From: Christensenella sp. UBA1224
GTDB lineage: Bacteria; Bacillota; Clostridia; Christensenellales; Aristaeellaceae
DNA length: 38,758 nt
Direction: 5' to 3'
NCBI GenBank assembly: GCA_002309235.1
Contig: DBXA01000185.1
Span: 6,418 to 45,175 of the forward strand
How positions within the stretch are numbered: the first letter of the stretch is position 1; each line of letters starts with the position of its first letter. The notes below the pieces were generated by a model, which had not been told where the DNA came from, did not search any database, and saw nothing but the letters and a program-made list of their open reading frames with translations. The translations under genes were made by a program, and so were the position numbers. Shown here in pieces: positions 1-38,758 of this stretch.

Positions 1-518
1 AAAGCGGCGCTTTCCATAGCCGCTGCGAAGATCGCTGCATAAGTGCCTTCGCCGAAGCCGTGATCGACGCTTGCATCCTCGAAGGCGAAGCGTATGGCCT
101 TATCCGGCTGCGCGGGATACAGGCAGGCCCATATCTCCGTGCGGATCCAGGCGCCGTTGGAATTGCGCCACAGCTCGTTGTTGTATTCGCCGGACATGGG
201 CGGCAGTATGCCTTCCCGCATGTTGGATTTGCATACGCCGTATTCGTTCCAGTTGGGCGTGATAAAACTGATCCAGTATTCGCCCAGGGTCTTGCTGTTG
301 ATGGCATCCGGCCCCAGGTCGTTCACGGCCCGCAGCCATACCAGCTGCAGGTCCAGGTCGTCGTTGGGCAGGGGCTCGCCTTCCCGGGAGGCAAACCCAT
401 GGATATCGAGGAGATCCCGCGTGCCTTCATAGGGCGTACCCAGGGTGCCGCCTATGTTTTTGCCGATCCAGCAGGCATAAACGCGGTCGCGGAGCTCTTT
501 TTCAGAAAACCGGAGCAT
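1..518 (-). CDS. ADP-ribosylglycohydrolase family protein, N-terminal part (gene runs off the left edge)
   Basis: Absent from the ORF track because it has no stop in the window. The reverse complement from ATG 518-516, preceded by GGAGGGTGACAAT, reads MLRFSEKELRDRVYACWIGKNIGGTLGTPYEGTRDLLDIHGF...NDDLDLQLVWL...WNEYGVCKSNM. I recognise the CWIGKxIGGxLGxPxEG opening from DraG/ARH-type ADP-ribosylglycohydrolases. The + strand ORF 60..566 is its shadow. Confidence 0.7.
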   Translation of the reverse strand, partial: MLRFSEKELRDRVYACWIGKNIGGTLGTPYEGTRDLLDIHGFASREGEPLPNDDLDLQLVWLRAVNDLGPDAINSKTLGEYWISFITPNWNEYGVCKSNMREGILPPMSGEYNNELWRNSNGAWIRTEIWACLYPAQPDKAIRFAFEDASVDHGFGEGTYAAIFAAAMESAA

Positions 519-550
519 ATTGTCACCCTCCTGTTCAAGTCTCTTTGGAA

Positions 551-579
551 AGTATACCTTTTTTGATCGGAAATGTCTA
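551..579 (-). promoter_or_regulatory. Candidate sigma-70-type promoter for the ADP-ribosylglycohydrolase gene
   Basis: On the minus strand: TAGACA (579-574), 17 nt spacer, TATACT (556-551), about 33 nt upstream of the ATG at 518. Sequence match only. Confidence 0.35.
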
Positions 580-652
580 TCACAGGCGAGGGGCCCGGCG
601 GTCGTTCTTTCGGGAATACTGCTGTTTTTTGAACAGAAAAAAAGGCAGTCAT

Positions 653-1312
653 TTATCTGACTACCGAAGAATGGCTGTAGATGTAGAATTCCTCCTGGCT
701 GGGCATCCATTTCTTTTCTTTGGGCGGGAAGGAAGCGTCGAACGCCTCGACCGCCTGTGTATCCTCGCAGCAATCGGCGGCTGTGCTTGGGATATACATC
801 CATTTCCTGCCGTCAAGGGCGCCTGGTACCAGCTCGCATACAAGGAGAGCTGTCGGGTAGTTGCCTTCCACCGCAAAGCTGATGTTTTTCTTTTTGCAGC
901 TGACAAATCCGCTGCCCACGTAGTTTGCCGGGTTCCCGAAATTGATATTGACGTCGTATCCCATGGCGCGGGCGGCTTCGAAGGAATACCCGATCAGGAG
1001 CTTTCCGACCTTTTGCCTCTGGCATTCGCGCGCGACGCAGATCGGTCCGAAGGAGAGGACCTCCTTGCGGTACCCATCATGATCCTCAAGCCATGCTCTG
1101 GTGTACATGATGTTTCCGATGATCCTGCCGTCCAGCTCCGCCACAAAGGCGAGCCCGGGAATAAAGTCCGGATGCCTGCGCATCCGATGGACGAAGTAAT
1201 GCTCATCCGCGCCTGGCTTATAGACGTTCCAGAACGCCTCGCGTGTCAGCTCTTCCACCGCCCTGTAGTCCTTTTCGGTCTCAAGCCGTATCGATATGCC
1301 GTTCATCTTCAT
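653..1312 (-). CDS. GNAT family N-acetyltransferase
   Basis: 219 aa ORF. IRLETEKDYRAVEELTREAFW...ELDGRIIGNIMYT...RECQRQKVGKLLIGYSFEAARAMGY matches the acetyl-CoA-binding Q/RxxGxG/A core of GNAT (YhbS-like) proteins. AGGAGG lies 5 nt upstream. Its ATG overlaps the stop of the upstream AraC gene as ATGA. Confidence 0.8.
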   Translation of the reverse strand: MKMNGISIRLETEKDYRAVEELTREAFWNVYKPGADEHYFVHRMRRHPDFIPGLAFVAELDGRIIGNIMYTRAWLEDHDGYRKEVLSFGPICVARECQRQKVGKLLIGYSFEAARAMGYDVNINFGNPANYVGSGFVSCKKKNISFAVEGNYPTALLVCELVPGALDGRKWMYIPSTAADCCEDTQAVEAFDASFPPKEKKWMPSQEEFYIYSHSSVVR

Positions 1313-3213
1313 TTCCTCCTATTGGTGCTTCGGAACATGGCACGGTACTCCGAAGGGGATTTGCCATATACGCGTTTGAAAGCTTTGAAAAAGGCGTTTG
1401 AGGTATTGTATCCGCAGGATGAAAGGATGTTTGTAACGAGCATATCGGTATTGCGCAGAAGGGAAGACGCCTTGTCAAGCCTAAGCTGCTGTATGTATGC
1501 CGAAACGGTCATCCCTGTTTTTGCATTGCAGATAGTGTTCAGAGTTCGCTCGTTTACGGAGCATTCATCGCAGATTATGGGGATCGACAGGTTGTAATCC
1601 GTGAAATTGCCGTTGATATACTTCATAACGCGGTCTGAGGCGTCATCTGTTTCAGACAGCTTTTGACTTTCAACGGTTTCCTTGGAGGATTGGATCTCTC
1701 CGGAGAAATGCAGACCGGGGATGTGCTGAAATAACTCCAGTATGTTTTTAGCCTCCTGGTATGCCACACTTAACTGCGAAAGGCCGGTATGTACCTCGCT
1801 GACAGAGACAGACAATATGGCGTTCATTGTTTTATTGATCGTTTCTATACTCTGCCTTAGTAGGGTTATCTGCTGGTCATGGCTGGAATCGGCAGCAGCG
1901 ATCAGGACAAAGGAGCCATGTGACTGCCGTATGAATCTGGCGGTCGATTTGGAAGAGAGCTGTTTTCCTATCATAAGGGAGAGAAGATTGATCGTGTCGG
2001 CACTGCCCTCGGAAGAGGAAGGCGAACGAACAATGCCATAGCATACCACGTAATTCTGCGGGAAGGATTCAATGGTTGGAAGCTCATCTTCCGATGCCTG
2101 TGAATAGGGTATATACAGGCAGCGCTGGATCAGGCTTGTTTCAAGCTCTTGCCTGAGAGATCTTATCGTCATTTCGTTGTTTTCCTGCGCGGTATGCAAA
2201 TTATCCATGGAAGACAACAGCAGATCGAATAATTCGCTGCGATGCTGAACTTCAAAGCCGTATTCCTCCATTTTGTTGATCATTGAATGAAGAGGACGGC
2301 AATTCCTGTATGCGTTGAGTACTGCTAACAGAAGGCTTACAAGTATGGTCGTCACGGCAAACAGAAGAATGGTCAGCTTTGTTGTGTTCAGCACCGCCAT
2401 CTGTGCGGTGAGATCCGGATAAAGCACACAGCTTATGCGTCTGTGTCCATTTGAGGGAACAGGCGGCATTTGCTCCAATGTGCTCCTTTCCAGTTCCGTA
2501 TCGACGAGGAGAGAGAAGATATATTGATTGTTCAGGTCATAAAGGTTGACAAGGCCGGGCGTAGTGGAAAACACCTTTTTCATGTTTGATTCACGGATCG
2601 AAAACAGGAAGAATATATTCGTTTGACTGACCGGCCGGAAAAGATAGAGCAGCATGCTTTCGCCGGTTGAGGCTTCGTTATGCAGGACAGCGCTGTTCAA
2701 CATGGTAATAAAGCCGGAGCCGGAAGCTTTCTCCGTTAAAGTCCGAATAAAAAGGTTGCTGAAATCATAGTATCTTGAGTATCGTTCAAAGCCTGTCTTT
2801 TTGGCATAGCTGATAAAGCAGCCGTCCGAAGAGACAGCCGTCTTGCTTTTGGGGAAGAGCACGGCAATACTTGAGATATAATCAAATGATGAGACCAGTG
2901 ATTCGGCAGTGCTTCGCAGATCATTGAGCAGGATGATATCTGTTGTCGCGATAGCTGGCCGTACGGAAAGCAATGCGATGTTTGCTTTGGAACAGGTGTT
3001 GGTCAGCAGTGTTTCCGCGGTAGTGATCTCATTGTTCAGGGAAGCGATGGAAGCCTCCAGCATGTTGACTTCCCTGGTCAGGAGCGTTTCGGAGAGGCGC
3101 CTGTAATAGGAAATACCGATCGGAATAATGATGGAACAGAGGAGAAGCATGGGTATCAGGTTTTGCAAAAGGTAAGAACGGAATTTCCGTAGGATCAGCC
3201 TGCCGACATTCAT
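1309..3213 (-). CDS. Membrane-spanning AraC/XylS-family transcriptional regulator (two TM helices, extracytoplasmic loop, C-terminal HTH), copy 1
   Basis: 634 aa. Hydrophobic helix near aa 14-36 (LLQNLIPMLLLCSIIIPIGISYY) and a second near aa 278-300 (LTILLFAVTTILVSLLLAVLNAY). The C-terminus SAYIQQLRLDKASSLLRNTDMLVTNILSSCGYNTSNAFFKAFKRVYGKSPSEYR is a typical AraC double-HTH tail. No receiver or kinase motifs seen. Divergent from the importer operon. Confidence 0.85.
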   Translation of the reverse strand: MNVGRLILRKFRSYLLQNLIPMLLLCSIIIPIGISYYRRLSETLLTREVNMLEASIASLNNEITTAETLLTNTCSKANIALLSVRPAIATTDIILLNDLRSTAESLVSSFDYISSIAVLFPKSKTAVSSDGCFISYAKKTGFERYSRYYDFSNLFIRTLTEKASGSGFITMLNSAVLHNEASTGESMLLYLFRPVSQTNIFFLFSIRESNMKKVFSTTPGLVNLYDLNNQYIFSLLVDTELERSTLEQMPPVPSNGHRRISCVLYPDLTAQMAVLNTTKLTILLFAVTTILVSLLLAVLNAYRNCRPLHSMINKMEEYGFEVQHRSELFDLLLSSMDNLHTAQENNEMTIRSLRQELETSLIQRCLYIPYSQASEDELPTIESFPQNYVVCYGIVRSPSSSEGSADTINLLSLMIGKQLSSKSTARFIRQSHGSFVLIAAADSSHDQQITLLRQSIETINKTMNAILSVSVSEVHTGLSQLSVAYQEAKNILELFQHIPGLHFSGEIQSSKETVESQKLSETDDASDRVMKYINGNFTDYNLSIPIICDECSVNERTLNTICNAKTGMTVSAYIQQLRLDKASSLLRNTDMLVTNILSSCGYNTSNAFFKAFKRVYGKSPSEYRAMFRSTNRRK

Positions 3214-3412
3214 ACTTCGTCACTCCCTTTGCCTGTGCCCGCGAGTTGTTCTGCCTGCATGCCGGCGGTGTGTTAAGTCAAAAAGGATAATAAAATAATA
3301 ATAGCCATAATTCACAGAACCGTCAAGTGCAACGTTGTACAGTATGCCGGAATCATAAAATTACATCTCATAAACCCTTTGGAGCCATACGGCAGACGGC
3401 TTTGACACTTTG

Positions 3413-3439
3413 TTACACCTTCACGTTGGAATTTTACAC
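3413..3439 (+). promoter_or_regulatory. Candidate AraC operator: TTACAC hexamers 21 bp apart; the proximal one lies inside the 12-mer GGAATTTTACAC
   Basis: TTACAC at 3413-3418 and 3434-3439. The 12-mer GGAATTTTACAC (3428-3439) recurs exactly at 20923-20934, upstream of the paralogous importer operon. Confidence 0.4.
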
Positions 3440-3468
3440 TTTTCAATCTCTAAACATTAGGGTAATAT
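3440..3468 (+). promoter_or_regulatory. Candidate weak (activator-dependent) promoter of importer operon 1
   Basis: TTTTCA (3440-3445), 17 nt spacer, TAATAT (3463-3468). The -35 directly abuts the candidate operator and lies about 80 nt upstream of the ATG at 3549. Sequence match only. Confidence 0.3.
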
Positions 3469-3548
3469 GTTCATATCATAAACATAACATACAGCAAACG
3501 TGTTGTCAGCCCTATGCGATCTTTCATCAATCAAATGAAGGGAGGGGG

Positions 3549-4523
3549 ATGAAAATCATGGCAGTGAAAAGAGCCGAAGCCCGCACTGGCAGGGTTATAC
3601 ACAGGAAATCCATCTGGATGAAGGCTGCCCAGCGCTGGCAGCTGTACCTTTTCCTTTTGATCCCCGTTGTCTACCTGATCATATTCTGCTACTGGCCGAT
3701 GGCTGGTGTTCAGATCGCATTCCGGAAGTATAAGATCCGTTTGGGGATCTGGGGCAGCCAGTGGGTCGGCTGGTATCAGTTTGAGAAGTTCTTTTCCTCC
3801 TATTACTTTGGCCGTGTGGTTGGGAACACGCTGCGCCTTTCACTTTACAGCTTGATCGTCGGTTTTCCTCTGCCGGTCGTATTCGCCCTGCAGCTTAATG
3901 CTATGCGCGCTGCGAGGGGAAGAAAGCTTGTACAGACTGTAACATATATGCCGCATTTTATTTCGACTGTTGTCATGGTGGGCATCATCAACCAGATGCT
4001 CAATCCTACGTTCGGTCTATTTGGGAAGTTTTACCGCATGATCAACGGGATGGGGTCAACTCCTCCCAACTTATTGCTCAGTTCCGGCGCTTTCCCGCAT
4101 ATTTACGTACTTTCCGGCATTTGGCAGGGACTTGGATGGAGTACCATCATTTATACGGCGGCGCTTTCCGCGGTGGATCCATCGCTGCATGAGGCGGCTA
4201 CAATTGACGGCGCTACGAGGTTTCAGCGCATATTGCACGTTGATTTTCCCACGATCGTGCCTACCGTGTCCATTACGCTGATACTGCGTTTCGGCTCGAT
4301 CATGGGCATTGGCTTTGATAAAACGTATCTTCTTCAGAATAATGCGAATCTCGTTACGAGTGAAGTAATTGCGACCTTTGTTTATAAGCAGGCGTTTGAT
4401 TCCAGCAATATGGATTATTCATACGCTTCAGCTATCGGCCTGTTCAATTCGGTCATCGGTTTGTTCATGCTGGCCCTTATGAACCAGATCTCCCGCAAGG
4501 TCAGCGAGAGCAGCCTGTGGTAA
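3549..4523 (+). CDS. Carbohydrate ABC transporter permease (LplB/YteP-like), locus 1
   Basis: The ORF track gives 3327..4523. I trimmed it to ATG 3549 (MKIMAVKRAEA), which is preceded by GGAGGGGG. Multiple TM segments, and EAATIDGATRFQRILHVDFPTI is the EAA loop of binding-protein-dependent permeases. Confidence 0.85.
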   Translation: MKIMAVKRAEARTGRVIHRKSIWMKAAQRWQLYLFLLIPVVYLIIFCYWPMAGVQIAFRKYKIRLGIWGSQWVGWYQFEKFFSSYYFGRVVGNTLRLSLYSLIVGFPLPVVFALQLNAMRAARGRKLVQTVTYMPHFISTVVMVGIINQMLNPTFGLFGKFYRMINGMGSTPPNLLLSSGAFPHIYVLSGIWQGLGWSTIIYTAALSAVDPSLHEAATIDGATRFQRILHVDFPTIVPTVSITLILRFGSIMGIGFDKTYLLQNNANLVTSEVIATFVYKQAFDSSNMDYSYASAIGLFNSVIGLFMLALMNQISRKVSESSLW

Positions 4524-4536
4524 AGGAGGCGCAGAA

Positions 4537-5481
4537 ATGGTTACCCAAACGAAAGCGAATATGAAGCGCCTCTTTGGCAAAGGGCAGCTGCAGGCAACGG
4601 ATATCTATCTGACAAGATCGGACAGGATATTCCACGTCATTAATAATATCATCGTTTCGCTCTTGTTTCTTATCGTGCTTTTGCCGCTTATAAATGTACT
4701 GGCGAGCTCTTTTTCCTCGGCCTCTGCCGTTAATTCGGGCAAAGTGCTGCTTTGGCCGGTAGACTTTTCTGTTATAGGCTACGAAAAGGTGTTCGTATAT
4801 CCAGGCGTGTGGCGCAGCTATGGAAATACGGTGTTTTATACCGTTGCCGGCACCGCTATCAATGTCATCGTTACGCTGCTCGCGGCGTATCCTCTTTCAC
4901 GGCGGGATCTGCCGTTCAAAGGCTTCTTTATGTTCCTGTTCACCTTTACGATGATGTTTGGAGGCGGCATGATCCCAACCTATCTGGTCATGAAACAGAT
5001 AGGCGTCATCAATACCGTATGGGCGATGCTCCTGCCCGGCGCGCTTAGCGTATACAATATGATCATAGCGCGTACCTTTATGCAGAATATACCGATGGAT
5101 CTGTTCGAAGCGGCTCATTTGGATGGCTGCAGTGATGCTAGGTATTTTACCATGATCGCGCTGCCGCTTTCCGGTACCATGATATCCGTTCTCACGCTGT
5201 ACTATGCAGTCGGGCATTGGAATGCCTATTTCAATGCGTTCTTGTACTTGAACAACAGGGATTTGATGCCTTTGCAGATCATCCTGCGTGAGGTATTGCT
5301 GAGCACACAGATCAGCGCGGATGCCATTGTGGATGGCGATACGGCTGCAGCTCTTGCCGGTATGAGCGATCTTTTGAAATACTCGCTCATCGTGGTGGCA
5401 AGCGCGCCGATCCTGTGCCTGTATCCTTTCCTGCAGAAGTATTTTGTCAAGGGGGTCATGATCGGCTCCCTGAAGGGCTGA
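4537..5481 (+). CDS. Carbohydrate ABC transporter permease (LplC-like), locus 1
   Basis: 314 aa, AAGGAGG RBS, TM-rich, EAA loop EAAHLDGCSDARYFTMIALPLS. Confidence 0.85.
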   Translation: MVTQTKANMKRLFGKGQLQATDIYLTRSDRIFHVINNIIVSLLFLIVLLPLINVLASSFSSASAVNSGKVLLWPVDFSVIGYEKVFVYPGVWRSYGNTVFYTVAGTAINVIVTLLAAYPLSRRDLPFKGFFMFLFTFTMMFGGGMIPTYLVMKQIGVINTVWAMLLPGALSVYNMIIARTFMQNIPMDLFEAAHLDGCSDARYFTMIALPLSGTMISVLTLYYAVGHWNAYFNAFLYLNNRDLMPLQIILREVLLSTQISADAIVDGDTAAALAGMSDLLKYSLIVVASAPILCLYPFLQKYFVKGVMIGSLKG

Positions 5482-5546
5482 TACCTGTTTTACTATGAAT
5501 TTACCGGCAAGATCCGGTAAAAAATATATGATTTGGAGGGAATCCT

Positions 5547-7133
5547 ATGAAGAAGTTCCTGGCGCTCCTGATCATGGCCGCTTTGGTGCTGCCTATGATC
5601 CCCTGGAGTACACCCGCACAGGCGGAAGATGTACCGACTTTTGTGGTTACGCTTCCGACGAACACCCTGGTGACGGATTATGAAGACAACCGATTCACTA
5701 AATGGGTAGAAGAGGAATATGGCTGCGACATCGTATTCAATTTCCTGCCGGCTTCCGATTCACTGCAGAAGCTGACTGTTATGGTAGCAGGTGAAGAGGA
5801 TCTGGGAGACCTGCTTTACAGCGGCTTGAATAAGGCTACTATCCTGCAGTTTGCTGACGCGGGTGCACTGTACCCCCTGAATGAGTTCATCGACAAATAT
5901 GACACCAACCTCGAAGCCTTCTCCGCAGAGATAGGCGAAGACCTGGTAGCAGCTGTCACTACTGCTGACGGGGATATCTGGGGCTATCCCACCTATTATC
6001 CCGAGACCAACAACATGACCAAGTATCGCGCCTGGATCAACACCGTGTGGCTCGACAACCTGGGCCTCTCGATGCCTACCACCACGGATGAGCTCTATGA
6101 CGTGCTGGTTGCTTTCAGGGATCAGGATGCCAACGGCAACGGCGATCCGAACGATGAGATCCCGATGCTCGGCAGCACCAGCTGGTCTGCCAATCCCTGC
6201 GTGTTCCTTACCAATGCTTACGTGTACTGGGATGATGTGGAAGATCTGATCATCGAGGATGGAAAGATCGATGCCGCGTTCACACAGGAAGAGTATAAGG
6301 AAGCCCTGAAGTACATGAACAAGCTGGTTGCTGAAGGCTTGCTCTCCGCCGATACCTTCTCCATCACCGAAGGCCAGTACAGGGAATACCTGAGCACCGA
6401 GACGCCGACTGTCGGCATCAGCTTCTATACGCATCTTGGCTTTGTCGGCCCGACCGATGACAACAAGAATGAGTATCAGTATCTGCCTTACCTGATCGGC
6501 GCGGATGGAAAACAGCGCGTATCCTATCAGCCCTACGATACCTCCGCCATGCAGATCTGGTTTGTTCCCACCACGGCGAAGGATCCGGATGCTTCCTTCC
6601 AGTTCCTCGATTGGCTGTGGAAGGACGATTGGGCCTATATCCATTCCCGCTTCGGCTTTGAAGGCGAGGATTATGAAGCCGTTACCGATCCGGATACGCT
6701 TGCGCTCCTCAAGTCCAACCATGATTTTGCGATCCTGGAGCATGATGTAGGCTGGGGCGAAGCATGCAACATGTCCTGGCAGATCAATATGGGCCGCTAT
6801 ACCGGCAGCTCCTACATGTGCCAGTGGAACGGCGATCCCAACTACTACTTCTATAAGAGGGTCGTTGCGGTCGATGATATGATGAGCAAGGTCCCGGGCC
6901 CGGGCGAGTATGTGCCGGCTCTGACCTATACCTCCGAAGAGACGGATGAGTACAACGAGCTGCGCAGCAACATCCGTACCTTCTGGCAGGAATACCGTAC
7001 CCGCTTTATCCTGGGAGACCTGGATATCGATTCCAACTGGGATTCGTATATCAGCACCCTCAACAACGAGATGAACCTGCCCCGTTTCCTCGAAATGGTG
7101 CAGACGGCTTACGACCGTACTTACGGCGGCTGA
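5547..7133 (+). CDS. Extracellular solute-binding protein (large LplA-type family-1 SBP), locus 1
   Basis: 528 aa. N-terminal signal-like MKKFLALLIMAALVLPMIPWSTPAQA/EDV. DANGNGDPNDEIPMLG and the overall length are typical of LplA-like oligosaccharide-binding proteins. GGAGGG RBS. Confidence 0.85.
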   Translation: MKKFLALLIMAALVLPMIPWSTPAQAEDVPTFVVTLPTNTLVTDYEDNRFTKWVEEEYGCDIVFNFLPASDSLQKLTVMVAGEEDLGDLLYSGLNKATILQFADAGALYPLNEFIDKYDTNLEAFSAEIGEDLVAAVTTADGDIWGYPTYYPETNNMTKYRAWINTVWLDNLGLSMPTTTDELYDVLVAFRDQDANGNGDPNDEIPMLGSTSWSANPCVFLTNAYVYWDDVEDLIIEDGKIDAAFTQEEYKEALKYMNKLVAEGLLSADTFSITEGQYREYLSTETPTVGISFYTHLGFVGPTDDNKNEYQYLPYLIGADGKQRVSYQPYDTSAMQIWFVPTTAKDPDASFQFLDWLWKDDWAYIHSRFGFEGEDYEAVTDPDTLALLKSNHDFAILEHDVGWGEACNMSWQINMGRYTGSSYMCQWNGDPNYYFYKRVVAVDDMMSKVPGPGEYVPALTYTSEETDEYNELRSNIRTFWQEYRTRFILGDLDIDSNWDSYISTLNNEMNLPRFLEMVQTAYDRTYGG

Positions 7134-7150
7134 TAATCACGGGACTATGG

Positions 7151-7179
7151 GGACGGAGGAGACCCTCCGTCCTCTTTTT
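7151..7179 (+). terminator. Intrinsic-terminator-like hairpin between the SBP gene and the GH5 array (probable partial terminator or transcript stabiliser)
   Basis: GGACGGAGG (7151-7159), loop AGAC, CCTCCGTCC (7164-7172), then TCTTTTT. Only about 33 nt remain before the next start and no promoter is visible, so read-through is implied. Confidence 0.6.
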
Positions 7180-7211
7180 CCGAAGGAAGGGGCAAGGAGG
7201 CCCTGTTTACT

Positions 7212-8306
7212 ATGAAACCTTTTGAAAAACTGCACAAGGGCATGGGCGTCGGCGGATGGATGACAAACTATAAACGCGTACGTTTCCTGCCGGAAGACAA
7301 AGCGTTCAACCTCAGTATTGGGGATAAGGAGCATTTCGATCGTTACCTGACCCGCTGGGATATGCAGAACATCCGCTCTATGGGAATGGATCACATACGT
7401 ATCCCGTTTGACCAGGTTGTCGTAGAGGAATACACAAAGCCTTACGCGTATCAGGAGGATATGCTGAAGCTTCTCGACCGCGCCATAGGTTGGGCGGTGG
7501 ATGAGGGCTTTGAGGTCATACTGAACCTGCACCATGCCATAGGCTGCTACTGTGACTTTGCGGAAGGCTCCAGTCTATTGGATGACGATCTTCTCAAGGA
7601 CCGCTTTGTTGCCCTGTGGTCTATGCTGGAAGACCGCTATCATGATCTGGATATCATTTTTGAGCCGCTCAATGAGGTCACTACCCAGGATGCAGAAGCA
7701 TGGAACAGACTTGCAGAGCGCTGCGTAAAGGCTATCCGGGAGAAAAATCCTACCCGCCGCATTATCATCGGTTCCGCATCCTGGAACAGCCCGGACAGAT
7801 TAGCTGAATTGAAGCTGTATGACGATGATTATATCGCCTATACGTTCCATTTTTATGGGCCGCATGCTTTCACTCACCAACGTACTACGGTCAATGCGAC
7901 ACAGTACGCTTATAATCGCGAGATCCCTTACCCGGGTGACAATTCATATTATAAAGATTACGCGAAATTTGCGGGCGGCAGCGGCGCGGAATTTGATGCC
8001 TATCCTATTGTTGGCCGTGAATACATCGAGCATGCTTTGCGCGGAGCGGCGCAATTCCGAAAAGAACATCCGGATAAAGTTCTGTGGTTTGGCGAATTCG
8101 GTACGATCCGCCATGCAAACATCATCTGGCGTGAGAATTGGATGCGTGATGTGATCCGTTTTGCCATCGAAAATGACATGCCCTACAGCGTGTGGAATTA
8201 CCTTTCGACGCCTTACGACTGCAACCGCTTCTCGCTTGTCACGGATGATGAGAGGCGTATAGTGAGCCCGGAGATGCTCAGGATCATACAGGGCCACGTG
8301 GACTGA
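7212..8306 (+). CDS. Glycoside hydrolase family 5, CelC-like, cytoplasmic (paralogue 1)
   Basis: 364 aa. GH5 landmarks: GVGGW, HIRIPF (Arg), LNLHHAIG (His), EPLNEV (acid/base Glu), FHFYGP (His/Tyr), FGEFG (nucleophile Glu), VWNY (Trp). Layout and motifs resemble my memory of Clostridium thermocellum endoglucanase CelC (LDMHHAPGY, FELLNEV, FHFYNP..THQ, CGEFG, VWNY). No signal peptide. Confidence 0.9.
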   Translation: MKPFEKLHKGMGVGGWMTNYKRVRFLPEDKAFNLSIGDKEHFDRYLTRWDMQNIRSMGMDHIRIPFDQVVVEEYTKPYAYQEDMLKLLDRAIGWAVDEGFEVILNLHHAIGCYCDFAEGSSLLDDDLLKDRFVALWSMLEDRYHDLDIIFEPLNEVTTQDAEAWNRLAERCVKAIREKNPTRRIIIGSASWNSPDRLAELKLYDDDYIAYTFHFYGPHAFTHQRTTVNATQYAYNREIPYPGDNSYYKDYAKFAGGSGAEFDAYPIVGREYIEHALRGAAQFRKEHPDKVLWFGEFGTIRHANIIWRENWMRDVIRFAIENDMPYSVWNYLSTPYDCNRFSLVTDDERRIVSPEMLRIIQGHVD

Positions 8307-8341
8307 TCTTTCTGAACGATCTGGTATAGGGAGTGCGAAGG

Positions 8342-9436
8342 ATGAGACCGTTTGAGCGCATGAAACGGGGAATGGGTATCGGGGGATGGATGTCGAACAT
8401 CAAACGCGTTGCTTTCCTGCCGAGAGAGACAGCGTTTGATTTTACTGCCGGCGACCTGGAGCACATTCAGACATTCATTGCAAAGCGCGATATTCAAAAT
8501 ATCCGCTCTATGGGCATGGATCACATTCGCATTCCCTTTGATCAGGTCGTGATTGAGGAAGCGGCTGTACCAGGCTCATACCGGGAAGAAGTCCTATGCT
8601 GTCTTGACCGCACCATTGATTGGTGTATGGCAGAAGGATTGGACGTGGTGATCAACCTGCACCGCGCACTGGGCAATTACGCGAATTATAAAAATGAACC
8701 GAATATACTCGGCGATGGCTTTCTCCAGGCGCGTTTCATCAGGCTGTGGGAGATGCTGGAGAACAGGTATCACGATCTGGATATCGTTTTTGAACTGCTC
8801 AATGAAGTATACCGCGATGATCCGGAAGCATGGAATGTGCTGGCGGAGCGATGTGTTAAAGCGATCCGAGCAAAGAACCCTCTTCGCCGCATTATGATCG
8901 GCCCGGTAAAGTGGAACCGCCTTGACAGGCTCGGCGATCTCCGTTTGTATGATGACGATCATATCGGATATACGTTTCATTTTTATGAACCGCATACGTT
9001 TACCCATCAGCGTACTACTACAAGTGTCCTGCAGTATGCCTATAACCGCGAGATCCCGTATCCGGGAGACAGCTCGTATTATAGGGATTTTGCTCTTTTC
9101 TGCGGTGAGGATCCTTCAGGCTATGATGCCTGGCCTGCTGTCGGGAGGGATTATATCGAAAATGCGCTGCACAAGGCGGCAGTATTCAAGAAAGCCCATC
9201 CGGACAGGTTCCTTTGGCTGGGAGAATTCGGCACGATCCGCCATGCGCCGCTCAAATGCAGGGAGGCCTGGATGCGCGATGTCATTCGCTTCGCTGTCCG
9301 ATACGATATACCTTACAGTGTATGGAATTACCTTTCGACGCCTTATGATTGCAACAAGTTTTCGCTGGTTACGGATGACGAAAGGCGCATCGTAAGCCGC
9401 GAAATGCTCAGGATCATACAGGGTATAGTGGATTGA
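8342..9436 (+). CDS. Glycoside hydrolase family 5, CelC-like, cytoplasmic (paralogue 2)
   Basis: The ORF track starts at GTG 8333. I prefer ATG 8342 (MRPFERMKRG), 8 nt after TAGGGAG, which gives 364 aa like its siblings. Motifs: HIRIPF, INLHRALG, FELLNEV, FHFYEP, LGEFG, VWNY. Confidence 0.9.
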   Translation: MRPFERMKRGMGIGGWMSNIKRVAFLPRETAFDFTAGDLEHIQTFIAKRDIQNIRSMGMDHIRIPFDQVVIEEAAVPGSYREEVLCCLDRTIDWCMAEGLDVVINLHRALGNYANYKNEPNILGDGFLQARFIRLWEMLENRYHDLDIVFELLNEVYRDDPEAWNVLAERCVKAIRAKNPLRRIMIGPVKWNRLDRLGDLRLYDDDHIGYTFHFYEPHTFTHQRTTTSVLQYAYNREIPYPGDSSYYRDFALFCGEDPSGYDAWPAVGRDYIENALHKAAVFKKAHPDRFLWLGEFGTIRHAPLKCREAWMRDVIRFAVRYDIPYSVWNYLSTPYDCNKFSLVTDDERRIVSREMLRIIQGIVD

Positions 9437-9457
9437 CAGGGGAAGGGGGACAGGAAT

Positions 9458-10552
9458 GTGAAACCTTTTGAAAAACTGCATCGCGGTATGGGCGTAGGCG
9501 GATGGATGACAAACTATAAGCGCGTGCGCTTTCTTCCGGAAGAAAAAGCGTTCAACCTGTCGATCGGGGATAAAGAACATTTTGATCGTTACCTGACCCG
9601 CTGGGACATGCAGAATATCCGTTCCATGGGCATGGACCATATCCGTATCCCTTTTGACCAGGTAGTTGTGGAGGAATATAATAAGCCGTTTGCCTATCGG
9701 GAAGACATGCTGAAACTCCTGGACCGCGCCATTTGCTGGGCTGTCGATGAAGGTTTTGAGGTCATACTCAACCTGTGCAAAACCATCGGCTGCTATTGCG
9801 ATTTCGCGGAAAGGTCTGATCTCCTGGAAGATGATCTCCTCAAGGATCGCGTTGTAGCCATGTGGTCCATGCTGGAAGATCGCTACCATGATCAGGACAT
9901 CATTTTTGAGCTGCTTAACGAAGTGACTACGCAGGATGCAGCGGCCTGGAACATCCTTGCGGAACGCTGCGTAAAAACGATCCGGGAAAAGAATCCTGCC
10001 CGCCGTATCATCATAGGTTCCGCTTACTGGAACAGCCCGGACCGCCTTGCTGATCTGCAGTTGTACGATGACGACTGTATCGCCTACACGTTTCATTACT
10101 ACGGGCCGCATGCCTTCACACACCAGCGCACGACAATCGATGCAGTGCAATACGCCTATAACCGTGAGATCCCCTATCCGGGAGACAATTCGTATTACAA
10201 GGACTATGCCCGCTTCGCAGGAAGCGATCCCGCTGAATTTGATGCTTATCCCATTGTCGGCCGTTCGTATATTGAGCATGGACTGCGAGGCGCGGCACAG
10301 TTCCGTAAAGATCATCCGGGCAAGGTCCTGTGGTTCGGTGAATTCGGCACCATCCGCCATGCGAACATCGTCTGGCGTGAGAACTGGATGCGCGATGTGA
10401 TCCGCTTTGCCATCGAAAACGATATACCATACAGCGTGTGGAACTACCTTTCGACGCCTTATGACTGCAATCGCTTCTCACTGGTCACGGATGACGAAAG
10501 GCGCATCGTGAGTCCGGAGATGCTGCGCATCATACAGGGCAATACAGATTGA
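9458..10552 (+). CDS. Glycoside hydrolase family 5, CelC-like, cytoplasmic (paralogue 3; conserved His-His replaced by Cys-Lys)
   Basis: GTG start after GGGGGACAGGA, 364 aa. About 40 substitutions against paralogue 1 by my hand count. Keeps HIRIPF, FELLNEV, FHYYGP, FGEFG and VWNY, but reads LNLCKTIG (TGC AAA at 9776-9781) where the others have LNLHHAIG or NLHRALG. Confidence 0.85.
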   Translation: MKPFEKLHRGMGVGGWMTNYKRVRFLPEEKAFNLSIGDKEHFDRYLTRWDMQNIRSMGMDHIRIPFDQVVVEEYNKPFAYREDMLKLLDRAICWAVDEGFEVILNLCKTIGCYCDFAERSDLLEDDLLKDRVVAMWSMLEDRYHDQDIIFELLNEVTTQDAAAWNILAERCVKTIREKNPARRIIIGSAYWNSPDRLADLQLYDDDCIAYTFHYYGPHAFTHQRTTIDAVQYAYNREIPYPGDNSYYKDYARFAGSDPAEFDAYPIVGRSYIEHGLRGAAQFRKDHPGKVLWFGEFGTIRHANIVWRENWMRDVIRFAIENDIPYSVWNYLSTPYDCNRFSLVTDDERRIVSPEMLRIIQGNTD

Positions 10553-10593
10553 TATTGAGCTGCGTGAACGAAAAATGAAACGGAGGGGATGGC

Positions 10594-11691
10594 ATGAGCC
10601 CGTTTGAGAAAATACACAGAGGCATGGGTATTGCCGGGTGGATGACAAATTACAAGCGCATGCGTTTTGTGAAAGAGGAAGGGACGTTTGATCTTACTGT
10701 CGGTGACAGGGAACATATCGAACGCTACCTGACCCGCTGGGATATCCAGAACATCCGCTCCATGGGCATGGATCACATCCGTGTGCCGTTTGACCATGTT
10801 GTGCTTGAGGAATACGATAAGCCGTTCCGTTACCGTGAGGACATGTTTGCGCTGCTTGACCGCATGATCGGCTGGTGTCTGGACGAAGGATTAGAGGTAG
10901 TCCTCAATATGCATCATGCGATCGGCTGTTACTGTGATTTCAATGTGGGCGTGAAGCTGCTTGACAATGACCTGATGATGGAGCGGTTCCTCGCGATCTG
11001 GGATAAGATCGAAGACAGGTATCATGATCTGGATATCATATTCGAGCCTCTCAATGAGATCACGTCGCAGGAGGCTGAGCCCTGGAACGATCTTATGGCA
11101 AGGTATGTACAGATGATCCGGGCAAAGAACCCGACGCGCCGCATCATCATAGGTTCCCCGGGCATAAACCGCGTTTACCGGCTGAAGGATCTAAAGCTTT
11201 ATGAGGATGATGCCATAGGCTATACCTATCATTTCTATTTCCCGTATGCGTTCACGCACCAAAGGACAACGATCAACTCTGTAGAGTATGCCTACAACAG
11301 GGAAGTATCCTATCCCGGTCCTGTCGAAGTCTATAAGGATTACGCGGAGTATTCCAAAGGCGGTGATGGATCATCTTTTGAAGGGTTTGATACCGTCGGC
11401 AGGGAATACGTGGAACGCATTCTGCAGAGTGCAGCGGATTTCCGCGCAGCGCATCCGGAAAAGTTTCTCTGGATGGGTGAATTCGGTACTATCCGTCATG
11501 CGCCGCTCAGATGCCGGGAAAACTGGATGCGGGATGTGATCCGTTTTGCTATTGAGCACGGTATCGCATACAGCGTATGGAATTATCTTTCTACACCCTA
11601 TGACTGCAATAAGTTCTCTCTGGTGGATGACGATGATCGCCGTATCGTGAGCAGGGAGATGCTGAGGATCATACAGGGTCATGTGGACTGA
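10594..11691 (+). CDS. Glycoside hydrolase family 5, CelC-like, cytoplasmic (paralogue 4)
   Basis: 365 aa, GGAGGGG RBS. Motifs: HIRVPF, LNMHHAIG, EPLNEI, YHFYFP, MGEFG, VWNY. Confidence 0.9.
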   Translation: MSPFEKIHRGMGIAGWMTNYKRMRFVKEEGTFDLTVGDREHIERYLTRWDIQNIRSMGMDHIRVPFDHVVLEEYDKPFRYREDMFALLDRMIGWCLDEGLEVVLNMHHAIGCYCDFNVGVKLLDNDLMMERFLAIWDKIEDRYHDLDIIFEPLNEITSQEAEPWNDLMARYVQMIRAKNPTRRIIIGSPGINRVYRLKDLKLYEDDAIGYTYHFYFPYAFTHQRTTINSVEYAYNREVSYPGPVEVYKDYAEYSKGGDGSSFEGFDTVGREYVERILQSAADFRAAHPEKFLWMGEFGTIRHAPLRCRENWMRDVIRFAIEHGIAYSVWNYLSTPYDCNKFSLVDDDDRRIVSREMLRIIQGHVD

Positions 11692-11715
11692 GACGGAAAA
11701 GAGGGGGACAGGATC

Positions 11716-12810
11716 GTGAAGCCGTTTGAAAATATGCATCGGGGTATGGGGATAGGCGGCTGGCTGACAAACTTCAAACGCGTCGGGTTCATCCAGAAAG
11801 AAAAGGCGCTTGATCTGACGGTCGGAGACAAAGAACATTTTGAAAAGTATATCACACGCTGGGACATTCAGAACATCCGCTCTATGGGCATGGATCATAT
11901 CCGCATCCCATTTGACCAGGTCGTGATCGAGGAAGTTGGAAAACCAGGTGCTTATCGTGAGGAAACGCTCCGGCATCTTGACAGGGGTATCGAATGGAGC
12001 CTGGCTGAAGGTCTGGACGTGGTGATCAACCTGCACCGGGCGCTTGGCTGTTACAGTGAATTCGGTGATGGAGCGATGCTCCTGAATGACAGATCGATAC
12101 AGGATCGCCTTATCCGTATGTGGGAGATGCTGGAGGATCGCTATCATGGCCTGGATATTGCTTTTGAGCTTCTCAATGAGGTGTATTCAGATGAACCTGA
12201 GGCATGGAACAAACTCGCTGAACGGATCATAAAGGCACTGCGTGTGAAAAATCCAAAGCGCCGTGTCATCATAGGTCCTGTCTGCTGGAACAGTCCGGAC
12301 CGCCTTGCTCAGCTGCGCCTGTTCGATGATGTTTATGTGGGATATACTTTCCATTTCTATGAACCGCATACTTTCACGCATCAACGGACGACCATCAATC
12401 AGCAGCAGTATGCCTACAACCGTGAGATCCCGTATCCGGGAGACAGTTCATACTATAAGGATTTCGCTGTTTTTTGCGGAGGTGATCCGGAGGTATACAA
12501 AAAGTGGCCTGTTGTCGGACGGGAATTTGTGGAATACTCGATGCGCGGCGCGGCTGCGTTCAAGGCAGCTCATCCGGATAAATTCCTTTGGCTTGGTGAA
12601 TTCGGCAGCATACGACATGCGCGGCTTGCCTGGCGGGAGGCATGGATGCGGGATGTGATACGCTTTGCGATAGAGCATGATATCGCCTACAGTGCTTGGA
12701 ATTACCTTTCAACACCGTATGACTGCAATAAGTTTTCCTTGGTCACGGATGATGAAAGGCGTATTGTGAGCCGGGAAATGCTGCGGATCATACAGGGCAT
12801 AGCGGACTGA
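11716..12810 (+). CDS. Glycoside hydrolase family 5, CelC-like, cytoplasmic (paralogue 5)
   Basis: GTG start after GGGGGACAGGA, 364 aa. Motifs: HIRIPF, INLHRALG, FELLNEV, FHFYEP, LGEFG, AWNY. Confidence 0.9.
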   Translation: MKPFENMHRGMGIGGWLTNFKRVGFIQKEKALDLTVGDKEHFEKYITRWDIQNIRSMGMDHIRIPFDQVVIEEVGKPGAYREETLRHLDRGIEWSLAEGLDVVINLHRALGCYSEFGDGAMLLNDRSIQDRLIRMWEMLEDRYHGLDIAFELLNEVYSDEPEAWNKLAERIIKALRVKNPKRRVIIGPVCWNSPDRLAQLRLFDDVYVGYTFHFYEPHTFTHQRTTINQQQYAYNREIPYPGDSSYYKDFAVFCGGDPEVYKKWPVVGREFVEYSMRGAAAFKAAHPDKFLWLGEFGSIRHARLAWREAWMRDVIRFAIEHDIAYSAWNYLSTPYDCNKFSLVTDDERRIVSREMLRIIQGIAD

Positions 12811-12831
12811 CAGGTGAATGGAGGCGTGAAT

Positions 12832-13926
12832 GTGAAACCTTTTGAAAAGCTGCACCGGGGCATGGGTGTGGGTGGTTGGATGACGAACTACAAGCGCGTG
12901 CGGTTTCTGCCGCAGGATATGGCATACAACATCACTGTAGGTGACCGCGAGCATTTCGAGCGCTTTCTGACCGAGTGGGACATCCGGAATATACGCTCCA
13001 TGGGCATGGATCATATCCGCATTCCATTCGACCAGGTCGTGATCGAGGAATATGAGAAGCCGTTTCAATACCGTGAGGATATGCTCCTGCTGCTTGACAG
13101 AATGATCGGTTGGGCTCTGGATGCAGGATTTGAGGTCATTCTGAACATGCATCACGCAATAGGCTGTTATTGCGATTTCGCGGAAGCAGCTACTCTTACG
13201 GAGGATGAGCAGCTGAAACAGCGTTTCCTTCGGGCATGGGAGATGCTGGAAGATCGCTACCACGATCTGGATATCATCTTTGAGCCGCTCAATGAAGTGA
13301 CGACACCGGATGCAGAGGCCTGGAACATGCTGGCGGAGCGCTGCGTAAAAGCGATACGGGCGAAGAACCCGACACGCCGTATCATCATAGGCTCCACACA
13401 GATGAACCGTGTGGACCGCCTGCCGGAATTGAAACTGTATGACGATGAATATATCGCATATACCTTCCATTTTTATGGCCCGATGGTATTCACTCATCAG
13501 AGGAAAACGACCGGTGCTATGCTGTACGCTTACAACCGGGAAGTACCGTATCCCGGAGATAATTCGTACTATAAAGATTATGCTGTTTTTTCCGGGGCGG
13601 ATCCAGCAGAATTTGATCCTTATCCGATCGTCGGACGGGAATATGTGGAGCATTTGCTGCGATACGCGGTGGAATTCAAACAGGCGCATCCGGAGAAGGT
13701 CCTGTGGTTTGGAGAATTCGGTACGATTCGTCATGCCAATATCATCTGGCGCGAAAATTGGATGAGGGATGTGATTCGCTTCTCCATACAGCATGATATT
13801 CCTTACAGTGTGTGGAATTACCTTTCTACGCCTTACGACTGTAATAAGTTTTCGCTTGTTACGGATGATGAACGCCGCATCGTCAGCCCTGAGATGCTCA
13901 GGATCATACAGGGTGATGTGGATTGA
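12832..13926 (+). CDS. Glycoside hydrolase family 5, CelC-like, cytoplasmic (paralogue 6)
   Basis: The ORF track starts at 12814. I prefer GTG 12832 (VKPFEKLHRG), 7 nt after GGAGG, which gives 364 aa. Motifs: HIRIPF, LNMHHAIG, EPLNEV, FHFYGP, FGEFG, VWNY. Confidence 0.9.
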   Translation: MKPFEKLHRGMGVGGWMTNYKRVRFLPQDMAYNITVGDREHFERFLTEWDIRNIRSMGMDHIRIPFDQVVIEEYEKPFQYREDMLLLLDRMIGWALDAGFEVILNMHHAIGCYCDFAEAATLTEDEQLKQRFLRAWEMLEDRYHDLDIIFEPLNEVTTPDAEAWNMLAERCVKAIRAKNPTRRIIIGSTQMNRVDRLPELKLYDDEYIAYTFHFYGPMVFTHQRKTTGAMLYAYNREVPYPGDNSYYKDYAVFSGADPAEFDPYPIVGREYVEHLLRYAVEFKQAHPEKVLWFGEFGTIRHANIIWRENWMRDVIRFSIQHDIPYSVWNYLSTPYDCNKFSLVTDDERRIVSPEMLRIIQGDVD

Positions 13927-13946
13927 GATATAAGGAGATGGATAAC

Positions 13947-14954
13947 ATGGACAAACGCAGCTTTCCCATTGTAGGAATGATACTTGGCGACCATGCAGGG
14001 ATCGGGCCGGAGATCGCGGCTATGACACTTTCACAGCGCAGCGATATGAACTTCGCGCCTGTCCTGGCGGGCAGTCTGAAGCTTTTCCGGCGTGCTATGG
14101 CCCTGGTACCCGGCAGCGCGGAGAAGCTTGATATCGTGGATATCACACGAGATCCGTCTGTTGAAAAACAGCCAGGCAAGGTGTATTTCTATGATATACC
14201 GACTCGCGGAGATATTCCCTTCAGCCAGATCAATGCGGCCAGCGGACACCTGATATTTGACAGTATGCAGGCGATCATCCAAATGGAAAAAAAGGGACTG
14301 ATCGATGGCTTCGTCATGGGACCTATCACGAAACAAGCGCTTCATGCAGCGGGGCTCAACTATTCTTCAGAGTTTGAGATTTACAAGGAAGCGTACAATA
14401 CGCCGGTATGCCGTGCAGTTATCAAGGCAGGTGATATCTTCCGCTGCACTGTTGTAGGACATGTACGGTTTACTGAGATCGTTTCACACCTGACGCCGGA
14501 TGGCATTGTCGATACCGCGCATGCACTGCTCGGTGTTATAAGACGTTTCCATAAAGAGGGGAATATCCGTATAGCTGTAGCGGCGCTGAATCCGCATGCA
14601 GGGGAGGATGGACTGTTTGGAGATGAAGAGTCCACCATCATCCAGCCTGCGATCGATCGCTTGTTGGCGGAGGGAGTGGATGTCATTGGACCGAGCCCTG
14701 CGGATACCGTATATCGCCGGGCACAGACGGGAAAGGTGAATGGTATCGTTTACCTGTATCATGACCAGGGCAATATTGCCATGAAAGCCGCTTCGTTCGG
14801 CGATGGCGTCCTCATTTATACGGGTGTTCCGGCGCGTATCGTATCTGTGGGACATGGCGGGGCATTCGGTTCCGCAGGCAAGGGTACAGCCAGTCCGGCC
14901 AATCTCACGGCCAGCCTTGATACGCTGTTGGAAATGATCAGGGAGGAGATCTGA
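13947..14954 (+). CDS. PdxA-family NAD-dependent hydroxyacid(-phosphate) dehydrogenase (PdxA2-like), copy 1
   Basis: The ORF track starts at TTG 13923. ATG 13947 lies 9 nt after AAGGAG. GDHAGIGPEI, LNPHAGE and [11 protein letters not shown] match the conserved PdxA-family blocks (GxxxGIGPE, NPHAGE, YHDQG). Confidence 0.8.
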   Translation: MDKRSFPIVGMILGDHAGIGPEIAAMTLSQRSDMNFAPVLAGSLKLFRRAMALVPGSAEKLDIVDITRDPSVEKQPGKVYFYDIPTRGDIPFSQINAASGHLIFDSMQAIIQMEKKGLIDGFVMGPITKQALHAAGLNYSSEFEIYKEAYNTPVCRAVIKAGDIFRCTVVGHVRFTEIVSHLTPDGIVDTAHALLGVIRRFHKEGNIRIAVAALNPHAGEDGLFGDEESTIIQPAIDRLLAEGVDVIGPSPADTVYRRAQTGKVNGIVYLYHDQGNIAMKAASFGDGVLIYTGVPARIVSVGHGGAFGSAGKGTASPANLTASLDTLLEMIREEI

Positions 14955-14956
14955 GT

Positions 14957-15847
14957 ATGTATAAGCTTTCCGTAAAGCATGATCCTTATCTGAACATCCA
15001 TGTGGATTCCTATATCCTTAGGACCGATACGCACTGTGTATTCATTGACAGCGGCTTATATGGTCAGCACGAGCTTGTAGCTGAGGCTATGCAGGGCCGC
15101 GAAACGACGCTTCTGTGCACGCATGGTCACTGGGATCATATCGGCATGCACAAGACCATACAGGATATGGGGGGCCGTGTCCGGGCGAATATAGGTGACA
15201 AACCTTATTTTGAGGATCATGAATGGCACTGGAAAGAACTGTTCGGACAGTTTATGAATGACTGTACCATACCGCCTGCCAGGCGGGAGACCTATGTCGC
15301 GCGCGTCGGAAGCCCAATGGTGCCGGAATACGGGCTTGAAGATGGAGATATCCTTGACATAGGTGAAATGCGATTTCAGGTCATTGCCATACCCGGTCAC
15401 TCAAGGGGAAGCCTTGCTTTTCTCGAAATACATTCCGGAGCCCTGTTCACCGGGGATGGCTTGATCGGCAACGGTTTCTTTACCGGAACACCGCAGTATA
15501 TGAATGTGCCGGACTACTTGGCTTCAATGGAGAAACTTGCTCGTGTTTCATGCGAGACGGTTTATTCTGATCACGATCCCGTTATGCCCGGAAGCGGTCT
15601 TGCGGAGAAGGCACTTGCCGGGCGCGACTGCTGCCTGCGCATTGACAGAGTTGTGCGTGATCATGTGAAGCATCATGAAAAGGATGAAGACCTGTCACTC
15701 AATGAGATGATAGAAGCGGTCCATGCGGAAGAAGGCAGGGGTGTAGGAGCGGGCATGTGCGTGACGGTACTCGCTCACCTTGAAAATATCGAGGATCCGC
15801 CAAAATGTGTGGTCAAATGCCTGAACAGGTATATTCACGGGATTTGA
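14957..15847 (+). CDS. MBL-fold metallo-hydrolase
   Basis: 296 aa. THGHWDH (the HxHxDH zinc motif), then IPGHSRGS and a later DH, in the order typical of the metallo-beta-lactamase fold. Confidence 0.8.
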   Translation: MYKLSVKHDPYLNIHVDSYILRTDTHCVFIDSGLYGQHELVAEAMQGRETTLLCTHGHWDHIGMHKTIQDMGGRVRANIGDKPYFEDHEWHWKELFGQFMNDCTIPPARRETYVARVGSPMVPEYGLEDGDILDIGEMRFQVIAIPGHSRGSLAFLEIHSGALFTGDGLIGNGFFTGTPQYMNVPDYLASMEKLARVSCETVYSDHDPVMPGSGLAEKALAGRDCCLRIDRVVRDHVKHHEKDEDLSLNEMIEAVHAEEGRGVGAGMCVTVLAHLENIEDPPKCVVKCLNRYIHGI

Positions 15848-15861
15848 CGGAGGCGTTTGAT

Positions 15862-16626
15862 ATGTTTGATTTTACGGATAAAGTTGTTGTCGTGACAGGT
15901 GCTTCCGGTATCGGGATCGGACGTGAGATCGCCGGGCGCTTTTATCAGGCCGGTGCACACATTGCGATCTGCTCTCGTTCACAGGAGCGTATAGATGCGG
16001 CTGCGAGGGAAATAGCTGGGGAAAAAGCAGCAGATATCCTTGCAATGCAGGCAGATATGTCGTCCGTTGAGGAAATACGTGCCTTCATAGACACTGCGGC
16101 AGAAAGGTTTGGCAGGATCGATATCCTTATCAATAATGCGGGTGTGCAGTTTCCAAAACCATCGCTTGAAGTGACGGAGGAGGACTGGCAGCGTACGGAG
16201 GATACGAATCTGCGCGGGTATTTCTTCGCGGCACAGCGAGCGGCTATGTATATGATGCGATCCGGCGGAGGCGCTATTGTCAACATAGGCTCGGTCAATG
16301 CAGTAACAGTTGTACCCGGACAGGCTGTTTACGCGGCAACAAAGGCCGGTATTTCACAGATGACAAAGAGCCTTGCGCGGGAATGGGGCCGCAGCGGCAT
16401 ACGTGTGAACTGCGTAGGACCGGGTTCGATCCCCACACTGATAAATGCAGAGATATACAAGGATCCTGCGGTCGACCGCGCTATGTGCGAAAAGATACCC
16501 ATGGGCAGGAGGGGAACGACGCGCGAGATCGCGGATGCGACTCTTTACCTGGCAAGTGATTACGCGAGCTACATTACAGGACAGACATTGTTTGTGGATG
16601 GCGGGCTTACGCTGGTCCATGGATAA
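15862..16626 (+). CDS. SDR family oxidoreductase, copy 1
   Basis: Trimmed from 15805 to ATG 15862 (MFDFTDKVVVVTGASGIGIG), 5 nt after GGAGG. TGxxxGIG cofactor motif, NNAG, and YAATK (YxxxK). Confidence 0.85.
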   Translation: MFDFTDKVVVVTGASGIGIGREIAGRFYQAGAHIAICSRSQERIDAAAREIAGEKAADILAMQADMSSVEEIRAFIDTAAERFGRIDILINNAGVQFPKPSLEVTEEDWQRTEDTNLRGYFFAAQRAAMYMMRSGGGAIVNIGSVNAVTVVPGQAVYAATKAGISQMTKSLAREWGRSGIRVNCVGPGSIPTLINAEIYKDPAVDRAMCEKIPMGRRGTTREIADATLYLASDYASYITGQTLFVDGGLTLVHG

Positions 16627-16643
16627 ATAGAAGGAGGGTTTTT

Positions 16644-17522
16644 ATGAAGATCGGTTTTATAGGACTTGGCATTATGGGAAAACCAATGGCATTGAATCTG
16701 ATCAAAGGCGGTCACGAGCTTTGTGTTTATGATGTTGTCAAGGAGCGAGTAGAGGAAGTTGCCTCTGCCGGTGCGAAAGCCGCATGTTCAATCGCAGAAG
16801 CTGTAAAGGATGCGGAGTTTGTCGTCACGATGCTCCCGAACTCCCCACACGTAAAGGAAGTCGTTTGCGGGGAAGGCGGTGTCCTGTCAGCGGCTAAACC
16901 GGGGACGATCCTGATCGACATGAGCTCTATCGCTCCGGCGGCTTCACAGGAAGTTGCAGCGAAATGTGCTGAAAAAGGCGTAAAGATGCTGGAAGCGCCT
17001 GTCAGCGGAGGCGAGCCGAAGGCGATCGATGGGACGGTTTCATTCATGTGCGGCGGTGAGGAAGAGGTGTTTGAAAAGTGCAGGCCGATCCTTGCCCTGA
17101 TGGGGAAGGATATCGTTCTGTGCGGGCCGAGCGGAGCAGGAAATACCGTAAAACTGGCAAACCAGATCATCGTTGCAGTCAATATCGCAGCTGTCGCAGA
17201 AGCTTTCATGCTGGCGCGCCAGGCGGGTGTCGAGCCACAGACTGTGTTTGAAGCGATACGCGGCGGCCTTGCGGGAAGCACTGTTCTGAACGCAAAGGGC
17301 TCTATGATGATCGCTCAAAATGTGAATCCTGGTTTTAAGATCGATCTGCACATCAAGGATCTGAACAATGTAGTAGATACTGCGCACCGAAACGGTACGC
17401 CTATTCCCATGACGAGCGTCGTGATGGACATGCTCCAGAACCTGCACCTGCGCGGTATGGGTGGCTGCGATCACAGCGCCATCGCGAAGTATTATGAGTA
17501 TCTGACGGGTGTTAAGATCTGA
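16644..17522 (+). CDS. NAD(P)-dependent beta-hydroxyacid dehydrogenase (2-hydroxy-3-oxopropionate reductase / 3-hydroxyisobutyrate DH family), copy 1
   Basis: 292 aa. MKIGFIGLGIMGKPMALNL Rossmann start, LEAPVSGGEPKA, KLANQIIVA and DLHIKDL are family hallmarks (GarR/GlxR/YgbJ-type). AAGGAGG RBS. Confidence 0.85.
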   Translation: MKIGFIGLGIMGKPMALNLIKGGHELCVYDVVKERVEEVASAGAKAACSIAEAVKDAEFVVTMLPNSPHVKEVVCGEGGVLSAAKPGTILIDMSSIAPAASQEVAAKCAEKGVKMLEAPVSGGEPKAIDGTVSFMCGGEEEVFEKCRPILALMGKDIVLCGPSGAGNTVKLANQIIVAVNIAAVAEAFMLARQAGVEPQTVFEAIRGGLAGSTVLNAKGSMMIAQNVNPGFKIDLHIKDLNNVVDTAHRNGTPIPMTSVVMDMLQNLHLRGMGGCDHSAIAKYYEYLTGVKI

Positions 17523-17579
17523 TCTTTTCTATTATTGGGATTCGTTCCATGTGCTTTTTCAAAAGAACAAATAAAAGGA

Positions 17580-17612
17580 ATAGCCTACTTCACAGCAGGC
17601 TATTCTTTTTTC
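17580..17612. terminator. Bidirectional intrinsic terminator between convergent genes
   Basis: AATAGCCT (17580-17587), 10-nt loop, AGGCTATT (17598-17605), then CTTTTTT. An A-run (AAATAAAAGG) on the left serves the minus strand. Confidence 0.7.
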
Positions 17613-17635
17613 CAAGAAAATATGGTTTGAGGTTG

Positions 17636-18928
17636 TCAGTGATTAGGAAGGACCTTCCAGATCTTCATGGATCCGGGCGACAGCCAGTTTCCCGCATAAT
17701 GCGGTTCATGCCACCATCCCGCCTTTATTCCTTCTCCGGCAGGTGTAGTTCCCATGTGATATTCTGCTTCAGGGACTTCCTCCCATTGCAATCCGCATAC
17801 ATCGATCACATTAAGCCCCTTGCGGAAATACAGATAGCACTGATTCGCTTCGGTTTGCGAATTGTTTGTGATCGAGTAATAGAGAGTGCCGTCCTGATGC
17901 CGGAATCTGGAGACGATCGCTTCATGTGCGGCTTCGACGTAGATGAGGTTTTCGTCTTCTTCTTCACAGAACAAGGGGTAGTTTGCAAATGATTTCTTTG
18001 CATGCCATACCTTTTCGAGTTTGAGCTTTGGTATGAGACTGCCATATGTCTTGTGGAAGGTGCGGTTGATGCGGGCAACCTTTTCGAATTGGCTGGAGCG
18101 TTCATAATGTTCGTCGATGGGGGCAAGCCCATAACGGCCTGTCATACGGCGATTATAGAAGAAATAGCCCATTATCCCATCTGCACCATGTGCAATGGAA
18201 GTGTACAGCTGCCAGCGAAAATCGTTTTCTGTGACTTCGCGATAGCGGAAATGCCCTGTCATGAGAACTGTGTTGAGGAAAGGTACACCTGTTCGCAGGG
18301 ACATATCACGGAATACCTCAAGGTTATGGAAGTATTCTGTAAGCCCCTCTCCATCCGGGAGCAGTTGTGTATAGCAGTCATATCCGGTAAGGCCAAGATG
18401 CGCATCGTTAACGATATCAGTCAAGACATCTTGATACTTCTTGCCGCCCTGACCGAGGCGTTCAGGTCCCCAACCGAAGCTCCAGGGGGCAAAGTTGACA
18501 AACATCTTCTTTTCTGGAATCACTTCCGAAACGATTTGAGAAACCTTAATGGTGTTTTTTACTTCGATCAATCCCCTCATGCAGCCCGGCTCATCCAATA
18601 TGAAGATGGAGTCTACAGCAGGATGGAGTCCAAAATCATTGCGAAGCTGCAATGCAGCACTTCGTACTCTGTCTTCATCAAAGCGATCTGGGAACCAGGC
18701 TTTCTTGAGCCGCAGATCGTAAAACATTACATGGATATCCCTGCGAGCGGCTTCATCAAGGAGTTCAAACATAGCTTCCCTGCTTCCGGGAAATTCGGAA
18801 TACATTGGTGACATAGCCAATGTCATTCCAGCTTCGTCCCATTCTTGTACAATCTCCCGCGGTCGTTTCCAAATCTCAGGCAGTTCAAATTCACAAAGAT
18901 TCCAGAATCCGATTGGGTACTTTTCCAT
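17636..18928 (-). CDS. Hypothetical cytoplasmic protein, possibly a TIM-barrel glycoside-hydrolase-like enzyme
   Basis: The ORF track starts at TTG 18934. ATG 18928 (MEKYPIGFWN) lies 7 nt after GGAGG. No signal peptide and no motif I can name. The alternating pattern and genomic context suggest a glycosidase-like barrel. It starts 14 nt after the AraC-2 stop, so it is probably co-transcribed. Confidence 0.6.
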   Translation of the reverse strand: MEKYPIGFWNLCEFELPEIWKRPREIVQEWDEAGMTLAMSPMYSEFPGSREAMFELLDEAARRDIHVMFYDLRLKKAWFPDRFDEDRVRSAALQLRNDFGLHPAVDSIFILDEPGCMRGLIEVKNTIKVSQIVSEVIPEKKMFVNFAPWSFGWGPERLGQGGKKYQDVLTDIVNDAHLGLTGYDCYTQLLPDGEGLTEYFHNLEVFRDMSLRTGVPFLNTVLMTGHFRYREVTENDFRWQLYTSIAHGADGIMGYFFYNRRMTGRYGLAPIDEHYERSSQFEKVARINRTFHKTYGSLIPKLKLEKVWHAKKSFANYPLFCEEEDENLIYVEAAHEAIVSRFRHQDGTLYYSITNNSQTEANQCYLYFRKGLNVIDVCGLQWEEVPEAEYHMGTTPAGEGIKAGWWHEPHYAGNWLSPGSMKIWKVLPNH

Positions 18929-18942
18929 AATCAAGCCTCCGT

Positions 18943-20811
18943 TTATTCCTCCTTGTGGGAGTTGAAATTCAGCCTGTACTGGCTGGGTGTAACATTATAG
19001 GTTCTTTTAAAAGCTTTAAGAAACGTGTTTAAAGTTATGTACCCGCATTCGGAACAGATATCGCTGATCTTTTTATCTGTGTTTCTAAGAAGCGAACACG
19101 CATGCTCCATGCGGATCTGTTGGATATATGCGGCTGGTGTTTTGCCGGTAGCATCATGACAAAGTTCGTATACTGACTTTTCGTTGAGCCTTAATGAGTC
19201 CATGATGGTCTGTATATTCAGGTTTTCGTCACTCAGACGATCTCTTATGAAAGTGACGAATTGCTTCTCACGTTCCTCTTCATTCGGATCAGGAAGGTCA
19301 TCCTGTGTCGATCTGCCAATTTGAGGATGATATTCTCTTTCGGCAGCGCGAGAGTTATGCTTTCTATTATATTCTAATTTAGCATCCTGGTATGCGGTGC
19401 TCAGAGTGGAACTTCCGCTGTGTATATCGCTGATACCATACTCTATGTCGGTATCAAGGGTATGATTGACAGAATCGACCAGAGAAGACAGTTTATCTAT
19501 AAGGGAGTCCTTTAGAGATGCAACCGGCAATATGAGGATAAAGGAATTGCCATCCAAAATATGCGGTATAGCTGTTGACAAAAGCCCCTGTGTGAAATGC
19601 TGGCTGATAAGTATATGGAGATAGTTTTCATTGTCAGAGGGAACATTGGTCAGAACACAGTAAAACACGGCATAACTGTCAGGCAGTCCGGGTATAGGTT
19701 CACTCTTTTCGGAAAAAAGACACCTGTCGATGATGGTATCGCGTTGCTGATTCTGTAGGTTTTCAAGAGTACTTTGCACCTCTTGGTACTTGCGGTCTAA
19801 GGTTTCGATCGTTTCATGGATGAAATTAACAGTATCAGGACTTTGGCTGAGCCCGAACTCCAAAAGATGGCTTGCAATCTGTTCCATTGGCAGGGCTGCA
19901 CGCCTTGCGCAATAAACTGAGATCACAACACAAATCAGGAAGGCAAAGATGATATAGATAATGACCGGCTTCAGACTGGTAAAAAGTAAACCCGAGGTAT
20001 CTACTTCAAGCTGCATGGAAAACCCGAATATCGGATCACTGATCTCAAAGAACTTGCCAGATCGGAATTCGCGATCGGCTCTATACTGGTATAGAAGTGC
20101 GCCGTTTTTGTCCAGGACACGCAGAGATGCATTCGAGTTCACGGCAAGATTGAACATTGAAAGCAGCTGTGCTTCATCTATCATCAGGTAAGCATATATA
20201 TTATCCGAAGGAATGGAAGAACCGACGGCAAAGGGAGTACTGATTATATATGCGGTATTGATCGTCTTGTTTGAAAAAACCTTTATTGAACAGCCTGGAA
20301 GTGTAAAGAAACCGGACAGTGAATCAGGTGATCTAAGGCAGTCTGGCAAGGCTTCGCTGGAAAAAACATTCATGGAGAGGTATTGTGCAAGTGAAGTATA
20401 GCATCCAAAATGACTGACAATTACATCGCTGCGAGGAAAATAGATTAAAATATCAGCGTAAAGCCGGTTGGCGGCCGATAAATTCTGGATATAGTAATAA
20501 AAGTTATTAAGTGAAAAGATCGAAGATGGATTGATAGGCGCAGGTGAAAAAATAAACCGACCGGTGGTAGTGTTATTCATAGTCATGAGCATAGTAGACA
20601 TGGTCTGGAGTTCTTTGGAAAGCTGTTCGACTCCGTGGCTTAGGGATGTCTCATACATATCATAAATACGATCTTCGGTGCCGTGATAAATAAATGAGAA
20701 CAGGATAAGTATCGCTAAAACTACCACGACGAGAACGGGCAAGGTATAGCGGATATAATATGACAGCTTTGAAAGGAAGAAGCCATTGGTTTTCTTTGAT
20801 TTAACTATCAT
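18943..20811 (-). CDS. Membrane-spanning AraC/XylS-family transcriptional regulator, copy 2
   Basis: The ORF extends to 20853. I prefer ATG 20811 (MIVKSKKTNGFF), but the start is uncertain. TM helices: LPVLVVVVLAILILFSFIY and VIIYIIFAFLICVVISVY. The C-terminus AAYIQQIRMEHACSLLRNTDKKISDICSECGYITLNTFLKAFKRTYNVTPSQYR is clearly paralogous to copy 1. Confidence 0.85.
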   Translation of the reverse strand: MIVKSKKTNGFFLSKLSYYIRYTLPVLVVVVLAILILFSFIYHGTEDRIYDMYETSLSHGVEQLSKELQTMSTMLMTMNNTTTGRFIFSPAPINPSSIFSLNNFYYYIQNLSAANRLYADILIYFPRSDVIVSHFGCYTSLAQYLSMNVFSSEALPDCLRSPDSLSGFFTLPGCSIKVFSNKTINTAYIISTPFAVGSSIPSDNIYAYLMIDEAQLLSMFNLAVNSNASLRVLDKNGALLYQYRADREFRSGKFFEISDPIFGFSMQLEVDTSGLLFTSLKPVIIYIIFAFLICVVISVYCARRAALPMEQIASHLLEFGLSQSPDTVNFIHETIETLDRKYQEVQSTLENLQNQQRDTIIDRCLFSEKSEPIPGLPDSYAVFYCVLTNVPSDNENYLHILISQHFTQGLLSTAIPHILDGNSFILILPVASLKDSLIDKLSSLVDSVNHTLDTDIEYGISDIHSGSSTLSTAYQDAKLEYNRKHNSRAAEREYHPQIGRSTQDDLPDPNEEEREKQFVTFIRDRLSDENLNIQTIMDSLRLNEKSVYELCHDATGKTPAAYIQQIRMEHACSLLRNTDKKISDICSECGYITLNTFLKAFKRTYNVTPSQYRLNFNSHKEE

Positions 20812-20922
20812 AGCAAAAATCCTGTATTTTATTCTGAAGCAGACAAAAAACACTATTAATTATAATGCATGTATACAGTACCATTTTCGGAAAACACAAT
20901 CAAGTTGAAACATGGATTTAAC

Positions 20923-20956
20923 GGAATTTTACACCACATACCACAGGAATTTCCAC
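20923..20956 (+). promoter_or_regulatory. Candidate AraC operator: GGAATTTTACAC plus degenerate repeat GGAATTTCCAC 23 bp downstream
   Basis: The exact 12-mer shared with 3428-3439 is at 20923-20934. GGAATTTCCAC is at 20946-20956. Confidence 0.4.
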
Positions 20957-20985
20957 TTGTGAATTGTTAATTATTGAAGTACAGT
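20957..20985 (+). promoter_or_regulatory. Candidate weak promoter of importer operon 2
   Basis: TTGTGA (20957-20962), 17 nt spacer, TACAGT (20980-20985), abutting the proximal repeat. Both hexamers match consensus 4/6. Sequence match only. Confidence 0.25.
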
Positions 20986-21013
20986 TATTATGAAAGACAG
21001 GCAGGACATGCAT

Positions 21014-21973
21014 ATGAGGAAAGAGGTGAGCAGATTGACTTCAGCGAGGTTTCCCCAAAAAAGATCGGGGTGGAAAAAACTTAAAAATTACTGGAGGCTG
21101 TATGCCTTTCTGCTGATTCCGCTTGTATATGTACTCGTATTCTGTTATACACCTATGGCGGGCCTGCAGATTGCTTTTAAGAAATACTCTCCAAGGCTGG
21201 GGATTATGAGAAGCCCATGGGTTGGGTTTACTCAGTTCAGGAAATTTTTTAATTCTTATTATTTTGAAAGAACCTTGGGAAATACCCTGACGCTTTCGAT
21301 TTACAGTATAGTGGCTGGCTTTCCGATTCCCATCATACTGGCGCTCATGTTTAATTGCGTTCGCTTTTCCGCAGGCCGGAAAGCGGCGCAGAACATCATG
21401 TATATGCCGCACTTTATATCCGTTGTGGTTATGGTGGGTATTATTAATCAGGTATTTGGCGCCAGGACAGGACTCTATGGTCAGATTTACAGGTATTTTG
21501 ATCCTAGTGCGACTGTACCTGATCTTCAGCTTTCTGCTAATGCGTTCCGCCATATGTATGTTTGGTCCGGTGTTTGGCAAGGCATGGGCTGGGGCACGGT
21601 TATTTATACAGCGGCTCTTACGGGTGTGGATCCCGCTTTGCATGAGGCTGCTGTTATCGATGGCGCATCCCGTTTGCAGAGGGTGGTCCATGTGGATGTG
21701 CCAACTATCATTCCAACGATAACGATCACTTTGATACTCCGATTCGGCTCGATTATGGGGATAGGTTTTGATAAGGTATACCTTATGCAAAATGATATGA
21801 ACCTTCGTGTGAGTGAGGTCATATCGACGTACACTTATAAAGTAGGATTGACCAGTACGCTGGACTACTCCTATTCTACGGCGATTGGGATGTTCAATTC
21901 TGTTGTAGGATTGATCATGCTTGCACTTATGAATTTTATATCCCGACGAGTGAGCGAAACGAGCCTTTGGTAA
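21014..21973 (+). CDS. Carbohydrate ABC transporter permease (LplB/YteP-like), locus 2
   Basis: The longest ORF starts at 20990. ATG 21014 lies 7 nt after AGGCAGGA and downstream of the candidate promoter, so the start is uncertain. EAAVIDGASRLQRVVHVDVPTI is the EAA loop. Clear paralogue of 3549..4523. Confidence 0.8.
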   Translation: MRKEVSRLTSARFPQKRSGWKKLKNYWRLYAFLLIPLVYVLVFCYTPMAGLQIAFKKYSPRLGIMRSPWVGFTQFRKFFNSYYFERTLGNTLTLSIYSIVAGFPIPIILALMFNCVRFSAGRKAAQNIMYMPHFISVVVMVGIINQVFGARTGLYGQIYRYFDPSATVPDLQLSANAFRHMYVWSGVWQGMGWGTVIYTAALTGVDPALHEAAVIDGASRLQRVVHVDVPTIIPTITITLILRFGSIMGIGFDKVYLMQNDMNLRVSEVISTYTYKVGLTSTLDYSYSTAIGMFNSVVGLIMLALMNFISRRVSETSLW

Positions 21974-21988
21974 AGGAGGGAAGACCGT

Positions 21989-22921
21989 ATGCCGAAAAAA
22001 ATGAGAAAACAGGATAATGAAGCCATCATTCTGGCAACGGATTTCCGTCCGGCAAAAAGGGATAAGGTATTTTATGCAATCAACGGAGCCATACTTATAT
22101 TACTGACGCTGATCGTGTTGATCCCCCTTATCTATATTCTTGCCTGTTCCTTCTCCTCTCCAAGAGCTGTTGCAGGCGGCAAAGTATATCTCTGGCCGGT
22201 CGAATTCAGTGTGGAAGGCTACAGACGTGTTTTTGTCTATCCGAATATATGGGTGAGTTATGGAAATACGATCTTTTATACTATAGTCGGTACGGCTATC
22301 AATGTGGTCGTTACCATTCTATGTGCTTATCCGCTTGCAAGACGGGATCTGCCCTATAAGGGCATCATCATGTTTATCTTTACTTTTACTATGATGTTTT
22401 CAGGAGGAATGATACCAAGCTATATCCTGTTGAAAAACCTGGGAATGACGAATACCCGCTGGGCTATGCTGGTGCCGGGTGCCTTATCTGTTTACAATAT
22501 GATTGTAGCCAGAACGTTTTTGATGAATATCCCTTCTGATCTTTTGGATGCTGCCAGCATTGACGGATGCAATGATACCCAGTATTTTTTCCGCATAGCT
22601 CTTCCATTATCCGGGACGTTGATCTCGATGCTCGTCCTTTTTTATGCAGTTGGACATTGGAACAGCTATTTCAATGCTTTTTTGTACCTGTATGATAAGA
22701 AACTCATGCCTCTACAGATCGTTCTGCGTGAGGTGCTAGTTGCCAATTCCATCAATACAGAATCTATTGCAGATGAAAGCTCTTTTACCGCTATTGTCGG
22801 TATGAGTGAATTGATAAAGCATGCGCTTATCGTTGTATCAAGCGTGCCTATCCTTGTATTGTATCCCTTTCTTAGGAGATATTTTGTAAAGGGTGTTATG
22901 ATCGGCTCCCTGAAAGGCTGA
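21989..22921 (+). CDS. Carbohydrate ABC transporter permease (LplC-like), locus 2
   Basis: 310 aa, AAGGAGGG RBS, DAASIDGCNDTQYFFRIALPLS. Paralogue of 4537..5481. Confidence 0.85.
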   Translation: MPKKMRKQDNEAIILATDFRPAKRDKVFYAINGAILILLTLIVLIPLIYILACSFSSPRAVAGGKVYLWPVEFSVEGYRRVFVYPNIWVSYGNTIFYTIVGTAINVVVTILCAYPLARRDLPYKGIIMFIFTFTMMFSGGMIPSYILLKNLGMTNTRWAMLVPGALSVYNMIVARTFLMNIPSDLLDAASIDGCNDTQYFFRIALPLSGTLISMLVLFYAVGHWNSYFNAFLYLYDKKLMPLQIVLREVLVANSINTESIADESSFTAIVGMSELIKHALIVVSSVPILVLYPFLRRYFVKGVMIGSLKG

Positions 22922-22986
22922 TCCTGGAAAGTGATTTCGGCCGTAAAGGCTGGAATAAATAATAATCAATTAAGGAGGAACCTAAC

Positions 22987-24567
22987 ATGAAGAAGCTCTT
23001 ATCCCTCGTGTTGGCCGCGCTGATGGTGCTGTCAGTCATAGTGCCTATGGCTGCACTGGCAGATGAGAAAGAGACATTGAGGATTGTAATCCCTCAGGCG
23101 TCTTTGGTATCGGATTACGAGGACAACAAGTTTACCCAGTGGATCGAAGATGAGTGCGGGATTAATCTGGATTTTGTCGTTCTGCCGAACGATAATCCGA
23201 AGGACAAACTGTCTGTTATGGTAGCAGGCGGTGAAGATCTGGGTGATGTGCTATGCATTGGTCTCTCCTCCTCTGAGGCGATGACATTTGCCGATGCGGG
23301 AGCCATTATTCCGATCAATGAATTCTTCGATAAGTACGAAACGAATGTCGAGGCTTATGATGCGGAGACCGGTAAGAGCATACTGGGCCAGATCACGATG
23401 GTCGATGGCAATATCTATGGCATACCGGCGTATCTTGTTTCCATTTCTGATGAGCTTCGGTATCGTGCCTGGATTAACACCAGATGGCTTGAAAATGTTG
23501 GCATGGAATCTCCTACTACAACAGAAGAATTCTATGAAGTACTAAAAGCTTTCAAAGAGAAGGATGCGAACGGCAACGGTGATCCTAACGATGAGATCCC
23601 GATGATCGGCAACTCAAAGGGCTGGTCGACAGATTGCCGCATGTTCCTTACTAATGCGTTTGTTTATGAGGATGGCGGCTTCGGGTACCTGGTGGATGCA
23701 GAAGGCAAAGTAAGCTTCAACTACACGACAGATGAATACCGTGAAGCACTCCGGTACATGAATAAGCTGGTATCGGAAGGATTACTCGCAACTGATACCT
23801 TTACGCTTGAATATGCCCAGTATCAGGAAGTTCTGAACCATGATCCGACCAATGTTGGTGTGTTTACCTTTACTAACCCCATTGCTATGGATCAAAACAT
23901 ACCTGAGAACAAGTATTATCAGTTTGTGCAGCCGCTGGTAGGACCTGAAGGAAAACAGTATGTGACATACAATCCTACCCAACCGTCGCCCACCTGGTTC
24001 ATTACAGCAGATTCCAAGAATCCTGATCTTGCCTTTAAAGTTGGCGATTTCCTGTACAGTGAAGAATCTTACCTGCGCAACCGTGTAGGCGTACAGGGTG
24101 AGGATTGGGAACTGGCCGGCGAGGACATCTATGAGAAAATGGGTTATTCCGACGATATGATCATCTGGAAAGAGATTAACTATCCGTGGGAGAATCTGAG
24201 TAATACCTTCTGGCATCTGGGAGCACCTGCACTTTGCCGTCAGCCCAACTACATGTCCATGTGGAATGGAGACGAGAGCTACTATAACTATCGTCGTTGG
24301 AAGGGCTTGCTCTATTACATGGAGATCATGCCTGAGGAAGGAACCTACGTTCCTACGCTGAACTTTACACCGGAAGAAACGGAAGAGTTGGCAGAGATCC
24401 GTACAGCGATCGATACCTACAGGGCTGAGTGCCGTACGCGCTTCATCCTTGGAGATATGGATCTGGATACGGAGTGGGATGCGTACCTCAATGAATTGAC
24501 CAAGATGAACATTTCCCGCTATACCGAAATTTGTCAGACGGCATATAACAGGTTCCTAGGGAAGTAA
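22987..24567 (+). CDS. Extracellular solute-binding protein (LplA-type), locus 2
   Basis: 526 aa. Signal-like MKKLLSLVLAALMVLSVIVPMAALA/DEKE, and DANGNGDPNDEIPMIG. Paralogue of 5547..7133. AAGGAGG RBS. Confidence 0.85.
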   Translation: MKKLLSLVLAALMVLSVIVPMAALADEKETLRIVIPQASLVSDYEDNKFTQWIEDECGINLDFVVLPNDNPKDKLSVMVAGGEDLGDVLCIGLSSSEAMTFADAGAIIPINEFFDKYETNVEAYDAETGKSILGQITMVDGNIYGIPAYLVSISDELRYRAWINTRWLENVGMESPTTTEEFYEVLKAFKEKDANGNGDPNDEIPMIGNSKGWSTDCRMFLTNAFVYEDGGFGYLVDAEGKVSFNYTTDEYREALRYMNKLVSEGLLATDTFTLEYAQYQEVLNHDPTNVGVFTFTNPIAMDQNIPENKYYQFVQPLVGPEGKQYVTYNPTQPSPTWFITADSKNPDLAFKVGDFLYSEESYLRNRVGVQGEDWELAGEDIYEKMGYSDDMIIWKEINYPWENLSNTFWHLGAPALCRQPNYMSMWNGDESYYNYRRWKGLLYYMEIMPEEGTYVPTLNFTPEETEELAEIRTAIDTYRAECRTRFILGDMDLDTEWDAYLNELTKMNISRYTEICQTAYNRFLGK

Positions 24568-24579
24568 AAACCACTGTGT

Positions 24580-24604
24580 GCCGCCGCCGTTTTTCGGCGG
24601 CGGC
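24580..24604 (+). terminator. GC-rich hairpin after the SBP gene (weak or partial terminator)
   Basis: GCCGCCGCCG (24580-24589), loop TTTTT, CGGCGGCGGC (24595-24604), followed only by TTCTCC. This is the same position as the hairpin after the locus-1 SBP gene. Confidence 0.5.
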
Positions 24605-24660
24605 TTCTCCGTTGGTTGTTTATTGTAATAGATAGGGATTGGAAAGAAGGTTCAGAGAGA

Positions 24661-25698
24661 ATGGCTAATTATCCGTGGAAGTGGAAGGGCGTGCTTTTGA
24701 CTGCGCCTTTGAAAGGTGATATGGATGTCGTGTGTGAGCTGATTGAAAAAAAGCTTGCACCTGCCGGTGTCAATCTGGTGATCATTCAAACGCGTTATCG
24801 CTATGAGTTTAAGAGCCACCCTGAATGTACCGGGAATGAACCTATGTCTGAAGCGGACGTGAAACAGCTGTTGGGTGTATGCAGGGCAAATAACATTTGC
24901 CTCGTTCCCAAAATGAACCTTTTTGCACATCAATCCGGCCGCCTCAATGGGCCGCGTGACGGGATCTTACATGGTTATCATGAGGATGAAGATATCTTCC
25001 CGTATACGCTGGATGGCCTTTTGAAGGCTTATCCGGAATTCAATGAGACGCCGGATATCAAAACGGCGGATTATACGTTCAGCCTGTGCTTATCCAATTC
25101 CGATTGCGCCAGGATTGTATGTGATCTTATGGATGAGATGCTGGAAGTATTTGAGGCGGATGCACTCCATATCGGCTGTGATGAGGCGTTTGATATTGGT
25201 CTTTGTCCACGCTGCAGGGGGAAGGACAAAGTTAAGCTTTTTGCGGATTGGGTGACTATGCTGCATGACCATTTGGCGGCAAAAGGTGCAAAGACACTGA
25301 TGTGGGGAGACAGGTTTATTAATTCTGAAACATCAGGGTATAACAGTGCCTATGATGCCTGTACTGTGGGAACGGAAGCGGCTGTTAAGTTGATTCCGAA
25401 GGACATCATATTGTGCGACTGGCATTATGGTAAACATGAAGCATATAAATCAGTAGACATGTTTGCCGAAGAAGGCTTTAAGATGTTCTTCTCACCATGG
25501 CGTATTCCGGAAAATGCACTCGCGTTTTATAATTACGCAAAGTCACATGATAAAGGGCATATACTTGGTTTGCTTGCCACCACCTGGTGTTCATCTGGAG
25601 AACTGGCAAGAGCGATTCTCTATGGGGAGAAGCCTCGCTGGGAGAAAACGCAGGCGGTTATAGATGCGTGGAATGAAATGCTCTTCCAGGATCCATGA
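24661..25698 (+). CDS. GH20-like glycoside hydrolase (catalytic TIM-barrel only), cytoplasmic
   Basis: Trimmed to ATG 24661 (MANYPWKWKG). ALHIGCDEAFDIG resembles the HxGGDE catalytic Asp-Glu block of family 20 hexosaminidases, and LVPKMNLFAHQSG fits the barrel. Short (345 aa) and lacks the usual N-terminal domain. Confidence 0.5.
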   Translation: MANYPWKWKGVLLTAPLKGDMDVVCELIEKKLAPAGVNLVIIQTRYRYEFKSHPECTGNEPMSEADVKQLLGVCRANNICLVPKMNLFAHQSGRLNGPRDGILHGYHEDEDIFPYTLDGLLKAYPEFNETPDIKTADYTFSLCLSNSDCARIVCDLMDEMLEVFEADALHIGCDEAFDIGLCPRCRGKDKVKLFADWVTMLHDHLAAKGAKTLMWGDRFINSETSGYNSAYDACTVGTEAAVKLIPKDIILCDWHYGKHEAYKSVDMFAEEGFKMFFSPWRIPENALAFYNYAKSHDKGHILGLLATTWCSSGELARAILYGEKPRWEKTQAVIDAWNEMLFQDP

Positions 25699-25710
25699 GG
25701 AGGATAAAAT

Positions 25711-26700
25711 ATGGACATTAGATCATGTGGCGAAATGATCCGTAAATATGGCTTGATTGCTTCGCTTGGTTCAAATGCAAGGGATGCTGCAAGCGCATTC
25801 TCGAAGAATTGGGTACGTGTTTTTGAAGTATCTGATTCCGAAAAATGCCGAGAAATCCGGACTGTATGTTCTGATGCTGTCATTGGTGTGGCTGGGATCG
25901 AGGATGAAGAAGGCTGCCGCAATGCTATAGCATGTGGTACTTCTTATATTTCAACCTTTGGAGTCGATGACGATATTGCTTGTATCTGCCGGGAAAATGA
26001 AACGCTTTATATACCTTCGTGTTCTACTGCGGCGGAAATCTACCAAGCAAAAAAGTCAGGCTGCGGGATCGTAAAGTTTTATCCGGCCGGCTTATGTGGC
26101 GCTGTGGAGATGGTAAAAGCATTCGGTGAGAGATTCCCGGATGTGCTGTTGATCCCTGAAGGCCAGGTGGAGATTGGGAATATAGGGGATTATTCCTGCC
26201 TTAAAAATGTCTGCGCAGTTCAGCCTTCTGGCCTTCGGGTGGAAAACGTACAGGAGGCTGTCAGATGCCTGATTGGCTTTGAAATGTATCATATGGGTAT
26301 TAATATGCCTTCTGCGGCGGATTCGCAGGCTTTGGCTGCCAAATTCCGCGACGCTTTCGGCTTTGAAGCTGGTGAAGGTCCTTTTGCGTACTATTCCAGC
26401 CAGAATCTCCGCGTTATTGATAGCGTGCTTTTTGACTGTAATAAAAAAGCTGTTGTGGGAGGACCGGGCGCGTTTTATCAGACAGCAGACTTTGAGATCA
26501 TGAAGACTATGTCACGTGGAAAGAACGGACATATTGGTATTCGCGTTAATGATGGGCTTCGGGCAGTCGCATATCTGGAGGAAAAGGGTTGGATGATGGA
26601 GCCATCTACTTATTTCTATACAGACGGAAGGATTTTTACTGTATATTTGAAGGATGAGGACTTTGGCGGATTTGCCGTACATCTTCTCCAAAAATTTTAA
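25711..26700 (+). CDS. Eda (KDPG/KHG aldolase)-like domain fused to a C-terminal VOC/glyoxalase-like domain
   Basis: 329 aa. The N-terminal ~200 aa align by eye with E. coli Eda: VRVFEVS vs VRVLEVT, VIGVAGI vs IVGAGTV, IVKFYPAG vs FKFFPAE (Schiff-base Lys kept), LLIPEGQV vs RFCPTGGI. The C-terminal ~130 aa (MYHMGINMP...GHIGIRVND...AVHLLQK) look like a VOC-fold module. Confidence 0.55.
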   Translation: MDIRSCGEMIRKYGLIASLGSNARDAASAFSKNWVRVFEVSDSEKCREIRTVCSDAVIGVAGIEDEEGCRNAIACGTSYISTFGVDDDIACICRENETLYIPSCSTAAEIYQAKKSGCGIVKFYPAGLCGAVEMVKAFGERFPDVLLIPEGQVEIGNIGDYSCLKNVCAVQPSGLRVENVQEAVRCLIGFEMYHMGINMPSAADSQALAAKFRDAFGFEAGEGPFAYYSSQNLRVIDSVLFDCNKKAVVGGPGAFYQTADFEIMKTMSRGKNGHIGIRVNDGLRAVAYLEEKGWMMEPSTYFYTDGRIFTVYLKDEDFGGFAVHLLQKF

Positions 26701-26718
26701 AACAAGGAAGGCGCGGCT

Positions 26719-27720
26719 ATGAAGCTGTATATCGGATGCTATACCACCCGCCTGGAAGGGAAGGGCCTTGCGCAGCTGGAACTCGATGGAGATCGGCTGC
26801 GCCTTTCGGGTATTTATCGAGATATTGAGGACCCTCTGTACTGTGCGCTTTCTGATGATAGAAAGAGATTGTATGCAGTAGGAGTCGGAAGCGATGGAGA
26901 AGGATACTGCGTTGCTTATGATGTCAGCGGTGTTGTGCCGATCCTGATCTCGAAAGGTAAACTCGGTGCTCCGGACTGCTGTCACGTGGAATTGAGCCCT
27001 GATGAAAGGTTTGCTTACGCGGCATGCTACGCTTCGGGCAGAGTATCTGTATTGCCTATACAAGATGGCATAAAAGATACGATCCAGGTCATACAGCTCG
27101 AAGGCGGCAGCCATGTCAATCCACAAAGGCAGGATAAAGCTCACGCTCACCAGATCACGCTGATGCCGAAAAACGACAGGATAGCGCATGTTGTAGATTT
27201 GGGTAGTGATGAAATCGTGAGTTACAGGCGGGATAGCGTTACCGGAAAGCTTGCGGAGATAGGGAGAACACACGTAAGCCCCGGCTCTGGACCAAGGCAT
27301 ATCACTTATCATCCGAATGGACGTTATGCTTACCTTGCGTATGAGCTGGGGAATCTTGTAAGCATGATGGAATGGAAAGGTGATCATTGGGATATCCTGC
27401 AGACATTGTCCACTCTTCCGGAAGATGAACATATGGAAAGCTATGCTGGCGCGATTCGTTTTGATGAAGAGGCGGGAAAGGTGCTGGTGACCAACAGAGG
27501 ACATAACAGCATAGTCGTGTTTGATGTTATGAATGATGCGTATCTTTCGTTAGACAGGTTCATACCATGCGGTGGTGATTTCCCGCGCGATCTATGGCTG
27601 CTGAAAGATCGTAGGATGCTGACAGCCAATCAGCTTTCAGGAACAGTTGTTCTTTTAGATGAAAGAGGAAAGAAACTTTCGGAAGCACGTATTAATGCTG
27701 CCGTGAGCGTATGTGGATGA
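26719..27720 (+). CDS. Beta-propeller lactonase family protein (6-phosphogluconolactonase YbhE-like)
   Basis: 333 aa. MKLYIGCYT..., repeated blade-like segments, HAHQI, GSGPRHITYHPNGRYAYL and VTNRGHNSIVVFD are typical of the 7-bladed lactonase family. Confidence 0.7.
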   Translation: MKLYIGCYTTRLEGKGLAQLELDGDRLRLSGIYRDIEDPLYCALSDDRKRLYAVGVGSDGEGYCVAYDVSGVVPILISKGKLGAPDCCHVELSPDERFAYAACYASGRVSVLPIQDGIKDTIQVIQLEGGSHVNPQRQDKAHAHQITLMPKNDRIAHVVDLGSDEIVSYRRDSVTGKLAEIGRTHVSPGSGPRHITYHPNGRYAYLAYELGNLVSMMEWKGDHWDILQTLSTLPEDEHMESYAGAIRFDEEAGKVLVTNRGHNSIVVFDVMNDAYLSLDRFIPCGGDFPRDLWLLKDRRMLTANQLSGTVVLLDERGKKLSEARINAAVSVCG

Positions 27721-28859
27721 TGGATATTCTTGAAGAAGCACGTCAGTTTCGAAGAGACCTGCACAGGATACCGGAATTAGGTTTTCAGGAACATGAAACG
27801 TGTAATTATCTTTGGAAAATTTTGAAGGAAACTTTGCCGGATTCTCTGGACATTTTCTGCGGCACAGGGATCCGAGCAGTCTATAGGTGTAATGTTCCAC
27901 ACAGCGAAACAGTAGCATTCCGTGCGGATATGGACGCCTTGCCTATATGTGAAGAAACCGGGCTCACGTTTGCTTCTGTTCATGAAGGCGTTATGCATGC
28001 GTGCGGCCATGATGGTCATATGGCGGCTCTTCTCTTGCTTGCCAGGAAAATCTCGAGAGAGAGGGAAAAGCTCTGCCGAAATGTTGTGTTGATTTTCCAG
28101 CCTTCCGAGGAAACCCGTTGCGGTGCGGCAAAAATGGTAGCAGCGGGTGTCCTGGAAAAACCTGACATAGATAGGATTTACGCTTGTCACTTGTGGCCTG
28201 GGATCAGAAAAGGTTATTTTGCGACAAAGGCAGGCGTGCTTATGGCACAGGCTTGTTATCCTGATATTACGATCGATGGACAAGCAGCGCATGGAGCCAA
28301 TCCGGATCAGGGCTCGGATGCTGTGGTGGCGGCTTCCGGCTTGATCCAGGCGTTGCAGACGGTCATTTCCCGCAACACGCCGCCTGAGAGGGCGGTAGTT
28401 ATCACCTTTGGCCGAATTGAAGGCGGTGCGGGGCGTAATATCATACCGGCGCATGTTCGAATGGAAGGGACTGTTCGTGCATTTAGTGCGGAAGATTTCG
28501 ATCGGACAATAAAACGAATGGAGGAAATCATCCTGGGTATCGGAACGGCATACAATGTACGTATAGAAATGAAAACAAATGATCATTATCCATGCGTTGA
28601 TAATGATGTATCTCTGGCAGAAGGGCTAAGACGCTTACTCGGCAGCAGGCTGGAATTAGCTGAACCTGTACCAAATGCAGAGGATTTTTCGTATTACCAG
28701 CTAAAGGTGCCTGGTGTTATGTTATTCGCAGGTATCGACGATGGTGTGCATGAGACAAGGCTTCACAGCCCGCGTTTTAACTTTGATGAGGCGATTTTGC
28801 CAGATATGGCGGATCTTTACTGGCGCATCATACAACAGGATCGGGAGGAGTTAATATGA
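27717..28859 (+). CDS. M20D-family amidohydrolase (N-acyl amino acid / amino-sugar-type deacylase)
   Basis: The start ATG 27717 overlaps the upstream stop as ATGA. FRRDLHRIPELGFQEHET, MHACGHDGHMAALL and FQPSEE are the signature blocks of hippurate-hydrolase/ILR1-type M20D enzymes. Confidence 0.85.
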   Translation: MMDILEEARQFRRDLHRIPELGFQEHETCNYLWKILKETLPDSLDIFCGTGIRAVYRCNVPHSETVAFRADMDALPICEETGLTFASVHEGVMHACGHDGHMAALLLLARKISREREKLCRNVVLIFQPSEETRCGAAKMVAAGVLEKPDIDRIYACHLWPGIRKGYFATKAGVLMAQACYPDITIDGQAAHGANPDQGSDAVVAASGLIQALQTVISRNTPPERAVVITFGRIEGGAGRNIIPAHVRMEGTVRAFSAEDFDRTIKRMEEIILGIGTAYNVRIEMKTNDHYPCVDNDVSLAEGLRRLLGSRLELAEPVPNAEDFSYYQLKVPGVMLFAGIDDGVHETRLHSPRFNFDEAILPDMADLYWRIIQQDREELI

Positions 28860-29749
28860 ATATAGGGTTTATTGGATTAGGTGTCATGGGAAAACCTATG
28901 GCAGGAAATCTGCTCAAAGCAGGTTATTCGTTGAAGGTATATGATATTGATCCGAACAGCGTAGCTGTGATGGCGGAACAAGGAGCGATAAAGGCAATAA
29001 GTGCAAAAGATGCTGCACAGGATGCCGATGTCGTAATCACAATGCTGCCTGATGGGCCACAGGTCAAAAGTGTGATTTTGGGAGAAGATGGCCTGATCAA
29101 TGTCATGAAATCTGGCAGCATACTGCTTGATATGAGCAGCATTTCACCTGTAGATAGTGTCAAAATTGCACGGGAGTTGGAAAAGAAAGGTATATCCATG
29201 TTGGATGCGCCGGTCTCGGGAGCATATGCCAAAGCAGTAGATGGCACGCTTTCGATCATGGTAGGCGGCCATGAGGAAGATCTTGCAAAAGTCATGCCGC
29301 TTCTGGAAGTATTGGGAGGAACGATCGTGCATATCGGGCCTTCCGGCAGCGGAAGTGCCTGCAAGCTTGCAAATCAGATCGTTATAGCTGCAGGGATCGC
29401 TGCTGTCGGCGAGGCGTTCATGCTCGCTAAACTCCAGGGATGCGATCTCGAAAAAGTATTTACGGCGGTCAGCAGCGGGTTTGCGGGCTCTACACTGATG
29501 AATTCAACCGTACCGAGAATGCTTGCTGGCAACTACGAGCCTGGATTCAGAATCGATCTGCATCTCAAGGATATCCGCAATGCAGTAAATGCGGGTGATG
29601 CTTGCGGCGCTCCTATGCCTCTGGCTAAGCATATGCTGAGTGTTTTGACCGAGTTATCAAAACAGGGAGACGGCAGCCTTGACAACAGTGGGATTGTTCG
29701 ATATTACGAAAAGACAACGGGAAAAGTGTTTAAGGAAGGTGATGATTGA
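28856..29749 (+). CDS. NAD(P)-dependent beta-hydroxyacid dehydrogenase (2-hydroxy-3-oxopropionate reductase / HIBADH family), copy 2
   Basis: 297 aa. The ATG overlaps the upstream stop (ATGA). MNIGFIGLGVMGKPMAGNL, LDAPVSGAYAKA, KLANQIVIA, DLHLKDI. Paralogue of 16644..17522. Confidence 0.85.
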   Translation: MNIGFIGLGVMGKPMAGNLLKAGYSLKVYDIDPNSVAVMAEQGAIKAISAKDAAQDADVVITMLPDGPQVKSVILGEDGLINVMKSGSILLDMSSISPVDSVKIARELEKKGISMLDAPVSGAYAKAVDGTLSIMVGGHEEDLAKVMPLLEVLGGTIVHIGPSGSGSACKLANQIVIAAGIAAVGEAFMLAKLQGCDLEKVFTAVSSGFAGSTLMNSTVPRMLAGNYEPGFRIDLHLKDIRNAVNAGDACGAPMPLAKHMLSVLTELSKQGDGSLDNSGIVRYYEKTTGKVFKEGDD

Positions 29750-29750
29750 A

Positions 29751-30773
29751 ATGGGAAAAGGTGATATCCCTGTTCTGGGATTGATGCTGGGAGATCATGC
29801 CGGTTGCGGACCAGAGCTTGTGGCAAAGGCTCTTCTGGCAAAAAAAACAGACAACTATACAGCGGTACTAGTAGGCAATCGGGAGCGCTTCGAAAAGTCG
29901 CGAACTTGTGTGGAAGGCGCTGAAAATATTCAGATAATCCCGTGGGATGGATCTGACAGGCCAGAGCAGGCGTCAGGTTGTACAGCGTATTTCTATGATG
30001 TTCCTGCTGGACCAGATATAGAATTCGGTAAAGCAACGGCAGATGGGGGGCGTCTGATCTTTGACAGTATCAAGGCGGCAATAGAATTGCAGAATGCAGG
30101 AAAGATAGACGGCATTCTCATGGCTCCGATTACGAAAGCAGGCCTCCATATGGCCGGTTACACTTATACATCGGAATTTGAACTGTTTGGTGACCTATAT
30201 GGTACAGGGGAAGCGGCATCTGTTCTGAAGTGCGAAAACTACTTCCGTGCGACAGTCGTCGGGCATTGTGCATTTCGTGAGATTGCTGACAGGATAACAA
30301 CGGAACGTATTCTTGTCACGGCTCATAGACTCCTGGATAAAATGAGTGTCTTCCTTAAGCCGGATGATATTCGTATAGCGATTGCGGCCTTAAATCCGCA
30401 TGCCGGCGAAGGCGGATTGTTTGGAAATGAGGAAGCGACTGTAATACAGCCGGCGATCGATCAGCTGCGTGATGAAGGTTTTAATGTAGCAGGACCATGG
30501 CCTAGTGATACCGCTTTGAATAGGGTGAGATCAGGAGAAGCTAATGGAATCGTATACCTCTACCATGATCAGGGTAATATCGCAATGAAGGCTGTTAATT
30601 TCGGCGGTATAATTCTTATGTATGTGGAGATTCCGGGATTGATTGTTTCTGTCGGCCATGGCCCTGCCATGGACAAGGCGGGCACTGGTCAAGCAACCGC
30701 TGTTAATATCATTGAAAGTATCAATGTCCTGACGATGCTTTCAAAAAAGAAATTGGCAGGTGAAAAGTATTGA
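29751..30773 (+). CDS. PdxA-family NAD-dependent hydroxyacid(-phosphate) dehydrogenase (PdxA2-like), copy 2
   Basis: Trimmed from 29679 to ATG 29751 ([22 protein letters not shown]), directly after the upstream stop. [18 protein letters not shown]. Confidence 0.8.
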
Positions 30774-31531
30774 GTGAGTTTACTGGAAAGACTGTTATTG
30801 TTACTGGGGCTTCCAGTGGTATCGGTAAAGGAATTGCACGAAGATTCTTTCAGGAAGGGGCGAATATGGCCCTTTGCAGCCGTTCAAAAGAGAGAGTTGA
30901 TCAAGCGGCCGCAGAGTATGCAAACCTTCCGGATGAGCGCATATTCTCAATGGATTGCGACATGTCGGATACAGCAGCTATTCGATCTTTTGTCAAAGCC
31001 GTTATAGAGAAATACGGGTCAATTGATATCCTTGTGAACGATGCTGGACTTAGTTTTCCAACGCCCTCTCTGGAATTTACGGAAGAACATTGGGATACGA
31101 CCTTCGATGTTAACATCAAAGGGATGTTTTTCATGAGCCAGGAAGTTGTACGGTATATGATAAAGGCAGGCAAAGGCGCTATTGTCAATATCGGTTCCGT
31201 CAACTCTGTGACGGTTGTGATTGGACAAGCGGCATACGCAGCGTCAAAAGCCGGTATATCTCAGATGACGCGCAGCCTTGGCAGAGAATGGGCGCGCAGC
31301 GGCATCAGAGTGAACTGTGTTGCCCCTGGAAGCATTCCGGCTAAATGCAATGAAAAGATGTATTCAGATCCGGAAGTACTTAAGGCGATGTGTGATAAGA
31401 TTCCTATGGGACGCAGGGGGGAAGTGGACGAGATAGCGGATGCAGTCCTTTTCCTGGCATCTTCCAGAGCAAGTTATATCACGGGACAGACTTTGTTTGT
31501 AGACGGCGGTCTTACGCTGGTACAAGGATAG
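30770..31531 (+). CDS. SDR family oxidoreductase, copy 2
   Basis: The TTG start overlaps the upstream [27 protein letters not shown]. Paralogue of 15862..16626. Confidence 0.85.
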
Positions 31532-31544
31532 GAGGTTATTCATT

Positions 31545-32219
31545 ATGGAAAAGAAGATCAGGGTAGGCGTGGTACACACATTTCTTTACTCGGTGGAGGA
31601 TATCAAGGCCCAATTCCGTGCGCAGCTGCCGGAAGTTGAGATGATCAACATCATCGACGACAGCCTATTGGAGGAAGCGCTGGCACACGGAGCCATCACG
31701 AGTGGTATCATTGCCCGTATGTGCGATTACTACCAGAACCTGCAGGATTTGGGGTGTGTCTGTGCCTTGAACCAATGTTCGTCGGTAGGCGAAGCCTCGG
31801 ATATCGCTGGAAAACTGATCGATGTTCCGATCTTTAAGATCGACAGGCCTATGGCAAAGCGTGCAGCAGAGCTCGGTGAGAGGGTAGCTGTGATAGCGAC
31901 AGCATGCTCCACAGTAGAGCCTTCCAGCCGCCTGGTAGAGACAGAAGCGGCGAAGCTCGGCAAAAAGGTAACGGTAGACCGCTGCTTTGTGGAAGGCGCG
32001 TATGACTTCCTGCTGAAGACGGGCGATAAGCAGAAACACAATGAGATGGTGATCGCCAAAGTGGAAAAAGCGGCTGAGGATCATGATGTCATCGTACTGG
32101 CACAGGGATCAATGTTCCATCTTATGCCGCTGCTGGGACATATCAAAGTGCCGGTGTTGACGAGCCTTGAGACGGGTATCGCTCAGATCCGCGGCTATCT
32201 GGACAGTCTGAAAGCATAA
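31545..32219 (+). CDS. Asp/Glu/hydantoin racemase-family protein (single-Cys variant)
   Basis: 224 aa, AGGAGG RBS. CALNQCSSVGE...DVPIFKI...GERVAVIAT...DVIVLAQGSMF aligns by eye with the hydantoin racemase pattern IACFGDPG...PVIGI...VVTT...IVLGCAGM. Confidence 0.65.
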   Translation: MEKKIRVGVVHTFLYSVEDIKAQFRAQLPEVEMINIIDDSLLEEALAHGAITSGIIARMCDYYQNLQDLGCVCALNQCSSVGEASDIAGKLIDVPIFKIDRPMAKRAAELGERVAVIATACSTVEPSSRLVETEAAKLGKKVTVDRCFVEGAYDFLLKTGDKQKHNEMVIAKVEKAAEDHDVIVLAQGSMFHLMPLLGHIKVPVLTSLETGIAQIRGYLDSLKA

Positions 32220-32240
32220 AAACCAAGGAGGAAAAAAACT

Positions 32241-33296
32241 ATGAAAAAGATACGTGTTGGAGTAGCGGGATACGGTACGATCGGCCAGAGGCTGGCGGAT
32301 GGTGTGGCAATGCAGGGAGATATGGAACTGGTCGGTATCGCTGATCTGGCGCCTACTCTGTCGATACGGGCACTGGCAGAAAATGATATGATCGGCGCGA
32401 ACGGCGTGAAGTATGATCTGTATCTGGTGGAAGGCGCTGAGAAGAGCCAATTTGATGAGCTTGGTATCCCTGTTGCCGGCACATTTGAAGAGCTCATCAA
32501 GAGTGTCGATATCATGCTGGACAGTGCACCGGGCGGCGTAGGGGCGAAGAACAAAGTGCTCTATGAGAAATACGGCGTAAAAGCCATATTCCAGGGCGGA
32601 GAGAAGAATTCCGTTGCGGATGTATTCTTCCATGGATATGCGAACTATGAAAAAGGCGTAGGAGCACAGTACCTGAAACTGACAAGCTGCAATACCACCG
32701 GCCTGATCCGTGCGGTCGATGCTCTGGATCGTGAGATAGGAATAGAAAAGGTAGCGATCACGATCATCCGCCGTGTGGCTGATCCGGGAGATTATCATCG
32801 TGGACTTACTAACGCGCTTCAGATGGAAAAAGCACCTTCGCACCAAGCGGTTGACTTGATGACGATCATGCCGCATGTTGAAGCGACCGGTATACTGGTA
32901 CATACGCCGGTAACGCATGGGCATATCATCACGGTTCTCGCTACGGCGAAGGATGGAAAGAAGATCACGAAGGAAAAAGCACTGGAGATATTCAAAAAAC
33001 ATCCGCGCATCCGCGTGGTCTCGATCGCGGAAGGGTTCAAGGGAAACGCGAGTCTCTTCAAGTATGCACGTGATCTGGGCAACAGGCGCGGTGATATGTA
33101 TGAGATAGGTCTGTGGGAGGATTCAATCGTTGAGTCTGGCAATGATATCATGTTTGCGATCAATATCCCGCAGGAATCCGTTACGATTCCTGAGACGATA
33201 GATGGTATCCGTGCTGCAATGTGCATGCAGAAGACGCGTGAGGAAGGAACGGCAGAAACGAATAAATACCTGAATATCGGCAAATTCAAGAAATAA
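32241..33296 (+). CDS. Class II (archaeal-type) glyceraldehyde-3-phosphate dehydrogenase homologue
   Basis: 351 aa. VGVAGYGTIGQRLA Rossmann start. The active site reads LTSCNTTGL, which is the SCNTT order of archaeal class II GAPDH rather than bacterial SCTTN. AAGGAGG RBS. Confidence 0.8.
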   Translation: MKKIRVGVAGYGTIGQRLADGVAMQGDMELVGIADLAPTLSIRALAENDMIGANGVKYDLYLVEGAEKSQFDELGIPVAGTFEELIKSVDIMLDSAPGGVGAKNKVLYEKYGVKAIFQGGEKNSVADVFFHGYANYEKGVGAQYLKLTSCNTTGLIRAVDALDREIGIEKVAITIIRRVADPGDYHRGLTNALQMEKAPSHQAVDLMTIMPHVEATGILVHTPVTHGHIITVLATAKDGKKITKEKALEIFKKHPRIRVVSIAEGFKGNASLFKYARDLGNRRGDMYEIGLWEDSIVESGNDIMFAINIPQESVTIPETIDGIRAAMCMQKTREEGTAETNKYLNIGKFKK

Positions 33297-33312
33297 GCAG
33301 ATTGATAAGGAG

Positions 33313-33343
33313 CGGACGGGGATACTATATGTATCTCCGTCCG
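33313..33343 (+). other. 12-bp stem-loop in the GAPDH-PGK intergenic region
   Basis: CGGACGGGGATA (33313-33324) pairs with TATCTCCGTCCG (33332-33343), with one G-U pair and a 7-nt loop. Only TTT follows, so it is not a canonical terminator. Confidence 0.5.
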
Positions 33344-33361
33344 TTTGAGCGGAGGCAGAAA

Positions 33362-34621
33362 ATGAGATTTGGTATATACACGCTGGACGATTATGATCTG
33401 AAAGGTAAAACGGTTCTGTGCAGGGTGGATATGAATCAGCCGGTCGACCGTGTTTCAGGTAAACTGAAGAGCACGCAGAGGATCAAAGCCTGCGCGCCGA
33501 CGGTCAGGGAGCTTTCCGATAAAGGCGCGAAAACGGTTGTTTTGGCCCATCAGGGGAGCGATATCGAATATAAAAATTATTATACGACGGAGCCTCATGC
33601 CAAGACGTTGGAAGAATTTGTCGGAAAGCCGGTAAGCTTTATCGACGATGTCTGCGGACCGGCAGCAAGGCAGGCTATTTCAGATTTGAAGGAAGGAGAG
33701 ATACTGCTGCTTGATAATGTTCGTTTCTGCGCAGAAGAACAGACGCTCTTCGAGACAAAGTTGTGCCTCACGCATGAAGAGCAGGCGCATACGCAGGTGG
33801 TGGAGAAGCTTGCGCCGCTCGCAGATCTGTATGTCTGCGATGCGTTTGCAGCGGCACACCGGGACCAGCCGACATTATGCGGCTTCGAACAGGTACTTCC
33901 TTCTGCGATGGGCCGGCTTTTCGAGAAGGAATACTGCGTGGTTTCGGAATTGATGGAAGCGCCTGCTCATCCATGTGTTTTCGCCTTGGGCGGAGCAAAG
34001 ATATCGGATGCTTTTATGATGATGGAAACCGTTCTGAAAGCGGGTACTGCGGATGTGATCCTGACGGGCGGTCTCGTGGGAGAGATCCTTCTGGCTTCGC
34101 AGGGCATAGAGATCGGGAAGGGAACTATGGATTTCATTCTCCGTTCCAATTATGGGGAATTCATTGAGAAGGCGAAGGATATCTACGCAAAATACGCAGG
34201 CAGCATTGTGTTGCCTGTTGACCTGGCTTGCGTCAAGAATGGCAAGCGCGAAGAAGCCCGCGTCGGGGTTATCCCAGCCGATTTTGATTCTTCGGATATC
34301 GGTTCCATGACAGCTGCACAATACCGGGATAAGATCCTCGGAGCAGCTACTGTGTTCGTGAACGGGCCTATGGGGATATTCGAGCAGAAGGAAAGTGAAC
34401 TGGGAACAAAGGTGGAATTTGAAGCATTGGCGGAGACAAAGGCATATACCGTAGTCGGAGGCGGTGACAGCGTGACGGCGGCAAAGCAATACGGGGTGAC
34501 GGATAAGATCGGTTACGTATGCACAGGCGGAGGCGCGCTCATCCGTTTCCTGACAGGTGAAGAACTGCCTGTCGTGAAAGCGCTCAGGCATGCGGCAAAA
34601 ACGTTTCCGGCGGATCGTTGA
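33362..34621 (+). CDS. pgk: Phosphoglycerate kinase homologue, archaeal-like
   Basis: Trimmed from 33302 to ATG 33362 (MRFGIYTLDDY), 7 nt after GGAGG. RVDMNQPV, VVLAHQG (archaeal AHQG rather than bacterial SHLGRP), LLLDNVRF, DAFAAAHR, LGGAKISD, GGGDS and CTGGGA are PGK blocks. Confidence 0.8.
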   Translation: MRFGIYTLDDYDLKGKTVLCRVDMNQPVDRVSGKLKSTQRIKACAPTVRELSDKGAKTVVLAHQGSDIEYKNYYTTEPHAKTLEEFVGKPVSFIDDVCGPAARQAISDLKEGEILLLDNVRFCAEEQTLFETKLCLTHEEQAHTQVVEKLAPLADLYVCDAFAAAHRDQPTLCGFEQVLPSAMGRLFEKEYCVVSELMEAPAHPCVFALGGAKISDAFMMMETVLKAGTADVILTGGLVGEILLASQGIEIGKGTMDFILRSNYGEFIEKAKDIYAKYAGSIVLPVDLACVKNGKREEARVGVIPADFDSSDIGSMTAAQYRDKILGAATVFVNGPMGIFEQKESELGTKVEFEALAETKAYTVVGGGDSVTAAKQYGVTDKIGYVCTGGGALIRFLTGEELPVVKALRHAAKTFPADR

Positions 34622-34654
34622 TGCGCTTGAATAACCGGAGAAAGGAGAAGCAGG

Positions 34655-35719
34655 ATGAAAATATATAAAATGGCGGTCATAGCCGGTGACGGTATCGGGC
34701 CGGAAGTTCTCAGGGAAGGAATAAAGGTGCTGGATACAGTCGCAGAAAAGGATGGCGGTTTCCGCTTTGAATGGACGTATTTTCCATGGGGCTGCGAATA
34801 CTACCTGAAGCATGGCAGGATGATGGCAGAAGACGGGATAGAGACGCTGAAGGGTTTTGATGCGATCTACCTTGGCGCGGTCGGAGCGCCTGGTGTACCG
34901 GATCATATCTCATTGTGGGATCTGTTGCTCGTGATCCGCAAGAGTTTTGATCAATATGTGAATCTGCGCCCGGTAAAGCTGCTGCGAGGTGCACCTTGTC
35001 CGCTTAAAGATGCAAAGCGCGAAGATATCGATATGGTATTTGTGCGGGAGAACAGTGAAGGCGAATATGCGGGCAGCGGTAGTTGGCTTTACAAAGGCAA
35101 GCCGAATGAAGTAGTGATTCAGAACGGCGTTTTTTCACGCGTAGGCTGCGAACGGGTGATCCGGTATGCATATGAGCTTGCCCGCAGAGACAGGAAGACG
35201 CTGACAAGTGTAAGCAAAGGGAACGCGCTGAACTATTCGATGGTGTTCTGGGATCAGATATTCAAAGAAGTAGGAAAGGAATACCCGGATGTAGAGACGC
35301 ACAGCCTGCTGGTAGATGCCGCGAGCATGTTTATGGTAAAGGACCCAAAGAGATTCCAGGTTGTTGTGACAAGCAATCTTTTCGGCGATATTCTTACCGA
35401 TCTTGGTGCAGCGATCTCGGGGGGCATGGGGCTTGCGGCAGGAGCAAACCTGAACCCGGAGAGGAAATATCCCTCTATGTTCGAACCGATACACGGTTCT
35501 GCCCCGGATATCGCGGGCAAAGGAATAGCTGACCCACTGGCTTCTATCTGGTCTGCCAGTCAGATTTTGGACTTTTTCGGAGAAGAAGAATGGGGAAAGA
35601 AGATCCTTGGAGCAATCGAACAGCTGCTTACGGAAGGGAAGACGCTTACGCCTGACATAGGCGGTACGGCATCCACATCCGAAGTCGGCAGTGCTGTGGC
35701 AGAGATACTGCGGAGATAA
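34655..35719 (+). CDS. Tartrate dehydrogenase/decarboxylase / D-malate dehydrogenase (isopropylmalate-DH superfamily)
   Basis: 354 aa. Near-colinear match to my memory of E. coli DmlA: IAGDGIGPEV, FDAIYLGAVG.P.VPDHISLW, FDQYVNLRPV, VRENSEGEY, SNLFGDILTDLG, NLNPER.YPSMFEPIHGSAPDIAGKGIA(D/N)P. Confidence 0.85.
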   Translation: MKIYKMAVIAGDGIGPEVLREGIKVLDTVAEKDGGFRFEWTYFPWGCEYYLKHGRMMAEDGIETLKGFDAIYLGAVGAPGVPDHISLWDLLLVIRKSFDQYVNLRPVKLLRGAPCPLKDAKREDIDMVFVRENSEGEYAGSGSWLYKGKPNEVVIQNGVFSRVGCERVIRYAYELARRDRKTLTSVSKGNALNYSMVFWDQIFKEVGKEYPDVETHSLLVDAASMFMVKDPKRFQVVVTSNLFGDILTDLGAAISGGMGLAAGANLNPERKYPSMFEPIHGSAPDIAGKGIADPLASIWSASQILDFFGEEEWGKKILGAIEQLLTEGKTLTPDIGGTASTSEVGSAVAEILRR

Positions 35720-35726
35720 GAGAGAT

Positions 35727-36482
35727 ATGAAGCAGGAAGAAATACGGATACAGTCGACTTTGGATGGCAGTTTGCAGCCGTCGCTCTTGTACAGACCTGA
35801 TCTGACCGGGAAGCAGCCTCTTCTCGTGGGCTTGCATACCTGGAGCCATGACCGTTTCAATCAGGTAAGCAGAATGGTGCCATGGGCAGAGGCATTGGGC
35901 TTTGGCTTACTTCTGCCCGAGTTCCGCGGTCCGAACCTGGATACCAATCCGCGATGCACGCAGGCTTGCGGTTCTGAATATGCCATGCGGGATATCAGGG
36001 ATGCTATAGACGAATGCATTCGCAAAGGGATCGCGGATCCTGCGCATATTTTCCTGTACGGCGCAAGCGGAGGCGGCCATATGGCGCTGATGATGGCGGG
36101 TAACTGTCCGGAATACTTTGAAGCTATTGCAGCTTTTGTACCGATAACGGATCTGGAAAAATGGGCGGATGAAAATGCGGTCTATCGTCGACATGTTTGT
36201 GCCTGCTGCTCGAACGACCCGATTGAAATGGCAAAACGTTCCCCGATGTCGTATATTGATGGCATTGCGCGGGCGAATGTGAAGATCTTTCACGGTAAGT
36301 ATGACCCTACCGTGCCTGTAGGACACAGTATACGCCTTTTTACGGAGATCATGCTGAAATATCCCCAGAATCACGTATACCTGGATGTTTTCGATGGCGG
36401 GCATGAGACGGATGAACTGCTGGCGCTCCACTGGATCCGCACGCAGTATCAGAAGAGAAAACTGACAACAGTAACAGGGTAA
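35727..36482 (+). CDS. Alpha/beta hydrolase (S9/dienelactone-hydrolase-like esterase)
   Basis: Trimmed from 35691 to ATG 35727. GASGGGHMAL is a GxSxG nucleophile elbow, with a later HGKYDPTVP and GGHE for the Asp/His. No signal peptide. Confidence 0.65.
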   Translation: MKQEEIRIQSTLDGSLQPSLLYRPDLTGKQPLLVGLHTWSHDRFNQVSRMVPWAEALGFGLLLPEFRGPNLDTNPRCTQACGSEYAMRDIRDAIDECIRKGIADPAHIFLYGASGGGHMALMMAGNCPEYFEAIAAFVPITDLEKWADENAVYRRHVCACCSNDPIEMAKRSPMSYIDGIARANVKIFHGKYDPTVPVGHSIRLFTEIMLKYPQNHVYLDVFDGGHETDELLALHWIRTQYQKRKLTTVTG

Positions 36483-36510
36483 AACTGCACGGAAACGGCT
36501 CGAACAACTA

Positions 36511-36555
36511 AAAAACAGGCAGAAAGCACCAGATGATGCGATACTGCCTGTTTTT
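36511..36555. terminator. Bidirectional terminator between convergent operon 2 and ilvE
   Basis: AAAAACAGGCAG (36511-36522) pairs with CTGCCTGTTTTT (36544-36555). The 21-nt loop is large. A-run and T-run arms suit both strands. Confidence 0.6.
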
Positions 36556-36571
36556 AGTTTATCTGATTGAT

Positions 36572-37609
36572 TTAGAGTATCGGGTGGATCCAGCCTTCCG
36601 GCGCCTCGACGGTGCCTTCCTGGATGCCCAGCAGGGTCTCTCTCAGCTTGGTCATCCACGGGCCCATCTTTTCCATGCCGGATGCGATCTCGATATCCTT
36701 GCCGTTGTCATTCACCTTTCCTACAGGGGATATGACGGCTGCGGTGCCGCAAAGGCCCATTTCCTTGAAGCAACCCTTGCGGAGCTCGTCCGCGAAGACC
36801 TCTCTCTCCTCGACCTTCATGCCCAGATAGTGCTCGGCCACGTAGACCAGGCTCCGGCGGGTGATGGAGGGGAGTATGGAATCGGACTTCGGCACGACGA
36901 GATGGTCATCGCCGTCAACGAAAATGATATTGGCGCCGCCGGTCTCCTCGATCTTGGTCCTCGTGGCGGGATCGAGGTATACGTTTTCGGCAAAGCCCTG
37001 CCGGTGGGCGTCCATGATGGGCTTGAGGCTCATGGCGTAGTTGAGGCCGGCTTTGATATGGCCTGTGCCGTGAGGCGCTGCCCTGTCATAATCGCTGAAG
37101 CGGACGTAGATGGGCTTGGCGCCGCCTTTAAAGTAGGGGCCTACGGGCGTGGTGAACGCGCGGTACTGGTAATCATCGGCCGGTTTAACGCCTATGACGG
37201 GGCTGATGCCGAACATATACGGGCGGATGTACAGTGAAGCGCCGGTGCCGTAGGGCGGTACCCAGGCCGCGTTTGCGGCGACTACCTTTTCGATGGAATC
37301 CACGAACTGTTCGACGGAAAGGGGCGGGATCTCCAGACGGATGGCGCTGCTGCGCAGCCTTTCACCGTTGAGATCCGGCCGGAATGTCACGATGCGGCCG
37401 TCAACGGTGGTATAGGCCTTGAGGCCTTCGAATACGGTCTGTGCGTACTGCAGCACGCCGGCATCCTCACTCATGACGATCTTGTCATCGGCGACCAGGG
37501 CGCCTTCATCCCACTTGCCCGCTTCCTTTGTATAGTTTGCCACATAGCGCCAGTCTGTCTTCATATAGGCAAAGCTGAGGTTTGACCAATCGATGTTTTT
37601 CTTTTCCAC
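36572..37609 (-). CDS. ilvE: Branched-chain amino acid aminotransferase
   Basis: 345 aa, GTG start 7 nt after AAGGAGG. FEGLKAY, IRP, GTGHIKAGLNYA, ETGGANIF and GTAAVISPV are class IV PLP aminotransferase (long IlvE) blocks. Confidence 0.9.
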   Translation of the reverse strand: MEKKNIDWSNLSFAYMKTDWRYVANYTKEAGKWDEGALVADDKIVMSEDAGVLQYAQTVFEGLKAYTTVDGRIVTFRPDLNGERLRSSAIRLEIPPLSVEQFVDSIEKVVAANAAWVPPYGTGASLYIRPYMFGISPVIGVKPADDYQYRAFTTPVGPYFKGGAKPIYVRFSDYDRAAPHGTGHIKAGLNYAMSLKPIMDAHRQGFAENVYLDPATRTKIEETGGANIIFVDGDDHLVVPKSDSILPSITRRSLVYVAEHYLGMKVEEREVFADELRKGCFKEMGLCGTAAVISPVGKVNDNGKDIEIASGMEKMGPWMTKLRETLLGIQEGTVEAPEGWIHPIL

Positions 37610-37698
37610 GGTACATTCCTCCTTTGAAGATCAAAGCATATATCCTCCGGCGGGCGGCAGATGAAAACGCGTACCGCAGCCGGAAACTGTTTTTATAA

Positions 37699-37727
37699 AC
37701 TATACCATATGCAATTCCGGAATGCAA
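37699..37727 (-). promoter_or_regulatory. Candidate ilvE promoter
   Basis: On the minus strand: TTGCAT (37727-37722), 17 nt spacer, TATAGT (37704-37699), about 85 nt upstream of the start. The palindrome ATTCCGGAAT (37714-37723) overlaps the -35/spacer junction. Confidence 0.4.
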
Positions 37728-37802
37728 TAACTGCAAATGTTGAATTTGAACGATGTCCTCCGAAAGCATGCCGCATGACACGAAAAAATAAGACAGAAGT
37801 GG

Positions 37803-37832
37803 TTGACAAACGGGCTTTGGCTGTACGATAAT
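37803..37832 (+). promoter_or_regulatory. Candidate ald promoter
   Basis: TTGACA (37803-37808), 18 nt spacer, GATAAT (37827-37832), about 105 nt upstream of ATG 37941. Confidence 0.45.
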
Positions 37833-37940
37833 AAACCATCTTTTTTGAATGGGAGCGGTCCGATGGTGAAGCGCGGCCGCTGATATCCTGCAAATTGCGG
37901 CCGCGGCGCGGAAAGGCCGGGAGAGAGGAGCGATCCGTAT

Positions 37941-38758
37941 ATGAAGATCGGTTGTGTCAGAGAACTCAAAAACAACGAATACCGTGTGGGGCTTACGCCC
38001 GATAATGTAAAGGCATATGTTGCTGCCGGGCATGAGGTGCTGTTTGAATGCGGCGCCGGTGTCGGCTCCGGCTTTCCGGACAGTGAGTATATCGCAGCCG
38101 GCGCAAAGCTCGCAAAGGATCCGGCTGAGGTATGGAAAAATGTCGATATGATGGTCAAGGTGAAGGAGCCGCAGGAGAGCGAGTATCCCCTGTTCCATGA
38201 CGGCCTCATCCTCTATACCTACCTGCACCTCGCGGCAGACAAGCAGCAGATGGACGCGCTGCTCGCGGGCAGGATCCGCTCGGTCGCCTATGAGACGCTG
38301 CAGGAGAAGGATGGGAGCCTGCCTCTTCTCGCCCCCATGAGCCAGATCGCCGGAAGGCTTTCCATACAGGAAGGCGCGAAGTACCTGGAGAAGAGGTTCG
38401 GCGGGGAAGGAGTGCTGCTCGCGGGCGTTCCCGGCACGCCGAAATCTCATATCGTGATACTGGGCGGCGGCACCGTAGGCGCGAACGCATGCAAGATCGC
38501 GGTCGGAATGGGAGCGGATGTCACCATCATCGATATCAACCTCAAGAGGCTTGAGCAGCTGGACGACCTGTTCGGCGCCAGGATACAGACACTCGTATCC
38601 ACGGATTCCAATATTGAGAAGGCGCTCAGGAACGCGGATCTTGTGATCGGCTCCGTGCTGATCCCAGGCGGCAGCACCCCCAAGCTCTTCAAGCGCAAAT
38701 ACCTGAAGGAGATGAAGGCCGGCGCGGTGTTCGTGGATGTCGCCATCGACCAGGGCGG
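37941..38758 (+). CDS. ald: Alanine dehydrogenase (N-terminal about 272 aa; runs off the right edge)
   Basis: Absent from the ORF track because it has no stop in the window. ATG 37941 follows GAGAGGAG. MKIGCVRELKNNEYRVGLTP, KVKEP, LYTYLHLA, MSQIAGR and VILGGGTVG are classic AlaDH/PNT blocks. Confidence 0.9.
   Translation, partial: MKIGCVRELKNNEYRVGLTPDNVKAYVAAGHEVLFECGAGVGSGFPDSEYIAAGAKLAKDPAEVWKNVDMMVKVKEPQESEYPLFHDGLILYTYLHLAADKQQMDALLAGRIRSVAYETLQEKDGSLPLLAPMSQIAGRLSIQEGAKYLEKRFGGEGVLLAGVPGTPKSHIVILGGGTVGANACKIAVGMGADVTIIDINLKRLEQLDDLFGARIQTLVSTDSNIEKALRNADLVIGSVLIPGGSTPKLFKRKYLKEMKAGAVFVDVAIDQG

Follow-up and report, generated by a model that had tools for sequence, protein, structure and literature searches.

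A GH5 array beside an importer

The window, a stretch of 38,758 nucleotides from Christensenella sp. UBA1224, contains six forward-strand GH5 genes at positions 7212-13926, each encoding a protein of 364-365 amino acids according to the ORF listing of the window. Copy 1 (7212..8306, 364 aa) and copy 2 (8342..9436, 364 aa) begin with ATG, the latter with an in-frame GTG at 8333 as an alternative start. Copy 3 (9458..10552, 364 aa) begins with GTG, copy 4 (10594..11691, 365 aa) with ATG, and copies 5 (11716..12810, 364 aa) and 6 (12832..13926, 364 aa; ORF open from 12814) with GTG. Consecutive copies are separated by 35, 21, 41, 24 and 21 nt, and a ribosome-binding site of the GGAGG, GGGAG or GGGGGA type lies 6-12 nt 5' of each. 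The initial annotation of this DNA had described six genes 21-41 nt apart, each with its own ribosome-binding site, and the ORF listing together with the G-rich upstream sites bears this out. A tblastn search of the window finds exactly these six copies.

Upstream of the array, an AraC-family regulator of 634 aa (1309..3213, reverse strand; C-terminal matches to Pfam HTH_18 and HTH_AraC) is divergent from the operon. It carries two predicted membrane segments, with hydrophobic peaks around residues 13-38 and 273-303, and by its sequence is probably a membrane-bound one-component sensor. On the forward strand follow an LplB-like permease (3327..4523), an LplC-like permease (4537..5481), both matching Pfam BPD_transp_1, and an extracellular solute-binding protein of 528 aa (5547..7133; SBP_bac_1) with a hydrophobic, signal-like N-terminus. 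The first permease probably starts near 3559 and comprises 321 aa, given the 321-aa call on a near-identical NCBI contig and an N-terminal stretch of 74 residues that looks non-genic. These two permeases and the large exported binding protein are the parts of a CUT1, LplABC-type importer, and Pfam thus supports the importer previously proposed at this position. The nearest solved relatives of the binding protein are Smon0123, AlgQ1/2 and FusA (E 3e-30 to 1e-25), all of which bind oligosaccharides. A Pfam search for a cognate ATPase detects no ABC_tran gene anywhere in the window; CUT1 systems in Firmicutes usually share an MsmK-type ATPase encoded elsewhere.

Downstream of copy 6 lies a PdxA-family NAD-dependent dehydrogenase paralogue (13923..14954, forward strand; Pfam PdxA at 4e-66). 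Every NCBIfam equivalog match to this gene falls under its cut-off, and the nearest PDB entries to its product are PdxA2/D-threonate-4-phosphate dehydrogenases. The next three genes, all on the forward strand, encode a metallo-β-lactamase-fold (MBL) hydrolase (14957..15847; Lactamase_B), an SDR oxidoreductase (15805..16626; adh_short_C2) and a 2-hydroxy-3-oxopropionate (tartronate semialdehyde) reductase-type enzyme (16644..17522; NCBIfam NF008592 at 426.6 bits, cut-off 397). The MBL hydrolase, conceivably a lactonase, also follows the PdxA-like gene in three related lineages described below. The SDR scores 245 bits against a cut-off of 215 for the NCBIfam 'glucose 1-dehydrogenase' subfamily, and its start probably lies some 60 nt 3' of 15805, its relatives being 252-253 aa long. 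The reductase gene, downstream of which lies a hairpin at 17578-17605, is probably the last of the operon. Searches with Pfam and NCBIfam reveal no GH1, GH3, GH94 or sugar kinase genes at the locus, and the conserved partners, namely the PdxA-like enzyme, MBL hydrolase, SDR and tartronate-semialdehyde reductase, are unlike those of a cellodextrin locus.

On the forward strand, a terminator-like hairpin (7149..7179) with an 11-bp G+C-rich stem and a T5 run separates the binding-protein gene from copy 1; the predicted RNA fold of 7134-7211 has an energy of -36.2 kcal/mol (z = -3.3). In one single-copy relative (L029) the corresponding position also has a hairpin, but with no T-run. The element probably acts as a partial terminator or stabilises the mRNA, and could limit transcription into the array. 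A terminator scan finds no forward-strand terminator-like sites in the array spacers, nor any at the junction of copy 6 with the PdxA-like gene. As judged from the sequence, the array likely forms part of one transcription unit, with the strong hairpin separating the binding-protein gene from copy 1.

Family, fold and divergence of the six copies

Pfam PF00150 (GH5, clan GH-A) matches all six copies at 90-116 bits (E 1e-25 to 4e-33, with copy 1 at 3.7e-33), well over its cut-off of 23.5 bits, in agreement with the earlier family assignment. For copy 1, the best match by sequence among solved structures is CelC (1cec, E 4e-59), the next PDB family scoring 2e-22. An AlphaFold2 model of copy 1 (pLDDT 93.5, pTM 0.92) predicts a (β/α)8 barrel. 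In a Foldseek search with this model the best 50 matches are all GH5 structures with CelC first (TM 0.83/0.90), so that CelC is the nearest solved structure to copy 1 by sequence and by fold, as the CelC-like reading had it.

The acid/base pair N154-E155 after β4 and the nucleophile E295 after β7 do not vary among the six copies and correspond to CelC N139-E140 and E280. R63, N154, H213, Y215, W328 and the two glutamates are likewise intact throughout, and His107 is present in five of six; copies 1, 2, 4, 5 and 6 thus keep all eight canonical GH5 residues. In the alignment the motifs HIR(I/V)PF, LNE, (F/Y)H(F/Y)Y, GEFG and WNY occur in every copy. The statement that every copy keeps the family motifs therefore holds for those listed, but not for the canonical His107, which is a cysteine in copy 3. 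Fifteen-residue windows across the first 50 residues give Kyte-Doolittle means of at most 0.6, and no copy shows a signal peptide or membrane anchor, as initially annotated. All six are single-domain proteins with neither a CBM nor a dockerin. These results show that the six copies encode CelC-like retaining GH5 (β/α)8 proteins without export signals.

The CelC subfamily, GH5_37, comprises β-glucanases and cellodextrinases. An intracellular location without a signal peptide is a stated trait of the CelC subfamily, GH5_37 (PMC3526467), and the window proteins share with it both the intracellular single-domain architecture and CelC as nearest solved relative. An exhaustive search of full-length 50%-identity cluster representatives yields about eight at 42-50% identity, after which values fall to 30-39%. 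The window clade may be a sister group of GH5_37 rather than a member.

Pairwise protein identity among the copies ranges from 59% to 89%. Even the closest pair, copies 1 and 3, at 88.7% amino acid identity (41 of 364 residues differ, where about 40 had been counted by hand), is only 80% identical in DNA, with a dS of 1.77. Synonymous sites are saturated in all 15 pairs (dS at least 1.77) and dN/dS lies between 0.04 and 0.15, from which it follows that the copies are old and constrained, as the initial annotation had proposed. Third-codon identity is 0.41-0.54 throughout the length of the genes, and exact DNA matches between copies reach at most 25 nt, from which it follows that there is no gene conversion among them.

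Two contigs of a second assembly cover much of the same locus. JAEEGL015158960.1 (L042) is 98.3% identical in nucleotide sequence over window positions 228-9907 and includes copies 1 and 2 together with the beginning of copy 3, and JAEEGL014626537.1 (L043) includes copies 5 and 6 and the PdxA-like gene. Between strains, synonymous and non-synonymous codon differences number 15 and 0 in copy 1, 3 and 1 in copy 2, 4 and 2 in copy 5, and 10 and 3 in copy 6. Another organism possesses orthologues of copies 1, 4, 5 and 6, confirming that these copies are individually maintained. The orthologues of copies 1, 5 and 6 show dN/dS of 0.02-0.05 against the window, with copy 6 at 0.02 and copy 5 at 0.05, and for copy 4 dS is saturated. 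At least four of the paralogue lineages are thus older than a speciation event.

Copy 1 is the slowest-evolving copy and the closest to single-copy relatives. Copies 2 and 5 are sisters (100% bootstrap) and depart from the family in the same loop, through C114A and D115N in copy 2 and C114S and D115E in copy 5. Copy 4, the most divergent, groups with its orthologue P0020 (100% bootstrap) and carries Q68H and W191I; copy 6 carries W191M. These copy-specific changes affect sites with at least 95% conservation among 91 distant homologues. D115 aligns with CelC Q98, a position placed at the -2 subsite in the CpMan5B study (PMC3835425). Under a crude definition of secondary structure, the catalytic face of the barrel shows no enrichment for paralogue-variable sites (Fisher p = 1.0), a result that lends no support to active-site-focused diversification.

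In copy 3, His107 (the β3 histidine, CelC H90) is replaced by cysteine, NLHHA having become NLCKT. All 117 other family members have this histidine, as do the five other copies and CelC, and mutation of its equivalent cut activity to less than 2% in the CpMan5B study (PMC3835425). Copy 3 of strain L042 has the same CK motif. Phylogenetically copy 3 is a younger sister of copy 1, and relative-rate tests indicate that it evolves about 2.5 times faster (18-21 versus 7-10 unique changes, p 0.016-0.048). Loss of the conserved histidine and faster evolution together suggest a protein with weak activity, with a new specialisation or in the course of being lost; from its sequence, copy 3 may be catalytically impaired or re-specialised. 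The expectation that all six copies act in the cytoplasm accordingly stands as far as the lack of export signals is concerned and becomes doubtful for the activity of copy 3.

In three related lineages (L029, L053 and L054) the gene order is binding protein, one GH5, PdxA, MBL, SDR, racemase and HIBADH, which confirms that related loci have fewer GH5 copies in the same slot. Among relatives the copy number is 1, 2, at least 4 or 6, and the order also varies. Ten family loci outside the near clade, representing five distinct lineages, have a single gene, with the exception of a partial second copy in one (L046). Relatives with one GH5 in the slot, and another with at least four in a different order, mark the array as a probable lineage-specific expansion. 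With only 34% bootstrap for monophyly of the array clade, the paralogue lineages and the single-copy lineages can branch in more than one order, so that expansion in situ and loss elsewhere are both compatible with the tree. The closest metagenome-assembled genomes with a recorded origin come from water-buffalo rumen.

Explanations for the array

The six copies are most likely specificity-diverged hydrolases for an imported pool of oligosaccharides, judging by their sequences and surroundings, although a plain β-glucan substrate is not assured. We lean towards the view that the array arose long ago through a tandem expansion, specific to its lineage, with birth and death of genes, accompanied by a division of the imported pool by specificity. 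What expanded would be the single cytoplasmic GH5 usually placed between the binding-protein gene and the PdxA-like/MBL/SDR/reductase module of an ABC-importer catabolic operon in uncultured Clostridia. The membrane AraC sensor would turn the operon on, and the importer would take up mixed β-linked oligosaccharides or small glycosides. Differing at the otherwise family-invariant loop positions 68, 107-109, 114-115 and 191, the six enzymes would split this pool by linkage, length or decoration. The freed sugar would then pass to the downstream oxidative module of SDR dehydrogenase, MBL hydrolase, PdxA-like enzyme and tartronate-semialdehyde reductase.

A second explanation, to which we assign a distinctly smaller though appreciable chance, begins with the clade itself, whose members across phyla may not be β-glucanases but have an uncharacterised GH5 specificity towards a glycoside or oligosaccharide of unusual or acidic kind, the freed sugar feeding an undescribed oxidative acid-sugar route. 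Here the SDR dehydrogenase, an MBL lactonase and the PdxA-like enzyme would lead to tartronate semialdehyde and glycerate, and the invariant basic residues K21, R22, K/H/R108, R300 and H301 would recognise a charged substrate group. On this view the six paralogues would constitute a natural specificity series for glycan variants, with copy 3 as a His-less binder or regulator.

That all six copies perform the same job, raising enzyme level or robustness, appears unlikely. Such a dosage effect would accord with the retention of the catalytic glutamates and most family-invariant residues in every copy, and with variable sites that are not concentrated on the catalytic face. Amplifications of this kind, however, are usually young and homogenised, whereas here synonymous sites are saturated, exchange tracts are absent and four paralogue lineages have been kept apart across a speciation event. 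Identities of 59-71% between lineages also exceed typical neutral drift under identical function in a compact genome, and each copy has its own departures at sites invariant in the 91 homologues.

An obligate hetero-oligomer, in which the paralogues form one complex and are hence retained jointly in the operon, is less probable again. The close co-location, the short spacers and a C-terminal stretch of about 65 residues that is very strongly conserved in all six copies would fit such a complex, but the C-terminal motif is equally conserved in the 91 distant homologues, single-copy organisms included. Its near-invariance is therefore a feature of the fold or function of the whole family rather than of a paralogue interface, and provides no evidence for hetero-oligomers. 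The single-gene organisation of nearly all loci outside the near clade and the variation in copy number and order likewise misfit a machine of fixed stoichiometry, and CelC is monomeric.

We give marginally less credence still to the proposal that several copies are non-hydrolytic, binding or regulatory pseudo-enzymes. Its support comes from the cysteine of copy 3 and the faster evolution of that copy, and second-strain copy 3 is also altered at the invariant R22 and at T18. These observations concern copy 3 only; the other five copies keep all eight canonical residues, and copy 3 itself retains both catalytic glutamates and a dN/dS of 0.04 against copy 1. Finally, that the array is an artefact of assembly, or a chimera joining single-copy genes from several strains, as the metagenome source and the end of the short-read contig L042 inside copy 3 might suggest, is exceedingly improbable, as the initial annotation had also concluded: the copy 1/2/3 and copy 5/6/PdxA junctions recur in the second assembly with 1.7% of bases different, a single contig from another organism bears at least four copies, the copies are at most 80% identical in nucleotides and hence too dissimilar for mis-joining, and GC3 is even along the whole locus.

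Under the favoured reading of an old expansion with divided specificity, the array is a case of enzyme-family expansion and overturns no principle. Descriptions of surviving tandem duplicates more often concern recent, homogenised sets, whereas the six adjacent paralogues here have saturated synonymous sites. Together with relatives that carry 1, 2 or at least 4 copies in the same slot, they offer a compact natural experiment in the diversification of glycosidase specificity under a mixed imported substrate, as well as six natural sequence variants, a His-to-Cys variant among them, for structure-function work on GH5_37-like enzymes. The array also points to an uncharacterised, highly conserved GH5 clade, and its fixed pairing with a PdxA-like, lactonase-like and reductase module suggests that gut and rumen Clostridia catabolise plant-derived glycans by a route yet to be worked out.

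Comparison with known systems

The importer resembles LplABC-type (CUT1) systems, whose binding proteins include AlgQ1/2, Smon0123 and FusA, in its two BPD_transp_1 permeases, a binding protein of about 525 aa and the lack of an ATPase gene in the locus; the similarity is too distant to give the ligand.

CelC (Cel5C; PDB 1CEC/1CEN/1CEO), the Clostridium thermocellum GH5_37 enzyme, shares with the window proteins the eight canonical GH5 residues, His107 of copy 3 excepted, an inserted subdomain between β6 and α6, and the lack of a signal peptide, its subfamily being described as intracellular (PMC3526467). In contrast, identity to CelC is merely 33-34%, and the window proteins fall in a tight, separate clade with 141 columns at least 95% conserved across phyla. 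This clade has invariant R300 and H301 where CelC has alanine and isoleucine, and invariant K21 and R22 in an N-terminal stretch outside the CelC alignment. Compared with CelC residues 1-18, the window proteins presumably have an N-terminal insertion of about 17 residues. CelC is encoded by a single gene in the celC-glyR3-licA operon, not by an array beside an ABC importer and a PdxA-like module.

The single-copy loci from Clostridia metagenomes (L029-L032, L053 and L054) share the order of two permeases, binding protein, GH5, PdxA-like, MBL, SDR, in some cases a racemase, and HIBADH-type reductase, with protein identities of 56-82% to the window. L029-L032 also have a divergent AraC regulator upstream; the L053 and L054 contigs begin inside the binding-protein gene. 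Unlike the window, these loci have one GH5 in the slot of six, and beyond the shared order they extend into genes for racemase, type II GAPDH, PGK, a LarA-like protein and glycerate kinase. The first three of these occur in the window at a second locus, while a search of the window revealed neither a glycerate kinase gene nor a LarA-like one.

The multi-copy array on metagenome contig ERZ1029114:k87_22952625 (L034), with its partner L035, differs in its order, 4'-1'-6'-5'-PdxA as against 1-2-3-4-5-6 in the window, and in the absence of copy 2 and copy 3 orthologues between these genes. The L034 contig is truncated, so that its copy number is at least four. Like the window, however, it presents tandem GH5 paralogues directly 5' of a PdxA-like gene, and these are orthologues of window copies 4, 1, 6 and 5 at 82, 92, 91 and 79% identity, respectively.

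Organisation of the array and its operon

Exactly six consecutive GH5 genes occupy 7212-13926 on the + strand of the window, and they are a genuine, old and selectively maintained expansion of a cytoplasmic CelC-like GH5 enzyme in an importer-linked catabolic operon. Numbered 5' to 3', copies 1 (7212-8306), 2 (8342-9436), 3 (9458-10552), 5 (11716-12810) and 6 (12832-13926) each encode 364 aa and copy 4 (10594-11691) encodes 365 aa, all on the + strand, with successive spacers of 35, 21, 41, 24 and 21 nt. Start codons, picked to fit the family N-terminus M-K/R/S-P-F-E, comprise three ATG and three GTG, each preceded by a G-rich Shine-Dalgarno-like site. All six proteins match Pfam PF00150 (GH5) far above its cut-off, none is named by NCBIfam, and none has an N-terminal hydrophobic segment. 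The initial annotation had described six tandem GH5 genes with their own ribosome-binding sites and without signal peptides; open reading frames, Pfam and hydrophobicity show this to be accurate. In public gene calls copies 3 and 5 are 354 aa long and begin at Met11, the conserved GTG-initiated N-terminus being missed. An Rfam search of the whole window returned no RNA family.

Upstream of the array lie a divergent AraC regulator of 634 aa with two membrane segments (1309-3213, - strand), two permeases and a 528-aa solute-binding protein (SBP) whose nearest solved relatives are the oligosaccharide binders Smon0123, AlgQ1/2 and FusA. The open reading frame of permease 1 probably starts too far upstream (3327); a start near 3559, giving 321 aa as on the NCBI contig, is likely. 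Between the SBP gene and copy 1 sits a strong hairpin with a T-run (7149-7179; the fold of 7134-7211 has -36 kcal/mol, z = -3.3), and a hairpin likewise follows the SBP gene in a related single-copy locus (L029). Partial read-through past a hairpin is a common arrangement for SBP genes. Because this hairpin precedes copy 1 and no promoter-like site was found in the 32 nt between them, the array is most likely transcribed by such read-through. Promoter-like sites that might serve as internal promoters show no excess (19 found versus 23 expected in shuffled sequence). A single transcription unit, as first proposed, is likely, the hairpin being the reason for caution.

Four + strand genes follow the array, with no + strand terminator-like sites between them: a PdxA-family paralogue directly 3' of copy 6, which falls below all equivalog cut-offs; a metallo-beta-lactamase (MBL)-fold hydrolase; an SDR (from 15805) that passes the 'glucose 1-dehydrogenase' subfamily cut-off; and a 2-hydroxy-3-oxopropionate reductase-type protein that passes its cut-off. 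The SDR probably begins some 60 nt after this mechanical start, since its relatives have 252-253 aa. A hairpin at 17578-17605 probably marks the operon end. The + strand reading frames 17549-17992 and 18002-18811 were dropped as operon members, being probably shadows of a - strand 432-aa reading frame (17636-18934) of ordinary protein composition, which lies directly downstream of a second AraC regulator on the same strand and matches no Pfam family and no PDB sequence.

The PdxA-like/MBL/SDR/reductase module accompanies GH5 in at least five lineages. GH1, GH3, GH94 and sugar kinase genes are all absent, which suggests oxidative handling of the released sugar and a substrate that may be something other than an ordinary cellodextrin.

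A second catabolic locus, at 18943-36482, is a paralogue of this one and follows the same plan. It opens with an AraC regulator (two membrane segments), a pair of permeases and an SBP of 526 aa; next come a GH20-like protein of 360 aa, a KDPG-aldolase-like protein, a 7-bladed lactonase, an M20 peptidase, HIBADH, a PdxA-like gene, an SDR and an Asp/Glu racemase, and the last genes are an archaeal-type (type II) GAPDH, a PGK, an Iso_dh protein and an S9 esterase. Between the two loci the permeases share 60-64% identity, the SBPs 43%, the PdxA-like genes 47% and the SDRs 63%; the racemase and GAPDH of the second locus have counterparts of 85-88% identity inside the single-GH5 locus L029. A type II GAPDH with a dedicated PGK beside a PdxA-like gene is unusual in a bacterial operon. 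In both AraC regulators (1309-3213 and 18943-20853, - strand; each about 635 aa), hydrophobic segments near residues 13-60 and 273-325 flank a domain of roughly 230-250 residues that presumably lies outside the cell, and both appear to be membrane-bound one-component sensors, in place of the usual pair of kinase and AraC response regulator.

Related loci and the age of the copies

GH5 copy number among relatives is 1, 2, at least 4, or 6, and copy order varies too. Three related lineages (contigs L029-L032, L053 and L054) carry the same operon with one GH5 gene between the SBP and PdxA-like genes, their proteins being 56-82% identical to those of the window. The metagenome-assembled genome SIG363 has two tandem copies beside an importer, a GH51-type arabinofuranosidase, a PdxA-like gene and an SDR. 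Contig L034 (ERZ1029114:k87_22952625) is filled with GH5 genes orthologous to copies 4 (82% identity), 1 (92%), 6 (91%) and 5 (79%), in that order, followed by PdxA; a partner contig, L035, confirms the order copy 6, copy 5, PdxA. So at least four of the paralogue lineages already existed before a speciation event. Against their L034 orthologues, copies 1, 5 and 6 show saturated dS and dN/dS of 0.02-0.05; for the partial orthologue of copy 4, dN is 0.13 and dS is beyond estimation. The dN of copies 4 and 5 is about twice that of copies 1 and 6, and a further protein, P0028, shares 96% identity with copy 2.

Neighbor-joining gives 100% bootstrap support to a clade of copies 2 and 5, to copy 4 with its orthologue and to copy 6 with its orthologues. 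A clade uniting all array lineages, as expected if they arose after the split from the single-copy lineages, receives 34%, too little to fix the deep branching order. Acceleration of copies 2, 4 and 5, seen in relative-rate tests with a near outgroup, disappeared with a distant one (p 0.055-0.31).

Other close single-copy relatives sit in unrelated contexts, some of them adjoining small AraC regulators and transporters of the EamA or MFS type. In another such context, the water-buffalo-rumen-type MAG loci (L001-L003, 7700-8917), a close relative of copy 1 neighbours a GH127 beta-L-arabinofuranosidase-like gene, a BNR_2 protein and an IS200-type transposase, and in SIG363 (L008, 9033-10667) another lies beside the GH51-type Alpha-L-AF_C protein. 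Such arabinofuranosidase-type neighbours hint that the wider substrate context is one of plant glycans decorated with arabinose. On a short contig (L046, 795-2250), a distant member (about 50% identity) is followed 217 nt downstream by the beginning of a second copy, so the window's lineage is not the only one in which this GH5 has been duplicated in tandem. Scans of GTDB genomes and metagenomes with narrow peptide patterns returned neither further large arrays nor many close relatives.

Within the window, the copies share 59-89% protein and 64-80% DNA identity. In each of the 15 pairs Nei-Gojobori dS is saturated, with values of 1.77 or more; dN/dS lies at 0.04-0.15 among estimable pairs. Third-codon identity is 0.41-0.54 over the full gene length, the near-invariant C-terminus included, and no two copies share an exact DNA match longer than 25 nt, so conservation reflects purifying selection on the protein, not gene conversion. 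For the C-terminus specifically, gene conversion was rejected on the same match length, saturated dS and a third-codon identity of 0.52-0.54, and is unneeded since the motif is family-wide. These results, with the lineages that predate speciation, bear out the initial view that the copies are old and individually maintained.

Differences among the copies and readings of the array

Residues R63, N154-E155, H213, Y215, E295 and W328 are kept in all six copies. Copies 2 and 5 depart from the family-invariant C114/D115, D115 aligning with CelC Q98, a residue placed at the -2 subsite in work on CpMan5B (PMC3835425). Family-invariant W191 is altered in copies 4 and 6, and Q68 in copy 4. Variable sites are not enriched in beta-to-alpha loops taken from AlphaFold secondary structure (Fisher p = 1.0 and 0.83), and active-site-focused diversification gains no support from them. 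As this crude test of the catalytic face gave no enrichment, diversification of specificity among the copies is no more than plausible.

Copy 3 is the probable outlier. It alone replaces His107 (CelC H90) with Cys, in a triple change of HHA to CKT; the His is kept in 117 of 117 other family members, and CK recurs in a second strain. Mutation of the equivalent His in CpMan5B left less than 2% activity (PMC3835425). Copy 3 has 18-21 lineage-specific substitutions versus 7-10 in its sister, copy 1 (p 0.016-0.048, relative-rate tests); dS between the two (1.77) lies below that between copy 1 and its L034 orthologue (2.68), and among the relatives compared no orthologue was seen outside the window species. 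By these measures copy 3 looks like a younger, faster-evolving duplicate, possibly impaired or re-specialised. Synonymous/non-synonymous codon differences between the window and the second strain (assembly JAEEGL01) are 15/0 in copy 1, 3/1 in copy 2, 4/2 in copy 5 and 10/3 in copy 6, and 3/4 in the first 150 codons of copy 3. In that strain's contig L042 (9232-9681, equivalent to window 9458-9907), copy 3 carries T18R, R22L, V23G and M59I. R22 does not vary across 117 family members, and T18 is conserved to at least 95%. Of the four changes, three fall inside 15 nt; the set may reflect relaxed constraint on copy 3 or errors of a low-coverage contig.

The best explanation of the six copies is that they divide the work on a heterogeneous pool of imported glycans, and we hold it to be slightly better than an even bet. 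That they serve enzyme amount is unlikely. A hetero-oligomer of the copies is quite improbable, and non-hydrolytic roles for most of them a shade more so. An assembly artefact, already discounted in the initial annotation, is ruled out to near certainty, because the JAEEGL01 assembly, differing at 1.7% of bases, repeats the SBP/copy 1/copy 2/start of copy 3 and the copy 5/copy 6/PdxA junctions. The array is relevant to specialists in CAZymes and enzyme evolution without being paradigm-changing.

Relationship to CelC and the wider clade

Literature searches on GH5_37, on tandem intracellular GH5 paralogues and on PdxA-family enzymes with glycoside hydrolases turned up neither an array of this type nor this clade. 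Copy 1 matches Clostridium thermocellum CelC (1CEC) at E 4e-59, the next solved GH5 group following at 2e-22. Its AlphaFold2 model (pLDDT 93.5, pTM 0.92, alignment of 60 sequences) superposes best on CelC (TM 0.83/0.90, 33-34% identity), which, with the Pfam match, upholds the CelC-like GH5 identity first proposed. CAZy subfamily GH5_37, which has CelC as its type member, is described as bacterial and intracellular with endoglucanase, licheninase and cellodextrinase activities (PMC3526467); the missing signal peptide is therefore a known subfamily trait, not a peculiarity of the array.

A word-indexed search returned 945 relatives at E ≤ 1e-20, among them a large set with lengths near 362 aa and identities of 51-56%, part of which is annotated as Clostridia, Firmicutes, Planctomycetia or Lentisphaerae. 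Across 91 of these distant homologues, conservation reaches at least 95% in 141 columns, which take in the C-terminal stretch WNYLSTPxDGNRFSLVDDD...R.I.S. In an exhaustive search of 50%-identity cluster representatives, about eight full-length sequences at 42-50% identity precede a fall to 30-39%, the range in which CelC sits. By these comparisons the window proteins belong to a compact, distinct clade, which may fall inside GH5_37 or stand beside it as a sister subfamily in the CAZy scheme. Its conserved basic residues K21 and R22 stand in an N-terminal stretch outside the coverage of the CelC alignment, and R300 and H301, conserved in the clade, are replaced in CelC by A and I.

Follow-up and report, generated by a model that had tools for sequence, protein, structure and literature searches.

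Two paralogous sugar-uptake loci

The whole stretch of DNA analyzed, hereafter the window, is 38,758 nucleotides long and comes from Christensenella sp. UBA1224. Its features are listed below with coordinates and strand.

Locus 1
1309..3213, minus: AraC-type regulator, 634 aa (PF12833/PF00165)
3549..7133, plus: ABC uptake system (PF00528, PF01547; source-contig gene calls)
3549-4523 and 4561-5481, plus: permeases (PF00528)
5547-7133, plus: solute-binding protein, 528 aa (PF01547)
7212..13926, plus: six tandem CelC-like GH5 glycoside hydrolases (PF00150 in all six)
13947-14954, plus: PdxA-like 1 of triad 1 (PF04166, E 4e-66, Pfam scan)
14957-15847, plus: metallo-beta-lactamase (MBL) fold protein of triad 1 (PF00753)
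15862-16626, plus: SDR 1 of triad 1 (PF13561/PF00106; longest ORF from 15805)
16644-17522, plus: HIBADH-like 1 of triad 1 (Pfam scan)
17578..17605, no strand: terminator-like hairpin with a 12-bp stem
Locus 2
18943..20853, minus: AraC-type regulator, 636 aa (PF12833/PF00165)
20990..24567, plus: ABC uptake system, comprising two permeases plus a binding protein of 526 aa (PF00528, PF01547)
24616..25698, plus: GH20-like protein, weak match (PF00728, E 2e-8)
25711..26700, plus: Eda (KDPG aldolase)-like domain with a C-terminal domain of about 150 aa (PF01081)
26719..27720, plus: 7-bladed beta-propeller lactonase (PF10282, E 2e-68)
27711..28859, plus: M20 amidohydrolase, N-acyl-amino-acid deacylase type (PF01546/PF07687)
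28856-29749, plus: HIBADH-like 2 of triad 2 (Pfam scan)
29742-30773, plus: PdxA-like 2 of triad 2 (PF04166, E 1.5e-66)
30770-31531, plus: SDR 2 of triad 2 (PF13561/PF00106)
31545..32219, plus: Asp/Glu-racemase-fold protein (PF01177)
32241..33296, plus: archaeal-type (type II) GAPDH paralogue (NF003251, 398 bits, cut-off 185)
33362..34621, plus: archaeal-type PGK paralogue (PF00162; best solved structure P. horikoshii 2CUN)
34655..35719, plus: tartrate/D-malate dehydrogenase (decarboxylating) family (TIGR02089, 504 bits, cut-off 470)
35727..36482, plus: alpha/beta-hydrolase esterase, S9/PHB-depolymerase type (PF00326; source-contig gene call)

Pfam scans bear out the sequence-only reading that PdxA-like, SDR and HIBADH-like genes occur together twice, and pairwise BLASTP agrees with its view that the triad members are clear paralogues, with 47% identity between the PdxA-like proteins (E 8e-108), 63% between the SDRs (E 7e-117) and 49% between the HIBADH-like proteins (E 4e-98). 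The start/stop overlaps that it reported in triad 2 are likewise found in the sequence: ATGA at 28856, ATGATTGA at 29742 and TTGA at 30770. The duplication extends past the triad. Because the AraC-type regulators (26% identity by BLASTP), ABC permeases (60% and 64%) and solute-binding proteins (43%) are paralogous as well as the triads, the window holds two paralogous sugar-uptake loci, with one triad in each. The hairpin separates the locus-1 operon from a convergent minus-strand gene at 17636-18934.

The six GH5 proteins of locus 1 are 59-89% identical to one another, all retain the acid/base LNE and nucleophile GEFG motifs, and among solved structures C. thermocellum CelC (1CEC, E 4e-59) is their closest match. 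As for locus 2, the GH20-like protein had no NCBIfam match, and the M20 amidohydrolase scores 307 bits with TIGR01891 (cut-off 154). The PF01081 match of the Eda-like protein is confined to residues 23-175; its Schiff-base lysine is present in the window protein and missing from the orthologues in two related loci (L008 and L010), and a function as an aldolase, judged from the sequence, appears doubtful.

Genes of DUF1537-dependent routes

The earlier observation that the window holds no DUF1537 kinase, class II aldolase or hydroxypyruvate-isomerase-like gene was confirmed: none of these families was found by Pfam scans of 36 ORFs, and a six-frame tblastn search of the window, with a Rhizobium DUF1537 kinase and the E. 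coli proteins YgbK, YgbL and YgbM as queries, gave no match at E <= 0.01. We extended the search to 16 related loci, and in the resulting set of 18 loci, which includes the two of the window, no homologue of DUF1537, OtnC or OtnI was found, in agreement with Pfam neighbourhood lists. A class II aldolase does lie on the source contig, about 1 kb past the left end of the window; it was rejected as an OtnC candidate, being a rhamnulose-1-phosphate aldolase (RhaD) by NF002963 (299 bits, cut-off 170).

PdxA-like enzymes

Both PdxA-like proteins fall far under every NCBIfam equivalog cut-off for PdxA and PdxA2; with the D-threonate-4-phosphate dehydrogenase model they score 166 and 162 bits for a cut-off of 583. 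Their closest solved relatives are the PdxA2 structures 2HI1 and 6E85 (E ~1e-45), and PdxA-like 2 is 62-63% identical to the PdxA-like proteins of L008 and L010. In alignments, the metal and catalytic residues (His166, His211, His266, D247, D267, K274) are retained in both. PdxA-like 1 carries the replacements H136E, T137F, N283L and R292I (E. coli PdxA numbering), the substrate-site residues of PdxA-like 2 are replaced in the same way, and across the PdxA-like proteins H136 becomes E, T137 F or Y, N283 L, A or I, and R292 I, V or L. In E. coli PdxA, T137, N283 and R292 reportedly take part in phosphate binding, according to the structure paper and the UniProt annotation, and they are treated here as putative ligands. 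In that enzyme, H136 hydrogen-bonds the substrate (PMC10471632). The GHTE motif is found in none of 120 PdxA-like homologues, and a DUF1537-linked Rhizobium PdxA retains GHTE, GVN and IRTSVDHGTA. A PdxA homologue from an ascorbate-type gene cluster, which presumably acts on an unphosphorylated substrate, has H136E, N283T and R292I.

Two options had been offered for these enzymes: an unphosphorylated substrate, or a phosphate placed on the substrate by some other route. The first is favored, because the presumed substrate and phosphate ligands are replaced, and the second is not retained. Both enzymes (A-type) are thus predicted to act, with NAD+ and a metal, on a free, unphosphorylated acid sugar, and phosphate is most likely added late, on glycerate and not on the PdxA-like substrate. 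Phosphate-free action already has precedents in the family, namely TphB, whose structure (PDB 4ATY) is among the PdxA-like structure matches, the ascorbate-pathway enzyme, and ApnO, which we take to be a family member. ApnO oxidizes an unphosphorylated acid (PMC12994016).

Reductases, SDRs and lactonases

The beta-hydroxyacid dehydrogenases had been regarded as YgbJ-type, a view that the comparison overturns: HIBADH-like 1 is 55% identical to E. coli GarR versus 33% to YgbJ, the values for HIBADH-like 2 are 48% and 30%, and Salmonella TSAR (1VPD, E 1e-101) is the top match among solved structures. HIBADH-like 1 scores above cut-off with NF008592 (427 against 397 bits) and TIGR01505 (398 against 341 bits), and HIBADH-like 2 slightly short of it with NF008592 (362 bits). 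By sequence we class the first as a GarR-type tartronate semialdehyde reductase and the second as GarR-like, 55% identity to GarR falling short of proof that tartronate semialdehyde is the substrate. No glycerate kinase is encoded in the window by Pfam scans and homology search; four related loci encode one, of two unrelated types: L013 and L027 have the GlxK type, L023 and L028 the MOFRL type.

SDR 1 and SDR 2 score 245 and 248 bits with the NCBIfam glucose 1-dehydrogenase subfamily (cut-off 215), and among solved structures SDR 1 best matches B. megaterium glucose 1-dehydrogenase (3AUS, E 1e-52). The SDR matches also include gluconate 5-dehydrogenase and L-xylulose reductase, and SDR family membership is a notoriously weak guide to substrate; we infer that SDR 1 is a sugar 1-dehydrogenase, oxidizing C1. 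In one related locus (L021), a mutarotase-like DUF4432 gene lies 5' of the module.

The MBL-fold protein of locus 1 is a putative lactonase; its orthologues conserve HxHxDH and the remaining metal motifs. In L027, the SDR and PdxA-like genes immediately flank an SGL lactonase gene, which occupies the MBL slot. Locus 2 has no MBL gene by Pfam scan, and the 7-bladed propeller would take the lactonase role there. Across loci, the lactonase slot is thus filled by three unrelated folds (MBL, SGL and 7-bladed).

A conserved module

Among the 18 loci, the PdxA-like gene occurs with an SDR gene in 17 and with an MBL gene in 13, to which the SGL lactonase of L027 and the 7-bladed lactonase of locus 2 are added. 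A HIBADH-like gene accompanies it in 13 of 18, and in three of the remaining loci (L006, L008, L009) the sequence ends shortly past the PdxA-like gene; in L011 and L012, it is absent despite 10 kb and 4.5 kb of sequence past that gene. The module, found in Oscillospiraceae/Clostridia, Treponema and Rectinemataceae, consists of a glucose-1-dehydrogenase-like SDR, a lactonase, one or two PdxA-like proteins and a GarR-type reductase, with a glycerate kinase and a racemase-like, archaeal-type GAPDH and PGK block each a frequent extra. The triad is therefore too narrow a functional unit: lactonase and transporter belong to it too, often with the glycerate kinase and the block.

The window loci import through ABC systems, the related loci through a TRAP transporter, for which the closest solved binding protein is 4PC9/4PCD, presumably in complex with hexonates. 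Since TRAP transporters usually carry carboxylates, the substrate imported at such loci may already be an acid, in which case C1 oxidation fits only a uronic acid.

The racemase-like, GAPDH and PGK block, which the sequence-only reading had left unconnected, sits in locus 2, and with the tartrate dehydrogenase it is a linked sub-module. The racemase-like protein has an invariant Cys78/Ser189 pair (LNQCSS in 120/120 sequences, LAQGSM in 117/120); its AlphaFold2 model (pLDDT 90.5) has glutamate, allantoin, aspartate and hydantoin racemases as top Foldseek matches (TM ~0.7, 12-18% identity). The GAPDH paralogue retains the catalytic Cys, with motif changes in all eight module orthologues (PSHH to P(S/T)HQ, AVHQES to N/H-IPQE(S/A)). 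The PGK paralogue has an altered 3-phosphate site: 119 of the 120 members of its clade have Ser (HQGSD) at the Arg65 position. The block would either convert 3-PG to GAP or oxidize a carboxylate analogue of GAP.

Proposed pathway

The module is probably a widespread gut-bacterial pathway in which a sugar is oxidized to an acid and cleaved without prior phosphorylation, ending in glycerate. That the triads form the core of such a pathway, oxidative, non-phosphorylative and conserved, with a sugar or an acid sugar as its substrate, has in our estimate an even chance of being right. Import would occur through the ABC systems, with GH5 or GH20-like hydrolases freeing monomers, or through TRAP transporters in the relatives. 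The SDR would turn the anomeric carbon into a lactone, to be opened by the MBL-fold protein (locus 1) or the 7-bladed propeller (locus 2). The free acid would then bind at the PdxA-like metal site, where a hydroxyl would be oxidized with NAD+ and a C-C bond broken by beta-decarboxylation or retro-aldol cleavage, giving tartronate semialdehyde or its tautomer hydroxypyruvate. GarR-type reduction would yield D-glycerate, and a glycerate kinase, encoded in orthologous loci and not in the window, would add the first phosphate. With exactly these enzymes, we could not devise a single set of reactions that is chemically complete and leads from a named sugar to tartronate semialdehyde.

Alternative explanations

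An unlikely alternative is the breakdown of ascorbate products (2-carboxy-L-pentonolactones), the MBL protein opening the lactone and the PdxA-like enzyme decarboxylating as in Cupriavidus, where a PdxA-family enzyme of the ascorbate pathway reportedly removes one carboxyl group. The matching substrate-site replacements in the ascorbate-type homologue, the lactonase gene adjoining the PdxA-like gene, a distant likeness of the locus-2 propeller to the cluster's YncE-type protein (E 4e-4) and the spontaneous formation of such lactones in plant material (PMC11066805) are consistent with it. Against this, identity to that homologue is only 34%, the module lacks L-lyxonate dehydratase, cytochrome b561 and the amidohydrolase, and GarR with glycerate kinase, the GH5 genes and the SDR are left unexplained.

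We consider equally improbable a reductive uronate pathway, in which a GarR-like enzyme converts uronate to L-aldonate, the PdxA-like protein, as aldonate 3-dehydrogenase/decarboxylase, yields a pentulose, and the SDR is a pentulose reductase. Acids as TRAP cargo, the hexonates assumed in 4PC9/4PCD and L-xylulose reductase among the SDR matches suit it, and oxidative decarboxylation of beta-hydroxyacids is canonical for the PdxA/isocitrate-dehydrogenase superfamily; however, pentulose kinase and epimerase are absent from every locus, and neither the two glycerate kinase types in four loci nor the SDR-lactonase adjacency in L027 is explained.

Oxidation of D-apiose is quite improbable. Here an SDR apiose 1-dehydrogenase, an MBL apionolactonase and a PdxA-like oxidoisomerase of ApnO type would follow the published oxidative order, and apiosides, as plant glycosides, would be consistent with the GH5 enzymes and ABC import of a gut or rumen organism. 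Downstream steps would differ from those published and be phosphate-free. Against this, the DUF1537 protein OiaK and the RuBisCO-like protein are absent, the published routes lack GarR and glycerate kinase, and the TRAP versions are ill-suited to a neutral sugar.

The known threonate/erythronate pathways, with DUF1537 kinase, OtnC and OtnI encoded elsewhere in the genome, have very little chance of accounting for the module. The closest solved relatives are PdxA2 structures; but DUF1537, OtnC and OtnI are absent from the window loci and the 16 related loci, the putative ligands are replaced in all 120 homologues, none of which has GHTE, scores are far below the PdxA2 cut-off, the reductases are GarR-type and the sole nearby class II aldolase is RhaD. 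An ordinary PdxA of vitamin B6 synthesis, the name given by automatic annotation, can practically be dismissed, with every PdxA equivalog cut-off missed, substrate-site residues replaced, both copies within sugar-uptake operons and pdxJ absent from all loci.

Comparison with known systems

With the D-threonate/D-erythronate PdxA2/DUF1537 pathways (Zhang et al. 2016, PNAS, as cited in PMC9997740), the module shares PF04166, NAD+- and metal-dependent hydroxy-acid oxidation and a setting in acid-sugar catabolism; it differs in the lack of DUF1537 in the 18 loci, the replaced putative ligands, an identity of about 32-36% and other partner enzymes. The earlier suggestion that its chemistry departs from the published route thus holds.

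The Cupriavidus-type ascorbate cluster examined (L025), on a Sphingomonas plasmid, encodes cytochrome b561, an SMP30 lactonase, YncE, PdxA and an L-rhamnonate/lyxonate-type dehydratase. It resembles the module in having a PdxA member with the same positions replaced and adjoining lactonase-type genes, and differs in that cytochrome b561, YncE, lyxonate dehydratase and AraD1 are absent from the module, the PdxA proteins being 34% identical.

In the carnitine lower pathway, malic semialdehyde is converted to D-malate and then pyruvate (PMC11353897). A decarboxylating D-malate/tartrate dehydrogenase follows aldehyde oxidation there, to which the GAPDH/PGK block and tartrate dehydrogenase may be analogous. 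The aldehyde dehydrogenase of that pathway is non-phosphorylating, whereas paralogues of GAPDH and PGK are the candidates in the module, and the analogy is conjectural.

The HIBADH-like proteins recall the lower pathway of glucarate/galactarate in E. coli, as do the GarK homologue (40% identity) or MOFRL-type kinase of orthologous loci, but GarD/GudD dehydratase and GarL aldolase are absent, with PdxA-like proteins in their place.

In non-phosphorylative oxidative sugar pathways, a sugar 1-dehydrogenase and a lactonase are followed by acid-sugar processing; examples are the rhamnose Lra pathway and the archaeal non-phosphorylative Entner-Doudoroff pathway, which uses a MOFRL glycerate kinase (PMC2063504). 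The module resembles this class in its SDR and lactonase at the start, glycerate and glycerate kinase at the end and late phosphate; unlike such pathways, it has no acid-sugar dehydratase, and a PdxA-family enzyme stands at the central step.

Two loci of one common design

ORF listing and Pfam/NCBIfam scans revealed that the window carries two divergently regulated loci of one common design, locus 1 and locus 2, each with one triad of PdxA-like, SDR and HIBADH-like genes. The sequence-only reading had taken the triads to be paralogous duplicates; indeed, their members are 47% (PdxA-like), 63% (SDR) and 49% (HIBADH-like) identical, with E about 1e-98 or lower, and the start/stop overlaps that it quoted are present in the sequence. 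The duplication reaches further: regulators, permeases and binding proteins are also paralogous.

Features of the window and of its left edge
Left of the window: partial ORF of 312 codons, no Pfam or NCBIfam match
Left edge, crossing the window start: ADP-ribosylglycohydrolase
653-1312, minus strand: acetyltransferase (left edge)
1309-3213, minus strand: AraC-type regulator (locus 1)
Locus 1 transporter: two ABC permeases and a 528-aa binding protein
7212-13926: six GH5 genes in tandem (locus 1)
13947-14954: PdxA-like 1 (locus 1)
14957-15847: metallo-beta-lactamase (MBL)-fold protein (locus 1)
15862-16626: SDR1 (locus 1)
16644-17522: HIBADH-like 1 (locus 1)
17578-17605: strong hairpin, between locus 1 and the convergent minus-strand gene
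17636-18934, minus strand: 432-aa protein, a real gene between the loci, no Pfam/NCBIfam match
18943-20853, minus strand: AraC-type regulator (locus 2)
Locus 2 transporter: two permeases and a 526-aa binding protein
24616-25698: GH20-like protein, weak match (locus 2)
25711-26700: Eda-like protein with an extra domain (locus 2)
Between the Eda-like and M20 genes: 7-bladed lactonase (locus 2)
27711-28859: M20 N-acyl-amino-acid amidohydrolase (locus 2)
28856-29749: HIBADH-like 2 (locus 2)
29742-30773: PdxA-like 2 (locus 2)
30770-31531: SDR2 (locus 2)
31545-32219: Asp/Glu-racemase-fold protein (locus 2)
32241-33296: type II (archaeal) GAPDH (locus 2)
33362-34621: PGK, archaeal type (locus 2)
3' of PGK: tartrate dehydrogenase, then esterase (locus 2)
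36572-37609, minus strand: branched-chain amino-acid aminotransferase (NF009897, 433 bits; cut-off 307), probably housekeeping

The two AraC-type regulators, 26% identical to one another, are each about 635 aa long, with the helix-turn-helix confined to the last 80 residues and a long N-terminal part without assignment. Among 50%-identity representatives the 432-aa protein has 1074 relatives (E <= 1e-3); its gene is closely followed by a hairpin terminator. Positions 11902-16085 of the source contig, L002 (window 1-1312 and further left), hold the genes downstream of the locus 1 regulator. Several plus-strand ORFs are shadows of genes listed here: 60-566 and 545-1597 of the left-edge genes, 17549-17992 and 18002-18811 of the 432-aa protein gene, and 36533-37237 of the aminotransferase gene. 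A stretch identical to the window is present on a 41.5-kb contig of run SRR5324840, with fragments in SRR094437 and SRR094926; among relatives that carry names, uncultured Oscillospiraceae and Clostridia MAGs come closest.

The reported absence of DUF1537, class II aldolase and OtnI-like genes from the window was confirmed by Pfam and by six-frame tblastn, using E. coli YgbK, YgbL and YgbM and a Rhizobium DUF1537 kinase as queries. A class II aldolase gene does lie on the source contig, about 1 kb left of the window; as a candidate OtnC it is ruled out, being a rhamnulose-1-phosphate aldolase (RhaD). Its neighbours are the partial ORF, the ADP-ribosylglycohydrolase and the acetyltransferase, and it belongs to another unit.

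A conserved module in other genomes

Homologues of PdxA-like 1 at 50-75% identity are numerous in metagenomes, and the few named ones come from Clostridia, Butyricicoccus and Rectinemataceae MAGs. A plasmid search gave no homologues but those below 37% identity. Neighbourhoods were drawn from genome contigs, where a single-protein search yielded 8 loci, and from look-ups of encoding contigs. In all, 18 loci were compared: the two of the window and 16 related ones (handles L005 to L029 designate related loci or contigs). The triad had been presented as the unit; these neighbourhoods show that a larger conserved module surrounds it. Gene order differs among loci, and the commonest is given below.

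Commonest gene order of the module, and occurrence in the 18 loci
Slot 1, optional: tartrate-dehydrogenase-like gene and rpoN
Slot 2: second PdxA-like gene (B-type, about 345 aa) with a sigma-54 activator
Slot 3: PdxA-like gene (A-type, about 333 aa)
Slot 4: MBL-fold protein, 13/18 loci, plus an SGL lactonase (L027) and a 7-bladed lactonase (window locus 2)
Slot 5: transporter, TRAP DctPQM or ABC, with or without GH5
Slots 6-8: SDR (17/18 loci), racemase-like protein, HIBADH-like gene (13/18 loci)
Slots 9-10: type II GAPDH and PGK
DUF1537, OtnC, OtnI: 0/18 loci

Among the five loci missing the HIBADH-like gene, L006, L008 and L009 end shortly after the PdxA-like gene, and L011 and L012 run 10 kb and 4.5 kb past it, still without one. 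Window locus 1 and L017/L018 have the minimal version of the module (ABC, GH5, PdxA-like, MBL, SDR and HIBADH-like). The full version seen in L028/L029 is very common; it comprises AraC, ABC, GH5, PdxA-like, MBL, SDR, racemase-like, HIBADH-like, GAPDH and PGK genes, and also a LarA-type racemase, a CE4 deacetylase and a MOFRL glycerate kinase. The index of the contig collection lists the racemase-like protein of this version in 341 blocks. One relative, L006, adjoins at 11109-16510 what appears, judged by ORF sizes alone, to be an Opp/Dpp-type ABC system (a 518-aa lipoprotein-like binding protein, two permeases and two ATPase-sized ORFs), which replaces the TRAP or CUT1-type ABC transporter; there, no MBL gene follows the PdxA-like gene. 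We found no description of this gene set in the searchable literature.

PdxA-like enzymes with replacements at putative substrate ligands

Both window PdxA-likes are of the A-type. They have the PF04166 fold (Pfam E about 1e-66). Their TIGR00557 scores are 219 and 218 bits (cut-off 290), they fall further short of all other PdxA models, and the D-threonate-4-phosphate dehydrogenase model (cut-off 583) gives them 166 and 162 bits. E. coli PdxA is 25-27% identical to them, a DUF1537-linked Rhizobium PdxA about 35%. Residue states were read from alignments of all module A-type and B-type sequences.

Residue states in module PdxA-likes (E. coli PdxA numbering)
His166, His211, His266, Asp247, Asp267, Lys274: kept; His211 missing in one B-type sequence (L013)
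His136: Glu
Thr137: Phe or Tyr
Asn283: Leu, Ala or Ile
Arg292: Ile, Val or Leu
Asp296: Gly

The metal-binding set of the PdxA fold (His166/His211/His266, Asp247/Asp267) is thus present in the window proteins. Further to His136, we take Thr137, Asn283 and Arg292 to be substrate or phosphate ligands in E. coli PdxA. His136 hydrogen-bonds the substrate in that enzyme (PMC10471632). The GHTE motif occurs in none of 120 homologues of the PdxA-likes. This motif, GVN and IRTS.DHGTA are kept in the solved PdxA2/PdxA structures 2HI1, 6E85 and 4JQP, and also in the DUF1537-linked Rhizobium PdxA.

A Sphingomonas plasmid cluster (L025) served as an independent control. It encodes a cytochrome b561, a gluconate symporter, an SMP30 lactonase, a YncE-family propeller, a PdxA homologue, an L-rhamnonate/lyxonate-type dehydratase and AraD1, a gene set that presumably matches the Cupriavidus ascorbate pathway. 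In that pathway (Stack et al. 2020), a PdxA-family member reportedly decarboxylates unphosphorylated 2-carboxy-L-lyxonate. The study is cited in PMC11066805. The Sphingomonas PdxA homologue carries H136E, N283T, R292I and D296A, at positions that are also replaced in the window proteins. Taken together, the ligand replacements and this control argue that the module PdxA-likes most likely bind a free acid, which favours the non-phosphorylated option of the sequence-only reading. Use of unphosphorylated acids by PdxA-family enzymes has precedents: TphB (PDB 4ATY) is a PdxA-type enzyme acting on such an acid. ApnO does so too (PMC12994016).

The two ends of the pathway

The lower end appears to be of the Gar type. 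HIBADH-like 1 scores above the cut-offs of the tartronate semialdehyde reductase equivalogs (NF008592, 427 bits against 397; TIGR01505, 398 against 341), and HIBADH-like 2 falls just under them (362 and 337 bits, respectively). Against the L-threonate dehydrogenase model NF043037 they reach 200 and 199 bits (cut-off 350), and the best solved match by far is the Salmonella tartronate semialdehyde reductase 1VPD. The proposed analogy to YgbJ does not hold, as the two proteins are 33% and 30% identical to YgbJ versus 55% and 48% to E. coli GarR; by these comparisons they are predicted to be GarR-type, not YgbJ-type, enzymes. Four loci encode a glycerate kinase, from two unrelated families: L013 and L027 have the GlxK/GarK type, L023 and L028 the MOFRL type. 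From such non-orthologous kinases in one module we argue that the pathway yields D-glycerate, and that phosphate is added at this point.

At the upper end, both SDRs score above the NCBIfam glucose 1-dehydrogenase subfamily cut-off, and their best solved relative is the Bacillus megaterium glucose 1-dehydrogenase. The MBL proteins keep all metal motifs. In L027 the SDR gene is directly followed by an SMP30/gluconolactonase-type (SGL) lactonase, which replaces the MBL protein beside PdxA-like A; window locus 2 has no MBL gene, and has its 7-bladed lactonase three genes upstream of PdxA-like 2. The module hydrolases therefore have three unrelated folds, two of them known lactonase families, and we take this, together with the positions of the SGL lactonase and the propeller, as good evidence that a lactone-opening step follows a dehydrogenation. 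One locus, L021, carries a mutarotase-like DUF4432 gene, which fits a substrate with a free anomeric carbon.

A proposal for the central reaction

We propose that the PdxA-likes act between an aldonate or aldarate and tartronate semialdehyde. No acid-sugar dehydratase and no convincing aldolase were found in the module; given that position, the most economical proposal for the PdxA-like reaction is an NAD+-dependent oxidation followed by C-C cleavage. Cleavage could be a beta-decarboxylation, as in tartrate dehydrogenase and PdxA, or a retro-aldol step of the kind that makes up the first half of ApnO catalysis. In a redox-neutral example, a hexuronate would be oxidized to an aldarolactone and opened to the aldarate, which would be oxidized to a 2-oxo-aldarate; cleavage of the latter would yield hydroxypyruvate and tartronate semialdehyde, both of which would be reduced, giving two D-glycerate. 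Rival starting points are a neutral sugar, an ascorbate-derived carboxypentonolactone, apiose, or uronate reduction. If a hexarate were shortened stepwise, in repeated rounds of PdxA-like and GAPDH/PGK reactions, every enzyme would have a use, but such a scheme is impossible in the minimal four-enzyme loci and, at about five NADH per substrate, unattractive for a fermenter.

The racemase-like, GAPDH and PGK genes

These three genes occur together in window locus 2, L007, L010, L016, L022, L023, L027 and L028, and all three are absent from window locus 1, L013, L017 and L021; L008 ends inside the GAPDH gene, and L005 ends with a GAPDH fragment and has no racemase-like gene. The block is better conserved than the PdxA-likes, with identities of 74-81% for the racemase-like protein and GAPDH and 69-70% for PGK.

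GAPDH and PGK are both of archaeal type, in bacteria. The GAPDH (NF003251, 398 bits; cut-off 185) keeps the catalytic Cys (SCNTTGL). The archaeal motif PSHH reads PSHQ in 7 of the 8 module orthologues and PTHQ in L028, while AVHQES reads NIPQES in 5/8, HIPQES in 2/8 (L016, L022) and NIPQEA in L027. In canonical PGK a basic patch is formed by Arg65, Arg122, Arg170 and His62, and the three arginines bind the 3-phosphate of 3-phosphoglycerate (PMC7729029). Of 120 clade members, 119 carry Ser at the Arg65 position with Asp next to it (motif HQGSD); His62, Arg122, Arg170, Asp23 and Asn25 are kept in the clade, and the window PGK (33362-34621) has an insertion of about 13 aa after DNVRF. Both clades have near-invariant changes at sites that bind substrate phosphate in the canonical enzymes.

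The racemase-fold protein has no sequence match in PDB or NCBIfam. Its model, of high confidence (pLDDT 90.5), matches glutamate, allantoin, aspartate and hydantoin racemases at no more than 12-18% identity, and it is 71-100% conserved across two phyla (Bacillota, Spirochaetota) among named matches. An invariant Cys78/Ser189 pair occupies the positions at which amino-acid racemases have two cysteines.

The gene after PGK, or elsewhere in the locus, is one of three types.

Companion enzymes of the block
Tartrate/D-malate dehydrogenase (decarboxylating): window, L016, L022, L023 (TIGR02089, cut-off 470: window 504 bits, L016 orthologue 492)
LarAH6 malate racemase: L007, L028 (555 and 574 bits; cut-off 500)
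SerA-like D-2-hydroxyacid dehydrogenase: L027

D-malate is a carboxylate isostere of 3-phosphoglycerate, and all three companion types would fit a D-2-hydroxy-dicarboxylate such as D-malate. Activity of the LarAH6 malate racemase on malate has been shown (PMC7583248), and carnitine degradation includes a path from malic semialdehyde via D-malate to pyruvate (PMC11353897). With the companion enzymes, this precedent suggests that the block may oxidize malic or tartaric semialdehyde with a gain of ATP. The plainer alternative is that it merely turns glycerate-derived 3-PG into GAP. The semialdehyde reading, which makes the block a 'shadow lower glycolysis' on carboxylate analogues of triose phosphates and not ordinary gluconeogenesis, we regard as rather unlikely. 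Were it so, malic (or tartaric) semialdehyde would be oxidized to an acyl phosphate, then to D-malate (or tartrate) with formation of ATP, and a companion enzyme (D-malate/tartrate dehydrogenase, LarAH6 or SerA-like) would lead into central metabolism. Such a shadow glycolysis, combined with phosphate-free cleavage by the PdxA-likes, would be a new energy-conserving acid-sugar fermentation in gut anaerobes.

Glycosidases and other accessory genes

The six GH5 paralogues are 59-89% identical and closest to C. thermocellum CelC; all six retain the two catalytic glutamates, have N-termini without an apparent signal peptide and share a highly conserved C-terminus (WNYLSTPYDCN..RIVS.EMLRIIQG). As orthologous loci hold a single copy, the six-fold amplification is local, and it suggests a beta-linked glycoside substrate of importance to the organism. 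From the catalytic glutamates and the closeness to CelC, the ABC-type loci probably import a beta-linked oligosaccharide or glycoside. The GH20-like (24616-25698) and M20 (27711-28859) genes were seen in locus 2 only, and in neither locus 1 nor the other loci examined, a hint that locus 2 works on an N-acylated form of the substrate.

An Eda (KDPG aldolase)-like barrel fused to an unassigned C-terminal domain of about 150 aa is encoded at window 25711-26700, L008 7430-8494 and L010 6746-7774; the extra domain reads GFEMYHLGVN...FEIMK...GKNGHIGIR...FGGFAVHLLQK. Its candidacy as an aldolase replacing the B-type PdxA-like is weakened by the missing Schiff-base lysine in the L008 and L010 orthologues, and further by the extra domain. 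The 7-bladed propeller was rejected as the benzilic-rearrangement enzyme of the ascorbate pathway, its YncE-type similarity being marginal (E 4e-4).

Significance and comparison with known pathways

On the basis of these predictions, we file the module as a widespread acid-sugar pathway, uncharacterised so far, in which PdxA-like enzymes are central and phosphate comes in late. It is common in gut, rumen and insect-gut anaerobes, and its genes receive automatic labels (vitamin B6 synthesis, FabG, GAPDH and PGK) that would lead metabolic reconstructions astray. Solving it would provide the PdxA family with a new substrate and a new reaction, show how a plant- or host-derived sugar or acid sugar can reach glycerate without an early kinase and, possibly, deliver the first GAPDH and PGK paralogues on a non-glycolytic substrate.

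The earlier conclusion that this is not one of the DUF1537 routes stands, since the kinase, the phosphate ligands, the YgbJ-type dehydrogenase, OtnC and OtnI were each looked for in the module and not found. The kinase of the PdxA2/DUF1537 route is absent from the 18 loci (tblastn with two DUF1537 queries), and neither PF07005 nor PF17042 occurs in any Pfam-annotated neighbourhood. The LtnD/OtnI/OtnK/OtnC pathway for L-threonate differs in its OtnI isomerase and its class II aldolase-fold decarboxylase OtnC, both without a match in the 18 loci, and the E. coli glucarate/galactarate pathway in its GarD/GudD dehydratase and GarL aldolase, families absent from the window and the annotated neighbourhoods. 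The module has a protein family in common with PdxA2 and a lower end in common with the Gar pathway, and it follows the logic of the non-phosphorylative oxidative sugar pathways.

Follow-up and report, generated by a model that had tools for sequence, protein, structure and literature searches.

The operon between positions 20990 and 36482 of the window (the whole analysed stretch of 38,758 nucleotides, which comes from a gut or rumen Clostridium) may serve to import a β-N-acetylhexosamine-capped glycoside and to break it down oxidatively without a kinase, with ATP gained from a C4 aldehyde-acid. This reading is tentative, with a probability of roughly 0.45. Its best-supported part is the end of the operon, while the upstream steps constitute a working model. 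The twelve-gene string at 24661-36482 within this operon is a functional unit, conserved in gut or rumen Clostridia. Because its gene order is kept in a diverged organism (locus L105), and because the same enzymes are found behind acid-sugar transporters of the TRAP type (L097, L107, and L109), it is not a chance arrangement.

Operon layout and enzyme families

Twelve open reading frames were confirmed on the + strand between 24661 and 36482, and Pfam and NCBIfam profiles bore out the families named for them by the original prediction. The features are as follows:

7212..17522, +, paralogous feeder operon: six tandem CelC-like GH5 genes, then PdxA-MBL-SDR-β-hydroxyacid dehydrogenase (bHADH)
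18943..20853, -, AraC-family regulator, 636 aa, N-terminal membrane/sensor region (Pfam HTH_18, HTH_AraC)
20990..22921, +, two ABC permeases, CUT1 sugar type (Pfam BPD_transp_1)
22987..24567, +, extracellular solute-binding protein, 526 aa, signal peptide (Pfam SBP_bac_1)
24661..25698, +, single-domain, cytoplasmic GH20 (Pfam GH20 34.2 bits, cut-off 22.3)
25735..26700, +, EdaX, Eda-like TIM barrel with VOC-like C-terminal domain (Pfam Aldolase 71 bits)
26719..27720, +, 7-bladed β-propeller lactonase, Pgl/gluconolactonase family (Pfam Lactonase 231 bits; PDB matches 3HFQ, 6IGB (PpgL), Pgl)
27711..28859, +, M20D N-acyl-amino-acid-type amidohydrolase (Pfam M20, M20_dimer; TIGR01891 306 bits, cut-off 154; PDB matches YxeP, ILR1-like)
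28856..29749, +, bHADH, tartronate-semialdehyde-reductase (TSR)-like (NF008592 361.5 vs 397; TIGR01505 337 vs 340.75, just under cut-off)
29742..30773, +, PdxA-family metal/NAD-dependent (decarboxylating) dehydrogenase (Pfam PdxA 225 bits, below every equivalog cut-off; PDB matches 2HI1, 6E85)
30770..31531, +, SDR, glucose-1-dehydrogenase-like (NF005559 247.7, over the subfamily cut-off of 215)
31545..32219, +, Race, Asp/Glu-racemase superfamily, one catalytic Cys (Pfam 47.7 bits)
32241..33296, +, type II (archaeal-type) phosphorylating GAPDH homologue, GAPDH-II or GAPDH2 (NF003251 398 bits, cut-off 185)
33329..34621, +, archaeal-type PGK homologue (Pfam PGK 375 bits; best PDB match 2CUN)
34655..35719, +, tartrate/D-malate dehydrogenase (TDH), decarboxylating, TTC family (TIGR02089 503.8, cut-off 470.4)
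35727..36482, +, α/β-hydrolase esterase (Pfam Peptidase_S9, BD-FAE)
36511..36555, bidirectional intrinsic terminator (hairpin -26.5 kcal/mol, z = -4.07)

Gaps across the string range from -10 to +36 nt, in agreement with the tight spacing and overlaps described earlier. The transcription unit most likely starts at 20990, with the two permease genes and the binding-protein gene preceding GH20 (gaps of 15, 65, and 93 nt); the unit of 20990-36482 contains four gene overlaps, and its largest gap is 93 nt. The AraC-type regulator is divergent from it. At the other end, the predicted terminator is real, with A and U tracts on its flanks and convergent genes on either side. As had been claimed, no sugar kinase was found among the profile-assigned families of the string, and neither was a dehydratase, a deaminase, or a PLP enzyme; sulfatases and phosphatases are also absent from it. 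NCBIfam equivalog cut-offs were reached only for the GAPDH and TDH models, and no described pathway for this gene set was found in the open-access literature, consistent with the earlier failure to map it onto a known one.

The GH20 enzyme keeps the HIGCDE catalytic motif and belongs to the lacto-N-biosidase/Niako3494-type clade, its nearest solved structures being 8BAL and 9FYL/9FYM (~1e-52). No signal peptide was found in it.

Related loci and modules

The original prediction treated the string as one unit. Its operon character holds, as does its order, found again in L105 (proteins 55-91% identical), but neither its extent nor the idea of a closed twelve-gene invention does: the string is modular, and its modules recur in different combinations with either a TRAP or an ABC front end. 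The core module comprises the SDR, lactonase, PdxA, and bHADH, the add-on module M20D and the Eda/VOC protein, and the end module the racemase-like protein, GAPDH-II, and PGK, then TDH or LarA.

L009 and L010 show the window gene order in part, L009 being a minimal version (ABC-GH20-EdaX-lactonase-PdxA-SDR) with permeases 74-75% and a binding protein 70% identical to those of the window. Among the TRAP clusters, L097 reads TRAP-SDR-mutarotase-M20D-EdaVOC-Race-GAPDH2-PGK-LarA, and L107 reads PdxA-MBL-TRAP-SDR-Race-bHADH-GAPDH2-PGK, with an 85% identical TDH copy 5 kb off. L109 and L101 share bHADH-PdxA-MBL-TRAP-SDR-mutarotase-M20D-EdaVOC, and in L101 a GldA-type dehydrogenase substitutes for Race-GAPDH2-PGK. 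The M20D enzymes of TRAP clusters share only 32% identity with that of the window. In L007, a GDSL esterase occupies an end position analogous to that of the α/β hydrolase.

A paralogous operon, regulator paralogue included, also lies upstream within the window (1309-17522). Its AraC regulator (1309-3213) shares 26% identity with the one at 18943-20853, and its PdxA, SDR, and bHADH match the downstream copies at 47, 63, and 49% identity. The PdxA-MBL-SDR-bHADH module of this feeder operon is nearest to the TRAP-type clusters L106/L107, and no racemase-like, GAPDH, PGK, or TDH gene was found within 7212-17522.

Putative route and the Eda-like protein

In the proposed route, the ABC importer would take up the glycoside and the cytoplasmic GH20 would split it; the SDR would oxidize C1 of the released sugar, the β-propeller lactonase would open the lactone, and the M20D amidohydrolase and the esterase would remove N-acyl and O-acyl groups. 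The acid could then be shortened through oxidative decarboxylation by the PdxA-like enzyme. Helpers in this step could be the bHADH, EdaX through its VOC-like domain, and the racemase-like protein with its single catalytic Cys. The product would be a short-chain 2-hydroxy-aldehyde, most probably the C4 aldehyde-acid D-malate semialdehyde or tartrate semialdehyde. The GAPDH homologue would convert this aldehyde and phosphate to an acyl phosphate, from which the PGK homologue would transfer phosphate to ADP (substrate-level phosphorylation), leaving D-malate or tartrate for the TTC-family dehydrogenase to convert to pyruvate and CO2. Alternatively, the last step might yield glycerate, via tartronate semialdehyde and the bHADH. 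We infer all substrates and the step order. The enzymes present do not define a single chemical path by which a hexosamine would become a C4 aldehyde-acid; the window has no transketolase, and each operon has only one PdxA. The general logic put forward earlier, that C1 oxidation, lactone opening, and decarboxylating dehydrogenases lead to C3/C4 acids, is upheld, and an aldonic or aldaric acid is a plausible substrate.

EdaX had been described as an Eda-like aldolase-VOC fusion. The Eda-like assignment stands, but that of the C-terminal domain to VOC is weak (Pfam Glyoxalase_4 E = 0.16 in the window and 3e-4 in one homologue); an AF2 model (pLDDT 92) places β-α-β-β-β modules in this domain. 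The Eda-like domain retains the Lys and Glu, and has lost Arg49, Thr73, and the phosphate loop. These losses, and the absence of the Schiff-base Lys from the EdaVOC partners in TRAP clusters, cast doubt on a true aldolase step; in this pathway family, the domain probably does not act as an aldolase. Since this Lys is kept in EdaX of GH20-type operons, such a step could still occur there.

An aldolase step would be part of a HexNAc version of the non-phosphorylative Entner-Doudoroff or oxidative-chitin (Ong-like) route, which we consider unlikely. The SDR and lactonase would produce an N-acetylhexosaminate, to be deacetylated by M20D and deaminated (perhaps by Race or by the VOC domain) to a 2-keto-3-deoxy-hexonate; EdaX would then release pyruvate and glyceraldehyde, and GAPDH2 and PGK would form glycerate and ATP. 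The GH20, the N-acyl-amino-acid amidohydrolase, and the Eda-type protein indeed parallel OngA, OngB, and KDG aldolase (PMC9537276, PMC12017989), the SDR is glucose-1-dehydrogenase-like, and the residues kept and lost in EdaX fit an unphosphorylated substrate. However, the string contains no deaminase or dehydratase family, the EdaVOC proteins that accompany M20D in TRAP clusters have no Schiff-base Lys, and L107 carries Race-GAPDH2-PGK without M20D or EdaX, so that Race is not linked to the amino group. This scheme also leaves no role for TDH or the always-present PdxA, and PGK keeps most of its anion-binding arginines.

The GAPDH-PGK end module

The GAPDH-II-PGK pair is a mobile module, present in at least 510 species. 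Its usual neighbours are LarA, a split transketolase, malic enzyme, and iolG/E/D/B; among 80 GAPDH2 loci, PGK was found in 70, LarA in 64, split transketolase in 52, malic enzyme in 31, and iolE/B/D/G in about 40, and none showed a gap-pgk-tpi context. Race co-travels with the pair across loci; its Cys78 is invariant, and the second catalytic position is Ser189 in all five homologues. GAPDH-II keeps the SCNTTG motif with the catalytic Cys and the RR pair. PSHH is changed to PSHQ, this His-to-Gln replacement being one of only two clade-specific changes compared with 22 archaeal-type sequences. In PGK, the clade signature HQGSD replaces HQGKP/HLGRP in 75 of 76 copies: equivalents of Arg38, His62, Arg122, and Arg170 are kept, and the Arg65/Lys position is Ser-Asp in the same proportion.

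IolB forms 5-dehydro-2-deoxy-D-gluconate, a ketose with the D-threo configuration required by transketolase; by established chemistry, transketolase cleavage would leave OHC-CHOH-CH2-COO-, D-malate semialdehyde, a carboxylate analogue of GAP. From this cleavage and the module neighbours, we infer that GAPDH-II and PGK may convert a C4 2-hydroxy-aldehyde-acid to D-malate or tartrate, with formation of ATP. LarA with malic enzyme, or TDH (in the window, where its gene lies directly 3' of the pair, and in L107), are the enzymes needed for D-malate use. The pair is thus best read as a putative module for substrate-level phosphorylation whose substrate would be a carboxylate analogue of GAP, and not as a stray glycolytic pair. 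In L057, however, the module is linked to a route for a neutral sugar or polyol, so that a carboxylate on the aldehyde is not obligatory.

True GAP and 3-phosphoglycerate activity is conceivable, since GAPDH2 scores as a type II equivalog and most phosphate-site residues are kept in both enzymes. The pair would then be ordinary enzymes from archaea that boost lower-glycolytic or gluconeogenic capacity, with the remaining string feeding triose phosphates through kinases encoded elsewhere. The full-length PGK match, the conserved catalytic Cys, RR pair, and four of five 3-PG-binding residues, and the very high conservation of the pair across families (79-93%; for GAPDH-II, copies of this identity occur in 80 loci) agree with this, but it appears quite unlikely: the flanks are almost always LarA, transketolase, and malic enzyme or TDH, no triose-phosphate-yielding kinase or aldolase is found in the window string or in most iol-type clusters, and the clade-fixed changes fall at phosphate-site positions.

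It is very unlikely that the imported sugar already bears an anionic ester (e.g., 6-O-sulfo-GlcNAc from mucin, or a phosphorylated glycan). This would explain how phospho-sugar enzymes work without a kinase, phosphorylated substrates being classical for five of the families (Pgl-like lactonase, Eda, PdxA, GAPDH, and PGK), and would suit both the gut or rumen source and a GH20 clade that has been compared with 6-sulfo-GlcNAcases and lacto-N-biosidases (PMC11776370). Nevertheless, the Eda-like domain has lost its phosphate-binding loop, the string offers no enzyme for removing sulfate or phosphate, the same enzymes are found behind TRAP transporters with mutarotase, and GAPDH2-PGK is common to inositol-type clusters with no sulfate or phosphate logic. 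Finally, a chance juxtaposition of unrelated small operons (a hexosaminidase, a tartrate utilisation pair, and a gluconeogenic pair) is highly improbable: TDH and the TSR-like enzyme alone could make a tartrate-to-glycerate route, and a weak hairpin (24594-24615) lies 3' of the binding-protein gene, but start and stop codons overlap or lie close throughout, there is a single strong terminator, L105 keeps the gene order, and the set recurs rearranged in L097 and L107, the string being neither several independent known operons nor a described pathway.

Overall, the oxidative, kinase-free route from an N-acetylhexosamine glycoside appears to be undescribed. If the proposed reading is right, these GAPDH and PGK copies would draw ATP from the oxidation of a four-carbon aldehyde-acid rather than of a sugar phosphate.

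Extent and gene content of the operon

Fifteen closely spaced ORFs lie on the + strand between 20990 and 36482, as determined by ORF calling. The original prediction had described twelve of them as one string, and all twelve were matched in Pfam and NCBIfam with the families it had given, but the unit is larger, as it most likely also includes two permease genes and a binding-protein gene from 20990 onwards. Judging from sequence, this is one unit and not several operons: the genes are co-directional, the gaps are short (-10 to +36 nt inside the twelve-gene set), the order is kept in a related locus (L105), and the single terminator that had been proposed is a strong hairpin (-26.5 kcal/mol, z = -4.07) at 36511-36555, between convergent genes.

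Features of the operon and of its upstream neighbours in the window
1309-17522, paralogous operon (AraC-type regulator on the - strand): two permeases, binding protein, six GH5, PdxA-MBL-SDR-bHADH
18943-20853, divergent, AraC-type regulator (Pfam)
20990-24567, +, two permeases and a binding protein, 5' of GH20 (gaps of 15, 65 and 93 nt)
24661-25698, +, GH20 (Pfam 34.2 bits vs 22.3; PDB 8BAL, 9FYL/9FYM, ~1e-52)
25735-26700, +, Eda-like protein with an extra C-terminal domain, EdaX (Pfam/NCBIfam)
26719-27720, +, 7-bladed lactonase (Pfam, PDB relatives)
27711-28859, +, M20D amidohydrolase (Pfam/NCBIfam)
28856-29749, +, beta-hydroxyacid dehydrogenase, bHADH (slightly below tartronate-semialdehyde-reductase cut-offs)
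29742-30773, +, PdxA-like protein (Pfam family level only)
30770-31531, +, SDR (above the glucose-1-dehydrogenase subfamily cut-off)
31545-32219, +, Asp/Glu-racemase family protein, Race (Pfam)
32241-33296, +, type II GAPDH, GAPDH2 (equivalog cut-off passed)
33329-34621, +, PGK (Pfam)
34655-35719, +, tartrate/D-malate dehydrogenase, TDH (TIGR02089 passed)
35727-36482, +, alpha/beta hydrolase (Pfam)

The GH20 protein carries the catalytic Asp-Glu pair in an HIGCDE motif at residue 170, and no signal peptide was found in it; its solved relatives assign it to the single-domain lacto-N-biosidase/Niako3494 clade. The PdxA-like protein stays below every equivalog cut-off of its family (among them TIGR00557, 218 vs 290, and NF002891, 162 vs 583), bHADH narrowly misses those of tartronate semialdehyde reductase (GarR/GlxR; 361.5 vs 397 and 337 vs 340.75), and TDH passes TIGR02089 (503.8 vs 470.4) and is borderline for NF006048 (495.1 vs 501). 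None of the window ORFs contains a sugar-acid dehydratase domain of the Edd/IlvD, enolase-type or GarD kind. Proteins identical to those of the window occur in the Logan assembly SRR5324840 and in GCA_016648615.1.

Two further features were observed around the unit. A weak hairpin (24594-24615) whose tail is rich in T, directly 3' of the binding-protein gene, may act as a partial terminator raising the binding protein above the enzyme level. Between the two operons, a 432-aa ORF (17636-18934, - strand) has no Pfam or NCBIfam match and no homologue among the compared loci.

Conservation, modularity and the Eda-like protein

EdaX is rare (nearest relatives 54, 44, 37 and 36% identical), and a single-sequence search of genome contigs with it found no relatives; GAPDH2 was used as the query instead to gather related loci across genomes. 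The co-occurrence of the gene set that the original prediction called for was found, in the same order in L105 and as rearranged sets behind TRAP transporters. L105 reads GH20-EdaX-lactonase-M20D-bHADH-PdxA-SDR-Race-GAPDH2, with proteins 55-91% identical to those of the window, and a minimal form, ABC-GH20-EdaX-lactonase-PdxA-SDR, exists in L009/L010. Among the TRAP-linked loci, L097 has TRAP-SDR-aldose 1-epimerase-M20D-EdaVOC-Race-GAPDH2-PGK-LarA (EdaVOC being the Eda-VOC-like fusion), while L107 has PdxA-MBL-TRAP-SDR-Race-bHADH-GAPDH2-PGK and, a few kb upstream, a TDH (85% identical) and a second PdxA. In L109 and L099-L103, a LysR gene is followed by bHADH-PdxA-MBL-TRAP-SDR-epimerase-M20D-EdaVOC; L101 carries a GldA-type dehydrogenase in place of Race-GAPDH2-PGK. 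L106/L108 combine PdxA-MBL-TRAP-SDR-PdxA-EBP-bHADH with a glycerate kinase (present in L106) and Fe-ADH, or with an epimerase.

The paralogous operon of the window contains six tandem cytoplasmic CelC-like GH5 genes, mutually 59-89% identical, and no Race, GAPDH, PGK or TDH genes of its own; it therefore probably feeds the end module of the downstream operon. Because the order is kept in L105, a minimal form exists in L009/L010, the enzymes recur with TRAP systems, and the window contains this paralogous operon, the string of the window is a functional unit. Its architecture is modular: a core (SDR, a propeller or MBL lactonase, PdxA and bHADH) is joined by a supplementary pair (M20D and EdaVOC), by an end module (Race, GAPDH2, PGK, then TDH or LarA) and by uptake and hydrolase front ends that are interchangeable. 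The PdxA-MBL-TRAP-SDR core is widespread and seemingly uncharacterised.

The description of EdaX as an Eda-like aldolase-VOC fusion holds in part. Its Eda domain is matched in Pfam (71.2 vs 27.8) and falls below the cut-off of the NCBIfam eda subfamily (84.2 vs 156), and the Schiff-base Lys and general-base Glu (IVKFYPA, FEV) are present in the proteins of the window, L105 and L009, but the aldolase site is partly lost, as Arg49, Thr73 and the phosphate loops (TGGV, GGSW) are replaced in the window by SDS, GIE, EGQV and QPSG. The VOC match is also sub-threshold (Glyoxalase_4, E = 0.16, 12.7 bits vs 27 in the window; 3e-4 for an L011 homologue). His186, Glu254, His266 and His316 of the C-terminal domain are invariant, and its secondary structure in an AF2 model is compatible with VOC beta-alpha-beta-beta-beta modules. 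A fold search with this model matched only KDPG aldolases, through the aldolase domain. In five TRAP-type loci, the Schiff-base Lys is itself lost, with S, G, A/N, H or N in its place.

EdaVOC genes whose products lack the Schiff-base Lys
L007, 10001-11029
L096, 3212-4180
L097, 4972-5961
L101, 9917-10885
L109, 17924-18898

As Arg49, Thr73 and the phosphate loops are lost in the window, the Lys is lost in TRAP clusters, and L107 has no EdaX-type protein, a role of the Eda-like domain as an aldolase is doubtful. With the Lys lost and the C-terminal domain conserved, the aldolase barrel of the TRAP-cluster proteins looks like a pseudo-enzyme scaffold. A common 318-319-aa Eda-VOC fusion with an intact aldolase site (one cluster having 1471 members) was observed in L011/L012 (6174-11998). 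Its neighbours there are two polysaccharide deacetylases, an SDR, a 438-aa protein, a PfkB kinase and a branched-chain-type ABC importer, and the locus probably represents a distinct amino-sugar-acid route with a kinase step.

Race reaches the Pfam family cut-off and has Cys78, with Ser189 at the second catalytic position in all five homologues, and so lacks the two catalytic Cys of Asp/Glu/hydantoin racemases. Its constant partner is GAPDH2-PGK, not M20D. An AF2 model of Race made without an alignment reached a pLDDT of 55.

Distribution and motifs of the GAPDH2-PGK module

A scan with one genome per species gave at least 510 relatives of GAPDH2. The best 80 of these, at 79-93% identity, belong to gut and rumen members of the Clostridia, Christensenellales, Sphaerochaetaceae and Erysipelotrichaceae; close homologues are also annotated in Oscillospiraceae, Faecousia and Lachnospiraceae MAGs. 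The neighbours of these best 80 loci were mapped by ORF calling and BLASTP, with Pfam for transketolase and malic enzyme.

Neighbours of GAPDH2 in the best 80 loci
PGK, 70/80
LarA, 64/80
Split transketolase, 52/80
iolE/B/D/G, about 40/80
Malic enzyme, 31/80
PdxA, EdaX, GH20 or TDH, 0/80

These counts indicate that the window took over a module normally found in inositol-type clusters devoid of IolC and IolJ. Clusters combining iolG/E/B/D, split transketolase, GAPDH2, PGK, LarA and malic enzyme are widespread (L014, L018-L021, L027, L041-L044 and others; for example, L021 8973-20257) and lack IolC, IolJ and IolA. They look like an undescribed, transketolase-dependent and ATP-yielding inositol route to D-malate. 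Four tandem HAD-family phosphatase paralogues and an iPGM-like metalloenzyme were seen upstream of IolG in L018-L030, L041, L043, L060 and L081. Many Lachnospiraceae-like genomes have this arrangement, together with a divergent LacI-PHP-PfkB unit, and it may link the inositol-type cluster to inositol phosphates.

Other settings of the module were also observed. L057 (205-15603) combines GAPDH2-PGK-transketolase with a Zn-dependent polyol dehydrogenase, a ribose-type ABC importer, a creatininase-family protein, an AP_endonuc_2 isomerase/epimerase and a UxaE-family epimerase; it is a third kind of pathway with this module and ties it to a polyol or neutral-sugar route, so that the tail of the aldehyde may vary. 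In L066 (1562-11466), LysR, a Race homologue (73%), KduI/IolB-like, MBL-fold and creatininase-family proteins precede GAPDH2-PGK-LarA. P0078, a 508-aa protein whose sequence cluster has 82 members, is a fusion of a GAPDH2 homologue (88% identical) with a PfkB carbohydrate-kinase domain. L031, L039 and L054 are from Spirochaetales/Sphaerochaetaceae MAGs, and the 87-88% GAPDH identity between Spirochaetes and Clostridia suggests that the module has recently spread horizontally among anaerobes of gut and rumen.

Compared with the archaeal glycolytic GAPDH-II/PGK pair, the fold, the catalytic Cys, most substrate-binding residues and the reaction type (aldehyde and phosphate to acyl phosphate, then ATP) are shared. 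GAPDH2 passes its family models (NF003251, 398.2 vs 185; TIGR01546, 298 vs 232.9), and all 86 copies contain SCNTTGL and I[IV]RRVADPGD, with the catalytic Cys and the Arg-Arg pair. The window PGK covers positions 1-379 of 379 of PF00162 (375 bits) and, with 2CUN as its best PDB match (5e-88), is classed by similarity as archaeal-type. Nevertheless, the GAPDH2 clade is bacterial, with an internal identity of at least 60% against no more than 43% to archaeal-type sequences, and it always stands in catabolic clusters with LarA, transketolase, and malic enzyme or TDH. Only two clade-fixed changes separate it from 22 archaeal-type representatives, one being PSHH to PSHQ (His202 to Gln in 5/5 clade members, with His in 18/22 representatives); this histidine pair we take to be part of the phosphate sites of type II GAPDH. 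In PGK, the 3-phosphate is bound by a basic patch (His62, Arg65, Arg122 and Arg170 in yeast numbering). The equivalents of the His, Arg122 and Arg170 are kept, whereas the Arg65/Lys position reads Ser-Asp in 75 of 76 copies (HQGKP to HQGSD). The evidence from these motifs is modest, though consistent. The end part of the operon thus resembles lower glycolysis, but clade and context argue for a different substrate, proposed to be a carboxylate analogue of GAP.

Proposed chemistry and relation to described pathways

For the end module, we infer the chemistry from established stereochemistry. The IolB product, 5-dehydro-2-deoxy-D-gluconate, is a D-threo 2-ketose if its carbons are counted from C6, and removal of C6-C5 by transketolase would leave D-malate semialdehyde (OHC-CHOH-CH2-COO-), with the stereochemistry of D-GAP and a carboxylate instead of CH2-O-phosphate. 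Phosphorylating GAPDH and PGK would convert it to D-malate and ATP, and D-malate could be used by a LarA-family racemase with malic enzyme or by a decarboxylating TDH (window, L107). The two independent contexts, iol-type and window/L107, hence converge on a C4 hydroxy-diacid. The best-supported mechanistic claim is that GAPDH2, PGK and TDH would take an aldehyde-acid via an acyl phosphate to D-malate or tartrate and ATP, with pyruvate or glycerate as the eventual product; the steps before the end module form a working model.

In that working model, the predicted C1 oxidation and lactone opening are indicated by the SDR and the lactonase, and by mutarotase in the TRAP clusters. M20D and the esterase would point to N-acyl and O-acyl groups on the substrate; L007 has a GDSL esterase at the position matching the window esterase. 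PdxA-family enzymes convert a 2,3-dihydroxy or 2-amino-3-hydroxy acid into the one-carbon-shorter 1-hydroxy or 1-amino 2-ketone. The GldA-type enzyme of L101 would be a natural reductase for such ketols, and Race-GAPDH2-PGK the oxidative alternative, after isomerisation of the ketol to a 2-hydroxy-aldehyde. From a hexosamine, no unique route to a C4 aldehyde-acid could be derived with the enzymes present.

As for the substrate, the TRAP system and mutarotase argue for an acidic reducing sugar. The nearest solved relatives of the TRAP binding protein are 4PC9 and 4PCD, presumably complexes of D-mannonate and L-galactonate. MurNAc or muropeptides would account for GH20, M20D, the esterase, an acidic sugar and LarA, yet clusters that have no M20D speak against them. 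Ascorbate, 2,3-diketogulonate or L-threonate would explain PdxA, the MBL lactonase, TRAP and tartrate, whereas the GH20, GH5 and mutarotase genes do not suit them. D-Apiose is a neutral sugar, and its decarboxylase or kinase set is absent. 6-Sulfo-GlcNAc, pseudomurein N-acetyltalosaminuronic acid, N-acetylhexosaminuronic acids, aceric acid/Dha, 4-O-methyl-glucuronate and an iterative Ruff-like chain shortening of aldaric acids were likewise set aside. None of all these ideas leads in a unique way to a C4 aldehyde-acid by means of the enzymes present.

Several described systems resemble parts of the operon. Its end module usually accompanies iolG/E/D/B, and the classical myo-inositol pathway consists of IolG, E, D, B, C, J and A. 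In iol-type clusters, split transketolase, GAPDH2, PGK, LarA and malic enzyme replace the IolC kinase, the IolJ aldolase and IolA; unlike this usual home, the window has no iol genes.

The middle part recalls PdxA/bHADH acid-sugar routes, which include PdxA2 and LtnD for D-threonate/D-erythronate, the D-apionate oxidoisomerase ApnO and a PdxA-type decarboxylase for ascorbate in Cupriavidus, and which rely on DUF1537 kinases, class II aldolase-type decarboxylases or RuBisCO-like proteins. As in the PdxA2/LtnD type, PdxA-like and bHADH proteins are encoded together beside an acid-sugar transporter, and in both cases 2,3-dihydroxy acids would be decarboxylated oxidatively or rearranged; however, the window has no DUF1537 kinase, class II aldolase-type decarboxylase or RuBisCO-like protein. 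ApnO is also named in PMC12994016.

A sugar 1-dehydrogenase and a lactonase, followed by reduction or oxidation of an aldehyde, are features shared with the uronate/aldarate and sulfo-ED pathways, as is, for the former, a tartronate-semialdehyde-reductase-like enzyme. The oxidative uronate/aldarate pathway, with which sulfo-ED is grouped here, consists of Udh, lactonase, GarL, GarR and GarK. The window, in contrast, lacks GudD/GarD, IlvD and Edd dehydratases and an HpcH-type aldolase, and its aldehyde oxidation would conserve energy via an acyl phosphate.

The front half is reminiscent of the ong pathway for oxidised chitin (GlcNAc1A) in Pseudoalteromonas (PMC9537276, PMC12017989), with a GH20 acting on a HexNAc glycoside, an amino-aldonic acid deacetylated as an N-acyl amino acid and a KDG/Eda-type end. 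There, an LPMO forms the aldonic acid extracellularly (PMC9537276, PMC12017989), whereas in the window it would arise inside an anaerobe via the SDR and lactonase. OngB has a D-aminoacylase fold and the window amidohydrolase is M20D; the window has no OngB-type D-aminoacylase, PLP deaminase OngC or KDG kinase (KdgK), leaving the GH20 step as the only one in common, and ong has no counterparts of PdxA, GAPDH-II, PGK and TDH.

Malate semialdehyde and malyl phosphate are intermediates of a synthetic malyl-phosphate pathway (PMC5481828) and of carnitine catabolism (PMC11353897). The former runs in the reductive direction at the C4 carboxyl, with engineered Asp-kinase and ASA-DH (PMC5481828), and the latter uses a non-phosphorylating malic semialdehyde dehydrogenase (PMC11353897); the literature searched contained no natural counterpart that yields ATP.

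The operon is real, conserved and kinase-free, and appears to be oxidative and catabolic. It is apparently also undescribed, as originally proposed, since the searched literature contained no pathway matching the window route or the iol-type GAPDH2 route. As an overall explanation, a kinase-free oxidative operon ending in GAPDH2-PGK ATP formation falls slightly short of even odds (about 0.45). More tentatively, the GAPDH2-PGK pair of gut and rumen anaerobes could be an unrecognised substrate-level-phosphorylation module in which C4 2-hydroxy-aldehyde-acids without a phosphate group (D-malate semialdehyde, tetruronates) are oxidised to D-malate or tartrate with formation of ATP. It would be the last stage of a group of pathways that handle sugars and sugar acids without a kinase, including the transketolase-dependent inositol route of hundreds of species and the PdxA/lactonase/SDR chain-shortening route of the window. 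If this is true, archaeal glycolytic enzymes recruited to carboxylate analogues of GAP would constitute a new energy-conserving reaction pair, a function would be given to many genes automatically annotated as 'type II GAPDH', 'PGK' or 'PdxA', and a nutrient niche would be indicated in the form of a sugar, acidic or N-acetylated, of dietary, host or microbial origin. Abundant gut and rumen Clostridia would then obtain ATP from sugar acids and cyclitols with no ATP outlay for a kinase.

Follow-up and report, generated by a model that had tools for sequence, protein, structure and literature searches.

A bacterial GAPDH-PGK pair of archaeal class in catabolic operons as a candidate module for ATP-forming oxidation of D-malate semialdehyde

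The archaeal class II glyceraldehyde-3-phosphate dehydrogenases (GAPDHs), such as those of M. fervidus (1cf2) and P. horikoshii (2czc), and the archaeal PGKs, such as that of P. horikoshii (2cun), are the closest described relatives of the two proteins considered here. These archaeal enzymes work on GAP and 3-PG, mainly in gluconeogenesis. Precedents exist for glycolytic paralogues specialised for substrates with a different distal group. For example, valinophos phosphonate biosynthesis uses PGK and GAPDH homologues, reductively. Likewise, E. coli Epd, a GAPDH homologue, is an erythrose-4-phosphate dehydrogenase (PMC12041015), although Epd is a class I enzyme that acts alone and on a phosphorylated sugar.

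Other described systems share genes or chemistry with the loci presented below. In the canonical inositol pathway of the Bacillus subtilis type, the succession IolG-IolE-IolD-IolB-IolC-IolJ-IolA leads to DHAP and malonate semialdehyde. An outline of canonical myo-inositol catabolism is given in PMC13311982. The nickel-dependent racemase LarAH6/Mar2 (PDB 6d6z) was demonstrated by experiment to be a malate racemase, and its in vivo role is described as open (PMC7583248, PMC11770544); the published analysis of its genomic context recorded malic enzyme alone, with 15% association. Finally, a synthetic malyl-phosphate pathway to 2,4-dihydroxybutyrate uses L-malate in the reductive direction with an engineered aspartate kinase and Asd, so that malyl phosphate and malate semialdehyde are interconverted by a kinase and a phosphorylating dehydrogenase (PMC12104201).

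The window, i.e. the whole stretch of 38,758 nucleotides that was analysed, carries at 32241-33296 (+ strand) a gene for a type II (archaeal-class) GAPDH homologue of 351 aa. The protein matches NCBIfam NF003251 'type II glyceraldehyde-3-phosphate dehydrogenase' with 398.2 bits (cut-off 185, E 2.7e-119) and TIGR01546 with 298 bits (cut-off 232.9), and its only PDB sequence matches at E<=0.001 (2czc, 1cf2, 1b7g and 2yyy) are all archaeal class II GAPDHs. It bears out the class II active-site order, LTSCNTTGL, that an earlier note on this DNA had read, the catalytic Cys being residue 150. With the M. fervidus numbering of PMC12041015, S149-C150-N151-T152 and His226 align with Cys140 and His219; the SCNT motif and the catalytic His are invariant in 86 clade members and in 120 Kosmotoga-like homologues. 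The Ps-site residues Arg167/Arg168 are retained as Arg177/Arg178 within IIRRVAD, a site compatible, as judged from the residues, with either a phosphate or a carboxylate. The clade therefore has in common with the archaeal enzymes the fold, the family models, SCNTT, His219 and Arg167/168, but differs from them as follows. Asp35, of NAD type, stands at the position of Lys33, which is Lys in all four archaeal structures, and Gln202 occupies that of His194 in the inorganic-phosphate site, where the same four structures read SHH. The resulting PSHQ motif is found exactly so in 67 of the 86 clade members and in 75 of the 120 Kosmotoga-like homologues, Kosmotoga itself having PNHQAVD.

The adjacent gene (33362-34621, + strand) encodes an archaeal-type PGK homologue of 419 aa that matches Pfam PGK (PF00162) over its full length (profile positions 1-379, 375 bits, E 5.4e-112). 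The only NCBIfam match listed for it is the PGK/TIM fusion model (306 bits, cut-off 883). Its closest PDB match is the Pyrococcus horikoshii PGK 2cun with 299 bits, whereas the top-scoring bacterial PGK reaches 224 bits, and it reads VVLAHQG where the bacterial PGKs of the same alignments have SHLGRP, in agreement with the archaeal type already assigned to it. The TTG start listed at 33302 is probably wrong and ATG 33362 (MRFGIYTLDD...) the actual start, since homologues have 416-422 aa and GGAGG lies 7 bases upstream of this ATG. Fold, family model and the 'HQ' motif are common to the clade and the archaeal PGKs; the differences concern the phosphate site. In PGK, the 3-phosphate of 3-PG is bound by Arg65, Arg122 and Arg170, and the basic patch was taken as these residues together with His62 (PMC7729029). 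In the window protein this patch is incomplete: His63, Arg121 and Arg167 are present whereas Ser66 replaces Arg65. By contrast, the ligands of the 2-hydroxyl and carboxylate groups are kept (Asp23, Asn25 and Arg40, the latter being Arg38 in reference numbering). The motif is AHQGSDIEY in 72 of 75 clade PGKs and AHQGGDIEY in one. Arg is present at the Arg65 position in 104 of the 122 nearest PGK representatives at 50% identity, and 11 representatives with Ser, Asp, Gly or Ala there form one neighbour-joining clade, which takes in Kosmotoga and a deltaproteobacterium. Further changes specific to this subfamily are insertions in the loops next to Arg65 and Arg122. Both proteins fall within a bacterial subfamily of their archaeal-class families, and there are roughly even odds that this subfamily was removed from glycolysis.

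Unlike their archaeal counterparts, the members of this clade are bacterial and their genes are adjacent and located in catabolic operons. In the window, the two genes lie, as had been claimed, side by side on the same strand between an Asp/Glu-racemase-family gene on the 5' side and a tartrate dehydrogenase gene on the 3' side, the gaps across these four genes being 21, 65 and 33 nt. The surrounding genes are catabolic and neither tpi nor eno occurs beside the pair in the window, which agrees with the earlier view that the operon is catabolic and not a glycolytic gap-pgk-tpi cluster. The 5' gene (31545-32219, + strand; Pfam PF01177) encodes a protein called here AGR. Its AlphaFold model (pLDDT 90.7) is racemase-like in fold, the nearest folds being Glu, Asp and allantoin racemases (TM 0.66-0.76). 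The Asp/Glu/hydantoin racemases of PF01177 have two catalytic Cys, which flank the substrate from either side, whereas AGR conserves Cys78 alone (NQC78SSV), an invariant LAQGSM standing at the second position. AGR may supply or condition the aldehyde proposed below as the substrate. The 3' gene (34655-35719, + strand) belongs to the tartrate dehydrogenase/decarboxylating D-malate dehydrogenase family (TTC), with 503.8 bits to TIGR02089 (cut-off 470.4) and P. putida tartrate dehydrogenase/decarboxylase 3flk as best PDB match (378 bits). Upstream of AGR, family matches identify, all on the + strand, a GarR-like beta-hydroxyacid dehydrogenase (28856-29749), a PdxA-like dehydrogenase (29679-30773) and an SDR (30770-31531). 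The same families are found upstream of AGR-GAPDH2-PGK in L093, L095, L097 and L133/L134 (GAPDH2 being this GAPDH type), and the products of 28856-31531 are probable upstream steps feeding the pair. Transketolase, Iol genes and malate racemase (Mar) are absent from the window.

GAPDH copies with 79-93% identity are present in at least 510 species genomes, and all those that are named are bacterial. As this identity is seen across Bacillota, Spirochaetota and others, transfer of the GAPDH clade among bacteria is likely, although the composition of the window gives no sign of a recent horizontal acquisition. Partners were tallied in 114 loci with this GAPDH type, on the same strand and within 8 genes, many loci being cut by contig ends. 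PGK was found near GAPDH in 91 of them and a LarA-type racemase (LarAH6/Mar), of the same family as Mar2, in 76. In L001 the latter reaches 558.7 bits to NF052593 'nickel-dependent malate racemase, LarAH6 family' (cut-off 500). Next come a split transketolase (about 58 loci), IolD (50), IolE (43), IolB (41), an IolG-like gene (41) and malic enzyme (35), whereas IolC/IolJ-like genes are almost always missing and no conserved gene of IolA size was seen. AGR is linked to GAPDH2/PGK in 21 of the 114 loci, in none of them together with transketolase. Judged by identity, the GAPDH copies of transketolase-type loci are interspersed with those of racemase-like-type loci, and the two do not form separate clades. 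This suggests that the window GAPDH should share its specificity with the copies from Iol/transketolase operons. Furthermore, a single metagenomic ORF of 848 aa (L117:7419-9965) fuses a PGK domain without Arg65 to a LarA domain, and among the family models the latter matches that of the malate racemases best.

In two complete genomes of cultured anaerobes, these genes are united in single operons. Kosmotoga pacifica (CP011232.1) has a single operon GAPDH2-PGK-Mar-TktN-TktC-IolB-IolD-IolE-IolG-IolG-malic enzyme; its LarA copy, with 498 bits, is just under the NF052593 cut-off of 500, but in the PDB it is closest to the malate racemase Mar2 (6d6z), which scores 344 bits where lactate racemase scores 222. 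The operon of Carboxydocella thermautotrophica (CP028514.1) reads ABC transporter-GAPDH2-PGK-TktN-TktC-IolB-IolD-IolE-IolG-Mar-PFK-malic enzyme. Aldehyde dehydrogenase, IolC, IolJ and IolA occur in neither operon. The pair is part of a widespread bacterial gene module that is apparently undescribed.

The reading that we prefer, to which a probability of about 0.5 can be given from sequence and gene context, is an oxidation of D-malate semialdehyde by the pair that passes through an acyl phosphate and yields D-malate and ATP. With NAD+ and phosphate, the GAPDH homologue would oxidise an analogue of D-glyceraldehyde-3-phosphate that carries a carboxylate and would form the acyl phosphate, the best candidate aldehyde being (R)-3-hydroxy-4-oxobutanoate, i.e. 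D-malate semialdehyde (OHC-CHOH-CH2-COO-); it would thus be a phosphorylating D-malate-semialdehyde dehydrogenase. The PGK homologue, as a D-malyl-phosphate:ADP phosphotransferase, would then transfer the phosphate to ADP and yield D-malate and ATP by substrate-level phosphorylation. Asp35 in place of Lys33, together with the catabolic setting, points to this oxidative, ATP-forming direction and not to reduction of a carboxylate. The general idea, already put forward in the earlier note, of a recruited pair working on an analogue of the glycolytic substrates is favoured by the evidence.

The origin of the aldehyde would differ between loci. The related loci share IolG, IolE, IolD and IolB with the canonical inositol route and therefore its intermediate 5-dehydro-2-deoxy-D-gluconate. 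In most related genomes, the split transketolase would cut this product of IolB and release the aldehyde, so that IolC, IolJ and IolA would be dispensable. By our own reasoning, this intermediate seen from C6 is a D-threo ketose, the configuration required by transketolase; the 2-hydroxy aldehyde left after cleavage would be D-configured, its oxidation would give D-malate and not L-malate, and the presence of a racemase would thereby be explained. Comparable cleavages are known: in plant tartrate biosynthesis from 5-keto-D-gluconate, of which 5-dehydro-2-deoxy-D-gluconate is the 2-deoxy form, and in the sulfo-transketolase pathway, transketolase strips the C1-C2 ketol from a ketose with an anionic tail, so that what remains is a shorter 2-hydroxy aldehyde-acid, as proposed here. 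The module would differ from these routes in oxidising the aldehyde through an acyl phosphate with a gain of ATP, in place of a simple aldehyde dehydrogenase or reductase. It would differ from the synthetic malyl-phosphate pathway too, whose intermediate is the 2-hydroxy-4-oxo isomer, as the natural module would run oxidatively and employ GAPDH and PGK paralogues on the 3-hydroxy-4-oxo isomer in its D configuration. In related genomes, the nickel-dependent malate racemase and malic enzyme would make D-malate usable, and the operons of Kosmotoga and Carboxydocella hold exactly the enzyme set of this scheme. In the window, TTC would replace both by taking D-malate straight to pyruvate and CO2, and the same end-module (racemase-like protein, GAPDH and PGK) would be fed by a different sugar-acid pathway involving SDR, lactonase, PdxA-like and GarR-like proteins. 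Two alternative candidate sinks for D-malate accordingly adjoin the pair, Mar with malic enzyme or TTC, the latter being found next to the pair in L092 and L097 as well.

Compared with the canonical inositol route, IolC (kinase), IolJ (aldolase) and IolA (CoA-acylating dehydrogenase) would be swapped for split transketolase, GAPDH2, PGK, malate racemase and malic enzyme, and the predicted products would be a C2 unit, D-malate and ATP instead of DHAP and malonate semialdehyde. It is possible, with a chance somewhat short of even, that these bacterial enzymes, descended from GAPDH and PGK of the archaeal class, form a natural carboxy-glycolysis module specific for D-malate semialdehyde which harvests ATP and which, with the split transketolase, would constitute a new pathway for myo-inositol that dispenses with IolC, IolJ and IolA, and in the window a second sugar pathway. 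If true, this would identify the physiological origin, long sought, of the D-malate used by the nickel-pincer malate racemases, a large family, and the module would complete a kinase- and aldolase-free breakdown of inositol and related sugars in gut anaerobes.

Several observations do not fit this scheme easily. Both proteins pass models of true GAPDH and PGK (an equivalog-level match to type II GAPDH, a full-length match to Pfam PGK), and they retain every catalytic residue and most of those that bind substrate: the catalytic Cys and His with the Arg167/168 anion site in GAPDH, and His62, Arg122, Arg170, Asp23 and Asn25 in PGK. They could thus be genuine NAD-specific isoenzymes acting on GAP, 1,3-BPG and 3-PG, an accessory lower-glycolysis pair co-expressed with sugar or inositol operons for triose-phosphate flux, while racemase, malic enzyme and TTC would belong to an unrelated branch. 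An iPGM-like gene placed in 20 loci one gene ahead of the pair, mostly with a GFO/IolG-like gene in between, and a PFK-family gene (L132, Carboxydocella operon) would suit such a role. So would L099/L100, from one organism, where AGR and GAPDH2 belong to a cluster that also has a PfkB kinase and an aldolase of class II (IolC/IolJ-like) and that would give DHAP, with neither PGK nor Mar in view, an arrangement that is not predicted by the D-malate scheme. Moreover, yeast PGK mutants of Arg65 stay active, so the loss of this residue alone does not exclude 3-phosphoglycerate as substrate. Nevertheless, such a glycolytic role, the first of the two ideas in the earlier note, is a serious alternative but the less likely one. 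It would leave the Kosmotoga and Carboxydocella operons without an oxidiser of the four-carbon aldehyde and with duplicated housekeeping steps, and transketolase in such schemes would use up GAP rather than make it. None of the loci inspected showed tpi or eno next to the pair, the subfamily as a whole lacks Arg65 and has two remodelled loops at the phosphate site, L117 joins PGK and a malate-racemase-like domain in one ORF, and the linkage to Mar is far tighter than that to any glycolytic gene.

The same oxidative, ATP-forming chemistry could also act on another aldehyde-acid, at least in window-type operons, where transketolase and Iol genes are lacking and the route to the aldehyde through SDR, lactonase, PdxA-like, GarR-like and racemase-like proteins is unexplained by the D-malate scheme. 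Candidates are tartrate semialdehyde, which would give tartrate for TTC, tartronate semialdehyde, malonate semialdehyde and unphosphorylated glyceraldehyde. The TTC family is that of tartrate dehydrogenase. As Mar enzymes have a side activity that epimerises D- and meso-tartrate (PMC7583248) and TTC oxidises tartrate, the product in the window could be tartrate and not malate. GarR-like genes (tartronate-semialdehyde-reductase-like) in the window and L133 operons, a MOFRL glycerate kinase in L133, and the IolJ-type cluster of L100, which would give malonate semialdehyde, also speak for another aldehyde-acid. So do genes for aldolases that release such compounds, HpcH/HpaI and a KDPG-aldolase-like one, which L108, L117 and the window have close to the pair. 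On the other hand, malic enzyme, to our knowledge, accepts malate only, the Iol/transketolase route would lead to a 2-deoxy product and hence to malate rather than tartrate, tartronate and malonate are achiral and would need no racemase, and the intermixing of GAPDH copies from both contexts argues for a single specificity, which makes another substrate improbable. The reductive model of the earlier note, in which PGK would activate a phospho-tetronate (e.g., 4-phosphoerythronate) and GAPDH would reduce the acyl phosphate to a tetrose phosphate, has in its favour the PdxA-like genes of the window, Epd as a precedent and the existence of kinase/reductase pairs such as ProB/ProA. It is very improbable and the data lend it no support: besides the NAD-type Asp35 and the catabolic operons, which favour oxidation, a kinase for making 4-phospho-tetronate is absent, the missing phosphate ligand Arg65 speaks against a distal group that carries phosphate, and Mar, malic enzyme, TTC, transketolase and Iol genes would be left without a role. 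The tie to PdxA-like genes is likewise unsupported, as only 2 of the 114 tallied loci, besides the additional L133/L134, have such genes near the pair.

The window carries a second, paralogous set of PdxA-like, MBL-fold hydrolase, SDR and GarR-like genes (13923-17522, + strand), 3' of six GH5 genes. This set is 72-80% identical (59% for the GarR-like gene) to the first half of one operon in other gut bacteria, which runs on into AGR-GarR-GAPDH2-PGK-Mar. Lastly, the 65-nt gap of the pair holds, 3' of the GAPDH stop codon and 5' of the PGK ribosome-binding site, a stable 16-bp stem-loop (33310-33346, + strand) with a minimum free energy of -29.4 kcal/mol (z = -6.2; none of 200 shuffles folds equally well), which, from this predicted folding, could be an intercistronic RNA element.

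The pair studied here lies within a long co-directional gene row on the + strand, in which open reading frame and family searches place both genes and their flanks. In order, this row encodes two ABC permeases, a solute-binding protein, a GH20-like protein, a KDPG-aldolase-like protein, a 7-bladed lactonase and an M20 amidohydrolase, then GarR-like and PdxA-like dehydrogenases, an SDR and AGR, an Asp/Glu-racemase-family protein (31545-32219), and finally GAPDH2, PGK, a tartrate/D-malate dehydrogenase (34655-35719) and an S9 esterase. The GAPDH2 ORF (32241-33296) matches the NCBIfam model "type II glyceraldehyde-3-phosphate dehydrogenase" with 398 bits for a cut-off of 185, and its only matches among solved structures are four archaeal class II enzymes. 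The PGK ORF matches the Pfam PGK family (375 bits) and, among solved structures, is closest to the Pyrococcus horikoshii enzyme (299 bits vs 224 for the top bacterial enzyme). Its preferred start, the ATG at 33362, has GGAGG ahead of it and gives a protein of 419 aa, the usual length of its homologues. The motifs LTSCNTTGL (GAPDH2) and VVLAHQG (PGK), by which an earlier note had recognized an archaeal-type pair, are indeed present as quoted.

Neither GC content nor skew changes abruptly at the pair, so that window composition gives no sign of a recent island, and the numbers of promoters and terminators predicted between 20.7 and 37.7 kb equal those expected from shuffled sequence. Between the GAPDH2 stop and the ribosome-binding site of PGK, the 65-nt gap holds a 16-bp stem-loop (33310-33346, + strand; -29.4 kcal/mol, z = -6.2), which could serve in intercistronic processing, stability or attenuation. 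Elsewhere in the window, the KDPG/KHG-aldolase-like ORF (25711-26700, + strand) carries about 150 additional C-terminal residues without Pfam match, and a 432-aa ORF on the - strand (17636-18934) matches nothing in Pfam or NCBIfam.

By sequence, GAPDH2 and PGK are members of their families, but they depart from them at defining substrate-site features. In PGK, 3-phosphoglycerate is bound by Arg65, Arg122 and Arg170 (3-phosphate), His62 (ester oxygen), and Asp23 and Asn25 (2-hydroxyl) (PMC7729029). The window PGK retains all these ligands except Arg65, replaced by Ser66. The motif AHQGSDIEY is found in 72 of 75 PGKs of its clade and AHQGGDIEY in one. When 1.84 billion cluster representatives were searched exhaustively, 122 near-full-length neighbours were obtained, 104 of which have Arg at position 65. 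Eleven PGKs with Ser, Asp, Gly or Ala at this position, including the window protein, a Kosmotoga protein (Asp) and a deltaproteobacterial protein, form one neighbour-joining clade, whose nearest named Arg-containing relative is from a Helarchaeota archaeon. The subfamily is otherwise set apart by two changes in the Arg65 loop (an inserted Tyr and Asp to Asn), by two extra residues past the Arg122 loop and by a His-to-Asp change within the GGGxS motif. Yeast PGK mutants at Arg65 are still active.

GAPDH2 keeps the catalytic Cys150, His226 and the Arg177/178 anion site. However, the bacterial family has Gln where all four archaeal structures have His194, and Asp35 where they have the NADP-linked Lys33. 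Homologues carry the Gln motif in 67/86 and 75/120 cases and otherwise vary at flanking positions. Together, the changes in PGK and GAPDH2 fit an NAD-dependent catabolic enzyme and a less negative distal group in the substrate, without proving either.

The GAPDH2-PGK pair is a widespread bacterial module and no local curiosity. A protein search retrieved thousands of relatives, the best 120 of which are 85-100% identical and, where named, belong to Oscillospiraceae, Lachnospiraceae, Faecousia and other Clostridia. With one genome per species, relatives occur in at least 510 genomes, including Spirochaetales, Erysipelotrichaceae and Christensenellales (79-93% identity). The more distant GAPDH2 of Kosmotoga (67% identical), used as query, led to another large group of relatives, these from anaerobes in culture (Kosmotoga, Marinitoga, Thermodesulfobium, Caloramator, Tepidanaerobacter, Carboxydocella and Clostridium thermosuccinogenes). 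All ORFs of 114 fetched loci were annotated against a labelled reference set, and a neighbour was counted if on the same strand and at most eight genes from GAPDH2; the resulting counts are lower bounds, as contig borders end many loci. PGK is found in 91 of these loci, a LarA-family racemase in 76, a split transketolase (TktN/TktC) in about 58, IolD in 50, IolE in 43, IolB and an IolG-like protein in 41 each, malic enzyme in 35 and AGR in 21. A tartrate dehydrogenase is present in only two loci, as is a class II (IolJ-like) aldolase, the latter in one organism.

The LarA-family neighbour belongs to the LarAH6 family of nickel-dependent malate racemases (558.7 bits for a cut-off of 500), and the gene of about 390 codons adjoining it encodes a malic enzyme. 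The top solved relative of the Kosmotoga LarA copy is Mar2, which has been shown by experiment to racemize malate and, weakly, to epimerize tartrate; the in vivo role of such racemases was called open by its discoverers, who reported an association with malic enzyme of only 15% (PMC7583248). In the complete genome of Kosmotoga pacifica (CP011232.1), a single operon reads GAPDH2-PGK-Mar-TktN-TktC-IolB-IolD-IolE-IolG-IolG-malic enzyme. In the same way, that of Carboxydocella thermautotrophica (CP028514.1) contains the operon ABC transporter-GAPDH2-PGK-TktN-TktC-IolB-IolD-IolE-IolG-Mar-PFK-malic enzyme, and a C. thermosuccinogenes-type contig carries LacI-GAPDH2-PGK-TktN-TktC-IolB-IolD-IolE-IolG. 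None of these three gene sets includes IolC, IolJ, IolA or any aldehyde dehydrogenase. Furthermore, on a 47-kb metagenome contig, a single 848-aa ORF (L117:7419-9965) joins an Arg65-less PGK of the same subfamily to a LarA domain that, among families, matches the malate racemases best. This fusion is a Rosetta-stone link between the product of PGK and the substrate of the racemase. Further PGK fusions among the representatives (P0139, P0212, P0216 and others) contain Arg65 or have unrelated partners and are uninformative.

These operons suggest the following reaction. IolG, IolE, IolD and IolB are established to convert myo-inositol into 5-dehydro-2-deoxy-D-gluconate (see also PMC13311982). 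Read from C6, this compound would be a D-threo ketose and thus have the configuration needed by transketolase. Without its 2-deoxy character it would be 5-keto-D-gluconate, from which plants probably make tartrate by way of a transketolase cleavage. Removal of the C6-C5 ketol by transketolase would leave OHC-CHOH-CH2-COO-, i.e., D-malate semialdehyde, which would correspond to D-glyceraldehyde-3-phosphate with a carboxylate replacing the phosphate ester. GAPDH2 and PGK would be the sole candidates within these operons for its oxidation and could perform a glycolysis-like chemistry, from aldehyde to acyl phosphate and then to D-malate and ATP. With both enzymes expected to be D-specific, the product would be D-malate, which would explain the malate racemase and malic enzyme or, in the window, the decarboxylating D-malate/tartrate dehydrogenase. 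Such a scheme would account for the complete gene content of the operons as well as for the absence of IolC, IolJ and IolA. Tartronate or malonate semialdehyde was rejected as universal substrate because their achiral products leave the racemase and malic enzyme unexplained. The earlier note had proposed, as one possibility, a pair recruited to act on an analogue, for example on a phospho-tetronate in connection with PdxA; the general idea of recruitment is supported by the present results, this particular mechanism is not.

The pair could also be a genuine glycolytic GAPDH and PGK, which is not what its gene context indicates. Some loci would nevertheless suit glycolysis better. In 20 loci from one lineage, the pair is preceded by 3-4 HAD phosphatase paralogues and an iPGM-like gene, and the Carboxydocella operon includes a PFK-family gene. 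In L099/L100, two loci from one organism, AGR-GAPDH2 is followed by a class II aldolase, IolB, IolG, a PfkB kinase, IolD and IolE. Because of these loci, a glycolytic role is retained as an unlikely reading beside the oxidation of D-malate semialdehyde. The inositol cluster of L099/L100 (e.g., L100:1975-11435) departs from the general pattern: it has an IolC/IolJ-like PfkB kinase and class II aldolase, no IolA, and neither PGK nor Mar is visible. In L001-L004, L011-L017 and others (e.g., L001:4284-8913), where the HAD-phosphatase paralogues are in tandem, the iPGM-like protein matches, with its N-terminal 300 or so residues, the second half of the iPGM model (residues 12-303 vs profile 213-504, in two stretches), and it may be a circularly permuted iPGM relative.

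The window itself contains neither transketolase nor Iol genes. Among 37 metagenome loci retrieved with AGR as query, in which AGR identity goes down to 54%, about 20 have GAPDH2, mostly also PGK and often Mar or malic enzyme. No locus contains both AGR and transketolase (0/114), which suggests that the substrate is delivered either by the one or by the other. The AGR model has a racemase fold (pLDDT 90.7; TM 0.66-0.76 to Glu, Asp and allantoin racemases), and the fold search returned only these generic racemases and thus no functional clue. In the AGR family (window protein, L092-L128, L133-L134), annotated at source only as "racemase family protein", one of the two catalytic Cys is conserved, in NQCSSV, and the position of the second reads LAQGSM instead.

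Two loci with 10-kb flanks around P0425, a protein indexed in 341 blocks, come from a very common gut bacterium (L133/L134). Their operon reads AraC, then ABC-ABC-SBP-GH5-PdxA-MBL-SDR-AGR-GarR-GAPDH2-PGK-Mar-CE4 deacetylase-glycerate kinase (MOFRL). Its first half is 72-80% identical to the first cluster of the window (GH5 x6, PdxA, MBL, SDR), with 59% for the GarR-like protein, and its second half is 85%, 88% and 71% identical to the window AGR, GAPDH2 and PGK. This operon probably represents the ancestral state, before the split into the two window clusters. From these identities, the window end-module appears to have been separated and joined to a paralogous PdxA/SDR/GarR set, the tartrate/D-malate dehydrogenase replacing Mar. 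By identity, the GAPDH2 copies of transketolase-type loci do not separate from those of AGR-type loci, and the closest relatives of the window enzyme (93%) are in Iol/transketolase/Mar loci; the window GAPDH2 is therefore expected to have the same specificity as these copies. It is also possible that the window operon acts on tartrate semialdehyde, yielding tartrate for its dehydrogenase. Apiose, tetronates, uronates and the RG-II acid Dha were considered for the upstream pathway, and none fits all genes. The six tandem paralogous GH5 genes (7212-13926, + strand; about 365 aa each), upstream of the first PdxA/MBL/SDR/GarR set, have C. thermocellum CelC as closest solved relative (1cec, 204 bits); none has an obvious signal peptide and their products appear to be cytoplasmic glycosidases.

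Compared with known systems, the pair shares its folds with archaeal GAPDH and PGK but differs in substrate site, cofactor and context, and the GAPDH2-PGK inositol operons share their first four steps with the canonical Iol pathway. Transketolase cleavage of 5-keto-D-gluconate and of sulfo-sugars yields a 2-hydroxy aldehyde-acid by the same logic. Intermediates of the same kind occur in the engineered malyl-phosphate pathway, which runs in the direction opposite to that proposed for the pair. A full-text literature search, with most subscription journals outside it, brought up neither a GAPDH-II/PGK/transketolase/malate-racemase module nor any natural malate-semialdehyde dehydrogenase. These genes do not appear in such a role in two papers on inositol (PMC13617567, PMC12130570), and a 2026 paper on inositol fermentation by a gut Oscillospiraceae species proposed ad hoc aldolases after 5-dehydro-2-deoxy-D-gluconate (PMC13311982).

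The high interest of the module is conditional on biochemical confirmation. If true, the proposed reaction would be a new energy-conserving step in anaerobic sugar catabolism, a substrate-level phosphorylation on a non-phosphorylated C4 acid, and would fill the missing steps past 5-dehydro-2-deoxy-D-gluconate for many gut, rumen and thermophilic anaerobes devoid of iolJ and iolA. It would also give nickel-dependent malate racemases a physiological role (PMC7583248). Malyl-phosphate-type chemistry, so far built only via enzyme engineering for 2,4-dihydroxybutyrate production, may then already exist in nature with efficient enzymes, and at least 510 species genomes would probably be mis-annotated with "type II GAPDH" and "phosphoglycerate kinase".

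The genes upstream of GAPDH2-PGK-Mar-Tkt vary among loci (e.g., L018:7928-9978 and the L108:2088-2942 region). Some loci carry IolN (3-dehydro-scyllo-inosose hydrolase, 280 bits for a cut-off of 245) and an IolO-like epimerase directly upstream, a combination belonging to the Thermotoga-type inositol route, and others an HpcH/HpaI aldolase and an aldehyde:ferredoxin oxidoreductase. Several different upstream pathways seem to converge on one GAPDH2-PGK end-module. Lastly, in some of the closest relatives of the window (L089-L091, e.g., L089:1671-2792, and L006), GAPDH2 and PGK are separated by an inserted gene, whose product of about 373 aa weakly matches radical-SAM proteins.
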